NCBI GenBank assembly: GCA_043228905.1
Contig: JBHGNT010000007.1
Span: forward strand, 1,612,001-1,676,000
Direction of reading: 5' to 3'
From: Azolla caroliniana
Taxonomy: Eukaryota > Plantae > Polypodiophyta
Length of the DNA stretch: 64,000 nt
Shown here: positions 1 to 64,000 of the stretch, piece by piece
Layout of the letters: each line of letters begins with the position of its first letter
Numbering within the stretch: the stretch's first letter is position 1
Position numbers and translations under genes: made by a program
Notes under the pieces: generated by a model
Databases searched by the model: none
What the model was told of the DNA's origin: nothing
The model's input: only the letters and a program-made list of their open reading frames with translations

Positions 1-416
1 GACGTGTTCCTCCCCTTCCTAGGGCTCTCAACCCACGCCATGAAGTCCCGCTTCGACAGTCGAAGCGAATCATCGTACCCGTACTTCTCGAGGAGCCGTC
101 CCTCGAGCTCCACCCAAGCCTGGCATCCGGCCAGCACCTCGAGCACCTCCGCGTGGATGCTCGGCGTCACCGCTCGAGGGAATCCGGACAGCCGCCTGTC
201 CTTAGGGATATCCCTCATGATCATTTCGGCCCGATAGGCCTCCAAGTAGCTCGTGGCATTCTTCCCACCGAATCGGCCTATGGTGCCAACAATCAATTCT
301 ATGGCCCTATCAAGGGCACCCGTTCCCTCACGAGCATTTCACTAGCCGATCGACGGCTACTGCCATAGCTTCAGCAAGCTCGGATCCCCTCATCTTCAAC
401 TCCTTTGCCGCCTTCG

Positions 417-434
417 TTCACGTCGGGTTCACCA
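417..434 (-). promoter_or_regulatory. Primer binding site complementary to the tRNA-Trp 3' end
   Basis: The plus strand reads TTCACGTCGGGTTCACCA, the 3' end of plant cytosolic tRNA-Trp including CCA. It lies 5 nt from the LTR. Confidence 0.85.
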
Positions 435-439
435 AATGA

Positions 440-540
440 TGTCGTGTTGTTACGCTCTTGCGTGTGAAATGAGGCGGGACCGCGGGGGCCCTGATCCAAG
501 GAGCATGAGAAAGAAGAGGGAGAGCGATTCACAGAAACAC

Positions 541-581
<41 letters not shown>

Positions 582-1046
582 CGGGAACAAAAGATTCAAT
601 TATGATGTCAACAACGATTACAACCGGCAAACCGGAAACAGACCCAAAATGGTGGTCCCACACACACACAAGGACGACACAGAGAACGCACGGTGGAGCC
701 TCTACTAGAAGCAAACGGGCCCACATGCAGCAGAGGCAACCGACACAAAAACTTAGCGGAGAGCAACGGTTGAGGAGGAGAGAGCTTGGTCCCCACTCCG
801 ACAGCAGTTCGTCCTCGCCAAAACACGATATCCATATTCTTCTTCTCCCTTCCCTTTTATAGGTCGCCGAGGAGACCGTTACATCAAAACATATCAACTT
901 TATTCTCTGTCCAAAAGGACAGAGATACGCATCGATTCCCTAGACAATTAATACCCTTCCTAGTACATATGTACATCAGCCGATCTATTCCTAGCTATGT
1001 ACAATTCATAAACACACACGCGCGCGAAAAGGATTGGGTCACGACT
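440..1046 (-). repeat. 5' LTR of gypsy element A (~607 bp)
   Basis: Termini TGTCGTG... (440) and ...GTCACGAC(t) (1046, terminal A apparently mutated). Minus-strand TATA (cttttatagg near 853). Adjacent to the PBS. Confidence 0.75.
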
Positions 1047-1117
1047 CTTCCCCTTGATTCCTCCTAGGGGCAGTTTTCTCCACGTTGGGTGGAAACAAGG
1101 CGGCAGAGGAATCGAGG

Positions 1118-3270
1118 ATGAGGGGATCAGAGCTCGCTGAAGCCATGGTGGCAGTAGTCGATCAGATAGTAAGTGTTCGCGAGGGCATGGGCGCCCTCGA
1201 TAGGGCCATTGAAGCAATTGTCGGCACAATAGGCTGGTTCAATGGGAAGGACGCCACAAGTTATTTGGTGGCCTACCGAGCCGAAATGGTGATGAGAGAC
1301 ATCCCAGAAGAAAGGCATTTGGTTGGGTTCCCTAGGGTGGCGACACCGCAGAGGTGCTCGAGGTGCAGGCTGGATGCCGGACCTGGGGAGAATTCGAAGC
1401 GCGGCTCCTCGAACGGTACGGGCTTGATGACATGCTTTGGTTATCGAAGCGGGACTTCATGGATTGGGTAGAGACCCCCGGAAAGGGGATGAATACGTCG
1501 GCGCTTCTCTGGGAGTTTGAGGAACGCTTCGCGCAGCTCTCGGCACTGGACAAAGCAATGTTGGACACGAGCCACGTCTTGTTGTTTGTCAAGTCCATGG
1601 ACGCGCGGGATCGAGATCAGGTGGGTCTCCTGTTGGAGACGGATGACGGACTGACGGCCGACTGGGCCGTGGTAAAGAGAGTCTGCGGCCGTTTTGACAA
1701 ACGGCATGAGTGGGTGACAAGGGCTCATCGGGGGCAGGAGCGGTTGTGGCAAGAAAGCTCGAAGGACCCCCGCCGGCGCGAAGGGAGGAAACCCGGGATT
1801 GGCCTAAGACAGGCTCGACTTTGACCAACGTGGTCAAGGGCCCGTCTAGAGGAGAAGCTTTGGAAGAGCTGACACAGATGGTACGAGACCTCCAGATTGC
1901 ATAGGCAAGGAGGGATGGCGGCGAGCAGTTTCGCGACCGGAGGCCTCCGGGTGGGCATTGGTGCTTGTGGTGTGACGCGGTCAGTCACATCCGGAAGGAC
2001 TCTGTGGACTTCGCAAAAGCGATAAGGGCTAACGTGGTGTACCTGTGGAACAGGCTGGTGCATGCAAGCAAGGCCCGGAGAGCCCTGGAGCTAAATATCG
2101 GACGAGGAGGGATGAAAAGGCTGATGGAAGAAGCGGCAACGCGCCATGCGGAGACCATCCACTACTCGGCGTCAGCAGGAATCCGGGTCGGGAGTGACGA
2201 AGGCCGGAGGACGAAGGATTCCTGGTTCTGGCCGTTAGTGCTAGAAGGCCTCACCGGCGTGCGGTTGAGGAAGGAGGAAGCGGACCGCACAAAAAGACAT
2301 GTTCGGGAGGTCACCAGGTGGAGCAATCCGGTCGAGGAAAAGACCGGCTTCATGGAAACCGCATGCCAAAACTACGAGGTTCTAGTAGAAGACAAGCGTG
2401 CAGGAAAAGCCGGAGGGGCCGGACCCTCCCAACGGTATGAGACCCGGTTTGGGCCGAAGCAGAATGATGCCGGTAACCCCGGCGCATCCGATAGAACGAG
2501 ACGGGCCGGTTATCGGCTGAGCACGGAGATTGAGAGGACGACGGACCTGCGGGAGGTCCTCGAGGATCGGATTCTCGACAGCAAGGTGGAGCTATCGTTG
2601 AGGGAGGTGCTCGGGATCACCAAGAAGGAGTTCCACGATTCCATCATGCACTTGGTGAAGCGTAAACGGCTCTCAACGGAGCCAGAGCCGGAGAAGCCGG
2701 TGGAGGTGTGAACGGAGCCAGAGCCGGAGAAGCCGGTGGAGGTGTGAACGACGCACCTGGAGGACGTGGCCCTAGAAGACGAGTTAGCGGAGAGCCACTA
2801 TTCGAAGTTGCACTAGGCAAGGGCTACTACATAAACCCCCGTTCGGGTTGGGGACGTCCAGGAGCCGGTAGTGGCGTTGATCGACCACGAGTTAGAGATG
2901 AACCTGATGTCTATGGACTTCTACAAGAAGGGCAAGTGGCCGATCGACACCAAGCACGGGTGGAAAATACGAGCGGCGACGCGCGCCACGGAGGAGCTAC
3001 ACGGGGCCTGCCCAAATGTACGGGTGAAAATTGGTGATGTTAAGATTGACCAACACTTCTTCGTGTAGGAGACATCCTCACACCCGGTGATACTCGGAGA
3101 ACCAAACATTACGGCACCACGCATGGAGACAAAGGTGCTAGATAACGGTTCGGCGTATGCATGCGTGAAGAGCCAGGTTGGCCGACACTCCATCCAATTT
3201 TTGACGGTGCGACCGAACCACGAGCGCAACCACGAGGCCCTCTGTGGCAAAAGCCGAGGGGATTTTTACA
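1118..3270 (+). pseudogene. gag-protease region of element B, with frameshifts and stops
   Basis: ORF fragments 1085-1471, 1354-1824, 1965-2711, 2871-3068 and 3087-3338 join into gag, a CxxC knuckle remnant, a LEDRILDSKVELSLREVLGI segment and an aspartic protease. Confidence 0.8.
2675..2746 (+). repeat. 36-bp perfect tandem duplication in gag
   Basis: AACGGAGCCAGAGCCGGAGAAGCCGGTGGAGGTGTG occurs twice. Confidence 0.9.
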
Positions 3271-3414
3271 GAGGGCTATCAAGGCATGGGGCCGCAGTAG
3301 TCCGGACACCTCAGGGAAACCCCACACATGTACCATAGGAAGGAAACCCTGGACTATAGACAAGAAATTTTGGTTCTCCGACAACGGAGGTTGTACAATA
3401 ACCGGCATTAGCGT

Positions 3415-4059
3415 TGTCGCGAAGATTCGCGCGTGCGTGTGCTACTCGAGCGACCACCGGGGTCTTGGACTAGGGAGGATGTTCGCAGAATTATCGAAGA
3501 GATGACGATCAATGTAAGATTAGATGAAATTTGTTCACTTGAGAAGAAGAAAGATTGTACACTTGAGAAGTAGAAAAATATGAAGAAGATAAAGACAAAC
3601 ATAATTAAATTGACGATAGTTGTGTTGGTGATATCACATATTGAGCCCCCCTTACACAAGCCCAACTAGAGGCTTTTATAGGTCTTTCCATGCTTGTGAC
3701 ATGCACAAAACCATGGGCTAAAACCATGGTTTTGTGCACACAGTTTTGCTTATGTCATGCACAAACCATGGGTTTAGAACCATGGTTTTGTGCACATGGT
3801 TTTCGAATGGTTGTTTCATCTATAATTCATATATGAAAAGTAAATACATAAAATCTACACTATATAATAGTTGGCCTAGTGGTAAGGCAAACATCTTGTA
3901 TCTTAGAGGTGCAAGGTTCAAACCTTCTTTGCACCCCTCTGTATGAACTCAAGTGCCACTAGGCCTTAGGCTTATTTGTTAAGTGTATGTGCAATGTTGC
4001 ACATCCTTGGTTTATTCGTCTCACTCGATTTCACACCGTAGCCGAAAATCGTCACGACA
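3415..4059 (-). repeat. 3' LTR of the gag-only element
   Basis: TGTCGCGAAG...GTCACGACA, with about 10 substitutions versus 6283-6927 counted by eye. Confidence 0.95.
3872..3926 (+). promoter_or_regulatory. tRNA-like Pol III A-box/B-box module inside the LTR (second copy at about 6740-6794 with a mutated A box)
   Basis: A box TGGCCTAGTGG with D-stem GCCT/AGGC. B box GGTTCAAACC at 3915, 43 nt downstream. Acceptor and anticodon stems are not recognisable. Confidence 0.6.
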
Positions 4060-5626
4060 TCCACCCCCACCAAACCCGCACATCCTCCGGTATGTGCCGC
4101 GAAAGGTGAAGAGGTGAGATCTTTAGCAACAGTGATCAACCGAGTTCCTCCGCACTCTCGTCGACCTCGTCTAACTTCGTCTTCCACTTCGAGTATGCCC
4201 AATCTTTCTAACCGAACCATCGTAGCCACCCGATCCACCATATCCGACGCTCACACCTTCTTCCCTGGTCGGTTGTAGTAGATCTACCGAACAATGTCGT
4301 CGATCCGACCGCTCTTCCTTCGTCCACCGCGTGCGTCCTTCGATTGGACTCTTGGCCACTCCTCACGCTCACCATCTTCAACTGGGGGTTGTGGATCGTT
4401 CGTGTCGATCTCCTATTAGGCCGGGTTTGCCCTTGTCCGGATTGGTGTCCGCCGATCGTTTCTCGGCTCGGTTGGCGTTCGTCTCCATTCGCATTTCGCT
4501 GAGTCGGGCTCGACCGATTGATTCCTACTGGGTCGGCCCCCTTTTGGATCGGGATTGTCCGATCGATTTCGGCCGAATCAGGTTTCGGCCGGGTCGGCCC
4601 CGGTCGATCGGCTCCCATGTGGATCTTCCTTTGTTCGGGCCGGAATCTTGGCCAGATCGTCTTTCGGTTCGACCGGTTCTTGACTCTTCCTTCCTTCCCG
4701 CATGCCGCCTCTCCATTGAACTCAACCGCGGCTTCATCCTTGGCCTCCTCGTCATCCACATCCTTCCCTCCGTGTATGCTCACCTCGAGCCATATTGTCT
4801 CCTCTCCGCCACCTCCTTTATCTTTGGTCTTATGTCGACACACGGTCTCGACTGCCGAAGTCTTCAAAACCAGTGTGAAGGAATCCCTTCGTTCATGCAC
4901 ATTTACCTTGTCTTCCTCATCGCCCTTCCGGTCGTCCGCTTTTCCGTCCACACATTCCGTCTCTCCGGTCTCACGTTGGCTCACTCTGTAGAATAGGTGT
5001 GGGGATATCCTTTCGTCCTCGATCTTCTTCCTCCTTGTGTTGGGCCTTCGTCTTCCCGTCACCACCTTCCGTCTCTCCCGTCTCACATTGGCACAATAAC
5101 ACAACCGCCGAAGTCTCTGGAACAAGTGTGGAGAAAGTCTCGACATGGCTATCCGCCATCGACTCGTCCATAGCCACCTCCGACTCGATGTCGTTTGTCA
5201 TGGTTACCTCCTCAATCACATCGGACTCAAACACTTTATCTCCCTTGATCATGCAAGCTTTTCTCATGCTTACACCTTCATCACCCGACGTTTCGTACAT
5301 AATGCGTGTTACGAAACATTTATCCTCCCTTGAAGTGGCGTTCGCCGTCCTCGAGTCATCGGCCTCCTCATTGGCCGTCGTTTCTTCATAAGACAAGAAG
5401 GTGACTTGTTTCGCACCTTCTCTCTCGGTACCATCATACCGAACCTGAGCCTTTGTATCGGCCACTTCATTAACCCGCATTTGTTGGGAGGTCTCTTGTT
5501 CCTCGATCACCATTCGCCTCGGTTTTGTCTCCCTTTTAAGCTTCATTTCTTTTGTTGGTGGCGCATTGCTGCATCTCGTCCCTCTTCAATCGTCCCTCAT
5601 GGGTCGTCTTGTTGTCGTCGATATTC

Positions 5627-6238
5627 TCACTCGCCCCTTATCGTGTAGTCGGATACACTTTCCACTTTGCTCCAATCCTCAATGAGGCCATTTGCATCGT
5701 CATCTTCTTCAAGTTTGAGGCCGATGGACATCCTTTCCATTCGATCGATTGACTTCACGAACATAAGGACCTTATCGACCCCCACCAATCTTTGTTCCCG
5801 CTCCGAGAGTTGAGAAAAACGATGCTCGAAGTCTACGAATGCTTGTGTCGCGCCTTGGTGGGTCTTCGCTGATGTCACCCATTGGTCGAAGTTGCGTCGA
5901 TCTCGTCCTTTCAGTCTCTCATAGCCATATTCCTCCAATAAAGCCTTCTCGAAAGTCGCCCACGAATCATGAGCTTCTAGAAGCTCTTTTACATCTTTGA
6001 AGATCGGTTGAGACACCACCCAACAAAAGTACTCCAGCCTCATAGCTTCGTCCACACCTCTTGAATCCATCTCCGCATTGTAGAGTTTTAGAAAACTTTG
6101 GACTTCGGCGCCGTTGAAATAGCTCACTCGCTCAACTACCCTCTCGACGGCTTGTTGGGCTTCATTTCGTCTTTTCCCTTCTCCTAGAAACTCCATCATC
6201 CTTTTTGACATTGCCTCCATGAGATATTCGCCATCCAT
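5627..6238 (-). CDS. Retrotransposon gag-like protein, continuing after a frameshift into an acidic low-complexity region (to about 4700)
   Basis: YFNGAEVQSFLKLYNAEM...FEHRFSQLS...VLMFVKSID aligns with element B gag (FNGKDATSYL..., FEERFAQLS, VLLFVKSMD). Confidence 0.8.
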   Translation of the reverse strand: MDGEYLMEAMSKRMMEFLGEGKRRNEAQQAVERVVERVSYFNGAEVQSFLKLYNAEMDSRGVDEAMRLEYFCWVVSQPIFKDVKELLEAHDSWATFEKALLEEYGYERLKGRDRRNFDQWVTSAKTHQGATQAFVDFEHRFSQLSEREQRLVGVDKVLMFVKSIDRMERMSIGLKLEEDDDANGLIEDWSKVESVSDYTIRGE

Positions 6239-6259
6239 CTTCGTCCTCCCCTGTTGCTC

Positions 6260-6277
6260 TTCACGTCGGGTTCACCA
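6260..6277 (-). promoter_or_regulatory. PBS complementary to tRNA-Trp
   Basis: TTCACGTCGGGTTCACCA followed by AATGA and then the LTR, identical to 417-439. Confidence 0.85.
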
Positions 6278-6282
6278 AATGA

Positions 6283-6927
6283 TGTCGCGAAGATTCGCGC
6301 ATGCGTGTGCTACTCGAGCGACCACCGGGGTCTTGGACTAGGGAGGATGTTCGCAGAATTATCGAAGAGATGACGATCAATGTAAGATTAGATGAAATTT
6401 GTTCACTTGAGAAGAAGAAAGATTGTACACTTGAGAAGTAGAAAAATATGAAGATGATAAAGACAAACATAATTAAATTGACGATAATTGTGTTGGTGAT
6501 ATCACATATTGAGCCCCCCTTACACAAGCCCAACTAGAGGCTTTTATAGGTCTTTCCATGCTCGTGACATGCACAAAACCATGGGCTAAAACCATGGTTT
6601 TGTGCACACGGTTTTGCTTATGTCATGCACAAACCATGGGTTTAGAACCATGGTTTTGTGCACATGGTTTTCTAATGGTTGTTTCATCTATAATTCATAT
6701 ATGAAAAGTAAATACATAAAATTTACACTATATAATAGTTGTCCTAGAGGTAAGGCAAACATCTTGTATCTTAGAGGTGCAAGGTTCAAACCTTCTTTGC
6801 ACCCCTCTGTATGAACTCAAGTGCCACTAGGCCTTAGGCTTATTTGTTAAGTGTATGTGCAATGTTGCACATCCTTGGTTTATTCGTCTCACTCGATTTC
6901 ACACCGTAGCCAAAAATCGTCACGACA
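6283..6927 (-). repeat. 5' LTR of the gag-only element
   Basis: Direct repeat of 3415-4059, adjacent to the PBS. Confidence 0.95.
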
Positions 6928-7144
6928 GCGTCTGGAACATCTCGGGGCGTGCAGAGTCCTAGGCCCTGACGAAGTGATAGGCAGCGCTATGGAGGCGGTC
7001 TCTTTTGATGATACCTTGGGATATTTGAGGAACGTGCTCGAAGAAGGCCTCAGTGAAGACCAGACGATTCTGTTTAGTTCAGAACGAATGTACGAAGTCA
7101 TCGTCGACTTCGGCAAAGGGTTTTAGTCAGATCAGACGGCCCGT

Positions 7145-10100
7145 GTGGATACAAGGTACAAGATTGTGGACCGGAAGATGAGGCCAGTCGCGGCACCCTT
7201 GCCGGAGGGCAGCGAGTTACGGATGAAAGGGATCGCGTCGGACCCAAGTTTACGAGATCCGACTGGCATAGGATACCGGTTCATCTACATAACGCTACGA
7301 GAGCTCAAGGTCGGTGGGGGTAGCTTTCTACTGCCGGCAAAGGAGGAATGATTTCAGATAATGCTCGGGAGGCAGGGGAGGCACAGGAAGGCCTTCGCAT
7401 TCTCGCCGGAAGAGATCGGGTGCGTAGACCCGACGATCGTTGAGCCGATGGTATCTTCACGGTACCGCATGTGCCGTGGAATCTCAAACCGATTCCAGTA
7501 CCCAGAGCTCACATCCTACAGCTGATGGAGCAGCTGAAGCAAAAGGTGGAGATGGGCATCCTCGAACCGTCGAGTGCCCCATACTCAAATCGGTGGTTTA
7601 CTGTGCCAAAGATTAACGGCACGTTGCCCTTTATTCAGGACCTGCAGCCGGTCAACAAGGTGACCATTTGGAACGAAGGAATCAGACCGACCATTGACGA
7701 GTTCGTGGAGGCCTTCATCGGAAGGTCGATTTACTCAGTCAGGGATCTGTACTCGGGGTACGATCAATTCCAACTAGCCGTAGAAAGCAAGGATATTACG
7801 ACAATGCGAACTCCTCTCAGCCTAGTGTGGATGTGTACCCTTCCGCAAGGGGGGACAAACTCGGTAGCGCACATGGTGAATGCGATGAATAAAGTGCTAA
7901 GGTACTGCATCCCCAACATCACCATGCCGTTTTTGGATGACATCCCAATCAAGGGATGTCCGGTGGAGGATAAGGACGAAACGGTCGAACCGGACGGGTG
8001 TCGGAAATTCGTCTCGAACCACATTGGAAACTGCGAGAAGGTGCTACAGAAGTTGGAAGGCGCGCGGCTCACCTTCTCCAGGGAGAAATCGGCTTTCGGA
8101 CAATCGGAAATCATGGTCGTCGGACACCTGTGCGGGCCTTACGGCCGGAAACCGTCTCCGACTAAGGTGGAAGCTATCTCCGCGATGGAGGAAGACTGCA
8201 AGTCGGTTACAGAAGTCTGGAGGTTCTTGGGATCTTGCGCGTTCTACCACATTTGGATCCCGCATTACGCCCATATCGCGGAGCCGCTCTATGGGTTTTT
8301 GAAGAAAGGGCGCAAGTTCGAGTGGAGCGGGGAGCATGCGGAGTCGGTCTGGAAAATGAAAGAAGCACTTGCGGCGGCACCAGCACTCCGGAAAGCGGTC
8401 TACGGCAAACATGTTCCGATTTCCGTAACAGTAGACACGAGTCCGACCGGAATCAGATGGGTGATCAACTAGGAGGATAAGAACGGCACGAGGTTCCCCA
8501 TCCGGTTTGGTGCGAAAGTACTTAGCGAGCAACAACAAGGATACGCCCAAGTTAAACGCGAACTCTGGGGTATTGTTTCGGCGGTCAAGGCCGACAAAGA
8601 CTACTTGATCGGGACAAAGGTAATAATAGAGACGGACTGCCTACCGATTCTCGGTATGGTTTCCGGATGCGCGACACCGGACCTAGCAATGCTCAGGTGG
8701 ATAGCATACATTAAGTCCCTGAATCCGGAGATATGGCACATCTCTGAGAAGGACAACGCCATGGCCGACATGCTTTCGCGAGCGAGGTTTGATGACGAGG
8801 GCGGCATGGTTTCAGAGGATGAGGAAGTCGGTGTGGACTTCTTCGAGAAGGCTTACATGATGATGAGAAGGGAGAGCACTCCATCGCTTAACGAGTTCGA
8901 CGAGAGCAAGTACGATGGGGAGTGGCTCCAGATCGATGGGTTCCTGAAAACGATGAGGCCGGACGCGGCCTGGACAAAGGAAGAGGCTAACCAGATCCGG
9001 AAGAAAGCATACCGATTCTACGGGACGGAAGCATATTGAAGCACCCGAAGAAGCGAGACAGCGTCCCACTTCGGGTAGTGGCGAGGAAGGAGGAGCAAGA
9101 AGCATTGCTAACGGCATACCACAAGAGTCCTTGGGCCGGACATCGGGGAACATGGGCCACGTTCGAGAAGCTAAAAGAGAAGTACCGGTGGTCGGGACTG
9201 TACCGGGACGTGCATCGGTTCGTAACGACTTGCGAAAGATGTCAGATGCACTCCATAGTCTGACGTCGGGACGAGCTACACCCAACTTATCCAGAGACCA
9301 TCCACTTCAAGTGGATGGTGGATCTGGTGACGATGCCGATGGGGGTGGGGCAGATGCGGTACCTGGTGCTAGCACAAGAGGACCTGACGAACCAGGTGGA
9401 GGGTCGAGCGTGTTACCGAACAAGACGACCGCGGCTGTGTGCCGATTCTTGATCGAAGAATTGGTTTGTCGGTATGGGTGCGTAGGGAAGATCGTAGCGG
9501 ACCTTGGAGAACTTGATGCACAAGAGGCCGAAGAGTTGTTTGATCGGTTAGGGGTTAAACTCTCGCTCACCACAGCATACAATCTAGAGGCAAACGGGAA
9601 GGTGGAACACGGATACAGGCCAATCGTAAAGGCGTTGGTACGGGCATGTGAAGGCCAAGTCAGGAACTGGTCGTGGCTCCTACCTTACGCGTTGTGGACG
9701 GACTGAACTACGCACAGTTCAGTAACCGGGTTCATGCTAGCGGAGCTGATGTACGGGCAGAAGCCGATCATGCCGATGGAGCGAAGGATCTCCTCATGGG
9801 CCGCGGTGGACAGGAGAGAAGAGATGAGCCAGGAGGAGCTATTAGCGGTGTGAATCCGACAGCTCGAGCGAAGACCGAAGGACATGGAATGAGCAATGAC
9901 GAAGCTACGTGCGGAAAGGACAAAGAACAAGGGGTGATTCGACTGGACTCATAGACTACGACCAAAGAAAATCGAGAAAGGCGAATGGGTTCTCGTCTAC
10001 GAAAGCAGCCTCGACAACCAGCACAAGGCGATGCGGAAATTTACGAGGAGGTGGTTCGGGCCTTACGCGATGACAAGCGCCAACAACAACGGCACCTACC

Positions 10101-10258
10101 ATCTCGCGGAGTTTCACGGAACGAGAATAGTTGTGCCGGTGGCCGGGAAGAGGATCAAAGCATTCAAGAAGCAGCACGAGTACGAACCAAACCTAGAGGA
10201 TATGGATAGCGACGGCGACCGGTTCGGAGCGGATGGTGATCTGGGGAACGAAAGATAA
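7145..10258 (+). pseudogene. pol (RT-RNase H-integrase) of element B, disrupted
   Basis: ORF fragments 7145-7351, 7471-8472, 8605-9039, 9036-9263, 9131-9706 and 10031-10258 carry RT, RH and INT motifs, including KFTRRWFGPY (GPY/F). Confidence 0.9.
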
Positions 10259-10743
10259 GCATGAGGACATAGAATAAAAGTGATGGAACAGACTATAACG
10301 TCTCTCTCCTTGGGCTATAAAAGGAGAGGAAAGGGTACTAAGAGGGGATCGCGTTGTGGAGGATGAAGTGATGTCGAACTGGGACCGAGCTCTTCTCCTC
10401 TGTCTTTCATTGTTCTCTGCAGGTTTTGGGAGGCTGCTTCTGCTTCATGGAAAGCCTGAGTGCTTCCGGCAGAGGCTCCATCTCGCGTCGTCCGTGTGTG
10501 TTGTGTGTGTTGTGTGAGTTGGTGTCAGCACGCTGATGCTTACCGGCTAGCCGGCTGTAATCTTGATCATAAATATATTTTTTCCTTATTCATTGTTCGA
10601 TCTTCGTTGTGAGTTCCTTGTGTATTTGTGTGCGTAGCTCGGCCGTGGTTTCATATCGCTCCTCCCTCTGTCCGGATATTCCCCGGTTCAGGGCCCCTGC
10701 GGTCCCACCTTGGTTTCTCCTGCGCGTGTAGAATAACACGACA

Positions 10744-12000
10744 ACGTTTCCCCTTTAGATTTCCCCAAAATTTAGCACATGCATGTGCTTTCTCTTGCGT
10801 TTGGATAAATTGTTGAGTAACTTCCCATATTCTTCTCTTTCTTTGAATAAGCCTTTTATACTCATGCAAATGCTTTTGGTAATTCTCTTTATCCTTAACT
10901 ACATCCAAAATCATAAGGCACTTTCGAGCTTCACGACATTCTTTATCAAACCATTTTTTCCTAAGTTTCTTGGTGCATTTCCAAGATGTGCAGTTGGTCG
11001 AAAAACATTTGTTTGTACAAGAGAGAATGACTTTCTTGAAAGCTTCCCATTTGCGTTCTAGTGTGGCACCATGTTGTATCTTTGTCATTTGTAACATATC
11101 CTCAACCATCTTGGAATACATGGGTGCTCGCTTAAGGTTCATGCTCAAGTGCGGTTGTTTATTTTCTTCAATAGCCTTCTCAAAATCAAACCTATGCATA
11201 CATTTGAGATCAATACATAAAGGCCTATGATCGGATTCCAGTGTCCATTCACCAAGTGAGAATTTATGTATACGATCCAAAATACCTTCGGAAAGTAGCA
11301 CATAGTCAATCACACTATTTCCATTGTGTTTTCTACATGTAAAACCATTAGTGTTGGGCCATAAGGAAATACCATTTGCAATAAGCAATCCGGTACTATT
11401 GCACATTTGTAGGAGTAACTTCCCAAATTGGTCCGGATCTTTTTCATCGCTAGAAGAGCGGTTATACATTTGCATATATCCTCTTGCATCCTTGAGATAT
11501 GTGGCATGAAAGATTCTTGTGAATCAAGTTGGAAACTTCTTGTACGAGCATTCATGTCACCAAAGACAATAACTTCCCCTTTGGATTTGAAATAAGAAAT
11601 ATCATCTTCTAGATTGGCAAACGGTTTATCTTTATCCAAACAAGCATAAAAGTTAGAATCTTGATGAGGAATGTAACATCCAACTACAAAAGTGGGCAAA
11701 TCATTAGGTATTTCTATTTTGAGCCATATGTAGCATTTATGTTCATCATTTTTTATGATTAACACATATTTCTCTATTTCCTTCTTAATCAAACATGCCA
11801 CCCCTCCTTGTCCTCTTCTTTGTCTTGGTTTTTTCTTCCATATCAAAGAGTGTACATTATAGTTTCCTAAACCTTGAATCCTTTGAGTATCATGCTCCCA
11901 TGTTTCAACAAGAAGTGTGATATCCGAATCATCGGTGAACTCCTCTATGCCAAATCCCGCATTCCATGGGTATCCATTGCAATTCCAAAAGCATAGTCAT
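10744..12000 (-). pseudogene. LINE ORF2 apurinic endonuclease domain, frameshifted
   Basis: ORFs 11310-11846 and 10651-11475 carry EEP motifs. Confidence 0.85.
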
Positions 12001-12035
12001 AAAAGGCATGGGTTAGTCTCATAGATCATGTGTCC

Positions 12036-12905
12036 CTATTTGCCTACATTTCCATCTTTAGGCACATCCTTAACCTTATTTTTCAATCTTTCTTCATATG
12101 CTTTATGGCGAGCATTTTGTTGTGAGATAGTACGATCTTCACTCACAAAGAATTGCGTACCTTTGAGGTATACCCAACTATTTTCGAGTATGATCCGCCG
12201 CTTTGTATCATCTATCATTGTGCATACAATAGGCCTTTCTCTAGAGCGAGTAACACCATGTTTCCCAACTCGGTGTGCCCCATATACATTCACATCTGAC
12301 ATCCCATAATGCATGCTAAAAAATTCACCAATGGCCTTTCCAAGGGATGCGGGTGTTTCCATACTCTCTTCTTTAATCCCACAAACGACAATGTTCTTTG
12401 ATCGTCGTTCACGTTCTTTCAATTCTCAGACATCTATGTTTTCTATATTCTTCTCTTGATGCATCACATGCATATTAGATGAGTTTGATACCACATCCCC
12501 ACCACATACATCGGCCCATGACTTCGTTGTACATACATTTTTCATCTCACTTACATCCCGCCTCATCATGTCCAATTTCTCTTCTTTTAATGCTTCCTTT
12601 AACTCAATCTTGTTAAGGTGCTCATTTGTTTCGAAAGAAGCTCTTTTACATTCTTGATTCTCTTCTTGAAGTTTTGCAACCACTTGTTTAAGACTTTCAT
12701 TCTCAATGACAACACTTTGGAGCTTAGCATTCTCTTTCATTAGCGTCCTAATCTCTTCACCTTGCTTGTTTATGGTTTCTTGAAGAGAAATCAAGTGACT
12801 CATAAGCATTTTGTCCATTGCATTGGAATCGAGATTTGTTGGTGATCTCGGCTCATTATCAATCATACCCCCGAACTTTGCGGCGGCTTTACGAGTATTT
12901 TCCAT
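12036..12905 (-). pseudogene. LINE ORF1 (coiled coil plus RRM-like), one in-frame stop near 12426
   Basis: ORFs 12426-12905 and 12036-12422 are in the same frame. Confidence 0.75.
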
Positions 12906-13201
12906 TGTAGGGACAAACCCTACAGGAAGAGAGAGACAGAGAGGGAAGGAGAGAGAATGTACCTTTCACTCGATTTAGGGCTTCAAAATCTACCTTGCAT
13001 TTGAGGAACCGTGGGGCAAAGATTGTTGCGGATGAAAATGCTCATAACTTCTCATCACGCTAACGGAATTCAGTAAATGAACATTCTTTAGAAATCTCTC
13101 TAAAAGAGCTTTCCAACAAGCTATAGAACGTAGAAAACAATGGCCGGAGTGAACTTATAGAGAGCTTTGAGAGAGAGAGAGAGAGAGAATTTGAATCAAA
13201 C

Positions 13202-13936
13202 TGTTAGAACCAAGAGAAAAGATAGAGGGGTAGAAGAAAGATGTAAAGAGATCACGAGAAGAGAGGAATGAAGTGATAAGAGAAGAATGAATGTATTAGT
13301 AAGATAGAATGAAGATGGATACAAGAAAGGTGACGAAAGCTTAAGACTGGTGTTGATTTGAATTGGTTTGAGAAGAATTGTATGTCCATATTTATAGGTT
13401 CCTATAGAATAGCCTAGTGATTTATATAATGTTCTAGACCTAGAATATTCTAAGATGTTCTAGGATATTCTAAAATGTTCTAGAATGTTCCAGAACATTT
13501 ACAATAATCAATCTATTACAAGAAGTAGCTTTTATTATTTTATATAATTATATGTTATCCTAATGGTTAGGTTCTTGATTATGTATTACAAGGTCTTGGG
13601 TTCAAGCCCAAGTGAAGCCATGATGCTTATGTATTCATGACAAAGACTGGTTTGAGAGGGGAGGGAGGTTGAGTGGTGGCATTGGCAAAAGGAGGAGGGC
13701 TTTTCTTGAGCCAAAAGTTTTCCTCTGGCTAGGGTTTCTTCGAACGACGATTCCTTGAGGCATGAATTTCTTGAGCCAAAAGTTTTCCTCCACCTAGGGT
13801 TTCTTCGAACGACAATTCCTTGAGGCATGAATTTCCTTGGAAAAGATCATTCTCAAAAAGTGTTATTAGGGTTCCCATTCTTTAAAGCGATAATTTTGTA
13901 GCAAGTGCAACTTAGTCCTTTCATTTCATCGTGACA
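13202..13936 (-). repeat. Probable solo or remnant LTR containing a tRNA-like A/B-box module and a ~64-bp internal duplication
   Basis: TGTTAGAAC...ATCGTGACA. Minus-strand TATA (tatttatagg, 13389). TCTAGAA repeats. A box near 13556 and B box GGTTCAAGCC at 13599. Duplication at about 13703-13835. No TSD found. Confidence 0.55.
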
Positions 13937-15875
13937 TATGGACAATGGTTATATGTTACGATTATATCAAACTAATGAAATTATTGAAAATAAAGAATAA
14001 ATAAGTGAGGGCATTGTTCCTCCTGACCACCCAAAGCAAAGGATATGAGATGATCCCTAAATCATGGTGGTGTCCCTTACCACCGTATAAGGTCTTGAAG
14101 TGTACCTTGGCTTAGATTATATGATAGGCTCCTTGATATAAGAACTTCACCAAACCACCAAAGTCTCATTGAAGTCTCATAAAGGAGATGATAGAGCGAG
14201 GTAGCTAGTTCCATATTTATATCTTAAGCCAAAGGCCCCATTGGCTACCCTAAACCTTATAAAGTTAAGGGAGTCATTTATCATTAATCAAAATATCATA
14301 TTGTGTCTTGTCCATGATTTCAACCAACTAATAAATGAAGAGCTTGAGATCAAAAGTGAGCCTTAGCTTATGGGAGTGTGCTATGATGATATGATGAGAA
14401 TTAGGGAAATACTAGGAAAAGTTGGACGCAATGAATGAATTACATATGCCACTTCGAGATGGTGTGGCAAAAATGACATCGCAACTTATGTGGTACCAAG
14501 GCCTAGTGTTTGCTAGAAGATGGAACTAAAATAAACCCACTGGTATCTTTGCCCGCTTCAAGTTGTTTATTGAAAGCCAATGGCCATCAAAGCTCATGTA
14601 CACATATGAAGAGACCATCGATGTCACCTCTATAATCAAGGCAAAAAAAGCTTTGGCATCCTAATGGCTCTAATCCATGACCCAACTATGTGTCTTATTT
14701 TCATGGTGATTGCATCATAGTTTATGTCCAATAGCTCAAGAGTCACGTGAATGAGTTATTATTCTAGTACAAAAGGGACATGTTTGCTACTTTTGAAGTG
14801 ACGAAGACCAATCTGCAACAATGGTTGTCTAGTCTCCAAGAAAAAATAATGATGCCAATATTTGGTGGACTTTAAGGAAATTCTTCTTGAAGAGAAATCC
14901 CCCTAGTGTGAGATGATTAATCAACTACAATTAGCCAAAATAAATCTAAACAAGAATGGGTAGGGGATACAAAGAAACTTTAGTTATTTCAAGCATATCA
15001 AGAAAGGAGGCCTACTTTCTACATATAGCAGTAATAGTCAATATGAGGGAACGTATTGAACAAGCCTACCATGAGTTGGCGTTGAATATGACCAATGTGG
15101 TTTATACGCTTGTGTACAAATGAAAACAAGAAGTTAGTGGCCACATAGAAGCCCTTCAAAAGATTATTCCCTTTCCTCTCAAAATTGTTAAATCGATCTC
15201 GTTCGGCCCCATTTTTTGACGGTTTACCCCTGCCCATTTTGTTTGACGATTTTGTAGCGGTTGTGCCTACCTTGAGGATGCCAAGCCCACCATCAATTAT
15301 CACCAATATCTACTAAACCATTGTAAAAGAATCTAAGCTTAAGGACAAAAATTTTGAACACATCATTGCACACAATACTATGACTACAAATCTCAGTTAA
15401 CAAGGTACAAATGGAAGTAGAGAATACATTGTAAAATGCATGTTGTTCATTAACATTTTCTCTCTTGGTGTTACAACTTGTGTACATGGTTTTTATGATA
15501 GATCATGTAATTTTACTTCTAAGCTACCCTACTTAATGTTTATAACGTTGGACCTTCCTAAAAAATGTCACATTCCGATTACATGTTCTCTAATTGTAAT
15601 CTAGGTTGATTTCATAACCATGTACATATTACAAAAGTGGTGTTGATTAAAATATTCAAGTTTTTATTGGAGAAACAACAATAACATTTAATAAGATGAT
15701 AAAATTGGAATAATAAGATTGCAATGTTGATCACTTAAGAGTGATAGTTGGGGATTGTGAAGGGCTTGCAATTCAAGCCCAACAAACCTAAGGATTGTCT
15801 AGCACTTAATTGTTTCTACCCCATGTTGTAGGTCTACCTAAACAAACATAAGTCCGTAGAAGGGATCAAGTACCC

Positions 15876-15876
<1 letters not shown>

Positions 15877-15933
<57 letters not shown>

Positions 15934-16030
15934 GTATGTGTGCATGCATGTATGTATGTATGTATGTGTGTATGTATGTATGTATGTATGTATGTATGTA
16001 TGTATGTATGTATGTATGTATGTATGTATG

Positions 16031-16060
<30 letters not shown>
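15877..16060. repeat. Compound microsatellite (TG)n + (TATG)n
   Basis: Seen directly in the sequence. Confidence 0.97.
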
Positions 16061-16061
<1 letters not shown>

Positions 16062-18158
16062 GTGTATAGACCATACTTTGTATGAGAGAGAGAAGAGAGA
16101 TAGCAAGAGAAATACATAGAATTGAGGGTGGGATTGTGCTTGACTTTTAGCCATTTGTAGAATACGATGGTAAACAATGTTGTGCCATGGATTGCGTCAC
16201 CCATTTATGGCAAACTTAAGCATCATAGTTTAGTTAAAGGGACCCGACATTATTGCCCCCTTTATGTTATTGACAACTCTAATGATTTGCTATCACTTTT
16301 TAAGGAAAGACAACCTTGCAAGAATCCCATTCCACGTGACTTGTCATTGACATTAGTTAATTGAGATATACAAGTTAACTCAAGGTCAGAGCACATAAAT
16401 ATTAAGAATTAAGAATCGATCAAATGAACAACATGAAAAAGTTGATGTGAAATATTAAGAATGTTAGAGAATCAACATATAAGACAAGTTTGATTAGTTA
16501 TAGCTTATAGCATTCAACCTAAAAACAAGCATGACCAACATCCATTATTGATGTATATGATAAATGCATACATATCAATGTACTTGCATAAAGAGACCAA
16601 TTTTTTATGAATAAAAACATATACTTGACATCATTATGTACTTTTTTATTTACATTAATGATAACATTATCGTGTGTGTTTTTCTCTTTCTATTTCTTGT
16701 TTTCTAAGAAATAGAAAGCCAATTTCCTGATTCTCAATGTAGGAAAAGAGATTTCACTTGTTCATATTATAAACAAAAAACAACTAAATATCAATTGTTG
16801 CCAAGAAGAAGGGTGAAATGTTGTATCCATATAAACGCATATATACAATGGTGTGTGTATTAATAAACTAACTATGGTTAAGTAATAATTTCATAGCTTA
16901 GGCTTAACTATCAATGGGGGTATTGACCTCATCAATTGTTGTGCTAAGGTTCGGATAGAGTACCACCCTCTAGATGGTGAGTTGAGCAAAAGAGTGTCAA
17001 TCCCTCTTGAGCGCACTAATGAATTAATTAGTTCCCTTAGGCAAAGCCAATTTTTGTGACATTCTAACTCTACAACACGATTAATTCAAGAGAGTTCAAT
17101 TTACTCAACCTACGTAACATGCATTATTAATTACTCAAACGCAAAAGCACATTAACACAATAAATCATGGAAAATAAACCTTGTGTTTACTAATCGATGT
17201 GATTGTGCCAAGTTGAGAGTCTATTACAAATCAATATACCAAATAAAATCAAAAGAAAGGTCAATAGATTTGATAGAAGAACCCAATCCTCCCGACCAAC
17301 CCCAAGCTATGATCAAGGCATAGCCATCCCACCACCCCCGAGCTATAATCAAGCATACCGACAGATGCTTTTGAGAATATCAAGTCTAAGAAGAAGAGAC
17401 TTTATGGAGAGGAAAAGAGGAAAAGTGATTGGACAAATTATGTAGGAAATCAATTTATTTTTTTCCAAAAAAAACAATACCACTTTAGCATTAGAGTAAC
17501 TATGGTATCCTTCATTACACATGCAACCCACATAAGTTAGTTTGGTAATCCATTAATGGAGCAGCCAATTATTCAAAGAGCCATTCTTTCAATCTAGGTG
17601 CTTTTATATTGTCTCAAACAAAAATGGTCCTTTATGAGCACCTAATAGTGAATGCTAACTCCATGAATAATGCATTGAATGTGTCGTGAATTAATAATGT
17701 ATAGGAGCATTCAACTAGCAATTGAATAGAAAATTTGAACGTGTGCTTGTTTAATTACCAATCACTATCACTACATAGAAAGCGAGCAATATTGTTATTG
17801 GTTAATTGGAATCTTAAATTGCTAATTTCATACCCGGCGGTTCCAAAGTGGTTTTGTCTTGATTAAAAATTTAGAAGATTAATGTGCGACTTTCGCTTCC
17901 ACTTAGAACCATAAGCATGCACTTAACCTTAAAATTATGATTATTAAGATGCCCAATCTTGACCAAACATTTATATATACTTTTGAAAATATTTTAGCCA
18001 CTAAATTTTTATTTATAATATATTCAAGCTAATTTTGGTGAATTTTCGTTATACAGATGATAATATTAATGAGAATCGAACAACCTCCCAAGTAAAAAGT
18101 CATGATAATATCATTACATGAATAATGGTGATGAGTAAAGAGAAGGATTTAAAAGGAA

Positions 18159-18650
18159 TCATGGTGAAGAAGCATGATTAAGGAGGATTTGTTCTAAGCT
18201 ATGGATGTAAGTAGTAAAGATGGAAGAAAGGGAGGAAACGAAATCATGTTCTGAGAGAATATGAGGCATAGGGTCTACTTCAAAGGACCAATGGATCCAA
18301 GAAGCATTAGAGGAAGTACTAGAAGTGACATGAAATGTGGCCAAATAGTTATAGAGATGGAGGTGTGGGAATCTTGTGTTTGCACTTTGTTCGATGATCG
18401 AATAAGAATATGAATGGTTTTGGGGATCGATCGAAATTAGCTTCTCTTTTGCCCAGAAAATTGATGTTCCCCTATATGATGTGCATCGACGCACACACCC
18501 TACTTCTTGTGGATTGCCTTCCACCACCTCACATGTCTTGATGTTGCCTCCGGTCCATTTATGCATATTGCAAAAATCACTTGCTACCCTCCATACCTCT
18601 TCTACACTTGACTTCACCTCTATCTTCACTGAACCTACCCACTTCATCAT
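18159..18650 (-). CDS. SRPBCC/START-like polyketide cyclase/dehydrase family protein (lachrymatory-factor-synthase-like), 163 aa, intronless
   Basis: KWVGSVKIEVKSSVEEVWRVASDFCNMHKW...CEVVEG...GCVR...WAKEKLISIDPQNHSYSYSI...IHWSFEVDP is the typical plant Polyketide_cyc2/LFS-like pattern. The ORF is clean. Confidence 0.88.
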   Translation of the reverse strand: MMKWVGSVKIEVKSSVEEVWRVASDFCNMHKWTGGNIKTCEVVEGNPQEVGCVRRCTSYRGTSIFWAKEKLISIDPQNHSYSYSIIEQSANTRFPHLHLYNYLATFHVTSSTSSNASWIHWSFEVDPMPHILSEHDFVSSLSSIFTTYIHSLEQILLNHASSP

Positions 18651-19779
18651 AGTGATTTATTCTCCTTTGCCACTTGATCTTTACTGTATTGTTGCTTTCT
18701 TCTACTTCTCACCCGCATTTATGAGTGGGGTGTGCTCCACAAATGATCAAGATTCAATTGCAGTGATGTTGAAACTTGATAACACAAAGGCGTATCATAC
18801 ATTTCCCACTACACATACTTATAACTCTAGATATGTCCTAGGGAAAATATGGTAAAAAACAATTTGTGGTGGTAACACATTAAAAGTGTATAAACATATA
18901 TTTCGTAAAATTATATATACATTCTTGTTTGAAAAGTAATTCTCAATCCTACGAAAAGAGAATCAATTAAATATCACTTCTCTCCTCTCCTCTCTTTGTT
19001 CGTCTCACATTGAGTGAACTTTAAGGCCAAAATGAACCAAGGATTATGTGTGAAGCAAAGAAACTTAATACATCATCATCTCTCTAAATTAGAGTAAGTA
19101 ATAGATTTCGAAAGGTTATAACTAATAAAAGATTCCAAGTGAAAGTGATGAAAAAATGCCATATCATTATCTCTCAAAGCACACATTTCCTCTTTATTTG
19201 CCTACCACGATATGGTTTCTGGTTTATCGATCAATAGAAAATAATATCGTACAAAGGCATGTCAAACATCTTTTCATTTCCCCCAAATTAGTGAAAACAG
19301 TAATTTCTCACGGCTATTAAGGAAGTTGGATGGCATGGTCTTGTGAAACTCGGATGCACAAACAAGGAACGAAGGCCAACAAAAAAACATTAGGGGCATT
19401 AGGAATTATTAAGGCAATATCCTCATCCCATGTTATCGTGATGCTTTATCACCATTAGTTTGCAACATTTTTTGCATTCTCAATTGGGTAACATTTCATC
19501 TAAAAGGAAGTTTTTGAGATCATACTAAGATTTCTACCTTTACAAACTAGAAAATCTTGCACATTGTGCACTAAGGACTTCTTGAAAATGCTTCAATAGA
19601 ACTTGAATTATTGGCTCGAGATCATTAACCAAAGTAAACAATTGAATCAAAACATTACTACTTCCATAGAAATATCAATGACCTCCAAAATACCAAACAA
19701 ATTTCAAACATAAAATTTTTTCATAGTAGTATTGTCTACATATCTTTAGTTACCTACGTACATAATACAAATAGCATAT

Positions 19780-20323
19780 GGCAACGGTTCAGTTTAGACA
19801 AAATTGAACGTAGAAACCGTGGGTTAATGACTTAATAGTTTAAAGGGTTCGGATTTATTCGGTTTAAGTTCGAGTTTTTCTCAAGAGTTCGGTTTGATTT
19901 GAGCCTTAATTGGCTTAATGATGGTTTAATGCTTTATGGTTGACACTTAGTTATTTCCTTAATATTTTCTTCATTATTTTTTTGAACAACCTATTAATAT
20001 TTAAACTTAATTTTGACATTTTTGGAAAATTCTTTAAAATTTTGAATTTTGGAATATTAAAAAAATTTAATCAAAAAATTGAATTTTGAAGTATTGAAAT
20101 TTTAAAATACTAAAATTTTAAATTTGGCCTAATTTGGAAACCGAAACTGAACTATGAAACCACAGTTTTAACGGTTTGAAAATCTCTAAAATTTTGGTTT
20201 CAGCTTGAATTTTTTGAATAGTTTGGTTTGAATGGTTTCGTGGTTTGATTCGATTCGGTTTAAGTTTTAAAACAGTAGTTTTAAATGATTTGAGTTTGAC
20301 ACTCTCAAACCAAACCATTGTTG
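19780..20323. mobile_element. Degenerate non-autonomous DNA transposon/MITE with GGTTCGGTT/AAACCG subterminal motifs
   Basis: Ends CAACGGTTCAGTTT and AAACCAAACCATTG are imperfect inverted repeats. Repeated aaccg/cggtt motifs flank an AT-rich core. Confidence 0.45.
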
Positions 20324-21304
20324 ATTGTATATACAATATTTCATTGTTGTCATAGTTAATTCTAATATTGAATTTGTCATTGATAAAATATTTGTATCCC
20401 CATCAAGATAAGCATCATAGTTTCCACATTGTGATCATCCCCAAGTTTGAATAGCTTAGTGATAATTGTGATTTTGTAATGGAAATCCCTCTTCTTGCAA
20501 GTCATCCAATGGACTTCTCCTCGTTTTTGCTTGTCATGGAGATAGACTAGAGTGTGTAACAGCGAAACCTGTTCAATCAAACAACCCAAGTATGAATGGA
20601 GGCGAAGTCGCAAAGGATTATAACATAACACTTGAACAATGAACAATTAGGTGTCCACTTTGAATGTATGGCGTCACTGACCTTTTTGCGACTAATCAAT
20701 AACCAATCAATAACCTTTTTTTCGTTTGTCTAAAATTTTGCAACTATTTACTTAAAGGTGGCCCCATGGAAAGGCTTTATGTGTATCAATTTGCAGTGAT
20801 TTGAATATCTTGTTTTGTATTTTGGATACAACATTCCACCACATGTTTTGGCCCATCGCATCTCTAATGTATTTATAAGAGATAAACCGCATTGATTTAT
20901 ATATGTCGCTTCAAGGAAAAAATCTTTAATGTGATAACAATAACACTTGGTCTACTTTGTATATCCTTGACATTACTACAACGTGACCACTATAACTAAG
21001 AGATTCACATAACATTCACTTTTGAAAATTTTCATTAAGCTTGTTTGCAAAGCATGGTAAGTTTCATCCCATCCTATACTTTTTTTTACTATGCACAAAT
21101 CTTACATCGTGTAAGATTATACCAAAATTCTATAAAATCTTTCATTGTTAGATTCACATTTTGGAAACTTCCATTGTTCCCACAAACCTTTTAATGCTTT
21201 GAGCAATTCCAATTTTGTAAATGTTGATTCTATCGTCTTTGTCCACCTAGTTTATTTATGATTCTCAATGCATGTATTAAAACCCTTCATAAAATAAATG
21301 AACA

Positions 21305-21735
21305 TATTTCAGAGATATACAATCAATGCATATGTGTGAAACACAACTTAAAAGATGGATATTGTGAATCCATGTGACATGCAACATGTGTGTACTCCAC
21401 GGATGGGGCGTGGTCTAAGGGCGGCATATATGTGTGCAAAATGCAACCTATTTCAGAGATATACAATCAATGCATATGTGTGAAACACAACTTAAAAGAT
21501 GGATATTGTGAATCCATGTGACATGCAACATGTGTGTACTCCACGGATCGGGCGTGGTCTAAGGGCGGCATATATGTGTGCAAAATGCAACCTATTTCAG
21601 AGATATACAATCAATGCATATGTGTGAAACACAACTTAAAAGATGGATATTGTGAATCCATGTGACATGCAACATGTGTGTACTCCACGAATGGGGCGTG
21701 GTCTAAGGGCGGCATATATGTGTGCAAAATGCAAC
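21305..21735. repeat. Tandem repeat, 3 x 144 bp, near-identical
   Basis: Units start TATTTCAGAGATATAC at 21305, 21449 and 21593. Confidence 0.95.
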
Positions 21736-22523
21736 TAGACCAACACATGGATAGTGTGGATCTATTTGTGAGTCCCATTGATTGGGGTAGGGTTTTACAT
21801 TGACACGGCGGCTTTCTTGTGTTTCGCCTAAGCAATCATAACTTTAAGAAAAAAGTTGAAGATATTATTGTTGAAGTATACAGTTACCCATCATTTTGAA
21901 GGTTATATTTATTACATGTACATCAAAATATGATACCTAAGTTAAGTAGTCATGGCTCTTGACCATCCAAGGGCCAAAGAGAAGGAGAGGCGATGGAGAG
22001 TGTATTTTTGTTTTATTTTATTTTATGTAAATATAATTAAATGTAGAGAGCGAAGACAAAGAAGAAGAAGAAAAGAGAAGGAGAGAGTATTTTCACTTTA
22101 TTTAAATGTACATATCTATGTAGATAAAATATAATTGATAACATATATGAGTGGACATTCTATCTTTTTCTCGGAAGGAAAAAGATAACACCAACAATGA
22201 CACTTACAATGGACTTTGGATCCACACCCCACCGGCCACCAAGACTAACTTACAAAGAAGTTTGGATTTGACCAAAATACTAACAACTCATTTCCAACCT
22301 ATGAACCAATTTAGATGACTAACATGATGACATGTTTGTCACTCTTCATGTGATGCGTATACAATCAAACACGCCCACACACTCTATATTTTCTTACGGT
22401 TGACGAACATGATGATATGTTAATTACATTCCCTCTCTCCAAAGGTCATAGTTCATTTGTATCTCGAAAGATGATGATAAAACCTATCTACCTACCTACC
22501 TACCTCTTCTTAAAAAGTTGTGC

Positions 22524-22567
<44 letters not shown>

Positions 22568-22571
<4 letters not shown>

Positions 22572-22866
22572 ATGAACAAAGGGGAGTACACCTTTATGTG
22601 TTGAGATTGAAAGGGTTCCTTTTATGGCAATTTTCATTGTTGGAGATGTCAAGTATATTCAATCATGAAGAGAGACAAGTATGTAAGTTAGTTGGGCATC
22701 ACTTTCGTCATTTGTTCTGATAAGAAAGGTTATGGGATGTTGAGAGACATATTCATGGTTTGTAATGATATGAATATGTATCTCTCTATGTAGATATATG
22801 TAAAGATGACTTACAAGTTGTAATAGTGGGTTTTTTTACATGCAATTAATATAATTGTGTGATTTT

Positions 22867-22869
<3 letters not shown>
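22568..22869 (+). mobile_element. 5'-truncated L1/Tx1-like LINE 3' end within (GA)n
   Basis: Encodes FDEQRGVHLYVLRLKGFLLWQ...EERQVCK, homologous to the C-terminus of 31700-32320. (GA)n on both sides. Confidence 0.7.
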
Positions 22870-22914
<45 letters not shown>

Positions 22915-22915
<1 letters not shown>

Positions 22916-22977
22916 AGTTAGTAAGGTTGCCCAATGGAGACCAGGTGGTCATGGGTTCAACCCCTACATTCCACAAT

Positions 22978-23019
<42 letters not shown>

Positions 23020-23102
23020 GGCTAGTTGGATGTAGCTCAGTTGGTAAGTTGTCCAATGGAGACCAGTTGGTCATGGCTTCAACCCCTACATTCCACAGTG
23101 GC
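22915..23102 (+). mobile_element. Two tRNA-derived SINE-like units (22915-22980, 23021-23102), separated and flanked by (GA)n
   Basis: A box TAGCTCAGTTGGTAAG, B box GGTTCAACCCC, shared tail CTACATTCCACA(A/G)TGGC. Confidence 0.7.
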
Positions 23103-23936
23103 AGAGAGAGAGAGACCAACTTACCACTAGGGTAAGCAAATTACCCAAGCTTTATGTTGGTTATTTAGATTAATTCAAAAAGATGAAGAAAAGCTTTAGC
23201 TTCTCATTAGGTTATCCCATTGTGTATAGTTTTCATATCATGCTTAATCTTTGTTATATTTCTCGAATAAGTTGTGTGTGCATCATATACACGAACATAG
23301 AAATGTAGGGCACATTTTTATACTTAAATATAAAGTAAAGGGCAATTTGAGGTTGAAAGCATGAGAGGAAGTGTGGTCGTTAATGAGGGTAGATTATGTC
23401 AAAGGAACACACTCACGTATATAAATGCAAATCCACATGACATGAATAGTGTGTGAAACACAACTTTGCTAACACATGGATACTGTGAATCCATGCGATA
23501 CAACATATTGTCTAATATCTACCATATGAAGATTACTGAAATATGATAACATTATCCATATGACATATAACACATTCCAAATCATGTCGTTTCTTAAGCC
23601 ACATGCCATATCTCTATATACTGAATTCGCAACATCTCAAATTCCAAATAGTTGACAAAACCATCTTAACCATCAAGACAGTCATTCTAGTATTCTTTAT
23701 ATCATTCCAATTGTATCGTATATGTCCTCATGCTCCCACACACATCCTCTTCACTCATTATCTTCACAATGACTAGAACTTGGCTTAACAAAATGTTATT
23801 AATATCATAAGACAATTTTGACATCAATTTCACCTTAGAATGAATCAAAATAAGATACAAAATCAAAAAATTGAAGAGAAGTGTGTAAAAGTAGTATACA
23901 CACAATTATTATTAAATGGGCATCATAAATTAGACA

Positions 23937-24044
23937 TTATCTATGATTTCGATGACTTTGATGCTTTTTCCCGAGTTCCTTCACGATGACGGTCTCCAAC
24001 TTCTCTTGCAGGTCAACACCTTCCATGTGAGCCATGTTTGTTAT
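23937..24044 (-). CDS. bHLH gene exon 3 (ITNMAHMEGVDLQEKLETVIVKELGKKHQSHRNHR*)
   Basis: Acceptor TTGTTGTGAAG, phase 0, 108 nt ending in TAA. It completes the ACT-like domain (DLQEKL helix). Confidence 0.65.
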   Translation of the reverse strand: MTNMAHMEGVDLQEKLETVIVKELGKKHQSHRNHR

Positions 24045-26377
24045 CTTCACAACAAATAGATTAGTTGAATAAACAAGGAAATATTCAACAACGGGGTTGG
24101 TTTAAAGTGATGATTAATAGACATAGAGTTGCTTGATTGATTATTTCACTAAGCTTTTCTACATTCCTTTGTCCAAATACATTGAATGAAATTTGACAAT
24201 TAATAGAACCCTTACCTAGGTTCCTTAAGCTCCCTCACAATATTCACAAAACAAAAGCCAAAATAGACAACTATGGATAACGGACTACAAAAGCAAACAA
24301 TGATTGATGAAAATGTTTCATCCATTATGAATAAATGCTAACCAACCATAGGCTCAAAATGGTAAGCCCAAAAGGTAGGAAAAGAAGATTAATGTGCTAT
24401 TTTATTATATGCTTTGATGCAAGTGTATCTTTTTGAAATGGGCGACTTTGCATCGGACAAATATTGTGTGTGTTGTTTTGAATCTAAAGAGTGTGAGGCA
24501 CATGTTTTTTGATGGGTAAGGTTTCCTCGTAAGATATTGACAAAAATACTTGCTTTATGGAAACAATTGTCATAAGAATCTATACATGCCTACCGCAAAT
24601 TTGAGAAGGCAACAATATTATGACCATGTTCTAAGTTGCAAAAGAATATGATGCATTATAAAATATAACATAATTTAACAACTTACTAGATGTACTATTC
24701 CTGTACCTAATAAATCAAGTTTCCTTTTCATACATGAAACAAAAAAATTGTGCAAACGGAGGATATCTTTCTTTTGGATTTCCTCACCTTTTGTTTATGT
24801 TCCATATCAACCAAGCTAAACAATTCAAGTGGCATTTTCCTAAAAACCAAAGGTACGTAAATGGAAAGAGAACATTGAAGTTTCCTATTTTATGAAAAAT
24901 GATCAAAATGTTACAATCTACTTTTCCACAGTTACTGAAAATGCCACACTTTTTGACACGACTCCCAAAATAAATAAAATGCAGTGGTGTCATAATTAGA
25001 TCTAATTGTAATCATTATTACTAATGACCTTGAGATTAGTAATAGTTACATTATCACATGCTAGTTACTCTTGTAACTACAATAATTCAAATATAACACT
25101 AATCATGTCATGCCCATCACGAATCACTCCAAGAACAATAGTAATTGAATCATTAATCACATTATTTAATCGCATGCAATTGTATTTGACAACACAGAAT
25201 TGAATTGATGCATAATTAACCTACAGTGAAAACAAGCAAGTTTATCTAACTACATCTTTCCTCGGAGTAAATCAATGAACTTTGTAAATAAGATTTAGGC
25301 ACGTGAGGTATATCTACTTTTTGACTATGCATATTAGGCTCGATAGTGTAAAATTACCACGCACACGACCAAAATAAAACATTAAATTTTTATTTTCGGG
25401 AAAAGATAAATGATAGTCATAGAACATAGATGTATATTGTGAGTCACAAGAAAAGTCTCACATAGTCATATCAAGTTTCAACAATATTCTTTACTACAAA
25501 TGAAAATTGTGGGTCCCAAAATGTCCATCCTATCTTAATATTCTAGATGAAGGTTTCATGAATGTGTACATAATTCATTATGTAGATATCAAGGTTAAAC
25601 ACATTCAAACAAAGTAAATATGTGGACACTCAGATCTAAAGAGTCTAGACTCCTCAATAAATTTGAAGTTATTCAAGCCCACCCTATTGCTAGCATTCAA
25701 GACAATGTTGTCATCATTCACCAAAAGTTGACAATACTAGTTGAGTTCACAATAGGAAATAATGCTCTCCACTTAACGACCTTAGCAATTATGATGCAAT
25801 TATGATGTTCTTTACTTTAAAATGTGGAAAAGAAGTTGTTCCATTGATTACGAACAAAGTTCTTAACACTTGCATATACCTAACTTAGGATGTGGGGAGA
25901 TTTGGGTTCCAAAACCCATGGGTACACAAAGTCATCCTCGTCATCGACCAACTATTGATGTCATAACAACTTAGAACATTCTTACGATTGTTAACATATT
26001 GCATATTTGATTATGGTTGGAAATCCCTAAATATAATATTATAACCTTGTCCAACTTTTCACTTCACTTATAAAAAAGTTGTAGTTCAAGAGATATATTT
26101 CAAAGATTCACAATTCCAATCTAAGTTAAAACTCTACGGCATTTCAATGCTCTCATGTTGATCCATATATTGTTCACCTCTAGTTAACATTCTCACAAGA
26201 AGATCTAAGGAAAGGCTAACTTGTGCCTTCATATGATACTATATGTTCAAGCATTGAGTACTTACAACATTTGGATTAGTTCATAACACTAGTAGATGAA
26301 TGCAAAATCTCCAGTTGATTTAATCAAACATTTGAACTAATTATTAAAAGATAGAATTGACAATGGGAAAGCCTTAC

Positions 26378-26791
26378 CTTTCCATGGATGGAATGGAAAC
26401 TGCTATCCCCAATAGTGGTGAGGCTAGCATTGGAGATCTCAATGCTACATTTGTGAAGAAGCTTAAGGACCCCTGTCCACACACCTTTTCTCCTTGGAAT
26501 GTTGAGTGTGATGAAGACATTGGCACGGGAAAACCTCACAGTGACCTCAACCATCACTTCACCACCTACTTGCTTCGTAGCTGTTTCATGAGTACCTTCC
26601 ATAATATATGTCACATTGCAATTGTGAGTCCTCTCTTGTGTATTGAGTTCGTGGTTTGATTTGGTTGATACTATTTCTATCCCTAGGAGTGCCAATGTAT
26701 CTAGCTTCTTTTGCTCCAGCTCCTTGAGCACTCCACGAAGCGATTTTATGTATGTGATCACCTCAGTCAAGACAGTGATCCTATCGAGGTG
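26378..26791 (-). CDS. bHLH gene exon 2 (helix 2, coiled coil, ACT-like domain)
   Basis: Acceptor ACAG|CACCTCGAT and donor AAG|GTAAGG, 414 nt. HLDRITVLTEVITYIKSL...LKELEQKK...VFITLNIPRRKGVWTGVLKLLHK. Confidence 0.88.
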
Positions 26792-26825
26792 CTGTCATTC
26801 ACAATGACAATTTTAAAAAGAAATG

Positions 26826-26850
26826 GAGGGGGGGGGGGGGGGGGGGGGGG
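26826..26850. repeat. Poly-G run (poly-C on the gene's sense strand) near the exon 2 acceptor
   Basis: More than 20 consecutive G. Confidence 0.9.
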
Positions 26851-27473
26851 TTAAATAAATGAGGATATAAATCAAAGTAAACCATTAAAAACAATTTGGA
26901 TATATCCAAATAGAAATAGGAGTTTTTAGGCAACAATTAATAAATAAATGAAATTTATCATTGAAAGAAGTCTTGAGAGACAAATTTCCCCACTATTATT
27001 TCAAGAAAATTATGGATGTATAACACCTAAAGATTTATGACATGAATAATTATCGAGGTAAAGACCTTCAGCTAGAAGCTCATAATGTTGACAATACATA
27101 GGGAAAAACATGAGAAGTAGGGGTATTTTCGCAAGATAAAAGTCATCAAAGGAAGGGGGTAATGTCAAAAACATATACCAAAACTCTAAAGTCATGATAG
27201 AGATTTGAAACCATGACCTCTGAATCAATGAGAATGTTTAACTAATATCTAGATTCCCACCATGTGGTGGACAATGTAGATAAGGAGACATAAGGGAAAC
27301 TTAACGTGTTCCTTGTACATAGTTAGAAAATGTTAGGGTTGTTAATGTTGGATGTCAAAGAGAAACTCTGAGGGAAAATAGTGTATGCATCGCCTCACAT
27401 ATATTTGACATGCCTTTAGCTAACTAAACACGATTTATAAATTTTACTAACATGGGTTCTTATAGGGAACTAG

Positions 27474-27607
27474 TTTTTTTTTTTTTCCCAAAATGAAGCT
27501 ACTTTCCCATTAGTTACGAAGGATTATTACAAAGAGACTGTACAAGGAGGCTTAAACATAGATCGGGGAATCTCCCTCCAATCAAGTTCAAGAAAATGAG
27601 ACTAGTT
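27474..27607 (-). mobile_element. Short L1 3'-end insertion with poly(A) and imperfect TSD in bHLH intron 1
   Basis: Reverse complement of about 54667-54790. Flanked by TATAGGGAACTAG and TATAGGGGGCTAG. Confidence 0.85.
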
Positions 27608-27779
27608 ATAGGGGGCTAGTTAACTTCTTGGGCATGAACTCTACAACCAATAGAGTGGACCTTTTAACACATAATAAATTTGTCTCTAACTCCTCAATTA
27701 ATTCACACATGTTTCATAAAGGAGGAGGTAGGGCACACAAGTTTGGGAGTTGACATGCATGTAATCTACAATATGATAA

Positions 27780-28290
27780 TCAATGCGTATAATGAACCAT
27801 CTTATCACTAAGAAGACCTATCCATGCATGTAACACCATAAAATGTAAAATGTTGCCCACCTTATCACTAATAAGATTTATCCATGCATGTAAAATGATA
27901 ATATGTAATGGGTATCATTGTCATGAATTTGTTGCATATTCATTAATGAGATTTGATTAACTACGCACATGATTCATGCACACGATAATATCTATGCATA
28001 TCATTAACGATTAATAACATCTATCCATGCATGTAAATTGATAATATATGATAGGCATCATTGACATGAATTTGCATCTTGGTGAATGAGTTTTAATTAA
28101 CTATGAAAATGGTTCATGCATAAAATAATCTCAAAGCATATCATGAACCAATGATAAGATCTATCCATGAATGTAACATGATAATATGCAATGGGTATCA
28201 TCATTATGCATGATTTTTTGTAATATGTAATTAACATGATTTTGCATGTTGGTTGATGAGATTTGATTAACTTAGAACAAGATTATTCAT
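27780..28290. repeat. Degenerate tandem repeats in bHLH intron 1
   Basis: TATCCATGCATGTAA(C/A)ATGATAATATG recurs at about 27819, 27879, 28022 and 28162. Confidence 0.7.
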
Positions 28291-28363
28291 GCCAATGACA
28301 ATCTAGTTCAGTACTTAAGGGATCTAAGTTGGTGAAATATTACGAAAAACGATGATTCATTAC

Positions 28364-29443
28364 TTTGCGGTGAAGCTTGGGGATGAGAGATTGTAAGATG
28401 GTAAACGATTCTCGCATGCTCTTGCGGCGATGCCGCTCCGAGAGAATGTGGGCCTCTCTTGTCGACAAACCCTCCTCTCCGGCATTAGGTGAAGGTTTGG
28501 GTCTACGTACATTGGACCTCACAGACGTAGTGTCATTATGATCATGGGGGTACTCAAGTTTGATCCTTTTAGGGTGATCACCAACACCATCATTATCATC
28601 ATCATCATTATCAATATTATTGTCATGGTTTTTACTAGGGCATGCCTTAGGCCTCCTTACTATGATAACATTAGAAATTGGAGGCTTCACTTCAATCACA
28701 CCCTCAAATTCTTCTTCTCCTAGTCTTTTTTTTTCTTTAGCCTTTTCTTTTAGCCAACCTCTTGGTATAGTAGGGCCATTTTTAGGTGCAATTGGAGCAC
28801 CCATACCGTAATGGTACAAAGACTTTTCTTCTTCTTTTTCTTTGCTAATTTGAGTGTTTAGGGCATACCCATGATCACCATCTCTAGATGTGGCTATATT
28901 TGGAGGGTTGATACTACTACTATTTGAGACATAAGTTACTCCATCATCACCATTAGTGAACCACCACCCATCATGGTCTTTGGCTACACTTGGTGGAGGA
29001 CCCCTTTTGTCCACACAAGAAGCTACTTTAGCCGCACTAGCTCTATTGTAGCTCCTCGAGATGAAGCTAGCGGAAGAGTTCAGGTTATAAGAAGCAGACT
29101 TGGACATGTTAAGAGTGGAGGAGAAGGATGGGAGGGCAGAGACAACTGCAGAGAGCTTCAGAACAGAGGTGTATTGGGAAGAGTTTTCAGTGATCAATGT
29201 AGCCTGGTCAAGAGGTGGGGAACCTCTCTTGTTCTGACTGTTATTATTATGAGGAGGGAGAGAGGAAGAAGAATCAGAGATCTCTGGCTCTTGTTGGGTT
29301 GAGGGAGAATTGAACCATGGCACATCCGTTTTAGGATTGTTACTATGAGTAGAAGCTATCATGGTACACCAGTAGTCCTCATCAATGTTGAGATAGTGAT
29401 GATCTGCATCAGAGGATAGGTTGAGGTAGGAATCAGGATCCAT
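28364..29443 (-). CDS. bHLH transcription factor exon 1 (ZHOUPI/bHLH95-like, subfamily Ib); predicted protein about 533 aa
   Basis: REAHILSERHRRKSMRESFTILQSLIP basic region and helix 1 with H-E-R residues. Donor AAA|GTAATG in the loop, a conserved plant bHLH intron position. (CT)n upstream of the ATG. Confidence 0.9.
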
Positions 29444-29496
29444 TGCAGGGGAAGCAGGGAAGAGGAGGGAACAGAGTGTAAGGACAATGTATCAAT

Positions 29497-29540
<44 letters not shown>

Positions 29541-29625
29541 ACAAGAAGGAAGGAGAAGTTATTGAGCCATTGCCATGAATGAGACTTAATGAGCTTGTAT
29601 GTTTGAGAGGGTTTTAATGAGTGAG

Positions 29626-29657
<32 letters not shown>

Positions 29658-29670
29658 CGAGAGAGAGATT

Positions 29671-29759
29671 GCCTACATGGATCTAGCTCAATTGGTAAGG
29701 TTAGCCCAATGGAGACAAGCAGGTCATGGGCTCGAGTCTCTACTACATTCCTCTCTAGT
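29671..29759 (+). mobile_element. tRNA-derived SINE-like unit (same family as 22915 and 23021), preceded by (GA)n
   Basis: GGATCTAGCTCAATTGGTAAGGTTAGCCCAATGGAGAC...GGTCATGGGCTCGAGTC...CTACATTCC. Confidence 0.65.
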
Positions 29760-29800
29760 AAATAAAAAGATATCTATGGAAGTAATAGAGACGTCACAAA

Positions 29801-30338
29801 ATTGGGTCTTCGAACCTAGCACACAGTGCTAGTAGTGTAATGACTTACCATTAGGGTAATTACTATAATAAGATATATATATATATAGAGGGGGGGTTAT
29901 TACTATAAAAAGAGAGAGATATACACATTACCATCTTTTTACCCAAGCCTAGCATGGCCATGGTACCCAAACAAGTGATTGCATCTTACAAATGTTGTCT
30001 CCTCGTCTTGGCCTCGGCGAAAGAAACCAAAAATAAGTATATAACAGACTAGTAAAAGTGCCCAAGGATTACTGGACGGAAAGCTTTTGCCTTTTGAAAT
30101 GTCCCCCAACTCTCGTTGATTTAAGATGGAAGGGTCTTTAAAGATAAGGATACGCTTTTGGTGAATACATAGATATATTTTAAACTTCCTCAGAGACAGA
30201 TTGTGATCTATTATAGAGAGAGGGAGAGAGAGACAAAAAAAAGTGATGACATTCCGATGATGGTGTTAAAACATGTTTTTGATGTAACGTTGCCCTCAGA
30301 CTTTTGGGATTTTTGGCTCGTTGCAGTTTCGTGGTGTC

Positions 30339-30385
<47 letters not shown>

Positions 30386-30500
30386 TTCCAGAGTGGCATC
30401 TAATGAAATAGAGATATATATAATAGAGAGGTGAGAAAATTGGGTTTTGAACCTAAGACACAGTGCTTGTAATATTATCGACTTACCACTAGGGTAAGCT
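29801..30500 (-). mobile_element. Second tRNA-like SINE family: copies at 29801-29860 and 30440-30500 (fragment also at 23118-23146)
   Basis: The reverse complement reads TACCCTA(A/G)TGGTAAGTC...AGCACTGTGT...AGGTTC(G/A)AA. Copies lie among GA/AT runs. Confidence 0.55.
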
Positions 30501-30507
30501 AATTACG

Positions 30508-30555
<48 letters not shown>

Positions 30556-30558
<3 letters not shown>

Positions 30559-31274
30559 GACTACTAATCTTTTGTATCATTGCTCTGTTGAGTCTCTTGG
30601 ATGACTATCATCTAAGGTTGAAGAAGAATGGAAAATACACAAATCTGATCATGGGTGGTGGCAGATCTTACAACGTAGTTGGCATTCTAAATTGCCACTT
30701 GTAGCAAAGTTCTTCATTTGGAGAGTTTTGATTGGAGGATTGCCTTTGAGATTAGCTTTAAAGCGTCGTGGACTAGCAAGGGGTAATTGCTTTTTTTGCA
30801 TTGTTCAAATGGAACATAGTACTCATTGATTTATACAATGTCTGATTGCTTGTCAGATTTGGAGTTACATTTCTCAAATTTGGCAAGTTTGATCACGATA
30901 TTATTTGACACCTAGACAATGGGTGTTTGCACAATTTACACAGGTTGACCCAAAATCAGAGATGGAGATCGTTTTTCTATTTCTGAGATATTGGGGATTG
31001 TGTCATAATTGGAACATGCGCAACACTTTTGTATTCGATGGTAGACATGGAGTGAAAGCATATCTACGAAAGTTGAAGGGAGTACTAATGTGACAATTTT
31101 CTTTATTGGAACAAGTGGAGATTCTTTCCTCAGTGGAATGTTCATCTTGCCTATTGGCAATTCAACATGTTCCACTACCCATGTAGTGTAGTTAGTGGGT
31201 GACCATACTCCATTGTCACACCCATTGTAAGTAGTGTTTTTTACACACATTTATTTATATAATTGCGGGTAGTT
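30556..31274 (+). mobile_element. 5'-truncated L1/Tx1-like LINE 3' end (zf-RVT remnant) within (GA)n
   Basis: KFFIWRVLIGGLP...CFFC...EHSTH.FIQC...FLRYWGLCHNWNMRN, with stops. (GA)n on both sides. Confidence 0.8.
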
Positions 31275-31297
31275 AGAGAGAGAGAGAGAGAGAGAGA

Positions 31298-31580
31298 TTA
31301 TATTATCATTTTCGGAGGTCAAATATGACCTATGAGACCAAAAATATTACATTTCACGTGATACATGTGAAAGTGAGTAGTGACTCTTGATGTTCAAGAA
31401 CTTTACCAATGAATGTTGCAATCGAGAGTGCACATTGTGGTTGTGAGAGGAATTCATGCAAGGATTGGGCTTGGTCGAAGAGATGTGGAAAGCATGGTCG
31501 AATATGATCAATAGGCAACACATTGTATCAAAGTGTGATACTCAGACTCGCAAACTTGTTTAGGACAAAGTGTGCATAGC

Positions 31581-31582
<2 letters not shown>
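31298..31582 (-). mobile_element. RTEX/L2-like LINE 3' end within (GA)n, i.e. (TC)n on its sense strand
   Basis: Reverse complement of about 39322-39606. RLCTLCPKQVCESEYHTLIQC. 3' end GATAATATAA|TCTCTC. Confidence 0.85.
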
Positions 31583-31676
<94 letters not shown>

Positions 31677-31678
<2 letters not shown>

Positions 31679-32428
31679 ACGAATGTTGCTTATCACAAGT
31701 TGATTGACAAACATAAATGGTTGGAAGAAAGGGTTATAAAGATATGGGGTTTTCATAAGCCCATTACTTGGTGGTTTCATGTGATCAAGGTAGGTTGGTG
31801 TTCTCGATTGATGCTACGAGCCAAGGTATTTATTTGGAGAGTTATGGTTGGAGCTTTACCATTAGGGGATGCATTAAAAAGAAGAAACATTACTAAAGGA
31901 TTGTGTTTCTTTTGTTCGGTGGAATTGGAACATAGTAGGCATCGATTTATTTCATGCCCGATGGCAAGGATGGTTTGGAGGTGTATCCGTTTAGTGTGGA
32001 TGTCTCTAACAGGAGTAAGTCTATCTTCCTTTAGTTGGGTTTTTGCACATATGGAGAACAATGAACCGATGCCTCATTTTCAAATTATTTTTGAGTTCTT
32101 GAGGTATTGGGGGCTATGGTTCAATTGGAATATGCGGAATGCCTTCCTTTTTGATTCACAAGTTGGGGTGAGAAAATATGGTCTTAAGTTAAAAGGACTT
32201 CTTTTGTGGCAATTGACAGTGTTAGAGAAGTCACAAAATCTCAACCAAGAAGAGAGAGAACTCTGCAAGGTCACATATCATCATATTTGCCATATGAATT
32301 GGTGTGTAGGGTGGCATTGAGTTTGATGTCGTAGTTTTCTTTAGATCCCTAGATAGAAGGGGTTCTATAGTTTGTTGTAAGTTAGTCATGGTGGTGTTTT
32401 TTCTTTCGTAATGAAAGCCATTATTTAC
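31677..32428 (+). mobile_element. 5'-truncated L1/Tx1-like LINE 3' end (zf-RVT) within (GA)n
   Basis: ORF 31700-32320: KVFIWRVMVGALP...CFFCSVELEHSRHRFISC...WNMRN. (GA)n on the left and degenerate GA on the right. Confidence 0.85.
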
Positions 32429-35400
32429 GAAAAGAGCTAGAGAGAGAGTCTATCATCAATATAATTTTTTCACATCTAAAAAGGTTTTAGAGATATATTG
32501 AGAAAGTTTTGAGAGAAAAACTTTACTTGTGCACACAAAATTGCCCGTCTCTTTTTGAGAAGCTTTTCAATTAAGCTAAGGGTGATGTCCTCATTTCTTC
32601 AATTTAGGAATTTGGTAGATCGATGATTACGAGATGGGCAAAGAAAGCATATTTGTCAAGAGAAACAAAAGGGTCTTTAGTTGCTAATAGTCCCAATAGT
32701 CTAAGGAAAAAAAAGCTAGTACAGAAACAAAGTTGGGCAAAACAAGTTAAAAAACATGTCATTAGTTGTCTTGGTGGAACCATGCCACTATGTACGGGTG
32801 GGATGGACGTAGATTGTTGGTGAAACCTAGCTAACACATGGATAATGTGAATCCACGTAACATGTAACATGTGTCGGGCCCGTTGATGTGGTATTCTAGT
32901 GTCATGAGTGATCTCTACTTTAGAAGGTACACGAGGCTACTTATTTATATGAAGAAAGTGAAATCTAGTAAACATGATCTATATGCCATTTTGTAATATA
33001 TGCGTACCCCATCGATAGGCTTGAGTATTAATCTCTATTTTAGAAAGTGTATATCAATGTTAGTCATTTGCAGGAAGTTGATGCAATCTAATACATTAGA
33101 GTATAAGTGGATAGCTTGAGATAGAGGAAGTCCATCTCCATTGAAGCATTAGGTAGTATTGCAAGGCAACATGATGCCTGTTCATCCACATGCACATACA
33201 TCTTGGTGGGACTTGAAGTCAATACCTCATGGAACTAATTTCCTTTGTGTTGAGGTTGAGGCTTTATAACATGAATGCCACACAACATTATGGGTGGCGT
33301 GGGAGAATTTCTTGTCCAAAGGCTTTTCATACATAAACAATTGTGTGAAGAGATATGGTTTCAGGTAGGACAACCATTGCTTGACTAATAAAGCCGGCAT
33401 CAATAAAATTTGAAACCTTAAGGAACTACTAATTGCAACTTTCGCATGGAGGCAAAGTAATAATGATTGCAAGCAAAGAAATTTGGGAAAACAAAATGGC
33501 TATGCATTTGGTTTTGGTTATAATACAAATATAATACGTATATGGTATCATACATTGTAAATAGAATCTGCGACAAAGGTGTGAAAGATGCGAGTGGCAC
33601 CAAACTTGGACTAGGAAAGTTGGCTTTGGTTTTGGTAAGTATGTGTGCGAGAAAATGTGATGTAGTGGGTCCTCTACGTGAATTATGATTCTATTTGACA
33701 CATATATGTAAGTGTGCAAGATTATATGTGTTTCAGTGAAGGTAAACTGATGCAATTTGTGTTTGTTATAAATGTGAATGCAAAGTTGTATGTGTGTGCA
33801 CTGGTGGATATATTTGAGTATGAGTGCACATTCAAATGTGTTTGTATCGAATTATGAAAGTATATGTAAATTTGTAAGTGTTTTTGGTGTGCTTATGCCT
33901 GTGTTTTTGTTGGCATGAGAACAAGTGAGCCCATTCGACGTTCAAATGTGTATGTGTCATCGTGGAGTTAATTGTGTGAGTGGGATTATGTTTGCATGCA
34001 TGTGTGTGATTGTGTTTATGCTTTTGTGATTATCTTTAGATGTGCATATGTGTGTATTTGTTTATAATTTTGGTGGGTATGTAGACTTTAGGACATAGTA
34101 TTTGTATATAGGTACATTTTGTTGGAAATTCAAGGTGTTTGGGGAACACAAAGTCTCCTCCCCCCCGCCCGTTATAGTGTTAGATATGGTGATAGAGGTA
34201 GAGGGTTTAAACGTTCCTTGTATTGTGAAACCTAGGATCAACATTGAGCCTAAGCCCAAGAGAAGGACTCACGATGTTATCCAATGTAGGCAATGACACA
34301 ATTTCCAACAATGCTTATCACTTCTTGAGTTGCTCCTCCATCTTGTCATGTGGAGGAACACACACATGGTAGAACTCATCAAGTCTTATCATGCAAGTTC
34401 TACATGGTAGAACTTGTTAGGTTCTATCATGGTGAGTTCCTATGATAGAACTCTTTGGGTTCTATCGTGTGGGCTCCACATGACAAAATTCCACGAATTT
34501 ATCGTATGCTAAAATATTTGTCCTCATGTTCGTATTTACTGCATGCTTCATTTTCTCCATCTCCACTTATACTTTGTAAAACATCTTTCCTCCTTATCAC
34601 CTTTGGTGGAGCTACGTTGTAATATTTCCTCGATATTCTTCTCACATTTTCTTTTGTTAATCACTTTAACTACATTGCCAACCAACTATATTTGTATAAC
34701 TTGACTTTTAGATGTTTTTCCTTTTGCATACAACACATCATGACAATGTCTTACCATTGAGTTTTGGTTTTAGATATTCCAAATCAACACTAGTTGTGTA
34801 CCTCTATTGGTTTCCCTTCTTTGTGGCATTGTACACATCATGTAATAGTATAATTTCTTGATTCATTCCCACTATTTCCTATTCTCATGTTCATACTTTT
34901 TTGGTCTTCTGTTTATGGTTTCATAATTGTTTGAACTAGAGTCTTCTTAGCCAATTTTGATCTCTTATGGAGTGATGATCGGTTCATTGAGTTGTGTAGA
35001 AGTTTATGCCTATAATGTTATTGTAAAATTTAGACACCAATTTCTCAAATATGCTAACGATTAGATATTGCAAATACTCAACTTTGAGAGAAGACATGTT
35101 TGGTTTCAACATCCAACCCTCTAGGATTTTTTGAATAAGATTCAATTGGTGGTACAATTACAACTCACAAATAAGCAAGGAATCAAGGTCCAATGGGCTT
35201 GGTCAAATTCCTTCTTATGGGATAGATTCTTAATTGGTTTAAGTCATTGATTGAAAATGAGCTTAATAGTTCCAAGCTTTTGCAACCTTCGAAAAACATC
35301 ACATGGCTTATTTTGGGGACATTATAGATATATCATGATAGACATTGGTAGATATATTTTGAGGCAAGTATCAAATTAATCAAGTGAATTTTATGCAAGG

Positions 35401-36249
35401 GAGTTTCAATAAATTGTCATGGATACCTCATGGGATGATATTGCTCTCCAATAGAGAGAGCTTCAAGAGAAGGTCAAATACCTTTTGTTCGTGGTGGATG
35501 ACTCAAACCCCTCAATGAGGCTATCATTGTCCTTTTTTGTTGAGATAATTGCTTATTTGTCAATAAATTTCAATCTCAAATTTGTTTCACCGTACACCTA
35601 AACTCCTACTCCTATACTTGCATCTTTTGAGGCAAACACTCCAATATCATTGTGAGTGGTTCTTTTAGTTTTTCATGGTTCTAGTATCAATGCAAGTGTA
35701 TTGTTTAATTTTTCTAGGCCTTTTATTTCCTATTTAAAAGAAACATTGTAGAGAATTCCAGATTCATATTCTTGAGGGTTGGGTCACATGATTTGTTGTT
35801 ATCCAATCAAATTATCTAAGTATCAAGAGACATCAGGGGTGGGTTTAAGTAGTTGAAGTCTCTTGGTGGTTGACTATTATTTGTCACATCGTCTAAGTGA
35901 AGTTTTTATCTCGTGTAATACAAATTAAGGGTATCTCTCTTGATAAGACCATTAAAGAGTTTCTAGTTTGAGTATTATCAATTGAGAAAAGTCAGGCTAT
36001 TGGATGCTCTTGTTGAGCTTGACAATGTTGTGTCGCTTCCCATGCTTTTTGACAACATCACATTGGCATTGGTACCCAAGGGACAATCCTAGAGGCAAGG
36101 ATAAAGGGGGCAAGAGATAAAAATGTTGCTATAGGGACAAAATCTTATTGGCTACTATAGTGTGGAAAAGGAAGTTGTAGAGGCAAAGACTTATTAGACA
36201 CTATATATTGAAAAAGGAAGCTGTAGAGGCAAATACTTATTAGTCCAAG

Positions 36250-36468
36250 TTGTGGTGTCCCTATTCTGTCCCAACTACTACTAGGACATAGTTCCCAATC
36301 TGAACTGGACTCAGTAAGTAGCCCAATCCCAGTCCCAAAGAAAGCGCCACATTGGGTTGGGACAACCCAATCCAAATGGGTAGTTCCAAGGGACCACCCA
36401 ATGTCTAGTCCCAACGACCATATTTGGCCTATAAAATGAGGATCCCTCCTCATTTGCAATGATTCTCT

Positions 36469-36544
<76 letters not shown>

Positions 36545-38428
36545 TTCTCTGTGTGTGTTAAATCGTTTGGGAGTTGTCTCGACTCGTCCCAAGTTTGCTT
36601 TTTGGATTGTGGTTTTGTCCCAATTTGGGATGGTTGTAAGATTTTCTTTTTATAATGATATATATGAGCATATTTTTTGTCCCAACTTGTGACTCCCATG
36701 AAATAAGGGTGTAACACTTGGTATCTAAACAAGAACATGAGTTGGGAGAGACATGATGCCAAAAAGGGAAAGGTTGATAGAGGAAAGAGAAAGAGATGGA
36801 AAGAGAGGTAAATGAGAATCAACCATTATCAAGAAGCCACGGAAGTAAGGGAATGAAGTGGAGATCGTGTTAGCACAACTGGTGGAAAACTTGATGAAAC
36901 AATTAAAGGAGCAATAACTAAATGAGACCAAGAAGCGGGTATAGGAGGAGAAATCACACCAAGGAAGCTACAAGAGAGTTCTCTCATGGGAATACATAGG
37001 GATGAGGGAGTCCTCAACACTAGAGAAGTGGATCATAGACATGGAATGTCATTAGAAGTGGTGTGATATATGGCCCCATTTTTGGGTGGAGGTAGTGAGT
37101 GGGTTTCTCATGGATGACCCAGAGGAGTGGTACCTTTGAGAGGTGGAGAAGGTCCTTCGAGAGTTGGGAACATATCATCTCAATAGATGAGCCTTCAAGG
37201 AAGACGGATTAATGAAGTGTTTTCCTGAGAAAACTAGATCTAGATATTTTTATGTATAAGAGAATTATGGAATATATATGACTAATTTAGATGATTGTTA
37301 TAGGTTTTATGGGTTTCTTGATGGATTGTAGCCTTCGATACAAGAAATGGGTATGAAGAAATCAAAGTTGTAGAGCGAGTGGATGATGGGGAGACCACCA
37401 AACACGAAAACCTAGGAGAGAAAGGGGTTCCCCTTGAGAGAGGAGTTCAAGAAGAGTTCGAACAAGAAGAAGAAGATACACTGACCACACAAGAGCAAGT
37501 CAAGGTGGTTCTGATCGAGATTGGCTCAACCATGATGGATGAGCCAAGCATGGAGGAAATGGCTCAAAGGGAATTGGAGCTTGATAGTAAGAGCGAGATC
37601 AAGACTGAGATGGACAACAAGGAAGACCCAATCGGAGAGGTCGAATAAGAAGCGAAGGTGGAAGAAAAATGAGAGCTCAATGTAGAGAAGATCGATGAAG
37701 AGACTAAGGTGGAGAAACTCTTCTAGGGAACCATGAAGTATGAGTTAGGGATCGAGATCGAAGGGAAGGTGGACTCAACCATGGTGGATGAGAAAGAAGA
37801 ACACAAAGAAGTCTTAGAACAAGAGATCAAGATCGAGAAGATAGAGCAAGAGGCTGAGGTGGAGGAGCTCCCAAGACAAGAAATCAAGATAAAAGAGAAC
37901 ACAATCGCAACCAAGGTGGTTGAGAAAGAACAATCCAAGGAACCACATAGCAAGAGATCGAGATTGAAGAAGAGATATGAGAGGGGAAGTCAGAGGAATC
38001 AACACCAACCAATGTTGAGCTAAAGATTGAGAGTGACCCAACCATGGTGAGCTTGATTGAGACTATGGAGCTAAGAGTAAAGGAGGAGGAACTTCCTCTA
38101 AAGGATACGATGACGAAGGACGGGACCAAGCAAGGAGAGGGGACAAAGGAAACCCCTCAAGGGGATCAGAAGAAGAGGATAGAGTGCGACTTGGAGGAGT
38201 CATGGTGGAGAATCCTGTCCCAACTAGGACACAATCCCATAGACTGGGAGTCAGCAAGGGGCCCAAAGAAGGTGATACCTTGGGTTGGGACAACCCAATC
38301 TAGACAAGTAAACCCAACAGACCACCTAATGACTAGTCCCAATGACCATTTTGGCCTATATAATGAACATAGTTTCTCATTTGCAACAGTTCTCTGATTG
38401 AACATCATTTTGGCCTAAGGAGAGTAAC

Positions 38429-38465
<37 letters not shown>

Positions 38466-39641
38466 ATACCCACCCTCACCAACACTATTTGGTCTATGCA
38501 ATGATGAATTGGAAGAAATGGTTACCAAGTTTGCAAAGGAAGAATCTGTTGAAGAAGTTGCCATTGGGAATGTTGTGATTATGCTTTTGCTATATGCAGA
38601 TGATGTAGTGCTTTTTGCAAATACTTTAGGAGATGCACAAAAGCTTATGAAGGTATTGAGATATTAAGTGTTGGGTCCCCAAGAAATATCTTTTCAACAC
38701 TTAATATGGGGTGACACTGGTTCTTCTCTATAGGGTAGAAGTATGGGGCGGTAGCATCCCTAAATCTATGTGGAAAGAGTTTGAAAATGTCCAAAAACAT
38801 TTTCTTATAAAGTTTCTACAAGTTAAGAAACAAATGCCCTACACCCTCCTCCTCCTTGAGATCATGGCCATGGAAAGGGTTGTTGAATACATGCTTAAGG
38901 TTCAAAAAATTCTCTCACATCGACTTCCTAGAATTGCATGGGAAGCAAGCAAAAAGATCCAAAAGACACATAAAAGCAAAATTTTGTGTTCTGGTTGGAT
39001 GCAAGATATAGAAAAATAGTTTGGTAGATGGGATGCGAGACACTTTGATGCATCATTAGATTCCTCTGTAAATGAGGCCTTTTTGCAACGTCAATGTATC
39101 ATGACATGGGACAAATGTGGAGGCTCATGCTTCACACATTATACTACATATGTTGCACCTAACTACAAAACCATATTCTTAGCCGAATGGGGAAACCGTA
39201 CACATCGATACATGTTAGAGCCCATTCCATTGGTTTCCATTCGAACCATTGCCTCCATGTGACTTAGGTCACATGCATTGCGATGTGAGATGGGGCGTTG
39301 GGGCACAAGTGATGAGAGTGGTCGACTATGCACACTTTTCCCTAAACAAGTTCGAGAGTTTGAGGATCACACTTTGATACAATGCTCTGCCTTTGATAAT
39401 ATTCGACCATGCTTTTCACAAATCTTCGATCAATCCCAATCCTTGCACGAATTTGTCTTACAACCACAATGTGCACTCTCGATTGCAACATTCATTGGTA
39501 AAGTTCTTGAACATCAAGAGTTGCTACTCACTTTCACCCGTATCATGTAAAATGTAATATTTTTGGTCTCATAGGTCATATTTTACCTCCAAAGACGATA
39601 ATATAATCTATCTATCTATTTATCACACACATAGACACACA

Positions 39642-39726
<85 letters not shown>

Positions 39727-39953
39727 GCGTAGACACAGACAAACACCCTCTGTGTTAGCTCATTTAGGAGTTGTCTTGACTCATCCTAATGTGGCCCAAC
39801 TTCGAATTTTGGATCATGGTTTTGTCCCAATTTGGGACGGTTGTAATATTTTCTTTTTATAATAAAATATGTGCATGTTTTGTGTCTCAATTTGTGTTCC
39901 AATCATATTTTCAATATGTTTTATGGACCCTCATGAAATAGGGGCAAAAAACA
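36250..39953 (+). mobile_element. Old non-autonomous LTR element whose 3' LTR is interrupted by a LINE
   Basis: LTR1 at about 36250-36716 (...GGGTGTAACA), then a degenerate Met-type PBS TGGTATCTAAAC. Glu-rich decayed gag at 37300-38190. LTR2 at about 38205-38400 plus 39625-39953 shares CTGTCCCAACTA, TTTGGCCTATA, (CA)n and GGTTTTGTCCCAATTTGGGA. Confidence 0.7.
38464..39606 (+). mobile_element. RTEX/L2-like LINE 3' fragment (RT LYADDV, internal deletion, C-terminal CCHC-like)
   Basis: MLLLYADDVVL at about 38581. LRCEMGRW...RLCTL...HTLIQC. Preceded by (TC)n and followed by (TCTA)n/(CA)n. Confidence 0.85.
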
Positions 39954-39984
39954 CAGATAATGTAAAAGACTCTTATCTTAAGCC

Positions 39985-40960
39985 CATGGTTGTTTACGTA
40001 CCTGTATTTAACGTTTAAATATGTATAGTACCTCATCATTTGTATAAAACGTACTATACCTCAATGTTGTTCAATCAAATATCATGTACATTTGTCTAAT
40101 ACAGTATTTAACGTATTTATAAAAAAACAGGTGTAATACGTATTTATAAAGAAAATGTAAGTAAAACCCTAACAAAAAGCAAAAGGAAAAAAAATATTTT
40201 AGTGAAAAAGAAGCCAAGGGAAGGAAGGAAGAAGAATAGAAGAGACGACGATGAAGAAGATGAAGAAGAAGAAGAAGAAGAAGAAGAGAGAAAAGAAGAC
40301 ATAAATCTGTCCTGAGTGTGATAATCGCCGAAGATAGAAGAAGAAGAAGAAGAAAACGAAGAAAAGAGAAACCTATCACGAGTGTGATAGTCGTAGACGA
40401 TTCCTCAATTTATGAAGGCATAATTGTAAATAATTACAATTTGAAGTAGAACATCGTGATACACACTTACACTGATTTATAGAATAAGGGAAAGTCGACA
40501 TCCATATTACTACAATTATTTAAGGATGTGAAATGTTCAAATGTCTTATATGCATTTTAGGATGTAGAACTATATTGTATATCACAAAATTGTGTAAACA
40601 TAGATGTTTTTTACAATATTATAGATATTTTTTAGAAAGGTAAATAATTTTCAAATTCTAGAAGTATCTAACGTACTATACGTAAAATAAATATTTTACG
40701 TATTTTATAAGTATTTAACATATTAAGAAAATGTATTTAACATATTTTTTAATTGAGAGGTACTATACGAGTATTAATACGTTGTCGTAGTGTATTTTGT
40801 ACACTACGTGAAAAACGTATATAGTATTAGATTCAATAAAAAATGAAGAAATAGAAGAAAATAGCAAAATAAATGGAACATGCATAGGGCAAGATTCGAA
40901 CCTTGCACCTCCATGTTAATAATGTAATGTCTTACCATTACACTAGCATTTCATTAGTGT
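39985..40960. mobile_element. Possible abutting CACTA-type termini with TATAGTAC/TATTTAACG subterminal repeats
   Basis: ...GTTGTCGTAGTG ends at 40792 and CACTACGTGAAAAACG starts at 40802. Repeated cgtatttaa/gtactata motifs at 39995-40830. Confidence 0.35.
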
Positions 40961-42235
40961 TAAAGCATAGATGTCCCACATAGAAAGGTAAATTCACGCT
41001 ATAGTTGGAGAAAAAGCATGGATTACTAAGACTTCCTCATCACTACATAAGGATGGGGAGCACAATGTAATTGTGTGTGAAAAATATTTGGAAACTGGAT
41101 ATGTTTCTAAAAAACACCAATTAATAAACTATACTCGTGGGATTCACGAGAATTCTATATCATTCTCTTTCAACCGAAATTTATATTCTTATATTCATAT
41201 TGATTAATCAAATACAATACACTCGTGGGATTCACGAGTTTGCTATAACTCTTTCTTACAACATATTTATATTCTTATTAGCCTTAAAACTCTCCTCTTC
41301 CTAGTCCAAAACCCCGGTGGTTCCCACCCGACTCACGCAACGATCCGGAGCCGAAAGGCACGACAACGTTAAATACATATGGTATTCGTACCGTACCTAA
41401 CATACCTAACAACCTTGCTTAAGCCACCTTTGGGCTTCTTCATCACTTATTCATATTGAGTTAGAGCTTTAGTCCATGTCTATCTCTCTTAGCCCTCATC
41501 CTCATTTTTTTAGCCTTGGATAGTTGAAATGTGGTTCTTCATCTTGAGTGTGGTTTGCTTCCTTATCTATTTAATAATCTTGGGATGTCGTCTTTATTAA
41601 TTTATTTTGTTAATTTACATTTACGTAATTAATTAAATGTGGTGCCATGTGTTAAATTTTTTCATTAAAATGCATTATTTATCGTTTAGTCGAACATAAG
41701 AGTGAGGTAAGCAAGGAGTTCACTAGGGGAGCTAGATCTCTCCATTGAAACACTCAAGAGTTGGTTGACACTTCTCTTCCTTGTCTATAAAAATATTGGG
41801 TGTTACCTTGCCTGATCCATGTGACAATGAGTTGATGATATAAACTCACATTGTAGGTTAAGACCACTATTTAATTATATATCTATAGTGGGGCAAATGT
41901 CTTTTCCATAGACAATCATAGTATGAACCATGCGTACCATTCGTGCATTCGTGTTCGAGAATGATTCAATCATTCGAGAATGATAAACACTCTCGAAGAA
42001 TGATAAATACCATACTTTTGGATAAATGGTTTACTATAAGGTAAACATTTTTTCACGGAAAAAAAATTTAAAAAATTGCAAAAAAAAAACATATTACCTT
42101 CTTAATAACAATATGCTTTTTTTCGTAAATTCTAATAACAACTACCCAAAATGCCTAGTCTCCAAAAAAATCCTCAATGAGGTGTTACATCAAAACGAGC
42201 ATTCCTAATCTTCATTCAAGGTGATATCATCATCT

Positions 42236-42605
42236 TCAAAAATTTCAGACATTACATCACAGAAATTTCAGTGATGAAATTTCAAAAATTTCATCAAGAA
42301 ATTTCTGAAATTATGAAATTTCAAAAATTTTAGTGATGAAATTTCATCATAGAAATTTCAGTGATGAAATTTCAATCAAAATTTCAGAAATTTCAATCAT
42401 CACTGATTCATCACAGAAATTTCAGAAATTTCACGATGAAATTTCAATCAAAATTTCTGAAATTTCAGTGATGATTGAAATTTCAGAAATTTCAATCATC
42501 ACTGAAATTTCGTTGATGAAATTTCATCACAGAAATTTCTGTGATGAAATTTCTGAAATTTCGTGATGAAATTTCTGATTTTTTAGCACAGAAATTTCAT
42601 CACTA
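42236..42605. repeat. Array built from the palindrome GAAATTTC with GTGAT/ATCAC spacers
   Basis: More than 20 GAAATTTC copies, roughly self-complementary overall. Confidence 0.9.
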
Positions 42606-43237
42606 AAATTAAAACCATATTTCTACACTAAATATACCTGAAGGTTGAATGCACTCTGCAGAATTGCAAATCGTTTGAGGCTAGGTTGTAGAGGAGAAGA
42701 GAGCATAACGTTAGTGCAGAGGAAAAGGGAGAAAAGAGGGAAAAATTGAAAAAAAATGAAAAAAAATGAAAAAAAAATGAAAAAAAAATGAAAAAAATGA
42801 AAAAAAAAAACACACGAATATTTGCATATCATTCGTGTTCGTTTTCCAACGTATGAAAACGAATGATATGGCAGACGAACATGAATTTTACGTACTATGT
42901 AGACAATAACTTTGATTCTTAGAACACAATTACTAGCATATCTTGTTAAAGAGTCTAGAATTGATTGGTCATGATATTTCTTATGGATTAGGCCAAAAAA
43001 TATATTGTATACGTTCAATTATATTTAGATGAGACCATATTGAAATTAATAGATTCTGGGACAAATTCCTATTACAGGGATAAAATATCTACTTCTAAGA
43101 GTGAGAACACCACTCTAACTTCAAGGTGTCATTGCCATCGGTAATAGATGCGGTCTTGGCGGTTCACTTGACTCGCCCTCACCAAAAGCTCAATTGTTCC
43201 CCATTTTTTGTTTCTATTTGAGTCTAATAATCATCTT

Positions 43238-44160
43238 CCAAATAAGAATATACTCCATTAGTTAAAATGACATACAATACACAACTTTAGTCCCTTTAAT
43301 GGGTAGTCATTGCCTACTTCCACATGGGTTACATCACTTATTTATCTTACACTCAATAGCCCACATGTTTGTTCTCTATGTTTCTCATGTCATTCACGCC
43401 CCTCTATCATCTAATGGGAGGGGGGAACAACCATCTCGGTACTACATACTGCCAACGTATATGCACTCCAATCTCTACAGCCATTTGTGTAGTACACCAT
43501 AGTTTTCTGAAATTCAGCCTCATAAATTCTGAAGCATCATCTGTTCCATCAAACCGCTCATATTGGGCCCTCAATGTAGTTATTAATGTGTGCCATATTA
43601 GCTTAGTAGATTCTGCAGGAGGCCGTTTGTTTGTTGAAAATACCCTGGTACATCTTGTTGTCCAGATGTTCCATATGATAATGGGTGCAAGCAACATCCA
43701 TAGATCTCCAATTTTCTGCTTCTGGCATTAATTGTAGTTCCATTCTCCCCTCTGTACATTGCTTTGCATGTGCTATCAAATTTCTCCACATCATTATCAA
43801 GACAATTCCAACAAGCATGTCCCCATTTGAGGGTAAATGAGCTAGAGGCATGACATAACAATCGTAATGCCCTTAGCCATACAACCGTTGCCTCATGACA
43901 TTCCCATAGACAATGGGAAATGCTTTCGAGTTGTCCACATGCACTACATCTAGGGTCTACATTGGGGCCTTTAGCCCACGCCCCTACCGGCAAGGCTCTA
44001 TGCACAATAAGCCATAAGCACATCATTATCTTGCGGTCACCACTGTCATGTCATATCATTTTCCAAAATTTAGCTAATCTCCTTTCACTAATGCCCTCTT
44101 GTATCCAAAATTTACGAGCTGCAATATCTTTGTGTTCTTCTTTTAGTATAATTTGCCTCC
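43238..44160 (-). mobile_element. L1-type LINE 3' fragment (zf-RVT)
   Basis: ORFs 43598-44026 (WLIVHRALPVG...CSAC...ESISHCLWEC) and 43407-43697 (WNIWTTRCTRVF). Confidence 0.85.
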
Positions 44161-44169
44161 CGAAAGGAC

Positions 44170-46998
44170 AAAAGAAGAGTTGAGGGCATGAGACAAAAAA
44201 GATTTTGGACAATAAGAAAACCTCAACAATCGCTGCAAGTGAAGAGGAGTTATTGTTTGTCAGCGAATAGAGTTGTGTAAACCTCGCCAGTGATGAATCA
44301 ACTTGGGTTTCTTCTCATCATATACAACCAGTGACTACGGCTATGTGATGATGGGGAATGATGATGCATGCAAGATTGTGGGAATTGGAAATGTATGCTT
44401 GCTGACATGTATAGGTTGCAAAATGTTACTTAACTTAGACGTATGCCATGTTCTGGATATTAGGTTGAATCTAATATCGGATGGACGACTAGATGACGAA
44501 GGTCACTGTGGTAACTTTTAGAATGGAATTTGGAAATTCTGCAAAGGGAACTTGATAGTGACTCGTGCTCAAAAGAAAAATACATTATATTTGATGCATA
44601 CTCGATTGTGCCGAAACGAGATCAATATGGCAGTTGACATTGTCGAGGAGTTGTGGCACAAGAGGCTGGGTCACATGAGTCAAAAGGGGGATGCAAATAC
44701 TTGTGAAAAAGAACTCCTGCCGGAGGTAAAAAAACGTGCATATGGAGAAATGTATTGACTGCCTGCCTAGCAAGCAGAACAGGGCTTCCTTTCATCCTAG
44801 GCCTCCGATGAGGAGGAAAGATGGCATGGAACTAGTACACACCAATGTATGCTATGTAGATGCAAAATCACTTGTTGGTGCACAATACTTTGTTACATTC
44901 ATTGATGACTTCAACCAAAAAATGTGGGCTTTCGTGTTGAAGACAAAGGGCTAGGTGTCTACCTTCAAAGAGTTCCAAGCAAGAGCTGAAGTGAAATCTG
45001 ATGAAAGCTAATGGTCATCCAGATAGACAATTGCGGAGAGTATTGAGGGCAATTTGAGGAGTATTACCAAAGACAAGGAATAAGGATTGAATATATAGTA
45101 CCGACAACTCCGGAGCTAAATGGAATGGCCGAGAGAATGAACCGAATGATCATGGAAAAGGTCAGAAGTGTGATATCATATAGCAAGGTATCAAATATCT
45201 ATTGGGTTGAGGCGTTGGCGACGACCGTTTACATTATAAATAGGTCTCCCTCATTGCCATTAGATGGTGATGTCTCACAAAGGGTGTGGACCAGAAAAGA
45301 TGTGCCATACTGGCATCTGAGGGTGTTCGGATGTTTGGCATATGTGCATGTGGCAAAGGACCAAAGATTGAAATTGGACAACAAAAGCCAACCATGTATT
45401 TTCTTGGGTTACGATGAAGATGAATCTGGCTATAAACTATGGGACCTGATAGACAAGAAGGTCATCAAAAGCCGGGACATAGTCTTCATGGAGGATAAGA
45501 CCATTGTTGACTGGGAAATAGTGAGACCATGATCATCCTTCCATCCGGCCGACAGATGGAGCATTGCGGTCAGTATGAACCTAGAGATAGAGCAGTTGGA
45601 TGTCAAGACTGCATTTCTTCATGGAGATCTAGAGGAAGACATCTACATGTAGCAACTTGAAGGATTTGAAGAGAAGGGAAAAGAAAACCTTGTATGTTGG
45701 CTAAGGAAGAGGTTATATGGGCTGAAACAAACCCCCTTACAATGGTACAAGAAGTTTGAATCCTTCATCATGGACCATAAATTCCACAAGACACAAGCTG
45801 ACCATTGTGGCTTTGTGAAGAAGTATGATGGAGGAGACTTCTTGATCCTCCTGCTGTATGTTGATGATATGCTTGTTGTCGGAAAGGACCTGAAGAAAAT
45901 TGCAAGTCTGAAAAGGGCTTTGAGTAAGTCATTTGCAATGAAAGATATGGGTCCAACAAAGCAAATACTGGGAATGCACATAGTTCGGGACTGGACAAAG
46001 AATATGTTGTGGCTGTGACAAGAGAAATTACATGACAAAGGTGCTCCAGAGATTGAACATGCAGAAAGCCAAGCCAGTCGGCTCTAAATTGTTGACAAAC
46101 AACAAACTGAATGCCAGCCAATGTCCTAAGTCAGAAAGAGATAAAGCTGAGACGAGAAAGATTCCATATGCCTCAGTCGTCGGAAGCCTAATGTATGTCG
46201 GGTATCTACCAAGCTGAACATTGCGTATGACAATCAACCGGTACATGAGAAATCCCGGAAAGGAGCATTAGGTTGCAGTGAAGTGGGTGCTCAAATACCT
46301 AAAAGGAACCTCGAGTGTATCCCTTAGATATGGCTCAGGTAAACCTGTACCCGAAGGGTTTACAAACTCTGACATGTCGGCTGATGTTGATGCCAATAGA
46401 TCCACATTAGGGTATACGATGACTTATGTAGGGGGAGCCGTCTCCTAGTGATCGAGGTTGAAGAAGGTTGTGGCTCTCTCGACCATAGAAGCTGAGTACA
46501 TGGCTATCGTAGAAGCCAACAAGGAAGTTATATGGATGAGAGATTTCATGAGTGAGTTAGGAATGAAGTAGGATCAATTCCTACTACACTACGACAATCA
46601 GAGTGCCATCCATCTTGCAAAGAATGATGCCTATCACTCTTGAACAAAACATATCCAAAGGATATATCATTGGTTATGAGAGAGAGTAGAAGAAAAGGAA
46701 TTCTCTCTTATGAAGATCCATACAAATGATAATGGATCGGACATGTTGACGAAGGCATTGACTATGGACAAGTTGAATGTGTGTTAACTGAAGGTCAGTT
46801 TGGTAAACTTTCTCATACATGAGTAAAGGGGGAGTTTGTTGTGTAGAAGAGGTCCCTCCTGATTGGAGGAGAACCTATCCGGCTAGGAACCGGATGTATG
46901 TCGATTAGTCTGCCTGTGAGCCGGACAAGTATGAGAGTTGGCTCAGTTAGGAGCCAACTTGGACGATCCGACTAAAGCCAACTCATGGCTATATTTGT

Positions 46999-47047
<49 letters not shown>

Positions 47048-47493
47048 GAGAGAGAGAGCTAGGGCAACGTTGTGATGTAGATGAGAGTTGTATAAATTGA
47101 GTGTAGAATTAGAATTAGAACTTTTATCGTCCATAAAGAGGCCAATTGTGACCTATGGGACCAGAGTATACATGTTTTCTTGATATATGTCTCCTTCCTA
47201 AGAAGTGATATTCATACGTTGAAGGACAAAGTCTCTATGTGTTAGTATTAAAGCATACACATATGTGCTCAACCTTCTAGGTGGTGTCTTAAGTATGGCA
47301 CTTAAGTTATCACTCTCTGAAGGTTGTCTCTTTGAGCATTATACATACTATGATATAGTGATTCCCATGGTTTTCCCCATTTAAGGTTTCCACGATAAAA
47401 CTTTGTGTCTCTGTCTTTTTTTTAATTTCGTGCTTCATTGTTATTTCCATCTTTGCTTGCTAGCCGGCTGTGGCCGGCTCCATATTCTCATCA
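44170..47493 (+). mobile_element. Ty1/copia element (Tnt1/Tork-like), 5'-truncated, internally deleted, with 3' LTR
   Basis: LWHKRLGHMS, YFVTFIDD, AERMNR, LRVFGC, EQLDVKTAFLHG, LLLYVDDML and RNase H remnants, in INT-RT-RH order. PPT GAGTAAAGGGGGAG at 46821. LTR at about 46837-47493 (TGTTG...CATCA). Confidence 0.9.
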
Positions 47494-50400
47494 GTTCTTG
47501 AGTTGGGTTGCTTCTAGCCTTCCTAGTGCCAAATCCAAGCCTTCTCTCCTTCTTTCAAGTTGTCTTATCTTTGTTGTCACAAGTTGTTCTCAGCTCATCT
47601 TATTCTCCCACAACATCACTCCTATGACGCAATCAACTCCTCGATGGACGGCACTGACTACATGAGTTTGGTTTGCATGAACCTTGTCACCAAATTGTGG
47701 GTGGTTTTATTAGACCACGAGACATAAAGCAATAACCAGGGCCAATCTCTAACTCGTCCTTTCTAGGCTCTAACAATAGCTTTTAGTACAAGCCTATGCC
47801 CACACTCTATCTTCAAGTTGGCATTTGGGTTATAAGCAGTTGAGGAGAGTTGTACTCCTAGTCATTCAAAGATCTCTGTAGCTTCATGACCATTCAACTT
47901 TCCTTGTTGGTCATTATCTTCCCCACGGAACTGAATCGGTAGATGATGTCTTTGAGCAAGAACTTACACACTGTCGCCATCTTTTTGTCCTCAAGGCTCT
48001 TTCTTCTACCTGGTTTGTGAGGTAGACTTCTCTTGCTAACACAAAGTACTTCCTTTGACCCACTCCCATCAGCATGGATACCAAGTCCACGTTCCATTTG
48101 AAGTGTATAGTAAATGGGTAGTTTTAGTGCAACTCATCTCTATGTCATACGATCTAATGTATTTGGCAGCTTTCACATGTCCCCACAAAATGGATGATAT
48201 TCTTGCATATTCTTGGCCAACAATACTTATCCTTTACCTTCTTGAAAGCTTCCCATGTTCCTCTATGGCCTACCCAAGAACCCTCTGGAATTCAAACACC
48301 AACATTGTTTGATACTCCTTTTTCGAATCACTGGCAGTGGTGTCCCTACCCTTTTCTTTGGGTGTTTCCTCTTTGTAAGAATTACTTTTGTGCTTTCTTG
48401 TGGATTCATTGTGTTTCCTCCTTCGTCCACAAAGTGTCTCTCATCATTGAGCTCAAGAACCTACCTATGTGTAGTCACTTCCCTTTCTATTTTCTTTCGT
48501 TGAAGGTGTTGAGCACTAGCACACATCATCCTTCCGTAGATGATTGGGCCATTTTAAGGAATTCGAGAGTGACATATTCATCTTCTTGAAGCCATGTCAC
48601 ATTCATCTTCATACCTCGTCGTTGTTAGCATGTCTTCCATGACATTGTTCTTTCCCAATATATGGAGGATTTCTAGGTTCATTGATTTGATGTATCTAAT
48701 CCACCTTAGTATGACTAAGTTTGGTGTTGCACACTTGATATCATCTCTAGGATTGGAAGGCAATCTGTGTCTATCATGATCTCTATCCCAATGAGGTAGT
48801 CTTTATCTACCTTCACCACAAAAACTATGCCACAAAGTTCCCTTTTCATTTAGGCATATCCTCATTGTCACTCACTGAGCACCTTTGCTCCGAATTTGAT
48901 GGTGTTACGACCACTATCTTCTCCCTCTTGGTTGATGACCCATTTGATCGCATCTGGACTCGTATCTACAGTCACGTAGATGGACATCCCTTCCTTGTAT
49001 ATGGCTTTTCTTAAAGTTGGTTTCGCTACCAACATTCCTTTCATCCTCTTCATCGCCTATGTGTGCTCGTCTCCCCATTTGAATTTCCTCCCTTTATTGA
49101 GTAAGCGTACAAGGGCTCAACTATGTGAGCGTAGTGGGAAATCCAAATGTGACAGAATGTAGATGCACCAAGAAATCACCTCATTTCCTTCTGCGATTTC
49201 CATTCTTCCTTCATTTCCCTGATTTATTTTGTCTATATGCCCCACACAAGTATGCTACCACAAGAATCTTTGATTAACTGAATGTCGACTTCTAAGATGA
49301 GAATGTTAGAAGTCTGTCTTGCAGTTGGCAACATGATCTGCCACGAAATGCTTGCACCCATCCTCATCCAAGGTATCTCTTTATCTGCTTTTTAATCTCC
49401 CTTTATTGGGATGTCATCAAGGAATGACATGGTGATGTTTGGGATGCAATCTTTCAATACCTTGTTCATTGCATTCACCATGTGGGCAACAGAGTTTGTG
49501 GCACCTTGTGGCAAGGTACACATGGGCACTAGGTTGATAGGGATTTGCATTGTCATGGTATCCCTGTTCTCCACGACTAGTTGGAATTAGTCATACCTTG
49601 AGTATAGGTTTCCAATTTAATATATTGACCGTCCGGAGAAAGCCTCGGCGAATTTATCGACACTTGGTTTGACTCCTGCATTACGAATTGTCACCTTATT
49701 GACAGGTTGCAAGTCCTAAATAAGGCTCAAGCTCTCATTATTCTTCAACATAGGTTCGAGGATTCTCATGTTGATTTTTTCTTTGATAATCTCAATGAGC
49801 TTAGGGATGTGAGCTCTTAACACTGGGATGGACTTGGTATCTCAGGGTATAGTGGTGCTGTGAATATCACAGCTAGTTCTATGATCATAGGTGTCATGTC
49901 ACGGACACACCAACCGCGGATTCGGACGAAGCACGGATGATGGGGCTAAGACCCTAGAACTTAAGAAGATGGGAACGACACAAGAGCATGAAGATAGAGA
50001 TGAAGAACGAGATAAGATAGAATGGAACAAGAATACTAGATTGATGTGTCAATGACTAGTGTTGAATCCCTTGAAAGGGATCAAGGAGGTTACAAATATT
50101 CATACAAGTTCTGAGATTGAATATCTCTAGAATATACTGATCTAGAATATACCATACAATAACTCTAGAATATACTAACGACTAGAATCAGAACTATACG
50201 CCAGACTATTGAATACTACAGCATTATACAAATGTATGATCATGTCAAAATGGTTGAGCATGACATCTTGTTGATGTGCGGTTGCAGGTTCAATCCTCAC
50301 CAACTATGTATTTGATGTCCGAGTCCGCGGTTGGTGTGTTCATGACAGTTTGAATCCCTTGAAAGGAACCAAGGAGGTTACAAGTATTTATACAAGTTCC

Positions 50401-51020
50401 GCGATTGAATATCTCTAGAATAATATACTAACGACTAGAATATTTTGATTCTGAAATATACTATACAAATGTATACTCATGTCAAAATGGTTGAGCATGA
50501 CATCTTGTTGTTGTTAGGTTGTAGGTTCAATCCTCACCAACTATGTATTTGATGTCATTGTGTCGTGACAGTAGGGTTCACACACCCTATCTTGTCTGGT
50601 TAAAACGTGAAAGCTCTTCCGTGGCTTTCGAGTAACTTCTAAACTTTGACTCCTCTGTGGGAAATAGGAAGCCACCTCCACTGATTCTGAGAATCCATCT
50701 TGTTTTGTTGGTGAACTATTGTCCTATGTCGTAGGGGGTCTCGTAAGAGAGGATCAGCTGCTACTCCCTTTATCCTTTTGCCAATTGTCGTCTGGCAAGG
50801 GATCAACCACTGGCTTCACCTTCTTGTCCACGATCTTGTACTTTGTGTGTACTTCAATTGTCCTCTCTTCTTCAATCATCCACCCAAGCACTTTTATAGT
50901 TGTATATATGTAAACTAAGTTGACCGGGATTACCTTGTGCTCAATAAGGCTTAAGGTGACTGCACTATTCATCTCCCCAAAGGCCCAATGTAATATTCCA
51001 ATTTTCACATTTCCGCATAA
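47494..51020 (-). mobile_element. Decayed Ty3/gypsy pol, same family as element B
   Basis: CTLPQGATNSVAHMVNAMNKVLKDCIPNITMSFLDDIPIKG (49392-49574), VTVDTSP (48868-49053) and TKYKIVDKKVKPV (50754-51008). Confidence 0.88.
49892..50570 (-). repeat. Compound solo-LTR-like insertion (inner unit 49897-50347 with ~31-bp terminal inverted repeats, plus a partial second unit)
   Basis: TGTCACGGACACACCAACCGCGGATTCGGAC ... GTCCGAGTCCGCGGTTGGTGTGTTCATGACA. Outer end TGTCGTGACA. TSD ATAGG/GTAGG, whose removal restores the host frame VNPTI. Confidence 0.75.
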
Positions 51021-51947
51021 CTAGCCACCTCATCCTTAGTGCCTATAGTAATATACCCTCGATGATCACATACTTCATAGCATCACTTGAGAGCTCCAAC
51101 AAACCTTTTATTCCCCATCTCTTAAATCATTCGATAATGACAAGCAGCTGGCCAAATGAGAGGATTTTTCTCTTATTAGTTTTTTGAACCTTGTACCCAA
51201 TGCTCAAAGGTTATTTTGACAATCTATGATCAAGCATATTATTGACTTTTGTGGTATACTTGTATAGTCTATGTTGTGATGAACAACTTTCCTTATTTTC
51301 TTTTATGTATATGAAACTCAACAAACGCTCACTCACACACACACACACAACATACAACAATATTTTTGCCAGGCAATTTGTAATATGTTAGAAGTTCTAC
51401 AAGCCTAATATTCATCATCAAACACAAAGATATGTACAGGTTTTGGTGTACATACAATTTCTTTTATTCTATGTTGTAAGCCTCTAGGCAGATAACTTCA
51501 ACTTGTAATTTTCAAACGCTTTTAATACTATTGAAGAAAATCTTTCAAGGAAAAGAAGAAGAAGAAGAAAAGCAACCCTTGATGTTGACTCTTTTACTAA
51601 TGATTTCTCTAGCAATAGGAGCTCATTTGTAGCAAAAAATTAGCATGCAGTTTCCTTAACAAATTTTAGATAATATCTTTGAGAATTTTTGTGTAAATCA
51701 TATTAGGTGTAAATTCTATACTTGTTGGAGAGATTGCTATTTTGGTATAACCTATGTTCCCAATGGCAACAAAGTCCTTACATTCTAAATACCATTGTAT
51801 GACATCCGTGCTATTAGTCGGATGGCAACCATTTAATAACCTTAGCTATCCTAGGTTTGGGATGATGTCACTTAAGTATTTAATCAGTTGGGTGATTTTA
51901 ACTTGGAGCCAATCCTTCCTCTTCATCAAGTCATTCCAAATCCACAA

Positions 51948-52240
51948 GGAATATACTTGTCTTGGTCATTTATGAATTTCATTGATTGAGACATGGTTTT
52001 CCTACTCTCTTGATCCCTTTCTCTTTTGTCATTGTTCTCATTCAAGCTCGGTGTCTCCATTGGAATGATTCACACTCTATCCCACTTGATATAGTTGAAT
52101 ATGCTTGTCTTGGTCATTTATCTTTCATTGGTTGAGCCATTGTATTCCCATTCTCTTGATCCCTTCCTCTTTTGTCATTGTTAGCACTCAACCCTTGTGT
52201 CTCCATTTGGATGGTTAGCACTCTATCTCACTTTGTAGTG
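51948..52240. repeat. Degenerate ~150-bp tandem duplication
   Basis: GAATAT(A/G)CTTGTCTTGGTCATTTA...CTCTTGATCCCTT...CACTCTATC occurs twice. Confidence 0.8.
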
Positions 52241-53269
52241 TTGATGGATCGCTCGAGACTTTGTTAACACTTCATAGTTGGTATTAAATCGTATTTCCTC
52301 CATTAGTATGGTCATCACACAATACCACTTCATATAACTATAGAAGAATTGCACTAGAAAAGGTAATATTACCCTTTTAGACCTTAACATCTACACCTAG
52401 TTTTAGATTAAACTTTTAGCTTTTTGATCAATGCCTTATGAGTATTCTTTCTATTGATGTAAGCCTTCACGAATTGTCCTATTGATTGCATTTTAATTTC
52501 GTTGAGGTCAACTTTTTGCGTAAGGACTTGATTGATGCATAGGGTGTAGTTACCCTTGTCGGAAATTCTAATGTTGTTTGACATTGTATTGAAGAATTTA
52601 AGTTTAGTGATACATAATTCCATTGGCACCATGACACATTACTCAAAATTGAAAACATTGTAATCCATGTGACACTAAGAGTTAGAATAAAAAAGCGCAT
52701 GCATCCTTCATTGGTGCCACATGTCAAGTGTAGCACTCATCTCTTGTAATAGTTAGCTTGAGATACATTTAGGAGAAGCCATAGGGGAAAAGAAAAAGCA
52801 AGCTTGACCTAGAACTCAAAGCACAAGGGAAATGTATACACAGGGATACTTAGCCATATCTTGTGGAGGGAATGATCTAATCGTAATTATTGAGACACTA
52901 CTTGGGATTCCCATTGGTTTTTTTAAATTTTAAACAAATTATCTATACAATACAATCTACTTCTTAATTGGATTTATTCATTGCCTCTTGTAATTAATGT
53001 ATTCTAAAATCATTTTGGTTTACTCGTATACATTACTTGTCAAACTATCCTTGGTTCTAAATTGCTTAAAATTTTGAGCTTTTTTTGAGCCTACAATTCA
53101 CCCATCTCTCCTAAATTCGACATTTTCTTGGTCAAGAACCCCAATAGTTCCACCGACTCGCTTCATGACAATGCATACTTGATAGGACTTTTGGTGTTCA
53201 AGATCCCAAAATAGAGACAAATAAATATTTAACACGATGAACAAAACATCATTATTTTGGAACCCTCAG

Positions 53270-54797
53270 GTGTGAACAAGTGACGACATGATGTTAGGCC
53301 AGCTTAAGGGCCTAGCATGGGGAAAGCTGGCGCAAACAGGGCTTCACTCTTTAGATGATTGGAGACGCACGATGGCTTTAGGAGGAGTCTAGGAGGTCCT
53401 ATTCCCTTCCCTCAAGGGAGCCATGAAAATGCGGAGATTGCTAGCTGAGGCAAATGATAGGGTTCTAATGGGGGAGGTGAGAGAAGATGCTTGGTTCAGT
53501 CTCTTTGATGAGGCTGGAAGGGTTAAGGCGCTTAAGGGTGTGAGCGGATTGGGAAGAGATAGGATTTTTGGGGAGAGTCAGAGTAGGGGCTCTTGGCACC
53601 CTATTCGCGTGGTGGCACAGGTTGGTAACATCTGGAAGACAGACGCGGATGTTGCTAAGGTGGAACCCCATTGGAAGTTATGGGTATATGGTTGTCGTCC
53701 CCTCGTCGAACTAGAATGGGACCCAGGGGATTTCAGGAGGAACCATGATGGCAGATTTCGCCATTTCTTCGAGTACAACACTAAACTGGGTTGGGCTTTT
53801 CAACTACAGCTAGAAGGCCCCTTACACAATGGTTGGCGTACATTGGGCATCCCTGATGAGGTGCTCATTACCTTTTGGAAAGATCTCTGGCGTCTCCACT
53901 TGCCGGAAAAGATAAAAATATTTTGGTGGCAAATTGGTCATAATGTGGTTCCCGTTGGTGAATGGCTAGGTAAACGTGGTGGCCCGTTAGGCTGCCCACT
54001 TTGTCATTCACCTATTGAGACTCTGAGGCATTGTCTGTGGGATTGCCCTCACGCTCAAAAGGTATGGGGTAGAGTGACTCGCCTCCTTGTGGCATGTGAA
54101 GTGGAAGGAACAACATCGTGGAGTGTTGCGGCATGGCTTGATCACTCTGTTGATTGGTGGACAGATGCCTTCAATGCAGATAGTTGGTGTTATGTATGCA
54201 TGAGGGGAAAAATCGTCAAGATTCAATTTGAGAGAGGCTTGCAGTCCGCATCCCCTAGGTTCCCAGACATTTGGATGTTGATCGCAGGCTTCACCCTGTG
54301 GTATGTATGGAAAGCGCGTTGCCTAAAGGTCTTCCAGGATTTGGTGCGGCCCCCGGAGGAAGTGATCATGGACATATGGTTTGCGCTTATTAGCTTCCTA
54401 CGAGGGCAATTGGACGAGGATTGCAGCCATTCCTCTGACGTGGGTACTGCCCACTTGCGCTTTTGGCAGAAATGGCGGAACACGCCTATGATGACACAAG
54501 GAGGAAGTGGCCCGAGGTGGAACTACCAACCCCCACGCTAGCTGTTTCCGGCTCACTTACCACCCTCCCTTTGTTGTCGACCCCAAGAGTTGTCTCATAC
54601 TAGCCATCACTGCATGGCACTGGTTGTAGGTACTTACACTAAGTAGTCAGTCTGAAAGGCAATGTAACTAGTCTCAATTTCTTCAACTTGATCGGAGGGA
54701 CATTCCCCGATCTATGTTTAAGCCTCCTTGTACAGTCTCTTTGTAATAATCCTACCTAACTAATGGGAAAGTAGCTTCATTTTGGGAAAAAGAAAAC
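53270..54797 (+). mobile_element. L1-type LINE 3' fragment with zf-RVT and an A-rich tail
   Basis: ORF 53423-54541: PEKIKIFWWQIGHNVVPVG...CPLC...ETLRHCLWDC...WYVWKARC. 3' end TTTTGGGAAAAAGAAAA. Confidence 0.88.
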
Positions 54798-57700
54798 ATC
54801 ACACCATTGCTTTTGGCTTGAACCGATAAGCTTAAGTTGCTTAAGCTGCAAGAAAGACCAATAAAATAGTATGTTTATATATTTTTTAAAATTAGAATTT
54901 TAATAAGGTAGAACATGAATATATTGAAAAAATGTTTGTTAGGTCTTACTACCAAGGATGCCCACACGTCTTGTATATTATTTATAATGTCACTCCTAAA
55001 ACATTGTGTATTATAATGATACTCTTTTCTTATACTTGCTTATGTCAACATGCATGAAGCAATGTATGCTTTAAAAAAAAGAGGCACCACAACAATCAAA
55101 CAATCCACATGTATGGCAATTTTTTACGCCAAACATTCCAAAGGTAAGATGTAGCAACAACTTTTCTAGCTTATTGAATATTTCTACTTTAAACTATTTG
55201 TCATTTGGACAATGCCAGAAGCAGTCACCAACATTTGGCTAAAACTGAGATTAGTTAGTTAATTGACAAAATCATCCATATCAATTTTCTTTCAATACAG
55301 TTGCCCATCTTTGATAATTTGCATGGCAAGACTCGTGAAACTTCCTTATATAAGATAATATGTTAATATGTAGTACACGGATTTATTATTAACATCCAGA
55401 TTTCAAACCTTGGCAAGAAATTACATTTACTATTGAAAATTCTATTTGAAAATGTAGACAACATTAGTGACAACATGTGGAAATTATTATATAAACCCAT
55501 AAAACAACTATTGGATCATGGTAAGGGGAACATATTGTTGTAGATTTAAGAATACAAAGCATATAGCCCTAGTTAGAAGTTGAAATAGAAATGAACATAT
55601 TGTTGTAGATCACGGTAATGGGCATTGGATAACATGCCCTTGTAATTTTAAGAATATAAAGTATGTAGTTCTACCATGTTGATGGGAGTCTATCGAGTAA
55701 TTATGTGACGAGGCTTTGTTGCTTCATTTATACATGATGTTTTCTTGTAGCCATTGCAAAGTGGCTTGTAACATATGAGTTGTATATTATTCTATGTACT
55801 TTTTCTTAATTAATGGAAGTAGAATTTTTTTGGAAAAAAAAAAGTAGGAATTGAAATATTACAATTTCCATTTTTTGGAAAGAAGATCAATATATAACTT
55901 TTGTTCCAAATATTTCAATCTTCTAACCCAAAAAAGATTCTTCATTTTTTCCTTGAAGTTGTTTCTTGAAGATATGAGTGGTTTCTTGAAGTTGTAAATT
56001 TGGAATCAATTTTAGAAGAAGCCTAACAAAACATGTCAACACTAGAATGTTGTTCTCCAAAAGGGGGATTGAAAAATACAAAGAGTGGATTGAAAATGTA
56101 TTGTCATCAATAAACTTCCTCAATTCACAACTTGACAAAATGTTCCACAATTGAGAGTTTAAAAAAATGCTTTAAAGGTCTCATAATTTCAATGACTCAC
56201 ATGCGCCCTACAAGAAAGAATGCTATTAAGTTGTAAAGCTTTATTTCAAGATTAGTTTTTGACACTGGAGTCAAAAGGGAATAAAAATATGATTGGAGGA
56301 TGTAATTTTTATCACGCTTGTACCAACCCCAGTGCTATTATATGTACTCAATTCGAGGTCATTAGACTCTTCCACAATGGGACCTTCGTGTATATCTATA
56401 TTGGAACTAATACAAGAAGCATCACAAAATCAACCAGATTACAAGTTTATTCATATAAAGATTTTTTCCCTTTTTCTACCCACAAGTCGAGGGCAAGTCA
56501 ATACTTCCATAACATATCTTATCTGTGTTCTATGTTTGGAAAAACATAATGATCCCATTCAATTGACTGGGGAATTATGGCAAGAAAGAGTTTTATTGAG
56601 AATGTCCACAAATATAGTTGAAGATAGAGATGGTTATGGAAGTTACTAGGACCACAAAAATCTACAAAAGCTATTATTCAAGTAGGATCACAAAAGCTAC
56701 ATAAAAAAGTAATTGCAAAACTATCATTCCTTATAAGAGAATGTAGAGGTCTCCACTAATCCCACTAATCATATGTAGCAAACTATTACCTATAAGTTCA
56801 CATGCTTATCATGCAATAAAATGCTAGAGGTAATATGGGAAATACATTGAGCCTTATAAGGGGTGACATAGATCAATACCTTGCGTAAGAAGAAAGAGTG
56901 AATATTTAATATTGACCTTTGGGAAAAGGAAAAGTTTCGAGTTTTCACAACACATAAACATGGGTTTGGAAGTGATACTTTATTGGATCTTAATTAAATG
57001 TAGTAATTAAAGGCTAATTGCATCGGTAGCATCAAGTGTTATGAAATTCGTAAGAATTAAATGTAGTATGTATGTTTAATTGTAAGGGATGCCAAGTGTG
57101 ACTTCACGTTAATGCGGATGTGTTAGTTGCTCCTCTACTTTTAAAGCTAAGGAGAAAATGGTTGCTCTGGCATTCCGTTGACCTATGATTTGCAAGTTGT
57201 GTACTTGTAGCTAATCAAGTTCTTCTTGCAACTATTTGGTATATTGCTTCTACTATGTTGTTTGCTAGGTCATGTACTTTGCAGGTCCAACGTCTTATTC
57301 ACAATTACATTTGGGGAGGAAAAACATGTCAGAATAAAAGGCCTAAAGTAGCTTGGGCAGTATTGATTGCTCCGAGACAAAATGGTGGCTTGGGGTTGGT
57401 GGATCCGGAATCACAATGTAAGGCTTTGCTCTCTAAATTTGTGTGTAGAGCTATGTTGCCAATGCAAGGTATTTGGAGTCAGCTAATGATGCATAGGTTG
57501 TCTACTATGTCCGAAAATAGGCGGAGTTTGGCAACCCTCATTAAGGTGGGCTTTTATTCAGAATTTTCATTTCCTTAAAACATCCTTACCAAAAGATAGA
57601 TTTTTTAATGGAATTCTCACAAGTTGGGCTGCCATTAAAAAATTTCTGGTTCAAAAAATGTCTTTGACAATGGATGACTTGTTGAGACAACCTTTGACCT

Positions 57701-58813
57701 TGAATTTTCTCCTCTCTGATGCGAAAGGTTTTTTGTTTGGTAGCCGTCCTAGGCTTAATTGGGATGCTTTGGATGCATTAGTTGCATGTAATGTTCTTTC
57801 ATGGGGATGCCATGTTATGAATCGACCGTTACAATCTTTATCGATGCATTCAGTTCGAGGAGGCAATGTTATGTGTAATGATTTGCAAGTGGCATTGGGA
57901 CAATTTATGGCTTCATGGTCTCCCTCAAGTAATGAGATATGGTTTGGTTATTTTTCTCCTTTAAAAGTTATTTTAGGAGCTAAAGTAACTAATGCTACGG
58001 GTGATGCTATGTATTTTAATGTTGATGATGATGGTAGGTTGTAGCATGTATACTCAGATACATCAGATGTGTGGATGTCTACCAAAACTTTGGCTATTCG
58101 AGTAGTCGCACGATCGGGAAAAAAATGGTCTTTGGATCCACCCTTTCAAGAATGCTTGTTGTATTCCTCATTGTGGGTTTTTCAAAAAAACCTCTCCATA
58201 ATTTGGATTTGGATCTAGTTGATTACCAATGGAAAAAGCCGAGTTTTGGTGGAAATGATAAACATTTGGAGTTTTTCCAATATTTAGTTAAGCTAGGTAG
58301 AAATTTGTTGCTGCAATCAAAGTATAAATGCCCTGCTACCATGAAGCACTGGTCTAAGAATTATGTGTGGGAATTACAACTTGCCAAATTTTGGAAATGG
58401 TTGTGGAGCATGCAATTGCCGAAAAAAGTCATTTGCTTTCATAGGTTGTTGATTCATTATGCTCTTCCTGTTGGTGATTGGTTGAGACAATATCAACAAT
58501 ATGCTTGTGGATTGCATTGTGGCGCACCTACTGAATCGATTTTGCATGTGTTTTGGTTATGTCCCAAGATCAATAAATTTTGGAGTAAGTTGTTTTTATT
58601 GTTGAGACAACACTACTCTCATTCAATATTCTCTTGGGGTGCAATATTGTGGGGTGTCCTTCATGGAGAGGTTATGAGGTATGAAAGTATGCATGCTTCT
58701 CATGTTTTTCGTTTTTCTTATGGACACTTCTCTCTCACCTCGTTTCCTTCATCTGTTCCACAGTTCAGAATTATAAATTTGGTCCTTTGGCGTACTATTA
58801 CGTCATTGGCTCT

Positions 58814-59549
58814 TGTTAAACATAGTGCTCGGCCACAACCGAGGAATAGGATCAACTCACAGAAAACAGGAAATACAAAATGCACGAAGACAATAGAGAG
58901 AAGAGTACACAGGATGTTTTACGTGGAAAACCCTAAATGGGAAAAACCACGGGAGTCCTCAAACTCCAACTATCACTATAAACAGAGATGTACAATGGTG
59001 AAGCTACAAGGCAACAACCTTGAGCTCACTGTCTTCGCCACAGGCGGCGGTAATACACAGAGGCAACGACCTCTTCGTCTCTCTCTCTCTCTCTCTCTCT
59101 CGGCTGCTCTCTTCACTCCCTCTAAGTGGAAAACAGAAAAATGAGCAACAACCTACAAAACTGTTTGCCCTAAGTCATATTTATACACAAATGACTTTCG
59201 GGCTATTTACAAATATAGCCTCGAGGGCCCTTGGCAAACATATTCACAAATATGTCCCCGCATCCGGATCTCTCTCCGGGTACATTCGTCATCCGGCTCC
59301 GTAGCCGGGGTCTTCATCATCCGGATCCGAAACCGGGTCTTCATCATCCGGCTCCGTAGCCGGGGTCTTCATCATCCGGATCCGAAACCGGGTCTTCATC
59401 ATCCGGTTCCGATACCGGGTACTTCATCATCCGGATCCGAAACCGGGTCTTCATCATCCGGTTCCGATACCGGGTACTCCTCATTCGGGTCTTCATTCCC
59501 GATTCCCGGACATCTGACCATCCCATCCGGAGGGACCGTAATCCCAACA
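58814..59549 (-). repeat. Solo LTR (736 bp, copia-like) with perfect 5-bp TSD GCTCT
   Basis: TGTTAAAC...CCCAACA. GCTCT at 58809-58813 and 59550-59554. Minus-strand TATA (atttatac, about 59180). GTTTTACGTGGAAAACCC motif. Confidence 0.92.
59288..59512. repeat. 27/28-bp minisatellite in the U3 of the solo LTR
   Basis: TCTTCATCATCCGG(A/C/T)TCCG(A/T)(A/T)(A/G)CCGGG, about 7-8 units. Confidence 0.9.
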
Positions 59550-60202
59550 GCTCTTTGGATAATATGGAAAGCGAGATGTGATTCCGTTTTTAACAATGTC
59601 CACATACAACTCAACACTATGCTTATTGAATTCTAGATGTTGTTTGTTCACCTAGTACATGGTCAATATGATGATCTGCAGGGTTCGGATGATGTTTTGT
59701 GGCAACGGCAAGTGGCCTTTAAGAACCGATGGCAATGCCTTCAATTATTTTCAGATACAACTTTTGGTCGAAAGTGGAATTATGCCATACCTTCCTTTAT
59801 GTTGGATAGTGGATAATATTGTTCTACTTGTTTATATATGACATCATCTGTTTGATCAGATGTACTAGTGTTTGTATCTTACAATAAGAAGTGAGATGAA
59901 ATGTCCGCTTCTATTTTTTCTATGTAGACTTTTGAAGTAATATACTAAGGTGTATCTTCCTTTAAAAAATAAAATTGTGAGGTTTTATTGATTTGATTCA
60001 CATTCAGCATGAAGTTAGGTGCTAACCACTTTTGTTTTGAAGCATTACAAATTTGATGGTAAATTAATTTCAATACATATAGTCGTACTGAAGAGTTTGT
60101 TAACCTTCATAAACATCCGTGAAAAGTTCAATATTTTCGTTAGAATTAATTTGCTCTATTTAGATAATTCTTTTGTTTATCTCGCAAAACCTCATGCTTT
60201 CT

Positions 60203-60272
60203 TTCTTTTTTTTTCCAAAAAAGAAGCTACATTCCCATTAGTTAGGAAAGATTATTACAGAAAGACTATATA
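60203..60272 (-). mobile_element. Very short L1 3'-end insertion (family of 53270-54797)
   Basis: Poly(T) plus CCAAAAAAGAAGCTACATTCCCATTAGTTAGG...GATTATTACA, matching the reverse complement of 54730-54790. Confidence 0.7.
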
Positions 60273-61789
60273 TACGAGGTGGCTTATACATCAATCAGGG
60301 AATCACCCTTCGACCAAGTTTAAGAATATGAAACTATGTACATATCCTTTCAAACTAACTACTTAATGTAAGTAGGTACCTATAGCGATAAACTAGTGCC
60401 CTTTATCACCGGTTAGTACAAGCCGGATCTTGTGGTCTACAACGAAGGGAGGGTGGGAGGTGAGTAGGAAACAACCAATGTGGGGGTTGGTAGTTCCAAC
60501 CTCATGCTTTCTTACTTCCCTTTAGTCCTTATCTTATCTTGGAGATCCCTACACGATTCTTAAATTCATTTGTTGTTACTTACACGGTTACACCTTTCCT
60601 AATGGGGCTTATTTAAAACTTTCCCTTATTTCCTTCTCTTGGGACATAATCCTTGCCTTTGTTCCATGCACATAGATTGTCTCCTCAATGCTTCTCCATA
60701 TACATGAATTGACACTATCATGATTGTCTTCTAGGCATTTTCATTAGGACCTACTGTCTCTATTAGGCGTGTACGTTGTTATTTAAAACTAAAGTTTGAT
60801 TTTATTTATATTGATGGTTTTTTATATTTCCTTAAAACATTAAAAAATCAATATGACATTTGTGCTTTTGTTTGTACATTCGTTGATTTGAGTATTTAGG
60901 AATGGATTTTTTTGTAGGGTGACTAAGTCGCCAATATTATACGACCATGGTAATTAGTTAAGAGCCAATCACACCTCTTTTAAATAAAAAAAAGTGTACG
61001 CATATAATATTGCATGAAGTAAATTGTGAGGTCTCTATCACACAAGAAATAATTTTGACATATATTGAATTAATTGCATATGTACAATTACTACACACAC
61101 CGTATTAGTATGCATATGCGAGATAGGAAATATTGTACCCTTTAGGTGTCAATAGATGTTTCCCTAAGTGGTTGAAAAGAACATCATTCTTACTCATATT
61201 CCAACTAAAGTATTTAACATTCATTGTTTCATATCACATCTTATCTTATAATATAGGACATTTATTACATAAAGTAAATTTGGTGTCATTAGAGTCTAAC
61301 TCACATAATTCCAATTTGAGGACAATACAATCACGTGCACATTTTGTCTTCATTCATCACCAAGGATTCTAGAATACAAAAAAGGCAATGATTATCAACG
61401 AAGGTAAAAGAGTCAATATTAGAAATATCCTCAAGACATGTCTTACCAACTGTATTGAATCTAGGAGAATGTATCTCCATTATGAGAAGCTAGAACCTAT
61501 ATGTCTTATTAGAAGCTAGGAGCCTATATTTCCATTATAGGAGACAAATAAAAAATGGAGTGGAAAAGTACAAGGAAGCTCGTTAAAGAGAGGTTGTCTT
61601 TATTCTTTTCAATGGTATGTATAATTGGGTTTTGAGTTCGAAAATAATATTCGTGTGCAGAGATCAATAAATAAGGCTTGTGCATACGAGCAAGCCTCAA
61701 AGTGTGACAATCAACCCATGGTTACATTCATGGGCGTCCATTCACTGAGGTAATGATTATGAACCACCCCTCCAGTTACCTAATCTATT

Positions 61790-63110
61790 ATATTTTCTAT
61801 AGAAATTAGGCTCACCTAATTCATAGTGGGGCCAAAAATAGTCACCTTTTTGCTCTTAGGACAACATGTAAACGTACACCTACATAGATCACGTAGAAAT
61901 AGACATAACTAACATAAATTGGGACACATATATTAAATGTAGACACTAGAACATATAATTCACGTGTTTCGTGGATCAACCACCATGTTACAAAGACCAA
62001 TATATGTCACCTTCTTGAGAAAGTTTTTGGTGTGTGGTGGGATGATCACATCCTTGAATCGTATGGTGTACATCATATCACATGATACAAAGACCAATGT
62101 GTGTTGTCTTCTTGAGGGATTGTCTGCAGTGCTCTAGGGTGATTGCATCCTTGAATTGTATGTTGCACCTTAGATCATAGATTATTGATAATCGTGTCTT
62201 AGACCAAGACAAACATAGGTTATATCACATGTGACAAAGAACATTGGATATCATTTTTTCGAGAGATTGTTTGGGGAGTATAGTGGTGATCGCACCTAGA
62301 ATTGTATGCCGCACCCCATATTGCACATCCTTGGCAATTGCATGGATGACAAATTGTATTATGTGAGGATCGTAGCATTATGTTTTATGCCTCTAGTTAT
62401 TGTTGTTTTACATTATGTAAGTAGTGATCAAGGTCATTCATAAATATATCTCAAAAGCAACATTCATGCATAAAGATCAACTCAAGGGGGTATGAACCAA
62501 CTCAAGGAGGGATTATTGACCATGTTAAGTTCATGGGTTTCCATTCACAAACGCAATCACTTTGAACCACATGGTCACCTACATAATTAAGAGGGGGTGA
62601 TGACTTGACTATCACACTAAAGAGCACACCTAGAAGGTTTAGCTCATATGTGTATGCCTTATTCACACATTGAGACTCAGTGCTTGAAAGTATGAATATC
62701 CCTTCTTAGGAAGGAGACACACATCAAGATAACTTTTGTACTTAGGTCCTATGGCTCAATATTGGCCTCTCTATGGATGCTAAAAAGATATATCTGTCTA
62801 TCTATAATATGCCATATTTCCTATAGAAATTAGGCTCCCCAATTATCCATTGAGTGCGGCCAAGGGTGATAACGTTTTGCCTCTTAGGACAACACATAAA
62901 TGTACATAGGTAGAATTGATAGAAGTACACACGACCTAACAAAATTTGAGATGCATACCATTAAATGTAGACACTAGAACACCACAATTCACGTGTTTTA
63001 CAAAGAACAATGTACTTCGTCTTCTTGAGAAATTGTTTGCAGTATGTTGGGCGATCACATTGTTAATTTGTATGTTGTAGCTCTTAGTACATGTCCTTTG
63101 ATAATCATGT
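61790..63110. repeat. Degenerate dispersed/tandem repeats (61790-62080 vs 62815-63080; ~100-bp subunits at 61989, 62087, 62233)
   Basis: Shared CTATAGAAATTAGGCTC, ATTAAATGTAGACACTAGAAC and ACAAAGA(C/A)CAAT...CTTCTTGAG. Confidence 0.7.
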
Positions 63111-64000
63111 CTAATACAAAGGCAACTTTTTGCTTTACTTGTTATGCTCGTAACCATATGAAGCTTTACATTTTGTGTGAATGAATTATTTAATGACATG
63201 ATGACAGTAACATCATGTCACATGGTTCTATAGAGGTGTTATTCCATTCCTTTGGTCATTAATTTCTTGTTTCTCACAAATAATGGAAAGGGATTAGTTA
63301 TTGCATGAATAAAAAAGTGCATCCAATTCAAGAAATGTGCACGCACAAGTAAATAAACATTGAGCACTTGCTTATTTTTCAAATTTTGTGTGTTTTCATG
63401 AGGGCACGTCAAGAGGAAACAAGTGGCCTCAGTACATAAATATATGTTATGTATGTATACATTATGTATGAATTTGTGCATTATAACGATAATTTCATAA
63501 GTCTCAAGGGCTGCAACATACAAGACAAATGAAAATATAAAAGAAAATACATTTGAATGCCAACAATTGATGCAACATTACAAATTTGCATAATTCCTAG
63601 TCATACTTGATTATATTGTATACGATTATTTGAGAGAACCACTAATTAATGCTACTCTTGCACAAGCAAAAGTGTTTTTTGGGTCAAGGGACATTTGTCT
63701 CTCTATGATAGGTGGTTCTTCATGTCTACCAGTATTTTGAGTAGGATACATCTTTTCAAATGACCACAAATGTGCTTGTTTTGTCATCTCTAGCTAGGTA
63801 ATTAATACGATAGTGACTTGTGCAATTGTTGCACCTTAGCAATAGAACTTTTCAAGGAAAATCCCAACAAAATGAGGGTGGAAAATTCAATGCACTCAAC
63901 GAATACTCCACCATGAGCATTAAATGAGCACAATGTGTACTAACTCTTAAATTGTTGGACCGATTTCAACATTAATTCTTGTTTTTCCTATATCTAGTTG

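What the first reader, a model, noticed from the sequence alone, without database searches (positions are those of the whole stretch)
3866..3965. tRNA-mimic Pol III promoter module in the U3 of three different LTR families
Seen: an A-box/B-box pair at tRNA spacing (43-44 nt) occurs in the LTRs at 3415/6283 (A 3872, B 3915), in the otherwise dissimilar LTR at 13202-13936 (A about 13556, B 13599) and in both units of 49892-50570 (A 50243, B 50287; B 50524). In every case it lies upstream of the LTR's Pol II TATA (3673, 13389, 50384; minus strand) and points the opposite way. D- and T-arm pairing is kept (GCCT/AGGC, AAGG/CCTT, CTTGGG/CCCAAG), while acceptor and anticodon stems are lost. Known: Cassandra TRIMs carry 5S rDNA Pol III boxes in their LTRs, and TFIIIC-bound B boxes act as chromatin barriers in yeast and mammals. 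Inference: these LTRs may carry a retained tRNA-type module serving as an anti-silencing insulator, a divergent Pol III promoter or a targeting mark, a tRNA analogue of Cassandra.
Basis: partly seen in the sequence, partly recalled or inferred. Interest (0 to 1): 0.8.

Follow-up and report, generated by a model that had tools for sequence, protein, structure and literature searches.

The report
Backward tRNA promoter in plant LTRs
Three abundant families of plant jumping genes carry, as a fixed part of their end repeats, a trimmed tRNA-gene remnant that points away from the element's own promoter and keeps the core binding signal of the tRNA transcription factor TFIIIC, which would likely dock there and could help shield the element from silencing, although a functionless hitch-hiking relic is almost as likely.

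Summary
The A/B-box pairs are real: 8 hits against 0.2 in shuffles, all in tRNA register. The module is a family trait, not a sporadic SINE. It lies in both LTRs of a gag-only Gypsy element (3415-6927) and in 2 of 3 long-enough relatives at about 72% identity. It is inside the repeated unit of LTR 13202-13642 in four species' contigs. It is antisense, upstream of the TATA and 33-134 nt from the LTR's outer end.

- The second LTR ends at 13642, not 13936.
- Perfect D-arm pairing is a minority allele.
- One family keeps an anticodon stem.
- Similar modules lie outside LTRs, and 6 of 10 LTR stretches lack a B box.

Only the B box beats flanking U3 (10/11, p about 0.02-0.05). The A box does not, and no terminator is conserved. 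Best reading: a captured tRNA-SINE head kept as a TFIIIC site (0.45), against a neutral relic (0.35). tRNA-bearing LTRs are known (Helenus; sense in the consensuses seen, short TRIMs), so this is a new variant. The scan noted Helenus-type and antisense internal tRNA relics in other genomes, but not this module.

The parts
3415..6927 (-). Family 1: non-autonomous, gag-only Ty3/Gypsy element nested in the pol region of a related Gypsy element; 4-bp TSD GCGT
   Evidence: LTRs 98.4% identical over 645 nt; flanks; full-length relatives hit only the gag part of the internal region; host RT and RNase H on the right, DUF4100 on the left
3415..4059 (-). Family 1, 3' LTR (645 nt)
   Evidence: PPT 4060-4072 adjoins it
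3673..3682 (-). Pol II TATA motif of the 3' LTR
   Evidence: conserved in L002, L004, L005, L008
3691..3803 (.). Array of CCATGG palindromes between TATA and module
   Evidence: D12
3804..3871 (+). AT-rich, fast-changing spacer upstream of the A box (84% AT in the last 50 nt); would be the TFIIIB landing side if Pol III assembles
   Evidence: TFIIIB role inferred
3872..3882 (+). A box (tRNA D loop); 5' half variable, 3' half kept
3872..3926 (+). tRNA-derived module, tRNA positions 8-63 in register (T33, AGGT variable loop), no acceptor stem
   Evidence: Rfam tRNA model positions 8-63, 13.2 bits, E 3.2, below the gathering score of 29; register table; alignment; ARAGORN finds no tRNA
3915..3925 (+). 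B box, core GTTCRANNC intact, 134 nt from the LTR's outer end
3926..3970 (+). Imperfect inverted copy of the module's 5' half (quasi-palindrome about the T loop)
   Evidence: z=-3.3 in this copy only; z=-1.0 in the 5' LTR, -1.15 in L004, +0.99 in L005
5627..6271 (-). gag-like ORF (214 aa stop to stop)
6261..6277 (-). Primer-binding site (tRNA-Trp label recalled, not from a call)
   Evidence: same site at about 420-435 next to a related LTR that lacks the module
6283..6927 (-). Family 1, 5' LTR; module A 6740 / B 6783 on +, with two A-box differences from the 3' LTR
13202..13642 (-). Family 2 solo LTR (441 nt; no clear TSD; Copia-type PPT suggested in relatives)
   Evidence: the window's own Copia PPT at 46825 for comparison
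13556..13609 (+). Family 2 module, B box ending 33 nt from the LTR's outer end
49892..50570 (-). Family 3 solo LTR with a tandemly repeated U3 part; TSD 4 of 5 (ATAGG/GTAGG); inside a Gypsy pol
50243..50297 (+). Family 3 module, unit 1 (keeps an anticodon stem)
50480..50534 (+). Family 3 module, unit 2
40880..40945 (-). Homologue of the family 1 module outside any LTR I could recognise, followed by T runs
   Evidence: profile hit E 1.9e-6; 80% to L004 over 50 nt; T runs

Best explanation
Three high-copy LTR families carry a trimmed tRNA-gene remnant, antisense near the outer edge of U3 and upstream of the Pol II TATA, which was likely captured from a tRNA-derived SINE and is likely kept as a B-box docking site for TFIIIC rather than as an RNA gene. 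SHOWN: the tRNA register, the position, the orientation (family 1 firmly, family 2 well, family 3 by TATA only), fixation in families 1 and 2, an intact B-box core in 7 of 7 LTR-borne copies, a drifting A box, and no conserved terminator. INFERRED: (1) a SINE head entered U3 and was copied to both LTRs by reverse transcription; (2) body, tail and acceptor stem were lost while the B box stayed; (3) TFIIIC would bind between the host flank and the element's promoter and keep that promoter open or limit the spread of silencing, as at B-box-only ETC sites; (4) the outward direction would keep any Pol III from running through the Pol II promoter.
For: Excess over chance: 8 against 0.2. Present in both LTRs of one element and in L004 and L005 (LTRs 70-73% identical; gag more like the pol-bearing host's, 46% against 30-32%) at the same place and strand. 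B box 10/11 identical in three lineages against 203/352 of other U3 positions (p=0.021; ungapped p=0.047). The AT-rich stretch before the module keeps 34/68 and the stretch 3976-4020 keeps 12/45. In family 2, contigs with a different upstream spacer resume homology at the A box (loose end before 13556; joints 13469>13556 and 13510>13561), and the bin 13575-13600 is a local coverage peak in 4 of 4 runs. In family 1 the B-box bin is a local peak in 4 of 4 runs, and no variant row among the 40 of 86 shown lies in 3915-3926. No TSD of 7 nt or more flanks the module in families 1 and 2. Families 1 and 2 share no spacer similarity (9/30, p=0.38) or LTR similarity, yet have the same layout. The B box is the high-affinity TFIIIC site, and ETC sites have B boxes without TFIIIB or Pol III and act as barriers (PMC12409998, passages; yeast and animal data, 'plant' does not occur in that review).
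Against: No binding, chromatin or RNA data. The conservation signal is weak: three lineages, two of them (L004, L005) 256/258 identical in U5/R; 32 of 364 U3 11-mers are as conserved as the B box; the 20 nt after the B box are nearly as conserved (16/20), and coverage at 3975-4066 is as high as at the B box in organism D. The A box is no better kept than U3 (5/11 or 4/11). Copies outside LTRs keep the same invariant positions. 6 of 10 LTR stretches, including a related LTR with the same PBS (440-1047), have no core B box. L002, whose gag is closest to family 1 (62%), has other sequence after the palindrome array, with a weak tRNA-like motif on the opposite strand. Enrichment in LTRs is marginal (3 of 10 loci in 9.1% of bases, p=0.056). 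Families 1 and 3 share spacer sequence (17/30, p=0.0005 before correction for 78 pairs), so the three families may not be independent.
Confidence: 0.45

Rival explanations
1. Neutral hitch-hiker. tRNA-SINE heads are common in this genome; one landed in the U3 of an ancestor of each family and has been copied along. Sense insertions would be purged because they disturb the element's RNA or promoter, which leaves antisense ones.
For: At least 6 to 7 tRNA-like copies lie outside LTRs in 64 kb, and one is homologous to the family 1 module. The A box is not conserved and the B-box excess is weak. 6 of 10 LTR stretches lack the module and 1 of 3 long-enough relatives lacks it. Kojima reports that 'not a few' Repbase LTRs hold tRNA-like sequence (PMC10886601).
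Against: The B-box core is intact in 7 of 7 LTR-borne copies while U3 turns over around it. Only the promoter-bearing part remains. Homology restarts at the A box in family 2 variants. The same edge-of-U3 position recurs in LTRs with no other detectable similarity.
Confidence: 0.35
2. Active divergent Pol III gene making a small or hairpin RNA, like the Pol III microRNA cassettes in foamy virus LTRs, or making antisense RNA from the 3' LTR.
For: Correct A-B spacing and an AT-rich upstream stretch (68-86% AT). The 3872 copy folds into a long hairpin (z=-3.3). L004 and L005 have T runs 56-78 nt after the B box. Precedent in PMC3993851 (passages).
Against: None of the five window copies has a T4 run within about 90 nt of its B box; the first lie 616, 209, 91, 145 and 168 nt away, beyond the LTR unit that carries the box. 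The hairpin is not kept in the 5' LTR, L004 or L005 (z=-1.0, -1.15, +0.99). The A box drifts, including T8 in L004 and L005.
Confidence: 0.1
3. RNA-level role. On the genomic RNA the module reads as an anti-tRNA in U3 and pairs with the primer tRNA to aid priming or strand transfer, as with the bipartite PBS of Ty3.
For: The antisense-in-U3 geometry is that of the Ty3 3' PBS, which binds the T and D arms of the primer (PMC5371799, passages). A similar HIV-1 U3-R case exists (title seen only in a reference list).
Against: The primer's T-stem 3' strand read off the element's own PBS (CACGT) differs from the module's positions 61-65 (CTTCT), and module positions 49-53 cannot pair with it. Only the short universal loop motifs could pair. 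A related LTR with the same PBS lacks the module.
Confidence: 0.07
4. Helenus-type element: the tRNA boxes are the promoter for the element's own replicating RNA.
For: tRNA-like A and B boxes inside LTRs, without tRNA function, match the Helenus description.
Against: The module points away from PBS and gag, whereas the three Helenus LTR consensuses seen in the supplement excerpt carry it in the printed PBS-to-PPT direction. Family 1 is 3.5 kb with a gag ORF and a conserved Pol II TATA, against 311-1263 bp for Helenus.
Confidence: 0.03

Closest known systems
Helenus / TRIMp3 (Kojima 2024, PMC10886601; read parts 1-4 of 6 of the text, term passages, and one supplement excerpt)
   Same: tRNA-derived sequence with A and B boxes inside the LTRs; no functional tRNA; origin by SINE insertion proposed; solo LTRs and tandem arrays occur.
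   Different: Helenus are non-coding TRIMs of 311-1263 bp, and the module is in the element's direction in the consensuses I saw; the only plant case is Selaginella. Here the module is antisense, upstream of a conserved Pol II TATA, in 441-645 nt LTRs, of gag-bearing elements in family 1. Kojima analysed only hits under 1000 bp, so longer tRNA-bearing LTRs were set aside, not described.
Cassandra TRIMs (as summarised in PMC10886601; PMC10853983 and PMC12486564 seen as search listings only)
   Same: A Pol III promoter from a small-RNA gene sits in plant LTRs.
   Different: Cassandra is 5S-derived, has conserved promoter and terminator, and the promoter makes the element's RNA. Here it is tRNA-type, antisense, and has no conserved terminator.
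ETC (extra TFIIIC) sites and tRNA-gene barriers (PMC12409998, passages)
   Same: B box kept, A box weak, no Pol III product needed; proposed working model.
   Different: These are host chromosomal sites shown in yeast and animals, not carried by retrotransposon LTRs. Binding was not tested here, and I found no plant data in that review.
Pol III microRNA cassettes in foamy virus LTRs (PMC3993851, passages)
   Same: A and B boxes inside the LTR of a Pol II-driven retroelement.
   Different: These have terminators, hairpins and proven small RNAs. Here terminator and hairpin are not conserved.
Ty3 bipartite PBS (PMC5371799, passages)
   Same: tRNA-complementary sequence in U3 of the genomic RNA.
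   Different: It is specific for the primer tRNA. This module does not resemble the primer's T stem.

Membership tests
Helenus (TRIMp3) | tRNA-derived sequence with boxes A and B in the LTR | tested here: met
Helenus (TRIMp3) | Short non-coding TRIM (311-1263 bp) | tested here: not met
   Family 1 is 3513 nt with a gag-like ORF. Families 2 and 3 are solo LTRs, so their full length is unknown.
Helenus (TRIMp3) | Module oriented so that Pol III could make the element's RNA | tested here: not met
   Antisense to PBS, gag and PPT in family 1; antisense to TATA and PPT-like ends in family 2; antisense to TATA in family 3
Helenus (TRIMp3) | PBS, PPT and 4-5 bp TSD | tested here: met
   Family 1: PBS 6261-6277, PPT 4060-4072, 4-bp TSD
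Cassandra | 5S rRNA-derived domain in the LTR | tested here: not met
   No 5S hit in Rfam scans; the module is in tRNA register
Independent SINE insertion | Sporadic copy with own TSD, body and tail | tested here: not met
   Fixed in families 1 and 2; no TSD of 7 nt or more in these two. Fixation in family 3 was not tested beyond its two units.
Functional tRNA gene | Cloverleaf with acceptor stem above detection thresholds | tested here: not met
   ARAGORN 0 genes; Rfam 13.2 bits against gathering 29; no tRNA hit at 50243
ETC-like TFIIIC site | Conserved B box | tested here: met
   Core intact in 7 of 7 LTR-borne copies; 10/11 against U3 background, p=0.02-0.05
ETC-like TFIIIC site | TFIIIC bound without TFIIIB or Pol III; barrier activity | not testable with these tools
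   Needs ChIP and reporter assays
LTR-borne Pol III small-RNA cassette (foamy type) | Conserved terminator and hairpin | tested here: not met
LTR-borne Pol III small-RNA cassette (foamy type) | Small RNA detected | not testable with these tools
   Only contig data were available
Non-chromovirus Ty3/Gypsy (Phygy/Selgy side) | Placement in an RT tree with reference lineages | not tested
   Host RT's closest named relatives are Riccia sorocarpa proteins at up to 65% identity. Trp primers are listed for non-chromoviruses (PMC6317226, passages). No tree was built.

The most novel reading that the evidence does not exclude
Pol II-driven LTR retrotransposons of both Gypsy and Copia type in this plant group have repeatedly captured a tRNA promoter, turned outward at the outer edge of U3, and use host TFIIIC as a built-in chromatin barrier that protects their promoter from silencing at any insertion site, scattering thousands of TFIIIC sites through the genome.
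Probability: 0.2. Interest if true: 0.8.

Novelty: new variant of a known kind. Interest (0 to 1): 0.45.

Why it matters
If TFIIIC binds these sites, it would be a cis-acting anti-silencing device in plant LTR retrotransposons that borrows the tRNA machinery without using it to replicate. It would give a direct test of whether TFIIIC barriers, shown in yeast and animals, work in plants: module-bearing and module-free LTRs of one lineage sit side by side in the same genome. It could also bear on why some LTR families reach high copy number in large seed-free plant genomes. If neutral, it is still a note for annotation: tRNA-like fragments in long LTRs are not Helenus promoters.

Tried and rejected
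No genome is held, so no genome-wide census was possible.

RNA: no RNA holder was listed for 3415-6927. X19, marked 'RNA? probably DNA', was laid and treated as DNA. Contigs cannot show starts, strand or expression, so this says nothing on transcription.

Viral contigs: 0 hits for the PBS pattern, the gag alignment and a pol protein. Metagenome PBS scan: 5 of 9 loci were unrelated, GC-rich chance matches and were dropped; L008 ends at the TATA.

A conserved fold-back pre-miRNA was rejected. Primer-tRNA pairing was largely rejected. A 'core 12 positions' test gave 12/12 (p=0.004) or 11/12 (p=0.03), but two of the positions were picked after seeing the alignment, so I do not lean on it. Depth tables were used only for what is covered, not as copy numbers; variant and loose-end tables were cut (40 of 86 and 40 of 101 variant rows shown). 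The host plant was not identified: the Atlas was unavailable.

Literature: nine full-text searches showed, by title and abstract start, no paper on antisense tRNA-type boxes in U3 of plant coding-length LTR elements. Subscription journals and Repbase entries are not covered, and bioRxiv supplements are closed. The Culex cqgypsy_1 tRNA dimer lies at the PBS, not in U3 (PMC3286476, passages). Pol III targeting elements (PMC5911963, passages) insert next to tRNA genes and do not carry them; I found nothing for a targeting role here. The sugar beet preprint (10.64898/2026.03.01.708851, one passage) only cites Helenus.

Full report
Setting. The window is repeat-rich plant DNA with Gypsy, Copia and LINE remnants, a bHLH gene and a Bet v 1-type gene. 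No genome is held. The closest named relatives of the host Gypsy RT are liverwort (Riccia) proteins at up to 65% identity, with closer unnamed ones at up to 79%. 'Likely a fern' rests on other notes of this scan and my recall of such genomes, not on a test here.

The observation. With one mismatch in A and none in B there are 8 hits against 0.2 in 30 shuffles. The modules are in tRNA register. Rfam's tRNA model aligns 3872-3926 to positions 8-63, though weakly (13.2 bits, E 3.2), and finds no tRNA at 50243. Across ten copies the invariant columns are A14, G19, T33, G46, T47, G52, T54, T55, C56, A58 and C61 (tRNA numbering recalled). ARAGORN calls no tRNA.

Family 1. 3415-6927 is a minus-strand element with 645-nt LTRs differing at 10 positions, a PBS, a PPT, a 4-bp TSD and a gag-like ORF but no pol. 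It is nested in a related Gypsy pol. The module lies 190 nt upstream of the TATA, beyond a palindrome array and an AT-rich spacer, on the opposite strand, and ends 134 nt from the LTR's outer end. Contigs of 4 of 4 runs from three coded organisms cover all 30 bins of the LTR. The B-box bin is a local peak in each, but in organism D the outer 90 nt are as deep. 3874 is mostly T, so the perfect D stem of the 3872 copy is a minority form.

Relatives of family 1. A metagenome scan with the PBS junction gave 9 loci, 4 of them relatives. L004 and L005 have LTRs 70-73% identical to family 1 and a gag more like the pol-bearing host's (46% against 30-32%), and both keep the module at the same place and strand. 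L002, with the gag closest to family 1, switches to other sequence after the palindrome array. L008 is too short. Across family 1, L004 and L005 the B box is identical at 10 of 11 positions against 203 of 352 other U3 positions (p=0.021; 0.047 without gapped columns). The A box is identical at 5 or 4 of 11, and 32 of 364 U3 11-mers match the B box's score. L004 and L005 are 256/258 identical in U5/R but 266/344 in U3, so they are not independent lineages.

Family 2. Laying four runs (four coded organisms) on 13185-13955 shows that the repeat ends at 13642, so the B box ends 33 nt from the LTR's outer end. Loose ends there read as purine tracts on the minus strand, in one run like the window's own Copia PPT at 46825. 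This supports the antisense orientation and suggests, without proving, a Copia lineage. Contigs with other spacers rejoin at the A box, 13560 is usually T or G, and joints back from 13632-13642 show tandem copies of the module-bearing part. There is no clear TSD.

Family 3. 49892-50570 is a solo LTR with a duplicated U3 part and a 4-of-5 TSD inside a Gypsy pol. Its orientation rests on the TATA and GA-rich tract alone, and I had no call left to test it in other genomes. Its spacer resembles family 1 (17/30) while its layout resembles family 2 (local score 35 against a null maximum of 29). Families 1 and 2 show no similarity beyond the boxes.

Background. tRNA-like heads also occur outside LTRs: a SINE-like family with acceptor-stem complementarity among GA repeats (22954, 23033, 29684), a second family (29858, 30496, a fragment at 23129), and 40945, which is homologous to the family 1 module. 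They keep the same invariant positions. Of 10 LTR stretches in the window, 4 (three families) have a core B box and 6 have none, including a related LTR with the same PBS. The six were delimited by eye and two are incomplete. Enrichment in LTRs is marginal (p=0.056 by loci, 0.012 by families), and 3 of 3 antisense gives p=0.25.

How it likely works. No terminator is conserved, the long hairpin of the 3872 copy is not kept elsewhere, and the module does not resemble the primer's T stem. What persists is a B box at fixed spacing from a drifting A box. That is the make-up of ETC sites, which bind TFIIIC without TFIIIB or Pol III and act as barriers in yeast and animals (PMC12409998). I therefore put 0.45 on a captured SINE head kept as a TFIIIC site between host flank and Pol II promoter, 0.35 on a neutral relic, 0.10 on a real divergent Pol III RNA, 0.07 on an anti-tRNA role in the genomic RNA and 0.03 on a Helenus-type promoter. 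Binding, barrier activity and capture from a SINE are all inferred.

Comparison and novelty. A tRNA counterpart of Cassandra exists: Helenus (PMC10886601). Those are 311-1263 bp non-coding TRIMs, with the module in the element's direction in the consensuses I saw. Kojima notes that 'not a few' LTRs hold tRNA-like sequence but analysed only the short ones. The present case fails the size and orientation tests, so it is not Helenus. Pol III cassettes in foamy virus LTRs and the Ty3 bipartite PBS are the other precedents. Nine searches showed no description of antisense tRNA boxes in U3 of plant coding-length elements, within a library that lacks subscription journals and Repbase. Notes of this scan report Helenus-type LTRs and antisense internal tRNA relics in other genomes, and a tRNA-for-PPT swap in other Gypsy families of this genome; family 1 has an ordinary PPT. 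Verdict: real feature, new variant of a known kind, function open, interest 0.45.

Noticed in passing
window 13468-13495: A perfect four-unit heat-shock-element-like array (nTTCnnGAAnnTTCnnGAAn; motif recalled) about 80-100 nt upstream of the family 2 TATA. 2 matches at <=1 mismatch against 0.39 expected, 4 of 100 shuffles reach 2. TCTAGA repeats also lie at about 50125-50190 in family 3. These LTRs may be heat-inducible.
   Followed up: partly
window 49897-49927 and 50317-50347: Family 3 unit 1 has about 30-nt inverted terminal repeats, long for an LTR (read).
   Followed up: no
window 1-1500: Two related Gypsy gag regions diverge back to back around one LTR (440-1047, minus, same PBS as family 1); 1-414 is 75% like 1499-1097 inverted. 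Likely a rearranged nest. This LTR lacks the module.
   Followed up: partly
window 3415-6927: Gag-only element with a 4-bp TSD and a PBS set 5 nt from the LTR. Two further minus-strand ORFs (4971-5585, 4208-5197) have no Pfam hit. It shares its LTR type with elements carrying a different gag (L004, L005).
   Followed up: partly
window 22870-23140, 29630-29870, 30420-30510: Two tRNA-headed repeat families lodged next to (GA)n microsatellites. One also flanks the L005 LTR. Candidate undescribed SINEs.
   Followed up: partly
L002:1030-1110 (minus): A degenerate tRNA-like stretch with a canonical 5-bp T stem, in the element's own direction, where the antisense module would be. A separate insertion or a variant subfamily; one copy only.
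   Followed up: partly
L004 and L005: U5/R are 256/258 identical but U3 only 266/344, which suggests U3 swapping or very fast U3 turnover in this lineage.
   Followed up: partly
window 42237-42610: Dense array of GAAATTTC palindromes with strong fold-back potential, source of several spurious Rfam miRNA hits.
   Followed up: no
window 18159-18656 and 26324-29491: Host genes among the repeats: a Bet v 1/polyketide-cyclase-type gene and a split bHLH gene, both minus strand.
   Followed up: no

What the first reader, a model, noticed from the sequence alone, without database searches (positions are those of the whole stretch)
22540..32448. L1/Tx1-like LINE lineage apparently targeting (GA)n microsatellites, without poly(A) tails
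Seen: three mutually diverged 3' fragments of one zf-RVT LINE lineage (22568-22869, 30556-31274, 31677-32428) all have (GA)n on both sides of their sense strand, and none ends in poly(A). The other L1 fragments here (27474, 53270, 57140, 60203) end in A-rich tails away from GA runs. Known: microsatellite-specific APE LINEs exist in animals (Tx1-clade Kibi/Koshi, R1-clade Waldo). Inference: this is a sequence-specific plant LINE, and the divergence among copies suggests long-maintained specificity.
Basis: partly seen in the sequence, partly recalled or inferred. Interest (0 to 1): 0.72.

Follow-up and report, generated by a model that had tools for sequence, protein, structure and literature searches.

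The report
Fern LINE clade targeting GA repeats
A group of related jumping genes in this plant, likely a fern, sits in GA-repeat stretches of DNA and always faces the same way, likely because its own cutting enzyme prefers those repeats, a habit I found described only for animal jumping genes.

Summary
Confirmed and wider than reported. The three fragments belong to three families (A, B, C) of one plant L1-type LINE clade with at least six families. In family C, 82 of 97 forward-strand 3' ends have GAGAGAG within 25 nt (background about 1%). GA lies at the 5' junction in 46 of 63 resolved copies, including 17 of 18 full-length ones. None of 127 clade copies faces the other way, and a control L1 family scores 0 of 30. 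The GA is target, not tail: 5 of 5 informative uninterrupted paralogues hold a GA tract, and target-site duplications cross tract edges. A 200-bp SINE and a U6 copy show the same flanks, pointing to targeting by the proteins in trans. Corrections: short A runs are present (median 2-5); family A is only loosely specific; the clade is not Tx1. Relatives occur in Adiantum (flanks untested). Ten library searches (nine returned listings) found no plant precedent; Repbase was not searchable. The scan earlier noted an analogous GA-facing Tx1 in a shark or ray, but no look-alike of this element.

The parts
22540..22567 (+). (GA)14 target tract, 5' side of the family A copy (preceded by (AT)8)
22568..22869 (+). 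5'-truncated LINE, family A (loosely specific family), 91% to a full-length A copy
22870..22914 (+). (GA)22 tract, 3' side of copy A
22915..23140 (+). Pieces of the 200-bp GA-flanked SINE (22915-22980, 23024-23103, 3' piece near 23116-23140) separated by GA runs
28340..29443 (-). Host bHLH gene, first open frame (367 aa, HLH E=1.2e-5); the GA cluster 29499-32448 lies directly upstream
29671..29859 (+). Diverged full-length copy of the SINE behind a GA tract
30385..30508 (+). 5'-truncated SINE copy between (GA)21 and (GA)22
30511..30555 (+). (GA)22 tract between SINE and copy B
30556..31274 (+). 5'-truncated LINE, family B, 93% to a full-length B copy; last about 12 nt differ from the family end
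31275..31297 (+). (GA)11 tract, 3' side of copy B
31298..31582 (-). 3' fragment of an unrelated LINE (family E, (ATCT)n-tailed) lying in GA tracts in the opposite orientation
31583..31676 (+). (GA)47 tract between E and copy C
31677..32429 (+). 5'-truncated LINE, family C (young, 97.6% to a full-length 5.58-kb copy); end of ORF2 with zf-RVT, stop, 3' UTR
32430..32448 (+). A4 remnant of the tail, then interrupted GA run (GAGCTAGAGAGAGAG)
53250..54796 (+). Control: family D L1, poly(A)-tailed, not GA-associated (further copies 27475-27608 and 60200-60503 on -)

Best explanation
These are truncated copies of an old plant L1-type LINE clade whose insertions sit inside pre-existing (GA)n tracts in one fixed orientation, likely because the element's own AP-type endonuclease nicks the (TC)n strand and reverse transcription is then primed on the RNA's A tail. 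Shown: anatomy (ORF1 with zinc knuckle; ORF2 with APE, RT, zf-RVT), GA at both junctions, fixed orientation, short A runs, target-site duplications of 9-29 nt, 5' truncations and 5' inversions, GA tracts at empty paralogous sites. Inferred: nick on the TC strand; second-strand cut about 15-20 nt downstream; priming near the start of the poly(A) when the primer is a TC repeat, which explains the short tails; use of the same proteins in trans by the SINE and the U6 copy; and a feedback in which each insertion leaves two GA tracts, building nested clusters such as window 30340-32448. The preference would be a shift of the usual L1 liking for pyrimidine/purine junctions, strict in C, B, F, G and H and relaxed in A.
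For: 82 of 97 forward-strand family-C 3' ends have GAGAGAG within 25 nt against about 1% background. 5' GA occurs in 46 of 63 resolved C copies, at many different truncation points, and in 17 of 18 full-length ones; B: 3' 31 of 31, 5' 15 of 30. Of 48 non-GA 5' junctions, 7 are 5' inversions and 6 of these have GA just outside the inverted piece. TC-oriented copies: 0 of 127; control family D: 0 of 30. Related families F, G, H: 12 of 15 loci end in A(0-16)+(GA)n by eye, against 0 of 8 loci of two unrelated L1 families. Uninterrupted paralogues of the host sequence hold a GA tract in 5 of 5 informative cases among 98 insertions examined. Duplications run from the tract into unique downstream sequence (L083, L093, L098, L182, L180, L288). 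The longer the 3' GA tract, the shorter the A run (Spearman -0.59, n=65). SINE: 5' GA 23 of 29, 3' GA 19 of 23, with A0-11 and 17-18 nt duplications. One U6 copy has GA on both sides and stops at an internal GAGA. Endonuclease motifs are intact and the hairpin-loop region FQS[AST]QYxxTWSRLD is conserved across the clade; loop grafts alter L1 endonuclease specificity (PMC1950540, abstract).
Against: No biochemical test was run. PMC1950540 (abstract) says that DNA structure and other factors matter beyond nicking specificity. Family A has nearly the same loop yet is loosely specific (3' GA 11 of 30; real non-GA insertions with duplications at L091 and L101), so the loop alone does not explain strictness. 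15 of 30 B and 17 of 63 C 5' junctions are not GA; for most of these I only infer secondary disruption (LTR-like ends, internal duplications). An unrelated LINE (E) also lies in GA tracts, which fits a host property of the tracts. The empty-allele test in other samples was inconclusive. Copies were sampled as best matches or first in genome order, not exhaustively.
Confidence: 0.72

Rival explanations
1. The LINE particle is tethered to GA tracts by a host GAGA-binding protein or by open chromatin there (plant BPC/BBR proteins, recalled); the endonuclease is only generally pyrimidine-preferring.
For: An unrelated LINE (E) also lands in GA tracts (TC at 9 of 19 resolved 5' ends by eye). Several nicks lie at or just past the tract edge (L083, L192, L288). 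Family A differs in strictness with a similar loop.
Against: Family D and two other L1 families in the same genome show no GA link (0 of 30; 0 of 8). Most junctions lie directly in the tract, not merely near it.
Confidence: 0.13
2. The endonuclease reads a DNA shape (any long purine/pyrimidine tract), not the GA sequence; GA dominates because it is the commonest such tract.
For: Some insertions sit in GAA, GAAA or A-rich runs (L101, L102, L176, L274). PMC1950540 (abstract) stresses target structure over sequence.
Against: Poly(A)/A-rich sites used by family D are rarely used by B and C (B 31 of 31 GA at the 3' end). This rival overlaps with the best explanation and differs only in how the tract is read.
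Confidence: 0.1
3. The GA is carried by the RNA (self-encoded or read-through tail) or arises from decay of poly(A); it anneals to or mimics a target.
For: All window copies end in GA. Mixed A/G tails occur in family D too.
Against: This cannot put GA at random 5' truncation points (46 of 63) or outside 5' inversions (6 of 7). Empty paralogues already hold the tract. A-run length varies 0-11 among 97-98% identical copies. D tails do not turn into GA (0 of 30).
Confidence: 0.04
4. Chance or passive retention in GA-rich regions.
For: The window is rich in GA runs.
Against: 82 of 97 against about 1%; fixed orientation, 0 of 127 reversed.
Confidence: 0.01

Closest known systems
Kibi ((TC)n) and Koshi ((TTC)n) of teleosts; crocodilian Tx1-1_Crp group ((TTCC)n/(TTTC)n), Tx1 clade (PMC4494074 and PMC3812793, passages read)
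   Same: APE-type non-LTR element of the L1 group that inserts into a purine/pyrimidine microsatellite; passes the >20% flank criterion of PMC4494074.
   Different: Plant host; RT outside the fish Tx1 clade; DUF4283-type ORF1 in relatives. Sense strand is flanked by GA; whether Kibi faces the other way I could not check (supplement unavailable; suggested only by an unchecked scan note).
Plant L1 clade LINEs (PMC5203782, passages read)
   Same: ORF1 with DUF4283 and zf-CCHC in relatives, ORF2 APE-RT-zf-RVT, A tail, target-site duplications, 5' truncation and inversion.
   Different: Strong microsatellite preference, very short A tails, no RNase H hit; a long own branch, only weakly joined to a Cryptomeria L1 and family D (80/63).
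SINEU with Tx1-Mar of crocodilians (PMC4494074, passages read)
   Same: A SINE shares the target preference of a target-specific LINE, taken as a sign of trans-mobilisation.
   Different: Here the SINE is 200 bp with tRNA-like boxes by eye only (no ARAGORN or Rfam tRNA hit), and the target is (GA)n.
Waldo (ACAY) and Mino (AC) of insects (PMC3812793, passages read; R1 clade placement recalled)
   Same: APE LINEs targeting microsatellites.
   Different: Different clade, host and repeat; no R1 sequences were compared here.

Membership tests
L1 group of APE non-LTR retrotransposons | ORF2 with N-terminal APE and RT | tested here: met
   Exo_endo_phos E=3e-11, RVT_1 E=1e-27, zf-RVT E=2e-11; best PDB hits human L1 endonuclease
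L1 group of APE non-LTR retrotransposons | A tail, variable target-site duplications, 5' truncation and inversion | tested here: met
   A0-15 runs; duplications of 9-29 nt where measurable; 7 inversions among 48 non-GA junctions
Plant L1 clade | ORF1 with DUF4283 and zinc knuckle | tested here: met
   zf-CCHC in C ORF1. DUF4283 not scored on C itself but on the Adiantum relative P0098 (E=1e-6; 36% identity over 422 aa to C ORF1) and 10 of 21 ORF1 relatives
Plant L1 clade | RT groups with plant L1s | tested here: inconclusive
   Weak join to Cryptomeria P0014 and family D (80/63); not joined to the angiosperm L1 clade; deep forks open
Tx1 clade (Kibi/Koshi) | RT groups with named Tx1 proteins | tested here: not met
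   Fish/turtle group with TX1-named proteins is a separate clade (100/99); union rejected, AU p=0.024 (LG+G4, long branches, group named after the tree was seen). Kibi itself not identified in the set
Target-specific family in the sense of PMC4494074 | One sequence type in more than 20% of flanks | tested here: met
   3' GA: C 55 of 65, B 31 of 31, A 11 of 30; D 0 of 30
Target-specific APE LINE | Endonuclease cleaves the target in vitro | not testable with these tools
   No biochemical data
tRNA-derived SINE (partner element) | tRNA-derived head with A and B boxes | tested here: inconclusive
   Box-like motifs by eye; no ARAGORN hit in 4 loci; no Rfam tRNA hit

The most novel reading that the evidence does not exclude
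An independently evolved, endonuclease-encoded (GA)n specificity in plant L1s that predates the split between this host's lineage and Adiantum. It has been kept by at least five families, relaxed in one, and is used in trans by a SINE. Together with a second unrelated LINE that enters the same tracts from the other strand, it multiplies GA tracts and builds nested clusters next to genes, so that these LINEs keep reshaping GAGA-type promoter elements in ferns.
Probability: 0.4. Interest if true: 0.78.

Novelty: new variant of a known kind. Interest (0 to 1): 0.63.

Why it matters
Target-specific APE LINEs are described from the animal Tx1 and R1 clades (PMC4640811, passages); my searches found none in land plants. 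A plant L1 clade with strict (C, B) and relaxed (A) sister families gives a natural comparison for finding what sets endonuclease specificity, which PMC3812793 calls not well understood. Young copies with long open frames exist (1,120 aa). GA tracts are common near plant gene starts (recalled), and the window's cluster lies just upstream of a bHLH gene, so the clade may matter for promoter turnover. It also warns that GA marker loci in this genome often carry insertions.

Tried and rejected
Empty alleles in other samples: contigs of four runs were laid on locus L202. Both flanks and the family are present in all four, but the tool skips the repeats exactly at the two junctions, so neither allele was shown. 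Runs with small word shares were not used. First-pass 5' calls from 1.5-kb flanks were partly wrong and were redone on longer stretches: L003, first read as GA, continues upstream; many 'non-GA' ends were internal insertions or deletions. The reverse-strand count (532) counts one locus many times and was not used. In one search, L223, L227 and L247 did not translate as placed and L237, L239, L249 were interrupted; they are in no count. The first tree run timed out; P0014 dropped out of the quick tree and was restored; P0055 was left out of all trees. Rfam on 22500-32600 gave nothing above threshold. Literature: ten searches (listings and abstract starts only; two returned no paper) showed no plant or fern microsatellite-targeting LINE. 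Two used 'Azolla' on a recalled guess from genome size; the host species was not determined. I recall a (CA)n-targeting L1 in Chlamydomonas, but term look-ups in PMC8226300 and bioRxiv 2022.06.16.496473 did not show it; it stays unverified and would weaken the 'first in green plants' claim. PMC9387920 (term look-up) says nothing on LINE targets. Repbase, Kojima and Fujiwara 2004, subscription journals and the supplement of PMC4494074 were not seen and may hold such a family or the Kibi orientation.
Full report
Observation. The window is G000:C7:1612001-1676000 in a 523-Mb genome. Three LINE 3' fragments lie on + at 22568-22869 (A), 30556-31274 (B) and 31677-32429 (C), each between GA runs. They are 43-53% identical in translated comparisons, and each has its own family: best genomic matches are 97-98% for C, 93-94% for B and 87-97% for A (712, 1,759 and 298 first-look candidates, which are not copy numbers; 40 scored each).

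What the element is. Full-length C copies are about 5.6 kb and 97.5-98.6% identical to each other. ORF1 (about 450-470 aa) has a zinc knuckle. ORF2 (about 1,280 aa) has APE, RT and zf-RVT, with no RNase H hit. The closest solved structures are human L1 endonuclease. Full-length B and A copies are 5.8 and 5.7 kb; C-A nucleotide identity is 71%, and B matches both at 66-67% over the RT only. The closest named relatives are Adiantum nelumboides proteins (54-59% in the RT region); the next named one is Cryptomeria at 29%. The host is therefore likely a fern; I did not determine the species. A zf-RVT survey (30 loci fetched of 150 matches) showed three more related families, F, G and H.

3' junctions. 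The exact 21-nt end of family C occurs 178 times, 97 on the forward strand; 82 of those 97 have GAGAGAG within 25 nt. Background is 0.7-1.0%. Among fetched copies, 3' GA was found in 55 of 65 C, 31 of 31 B and 11 of 30 A. From the 67, 32 and 32 rows I dropped matches under 83% identity and one tandem duplicate. L026, with a doubled 3' end, was not scored, and a few pairs such as L108/L189 are probably duplicated segments. Control family D from the same window gave 0 of 30. By eye, 12 of 15 F/G/H loci end in A(0-16)+(GA)n, against 0 of 8 loci of two unrelated L1 families. A short A run precedes the GA: median 4 in C (0-11), 2 in B, 5 in A, 8 in D. It is shorter when the GA tract is longer (Spearman -0.59 in C). 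The claim 'no poly(A)' should read 'very short A tail'.

After fetching up to 10 kb and chaining pieces, GA lies within 32 nt upstream in 46 of 63 resolved C copies (35 of 43 at 96% identity or more; 17 of 18 full-length), 15 of 30 B (4 of 5 full-length) and 13 of 29 A. GA is at either end in 63 of 65 C, 31 of 31 B and 15 of 30 A. Of the 48 non-GA junctions, 7 are 5' inversions, 6 with GA just outside the inverted piece, and 3 are internal duplications. Several others abut sequence ending in CA that recurs in other loci, which I read as later LTR-type insertions (inference). Family A has true non-GA insertions with duplications (L091, L101). Eight of 12 F/G/H stretches show GA at the 5' point inspected. 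None of 23 resolved D junctions shows GA, by eye. No copy is TC-oriented (0 of 127).

The GA was there first. Among 98 insertions examined, 16 gave a candidate empty site. Eleven were self hits, tandem duplicates or other LINE/SINE-GA junctions. The five informative ones (L046, L170, L217, L182, L035) sit in repeated host sequences whose uninterrupted paralogues hold a GA tract at the same place. Measurable duplications are 9-29 nt, mostly 15-20, and several begin in the tract and end in unique downstream sequence. The test on other samples was inconclusive, although it shows the family in runs labelled as four different organisms, from two studies.

Targeting works in trans. A 200-bp element ending TTACGA(T)+A0-11 has GA at the 5' side in 23 of 29 copies and at the 3' side in 19 of 23 copies with a found end, with 17-18 nt duplications in two. 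Its ending resembles the TTTACG end of families C, F and G. Four pieces or copies lie in the window. A U6 copy (Rfam E=9e-23) lies between two GA runs and stops at an internal GAGA (one case). These RNAs share almost no sequence with the LINE, so the preference likely rests with the proteins.

Mechanism. Inferred from the above and from general L1 knowledge: the endonuclease nicks the (TC)n strand, the freed end primes on the first A residues of the tail, the second strand is cut about 15-20 nt downstream, and the copy ends up between two GA runs. Each event leaves two targets, which explains the nested series at 30340-32448: GA, SINE, GA, B, GA, E, GA, C, GA. The hairpin-loop region is conserved across the clade, and loop grafts change L1 endonuclease specificity (PMC1950540, abstract). 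But family A has nearly the same loop and is relaxed, and the same abstract says other factors contribute, so tethering or shape reading remain open.

Comparison with known systems. Kibi, Koshi and crocodilian Tx1 families target (TC)n-like repeats (PMC4494074, PMC3812793; passages), and target-specific APE LINEs are listed for the Tx1 and R1 clades (PMC4640811, passages). In RT trees the GA families, unnamed database proteins and the Adiantum proteins form one clade (100/100) with Adiantum nested inside. The group with TX1-named fish proteins is separate, and their union is rejected at p=0.024, under a simple model with long branches. ORF1 relatives carry DUF4283, the main plant L1 ORF1 marker in PMC5203782 (passages). 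So it works like Kibi but is not shown to be Tx1; it is best filed as a plant L1-type clade of unresolved deep position. Whether the Adiantum copies are GA-flanked is untested, so the age of the specificity is inferred only from the divergence of families in this genome.

Novelty. Ten library searches showed no plant example; Repbase and closed journals were not searchable. The scan holds no look-alike of this element but has an unchecked note on a GA-facing Tx1 in a shark or ray. Verdict: real, well supported, a new variant of a known kind; interest 0.63.

Noticed in passing
window 31298-31582 (-) and 38465-39606 (+); L341-L365: A second, unrelated LINE (RT E=2e-30, C-terminal CxxC...HxxxxC motif, (ATCT)n tail; 2,753 first-look candidates) also lies in GA tracts but in the opposite orientation, with TC at 9 of 19 resolved 5' ends by eye. 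RTEX-like by recall, not tested.
   Followed up: partly
L312-L340; window 29671-29859: The 200-bp SINE has tRNA-like boxes at its 5' end and a second, inward-facing tRNA-like stretch near its 3' end, by eye only; no ARAGORN or Rfam tRNA hit.
   Followed up: partly
L080:2238-2340: U6 snRNA copy between two GA runs, cut at an internal GAGA, without poly(A).
   Followed up: partly
window 28340-29443 (-): bHLH gene whose upstream 3 kb holds six GA tracts and five retroelement pieces.
   Followed up: partly
L173 / L062 (G000:C7:19466000-19467834): The last 240 nt of a B copy with its GA and flank are repeated in tandem two more times.
   Followed up: no
L017/L040, L070, L076, L087, L191, L312: Head-to-tail chains of different clade families and the SINE joined by GA runs are common.
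   Followed up: partly
window 21296-21735 and 27869-28201: Short tandem arrays of 144-bp (98% matches) and 140-bp units.
   Followed up: no
window 3415-4059 and 6283-6927: 645-bp direct repeat at 98.5% identity, likely the two ends of a short LTR element.
   Followed up: no
window 57100-58800: Degenerate L1 ORF2 piece of another family, cut off before its 3' end by different sequence.
   Followed up: partly
L047:3821-6996: ORF1 and ORF2 of family C overlap by a few bases in different frames.
   Followed up: no
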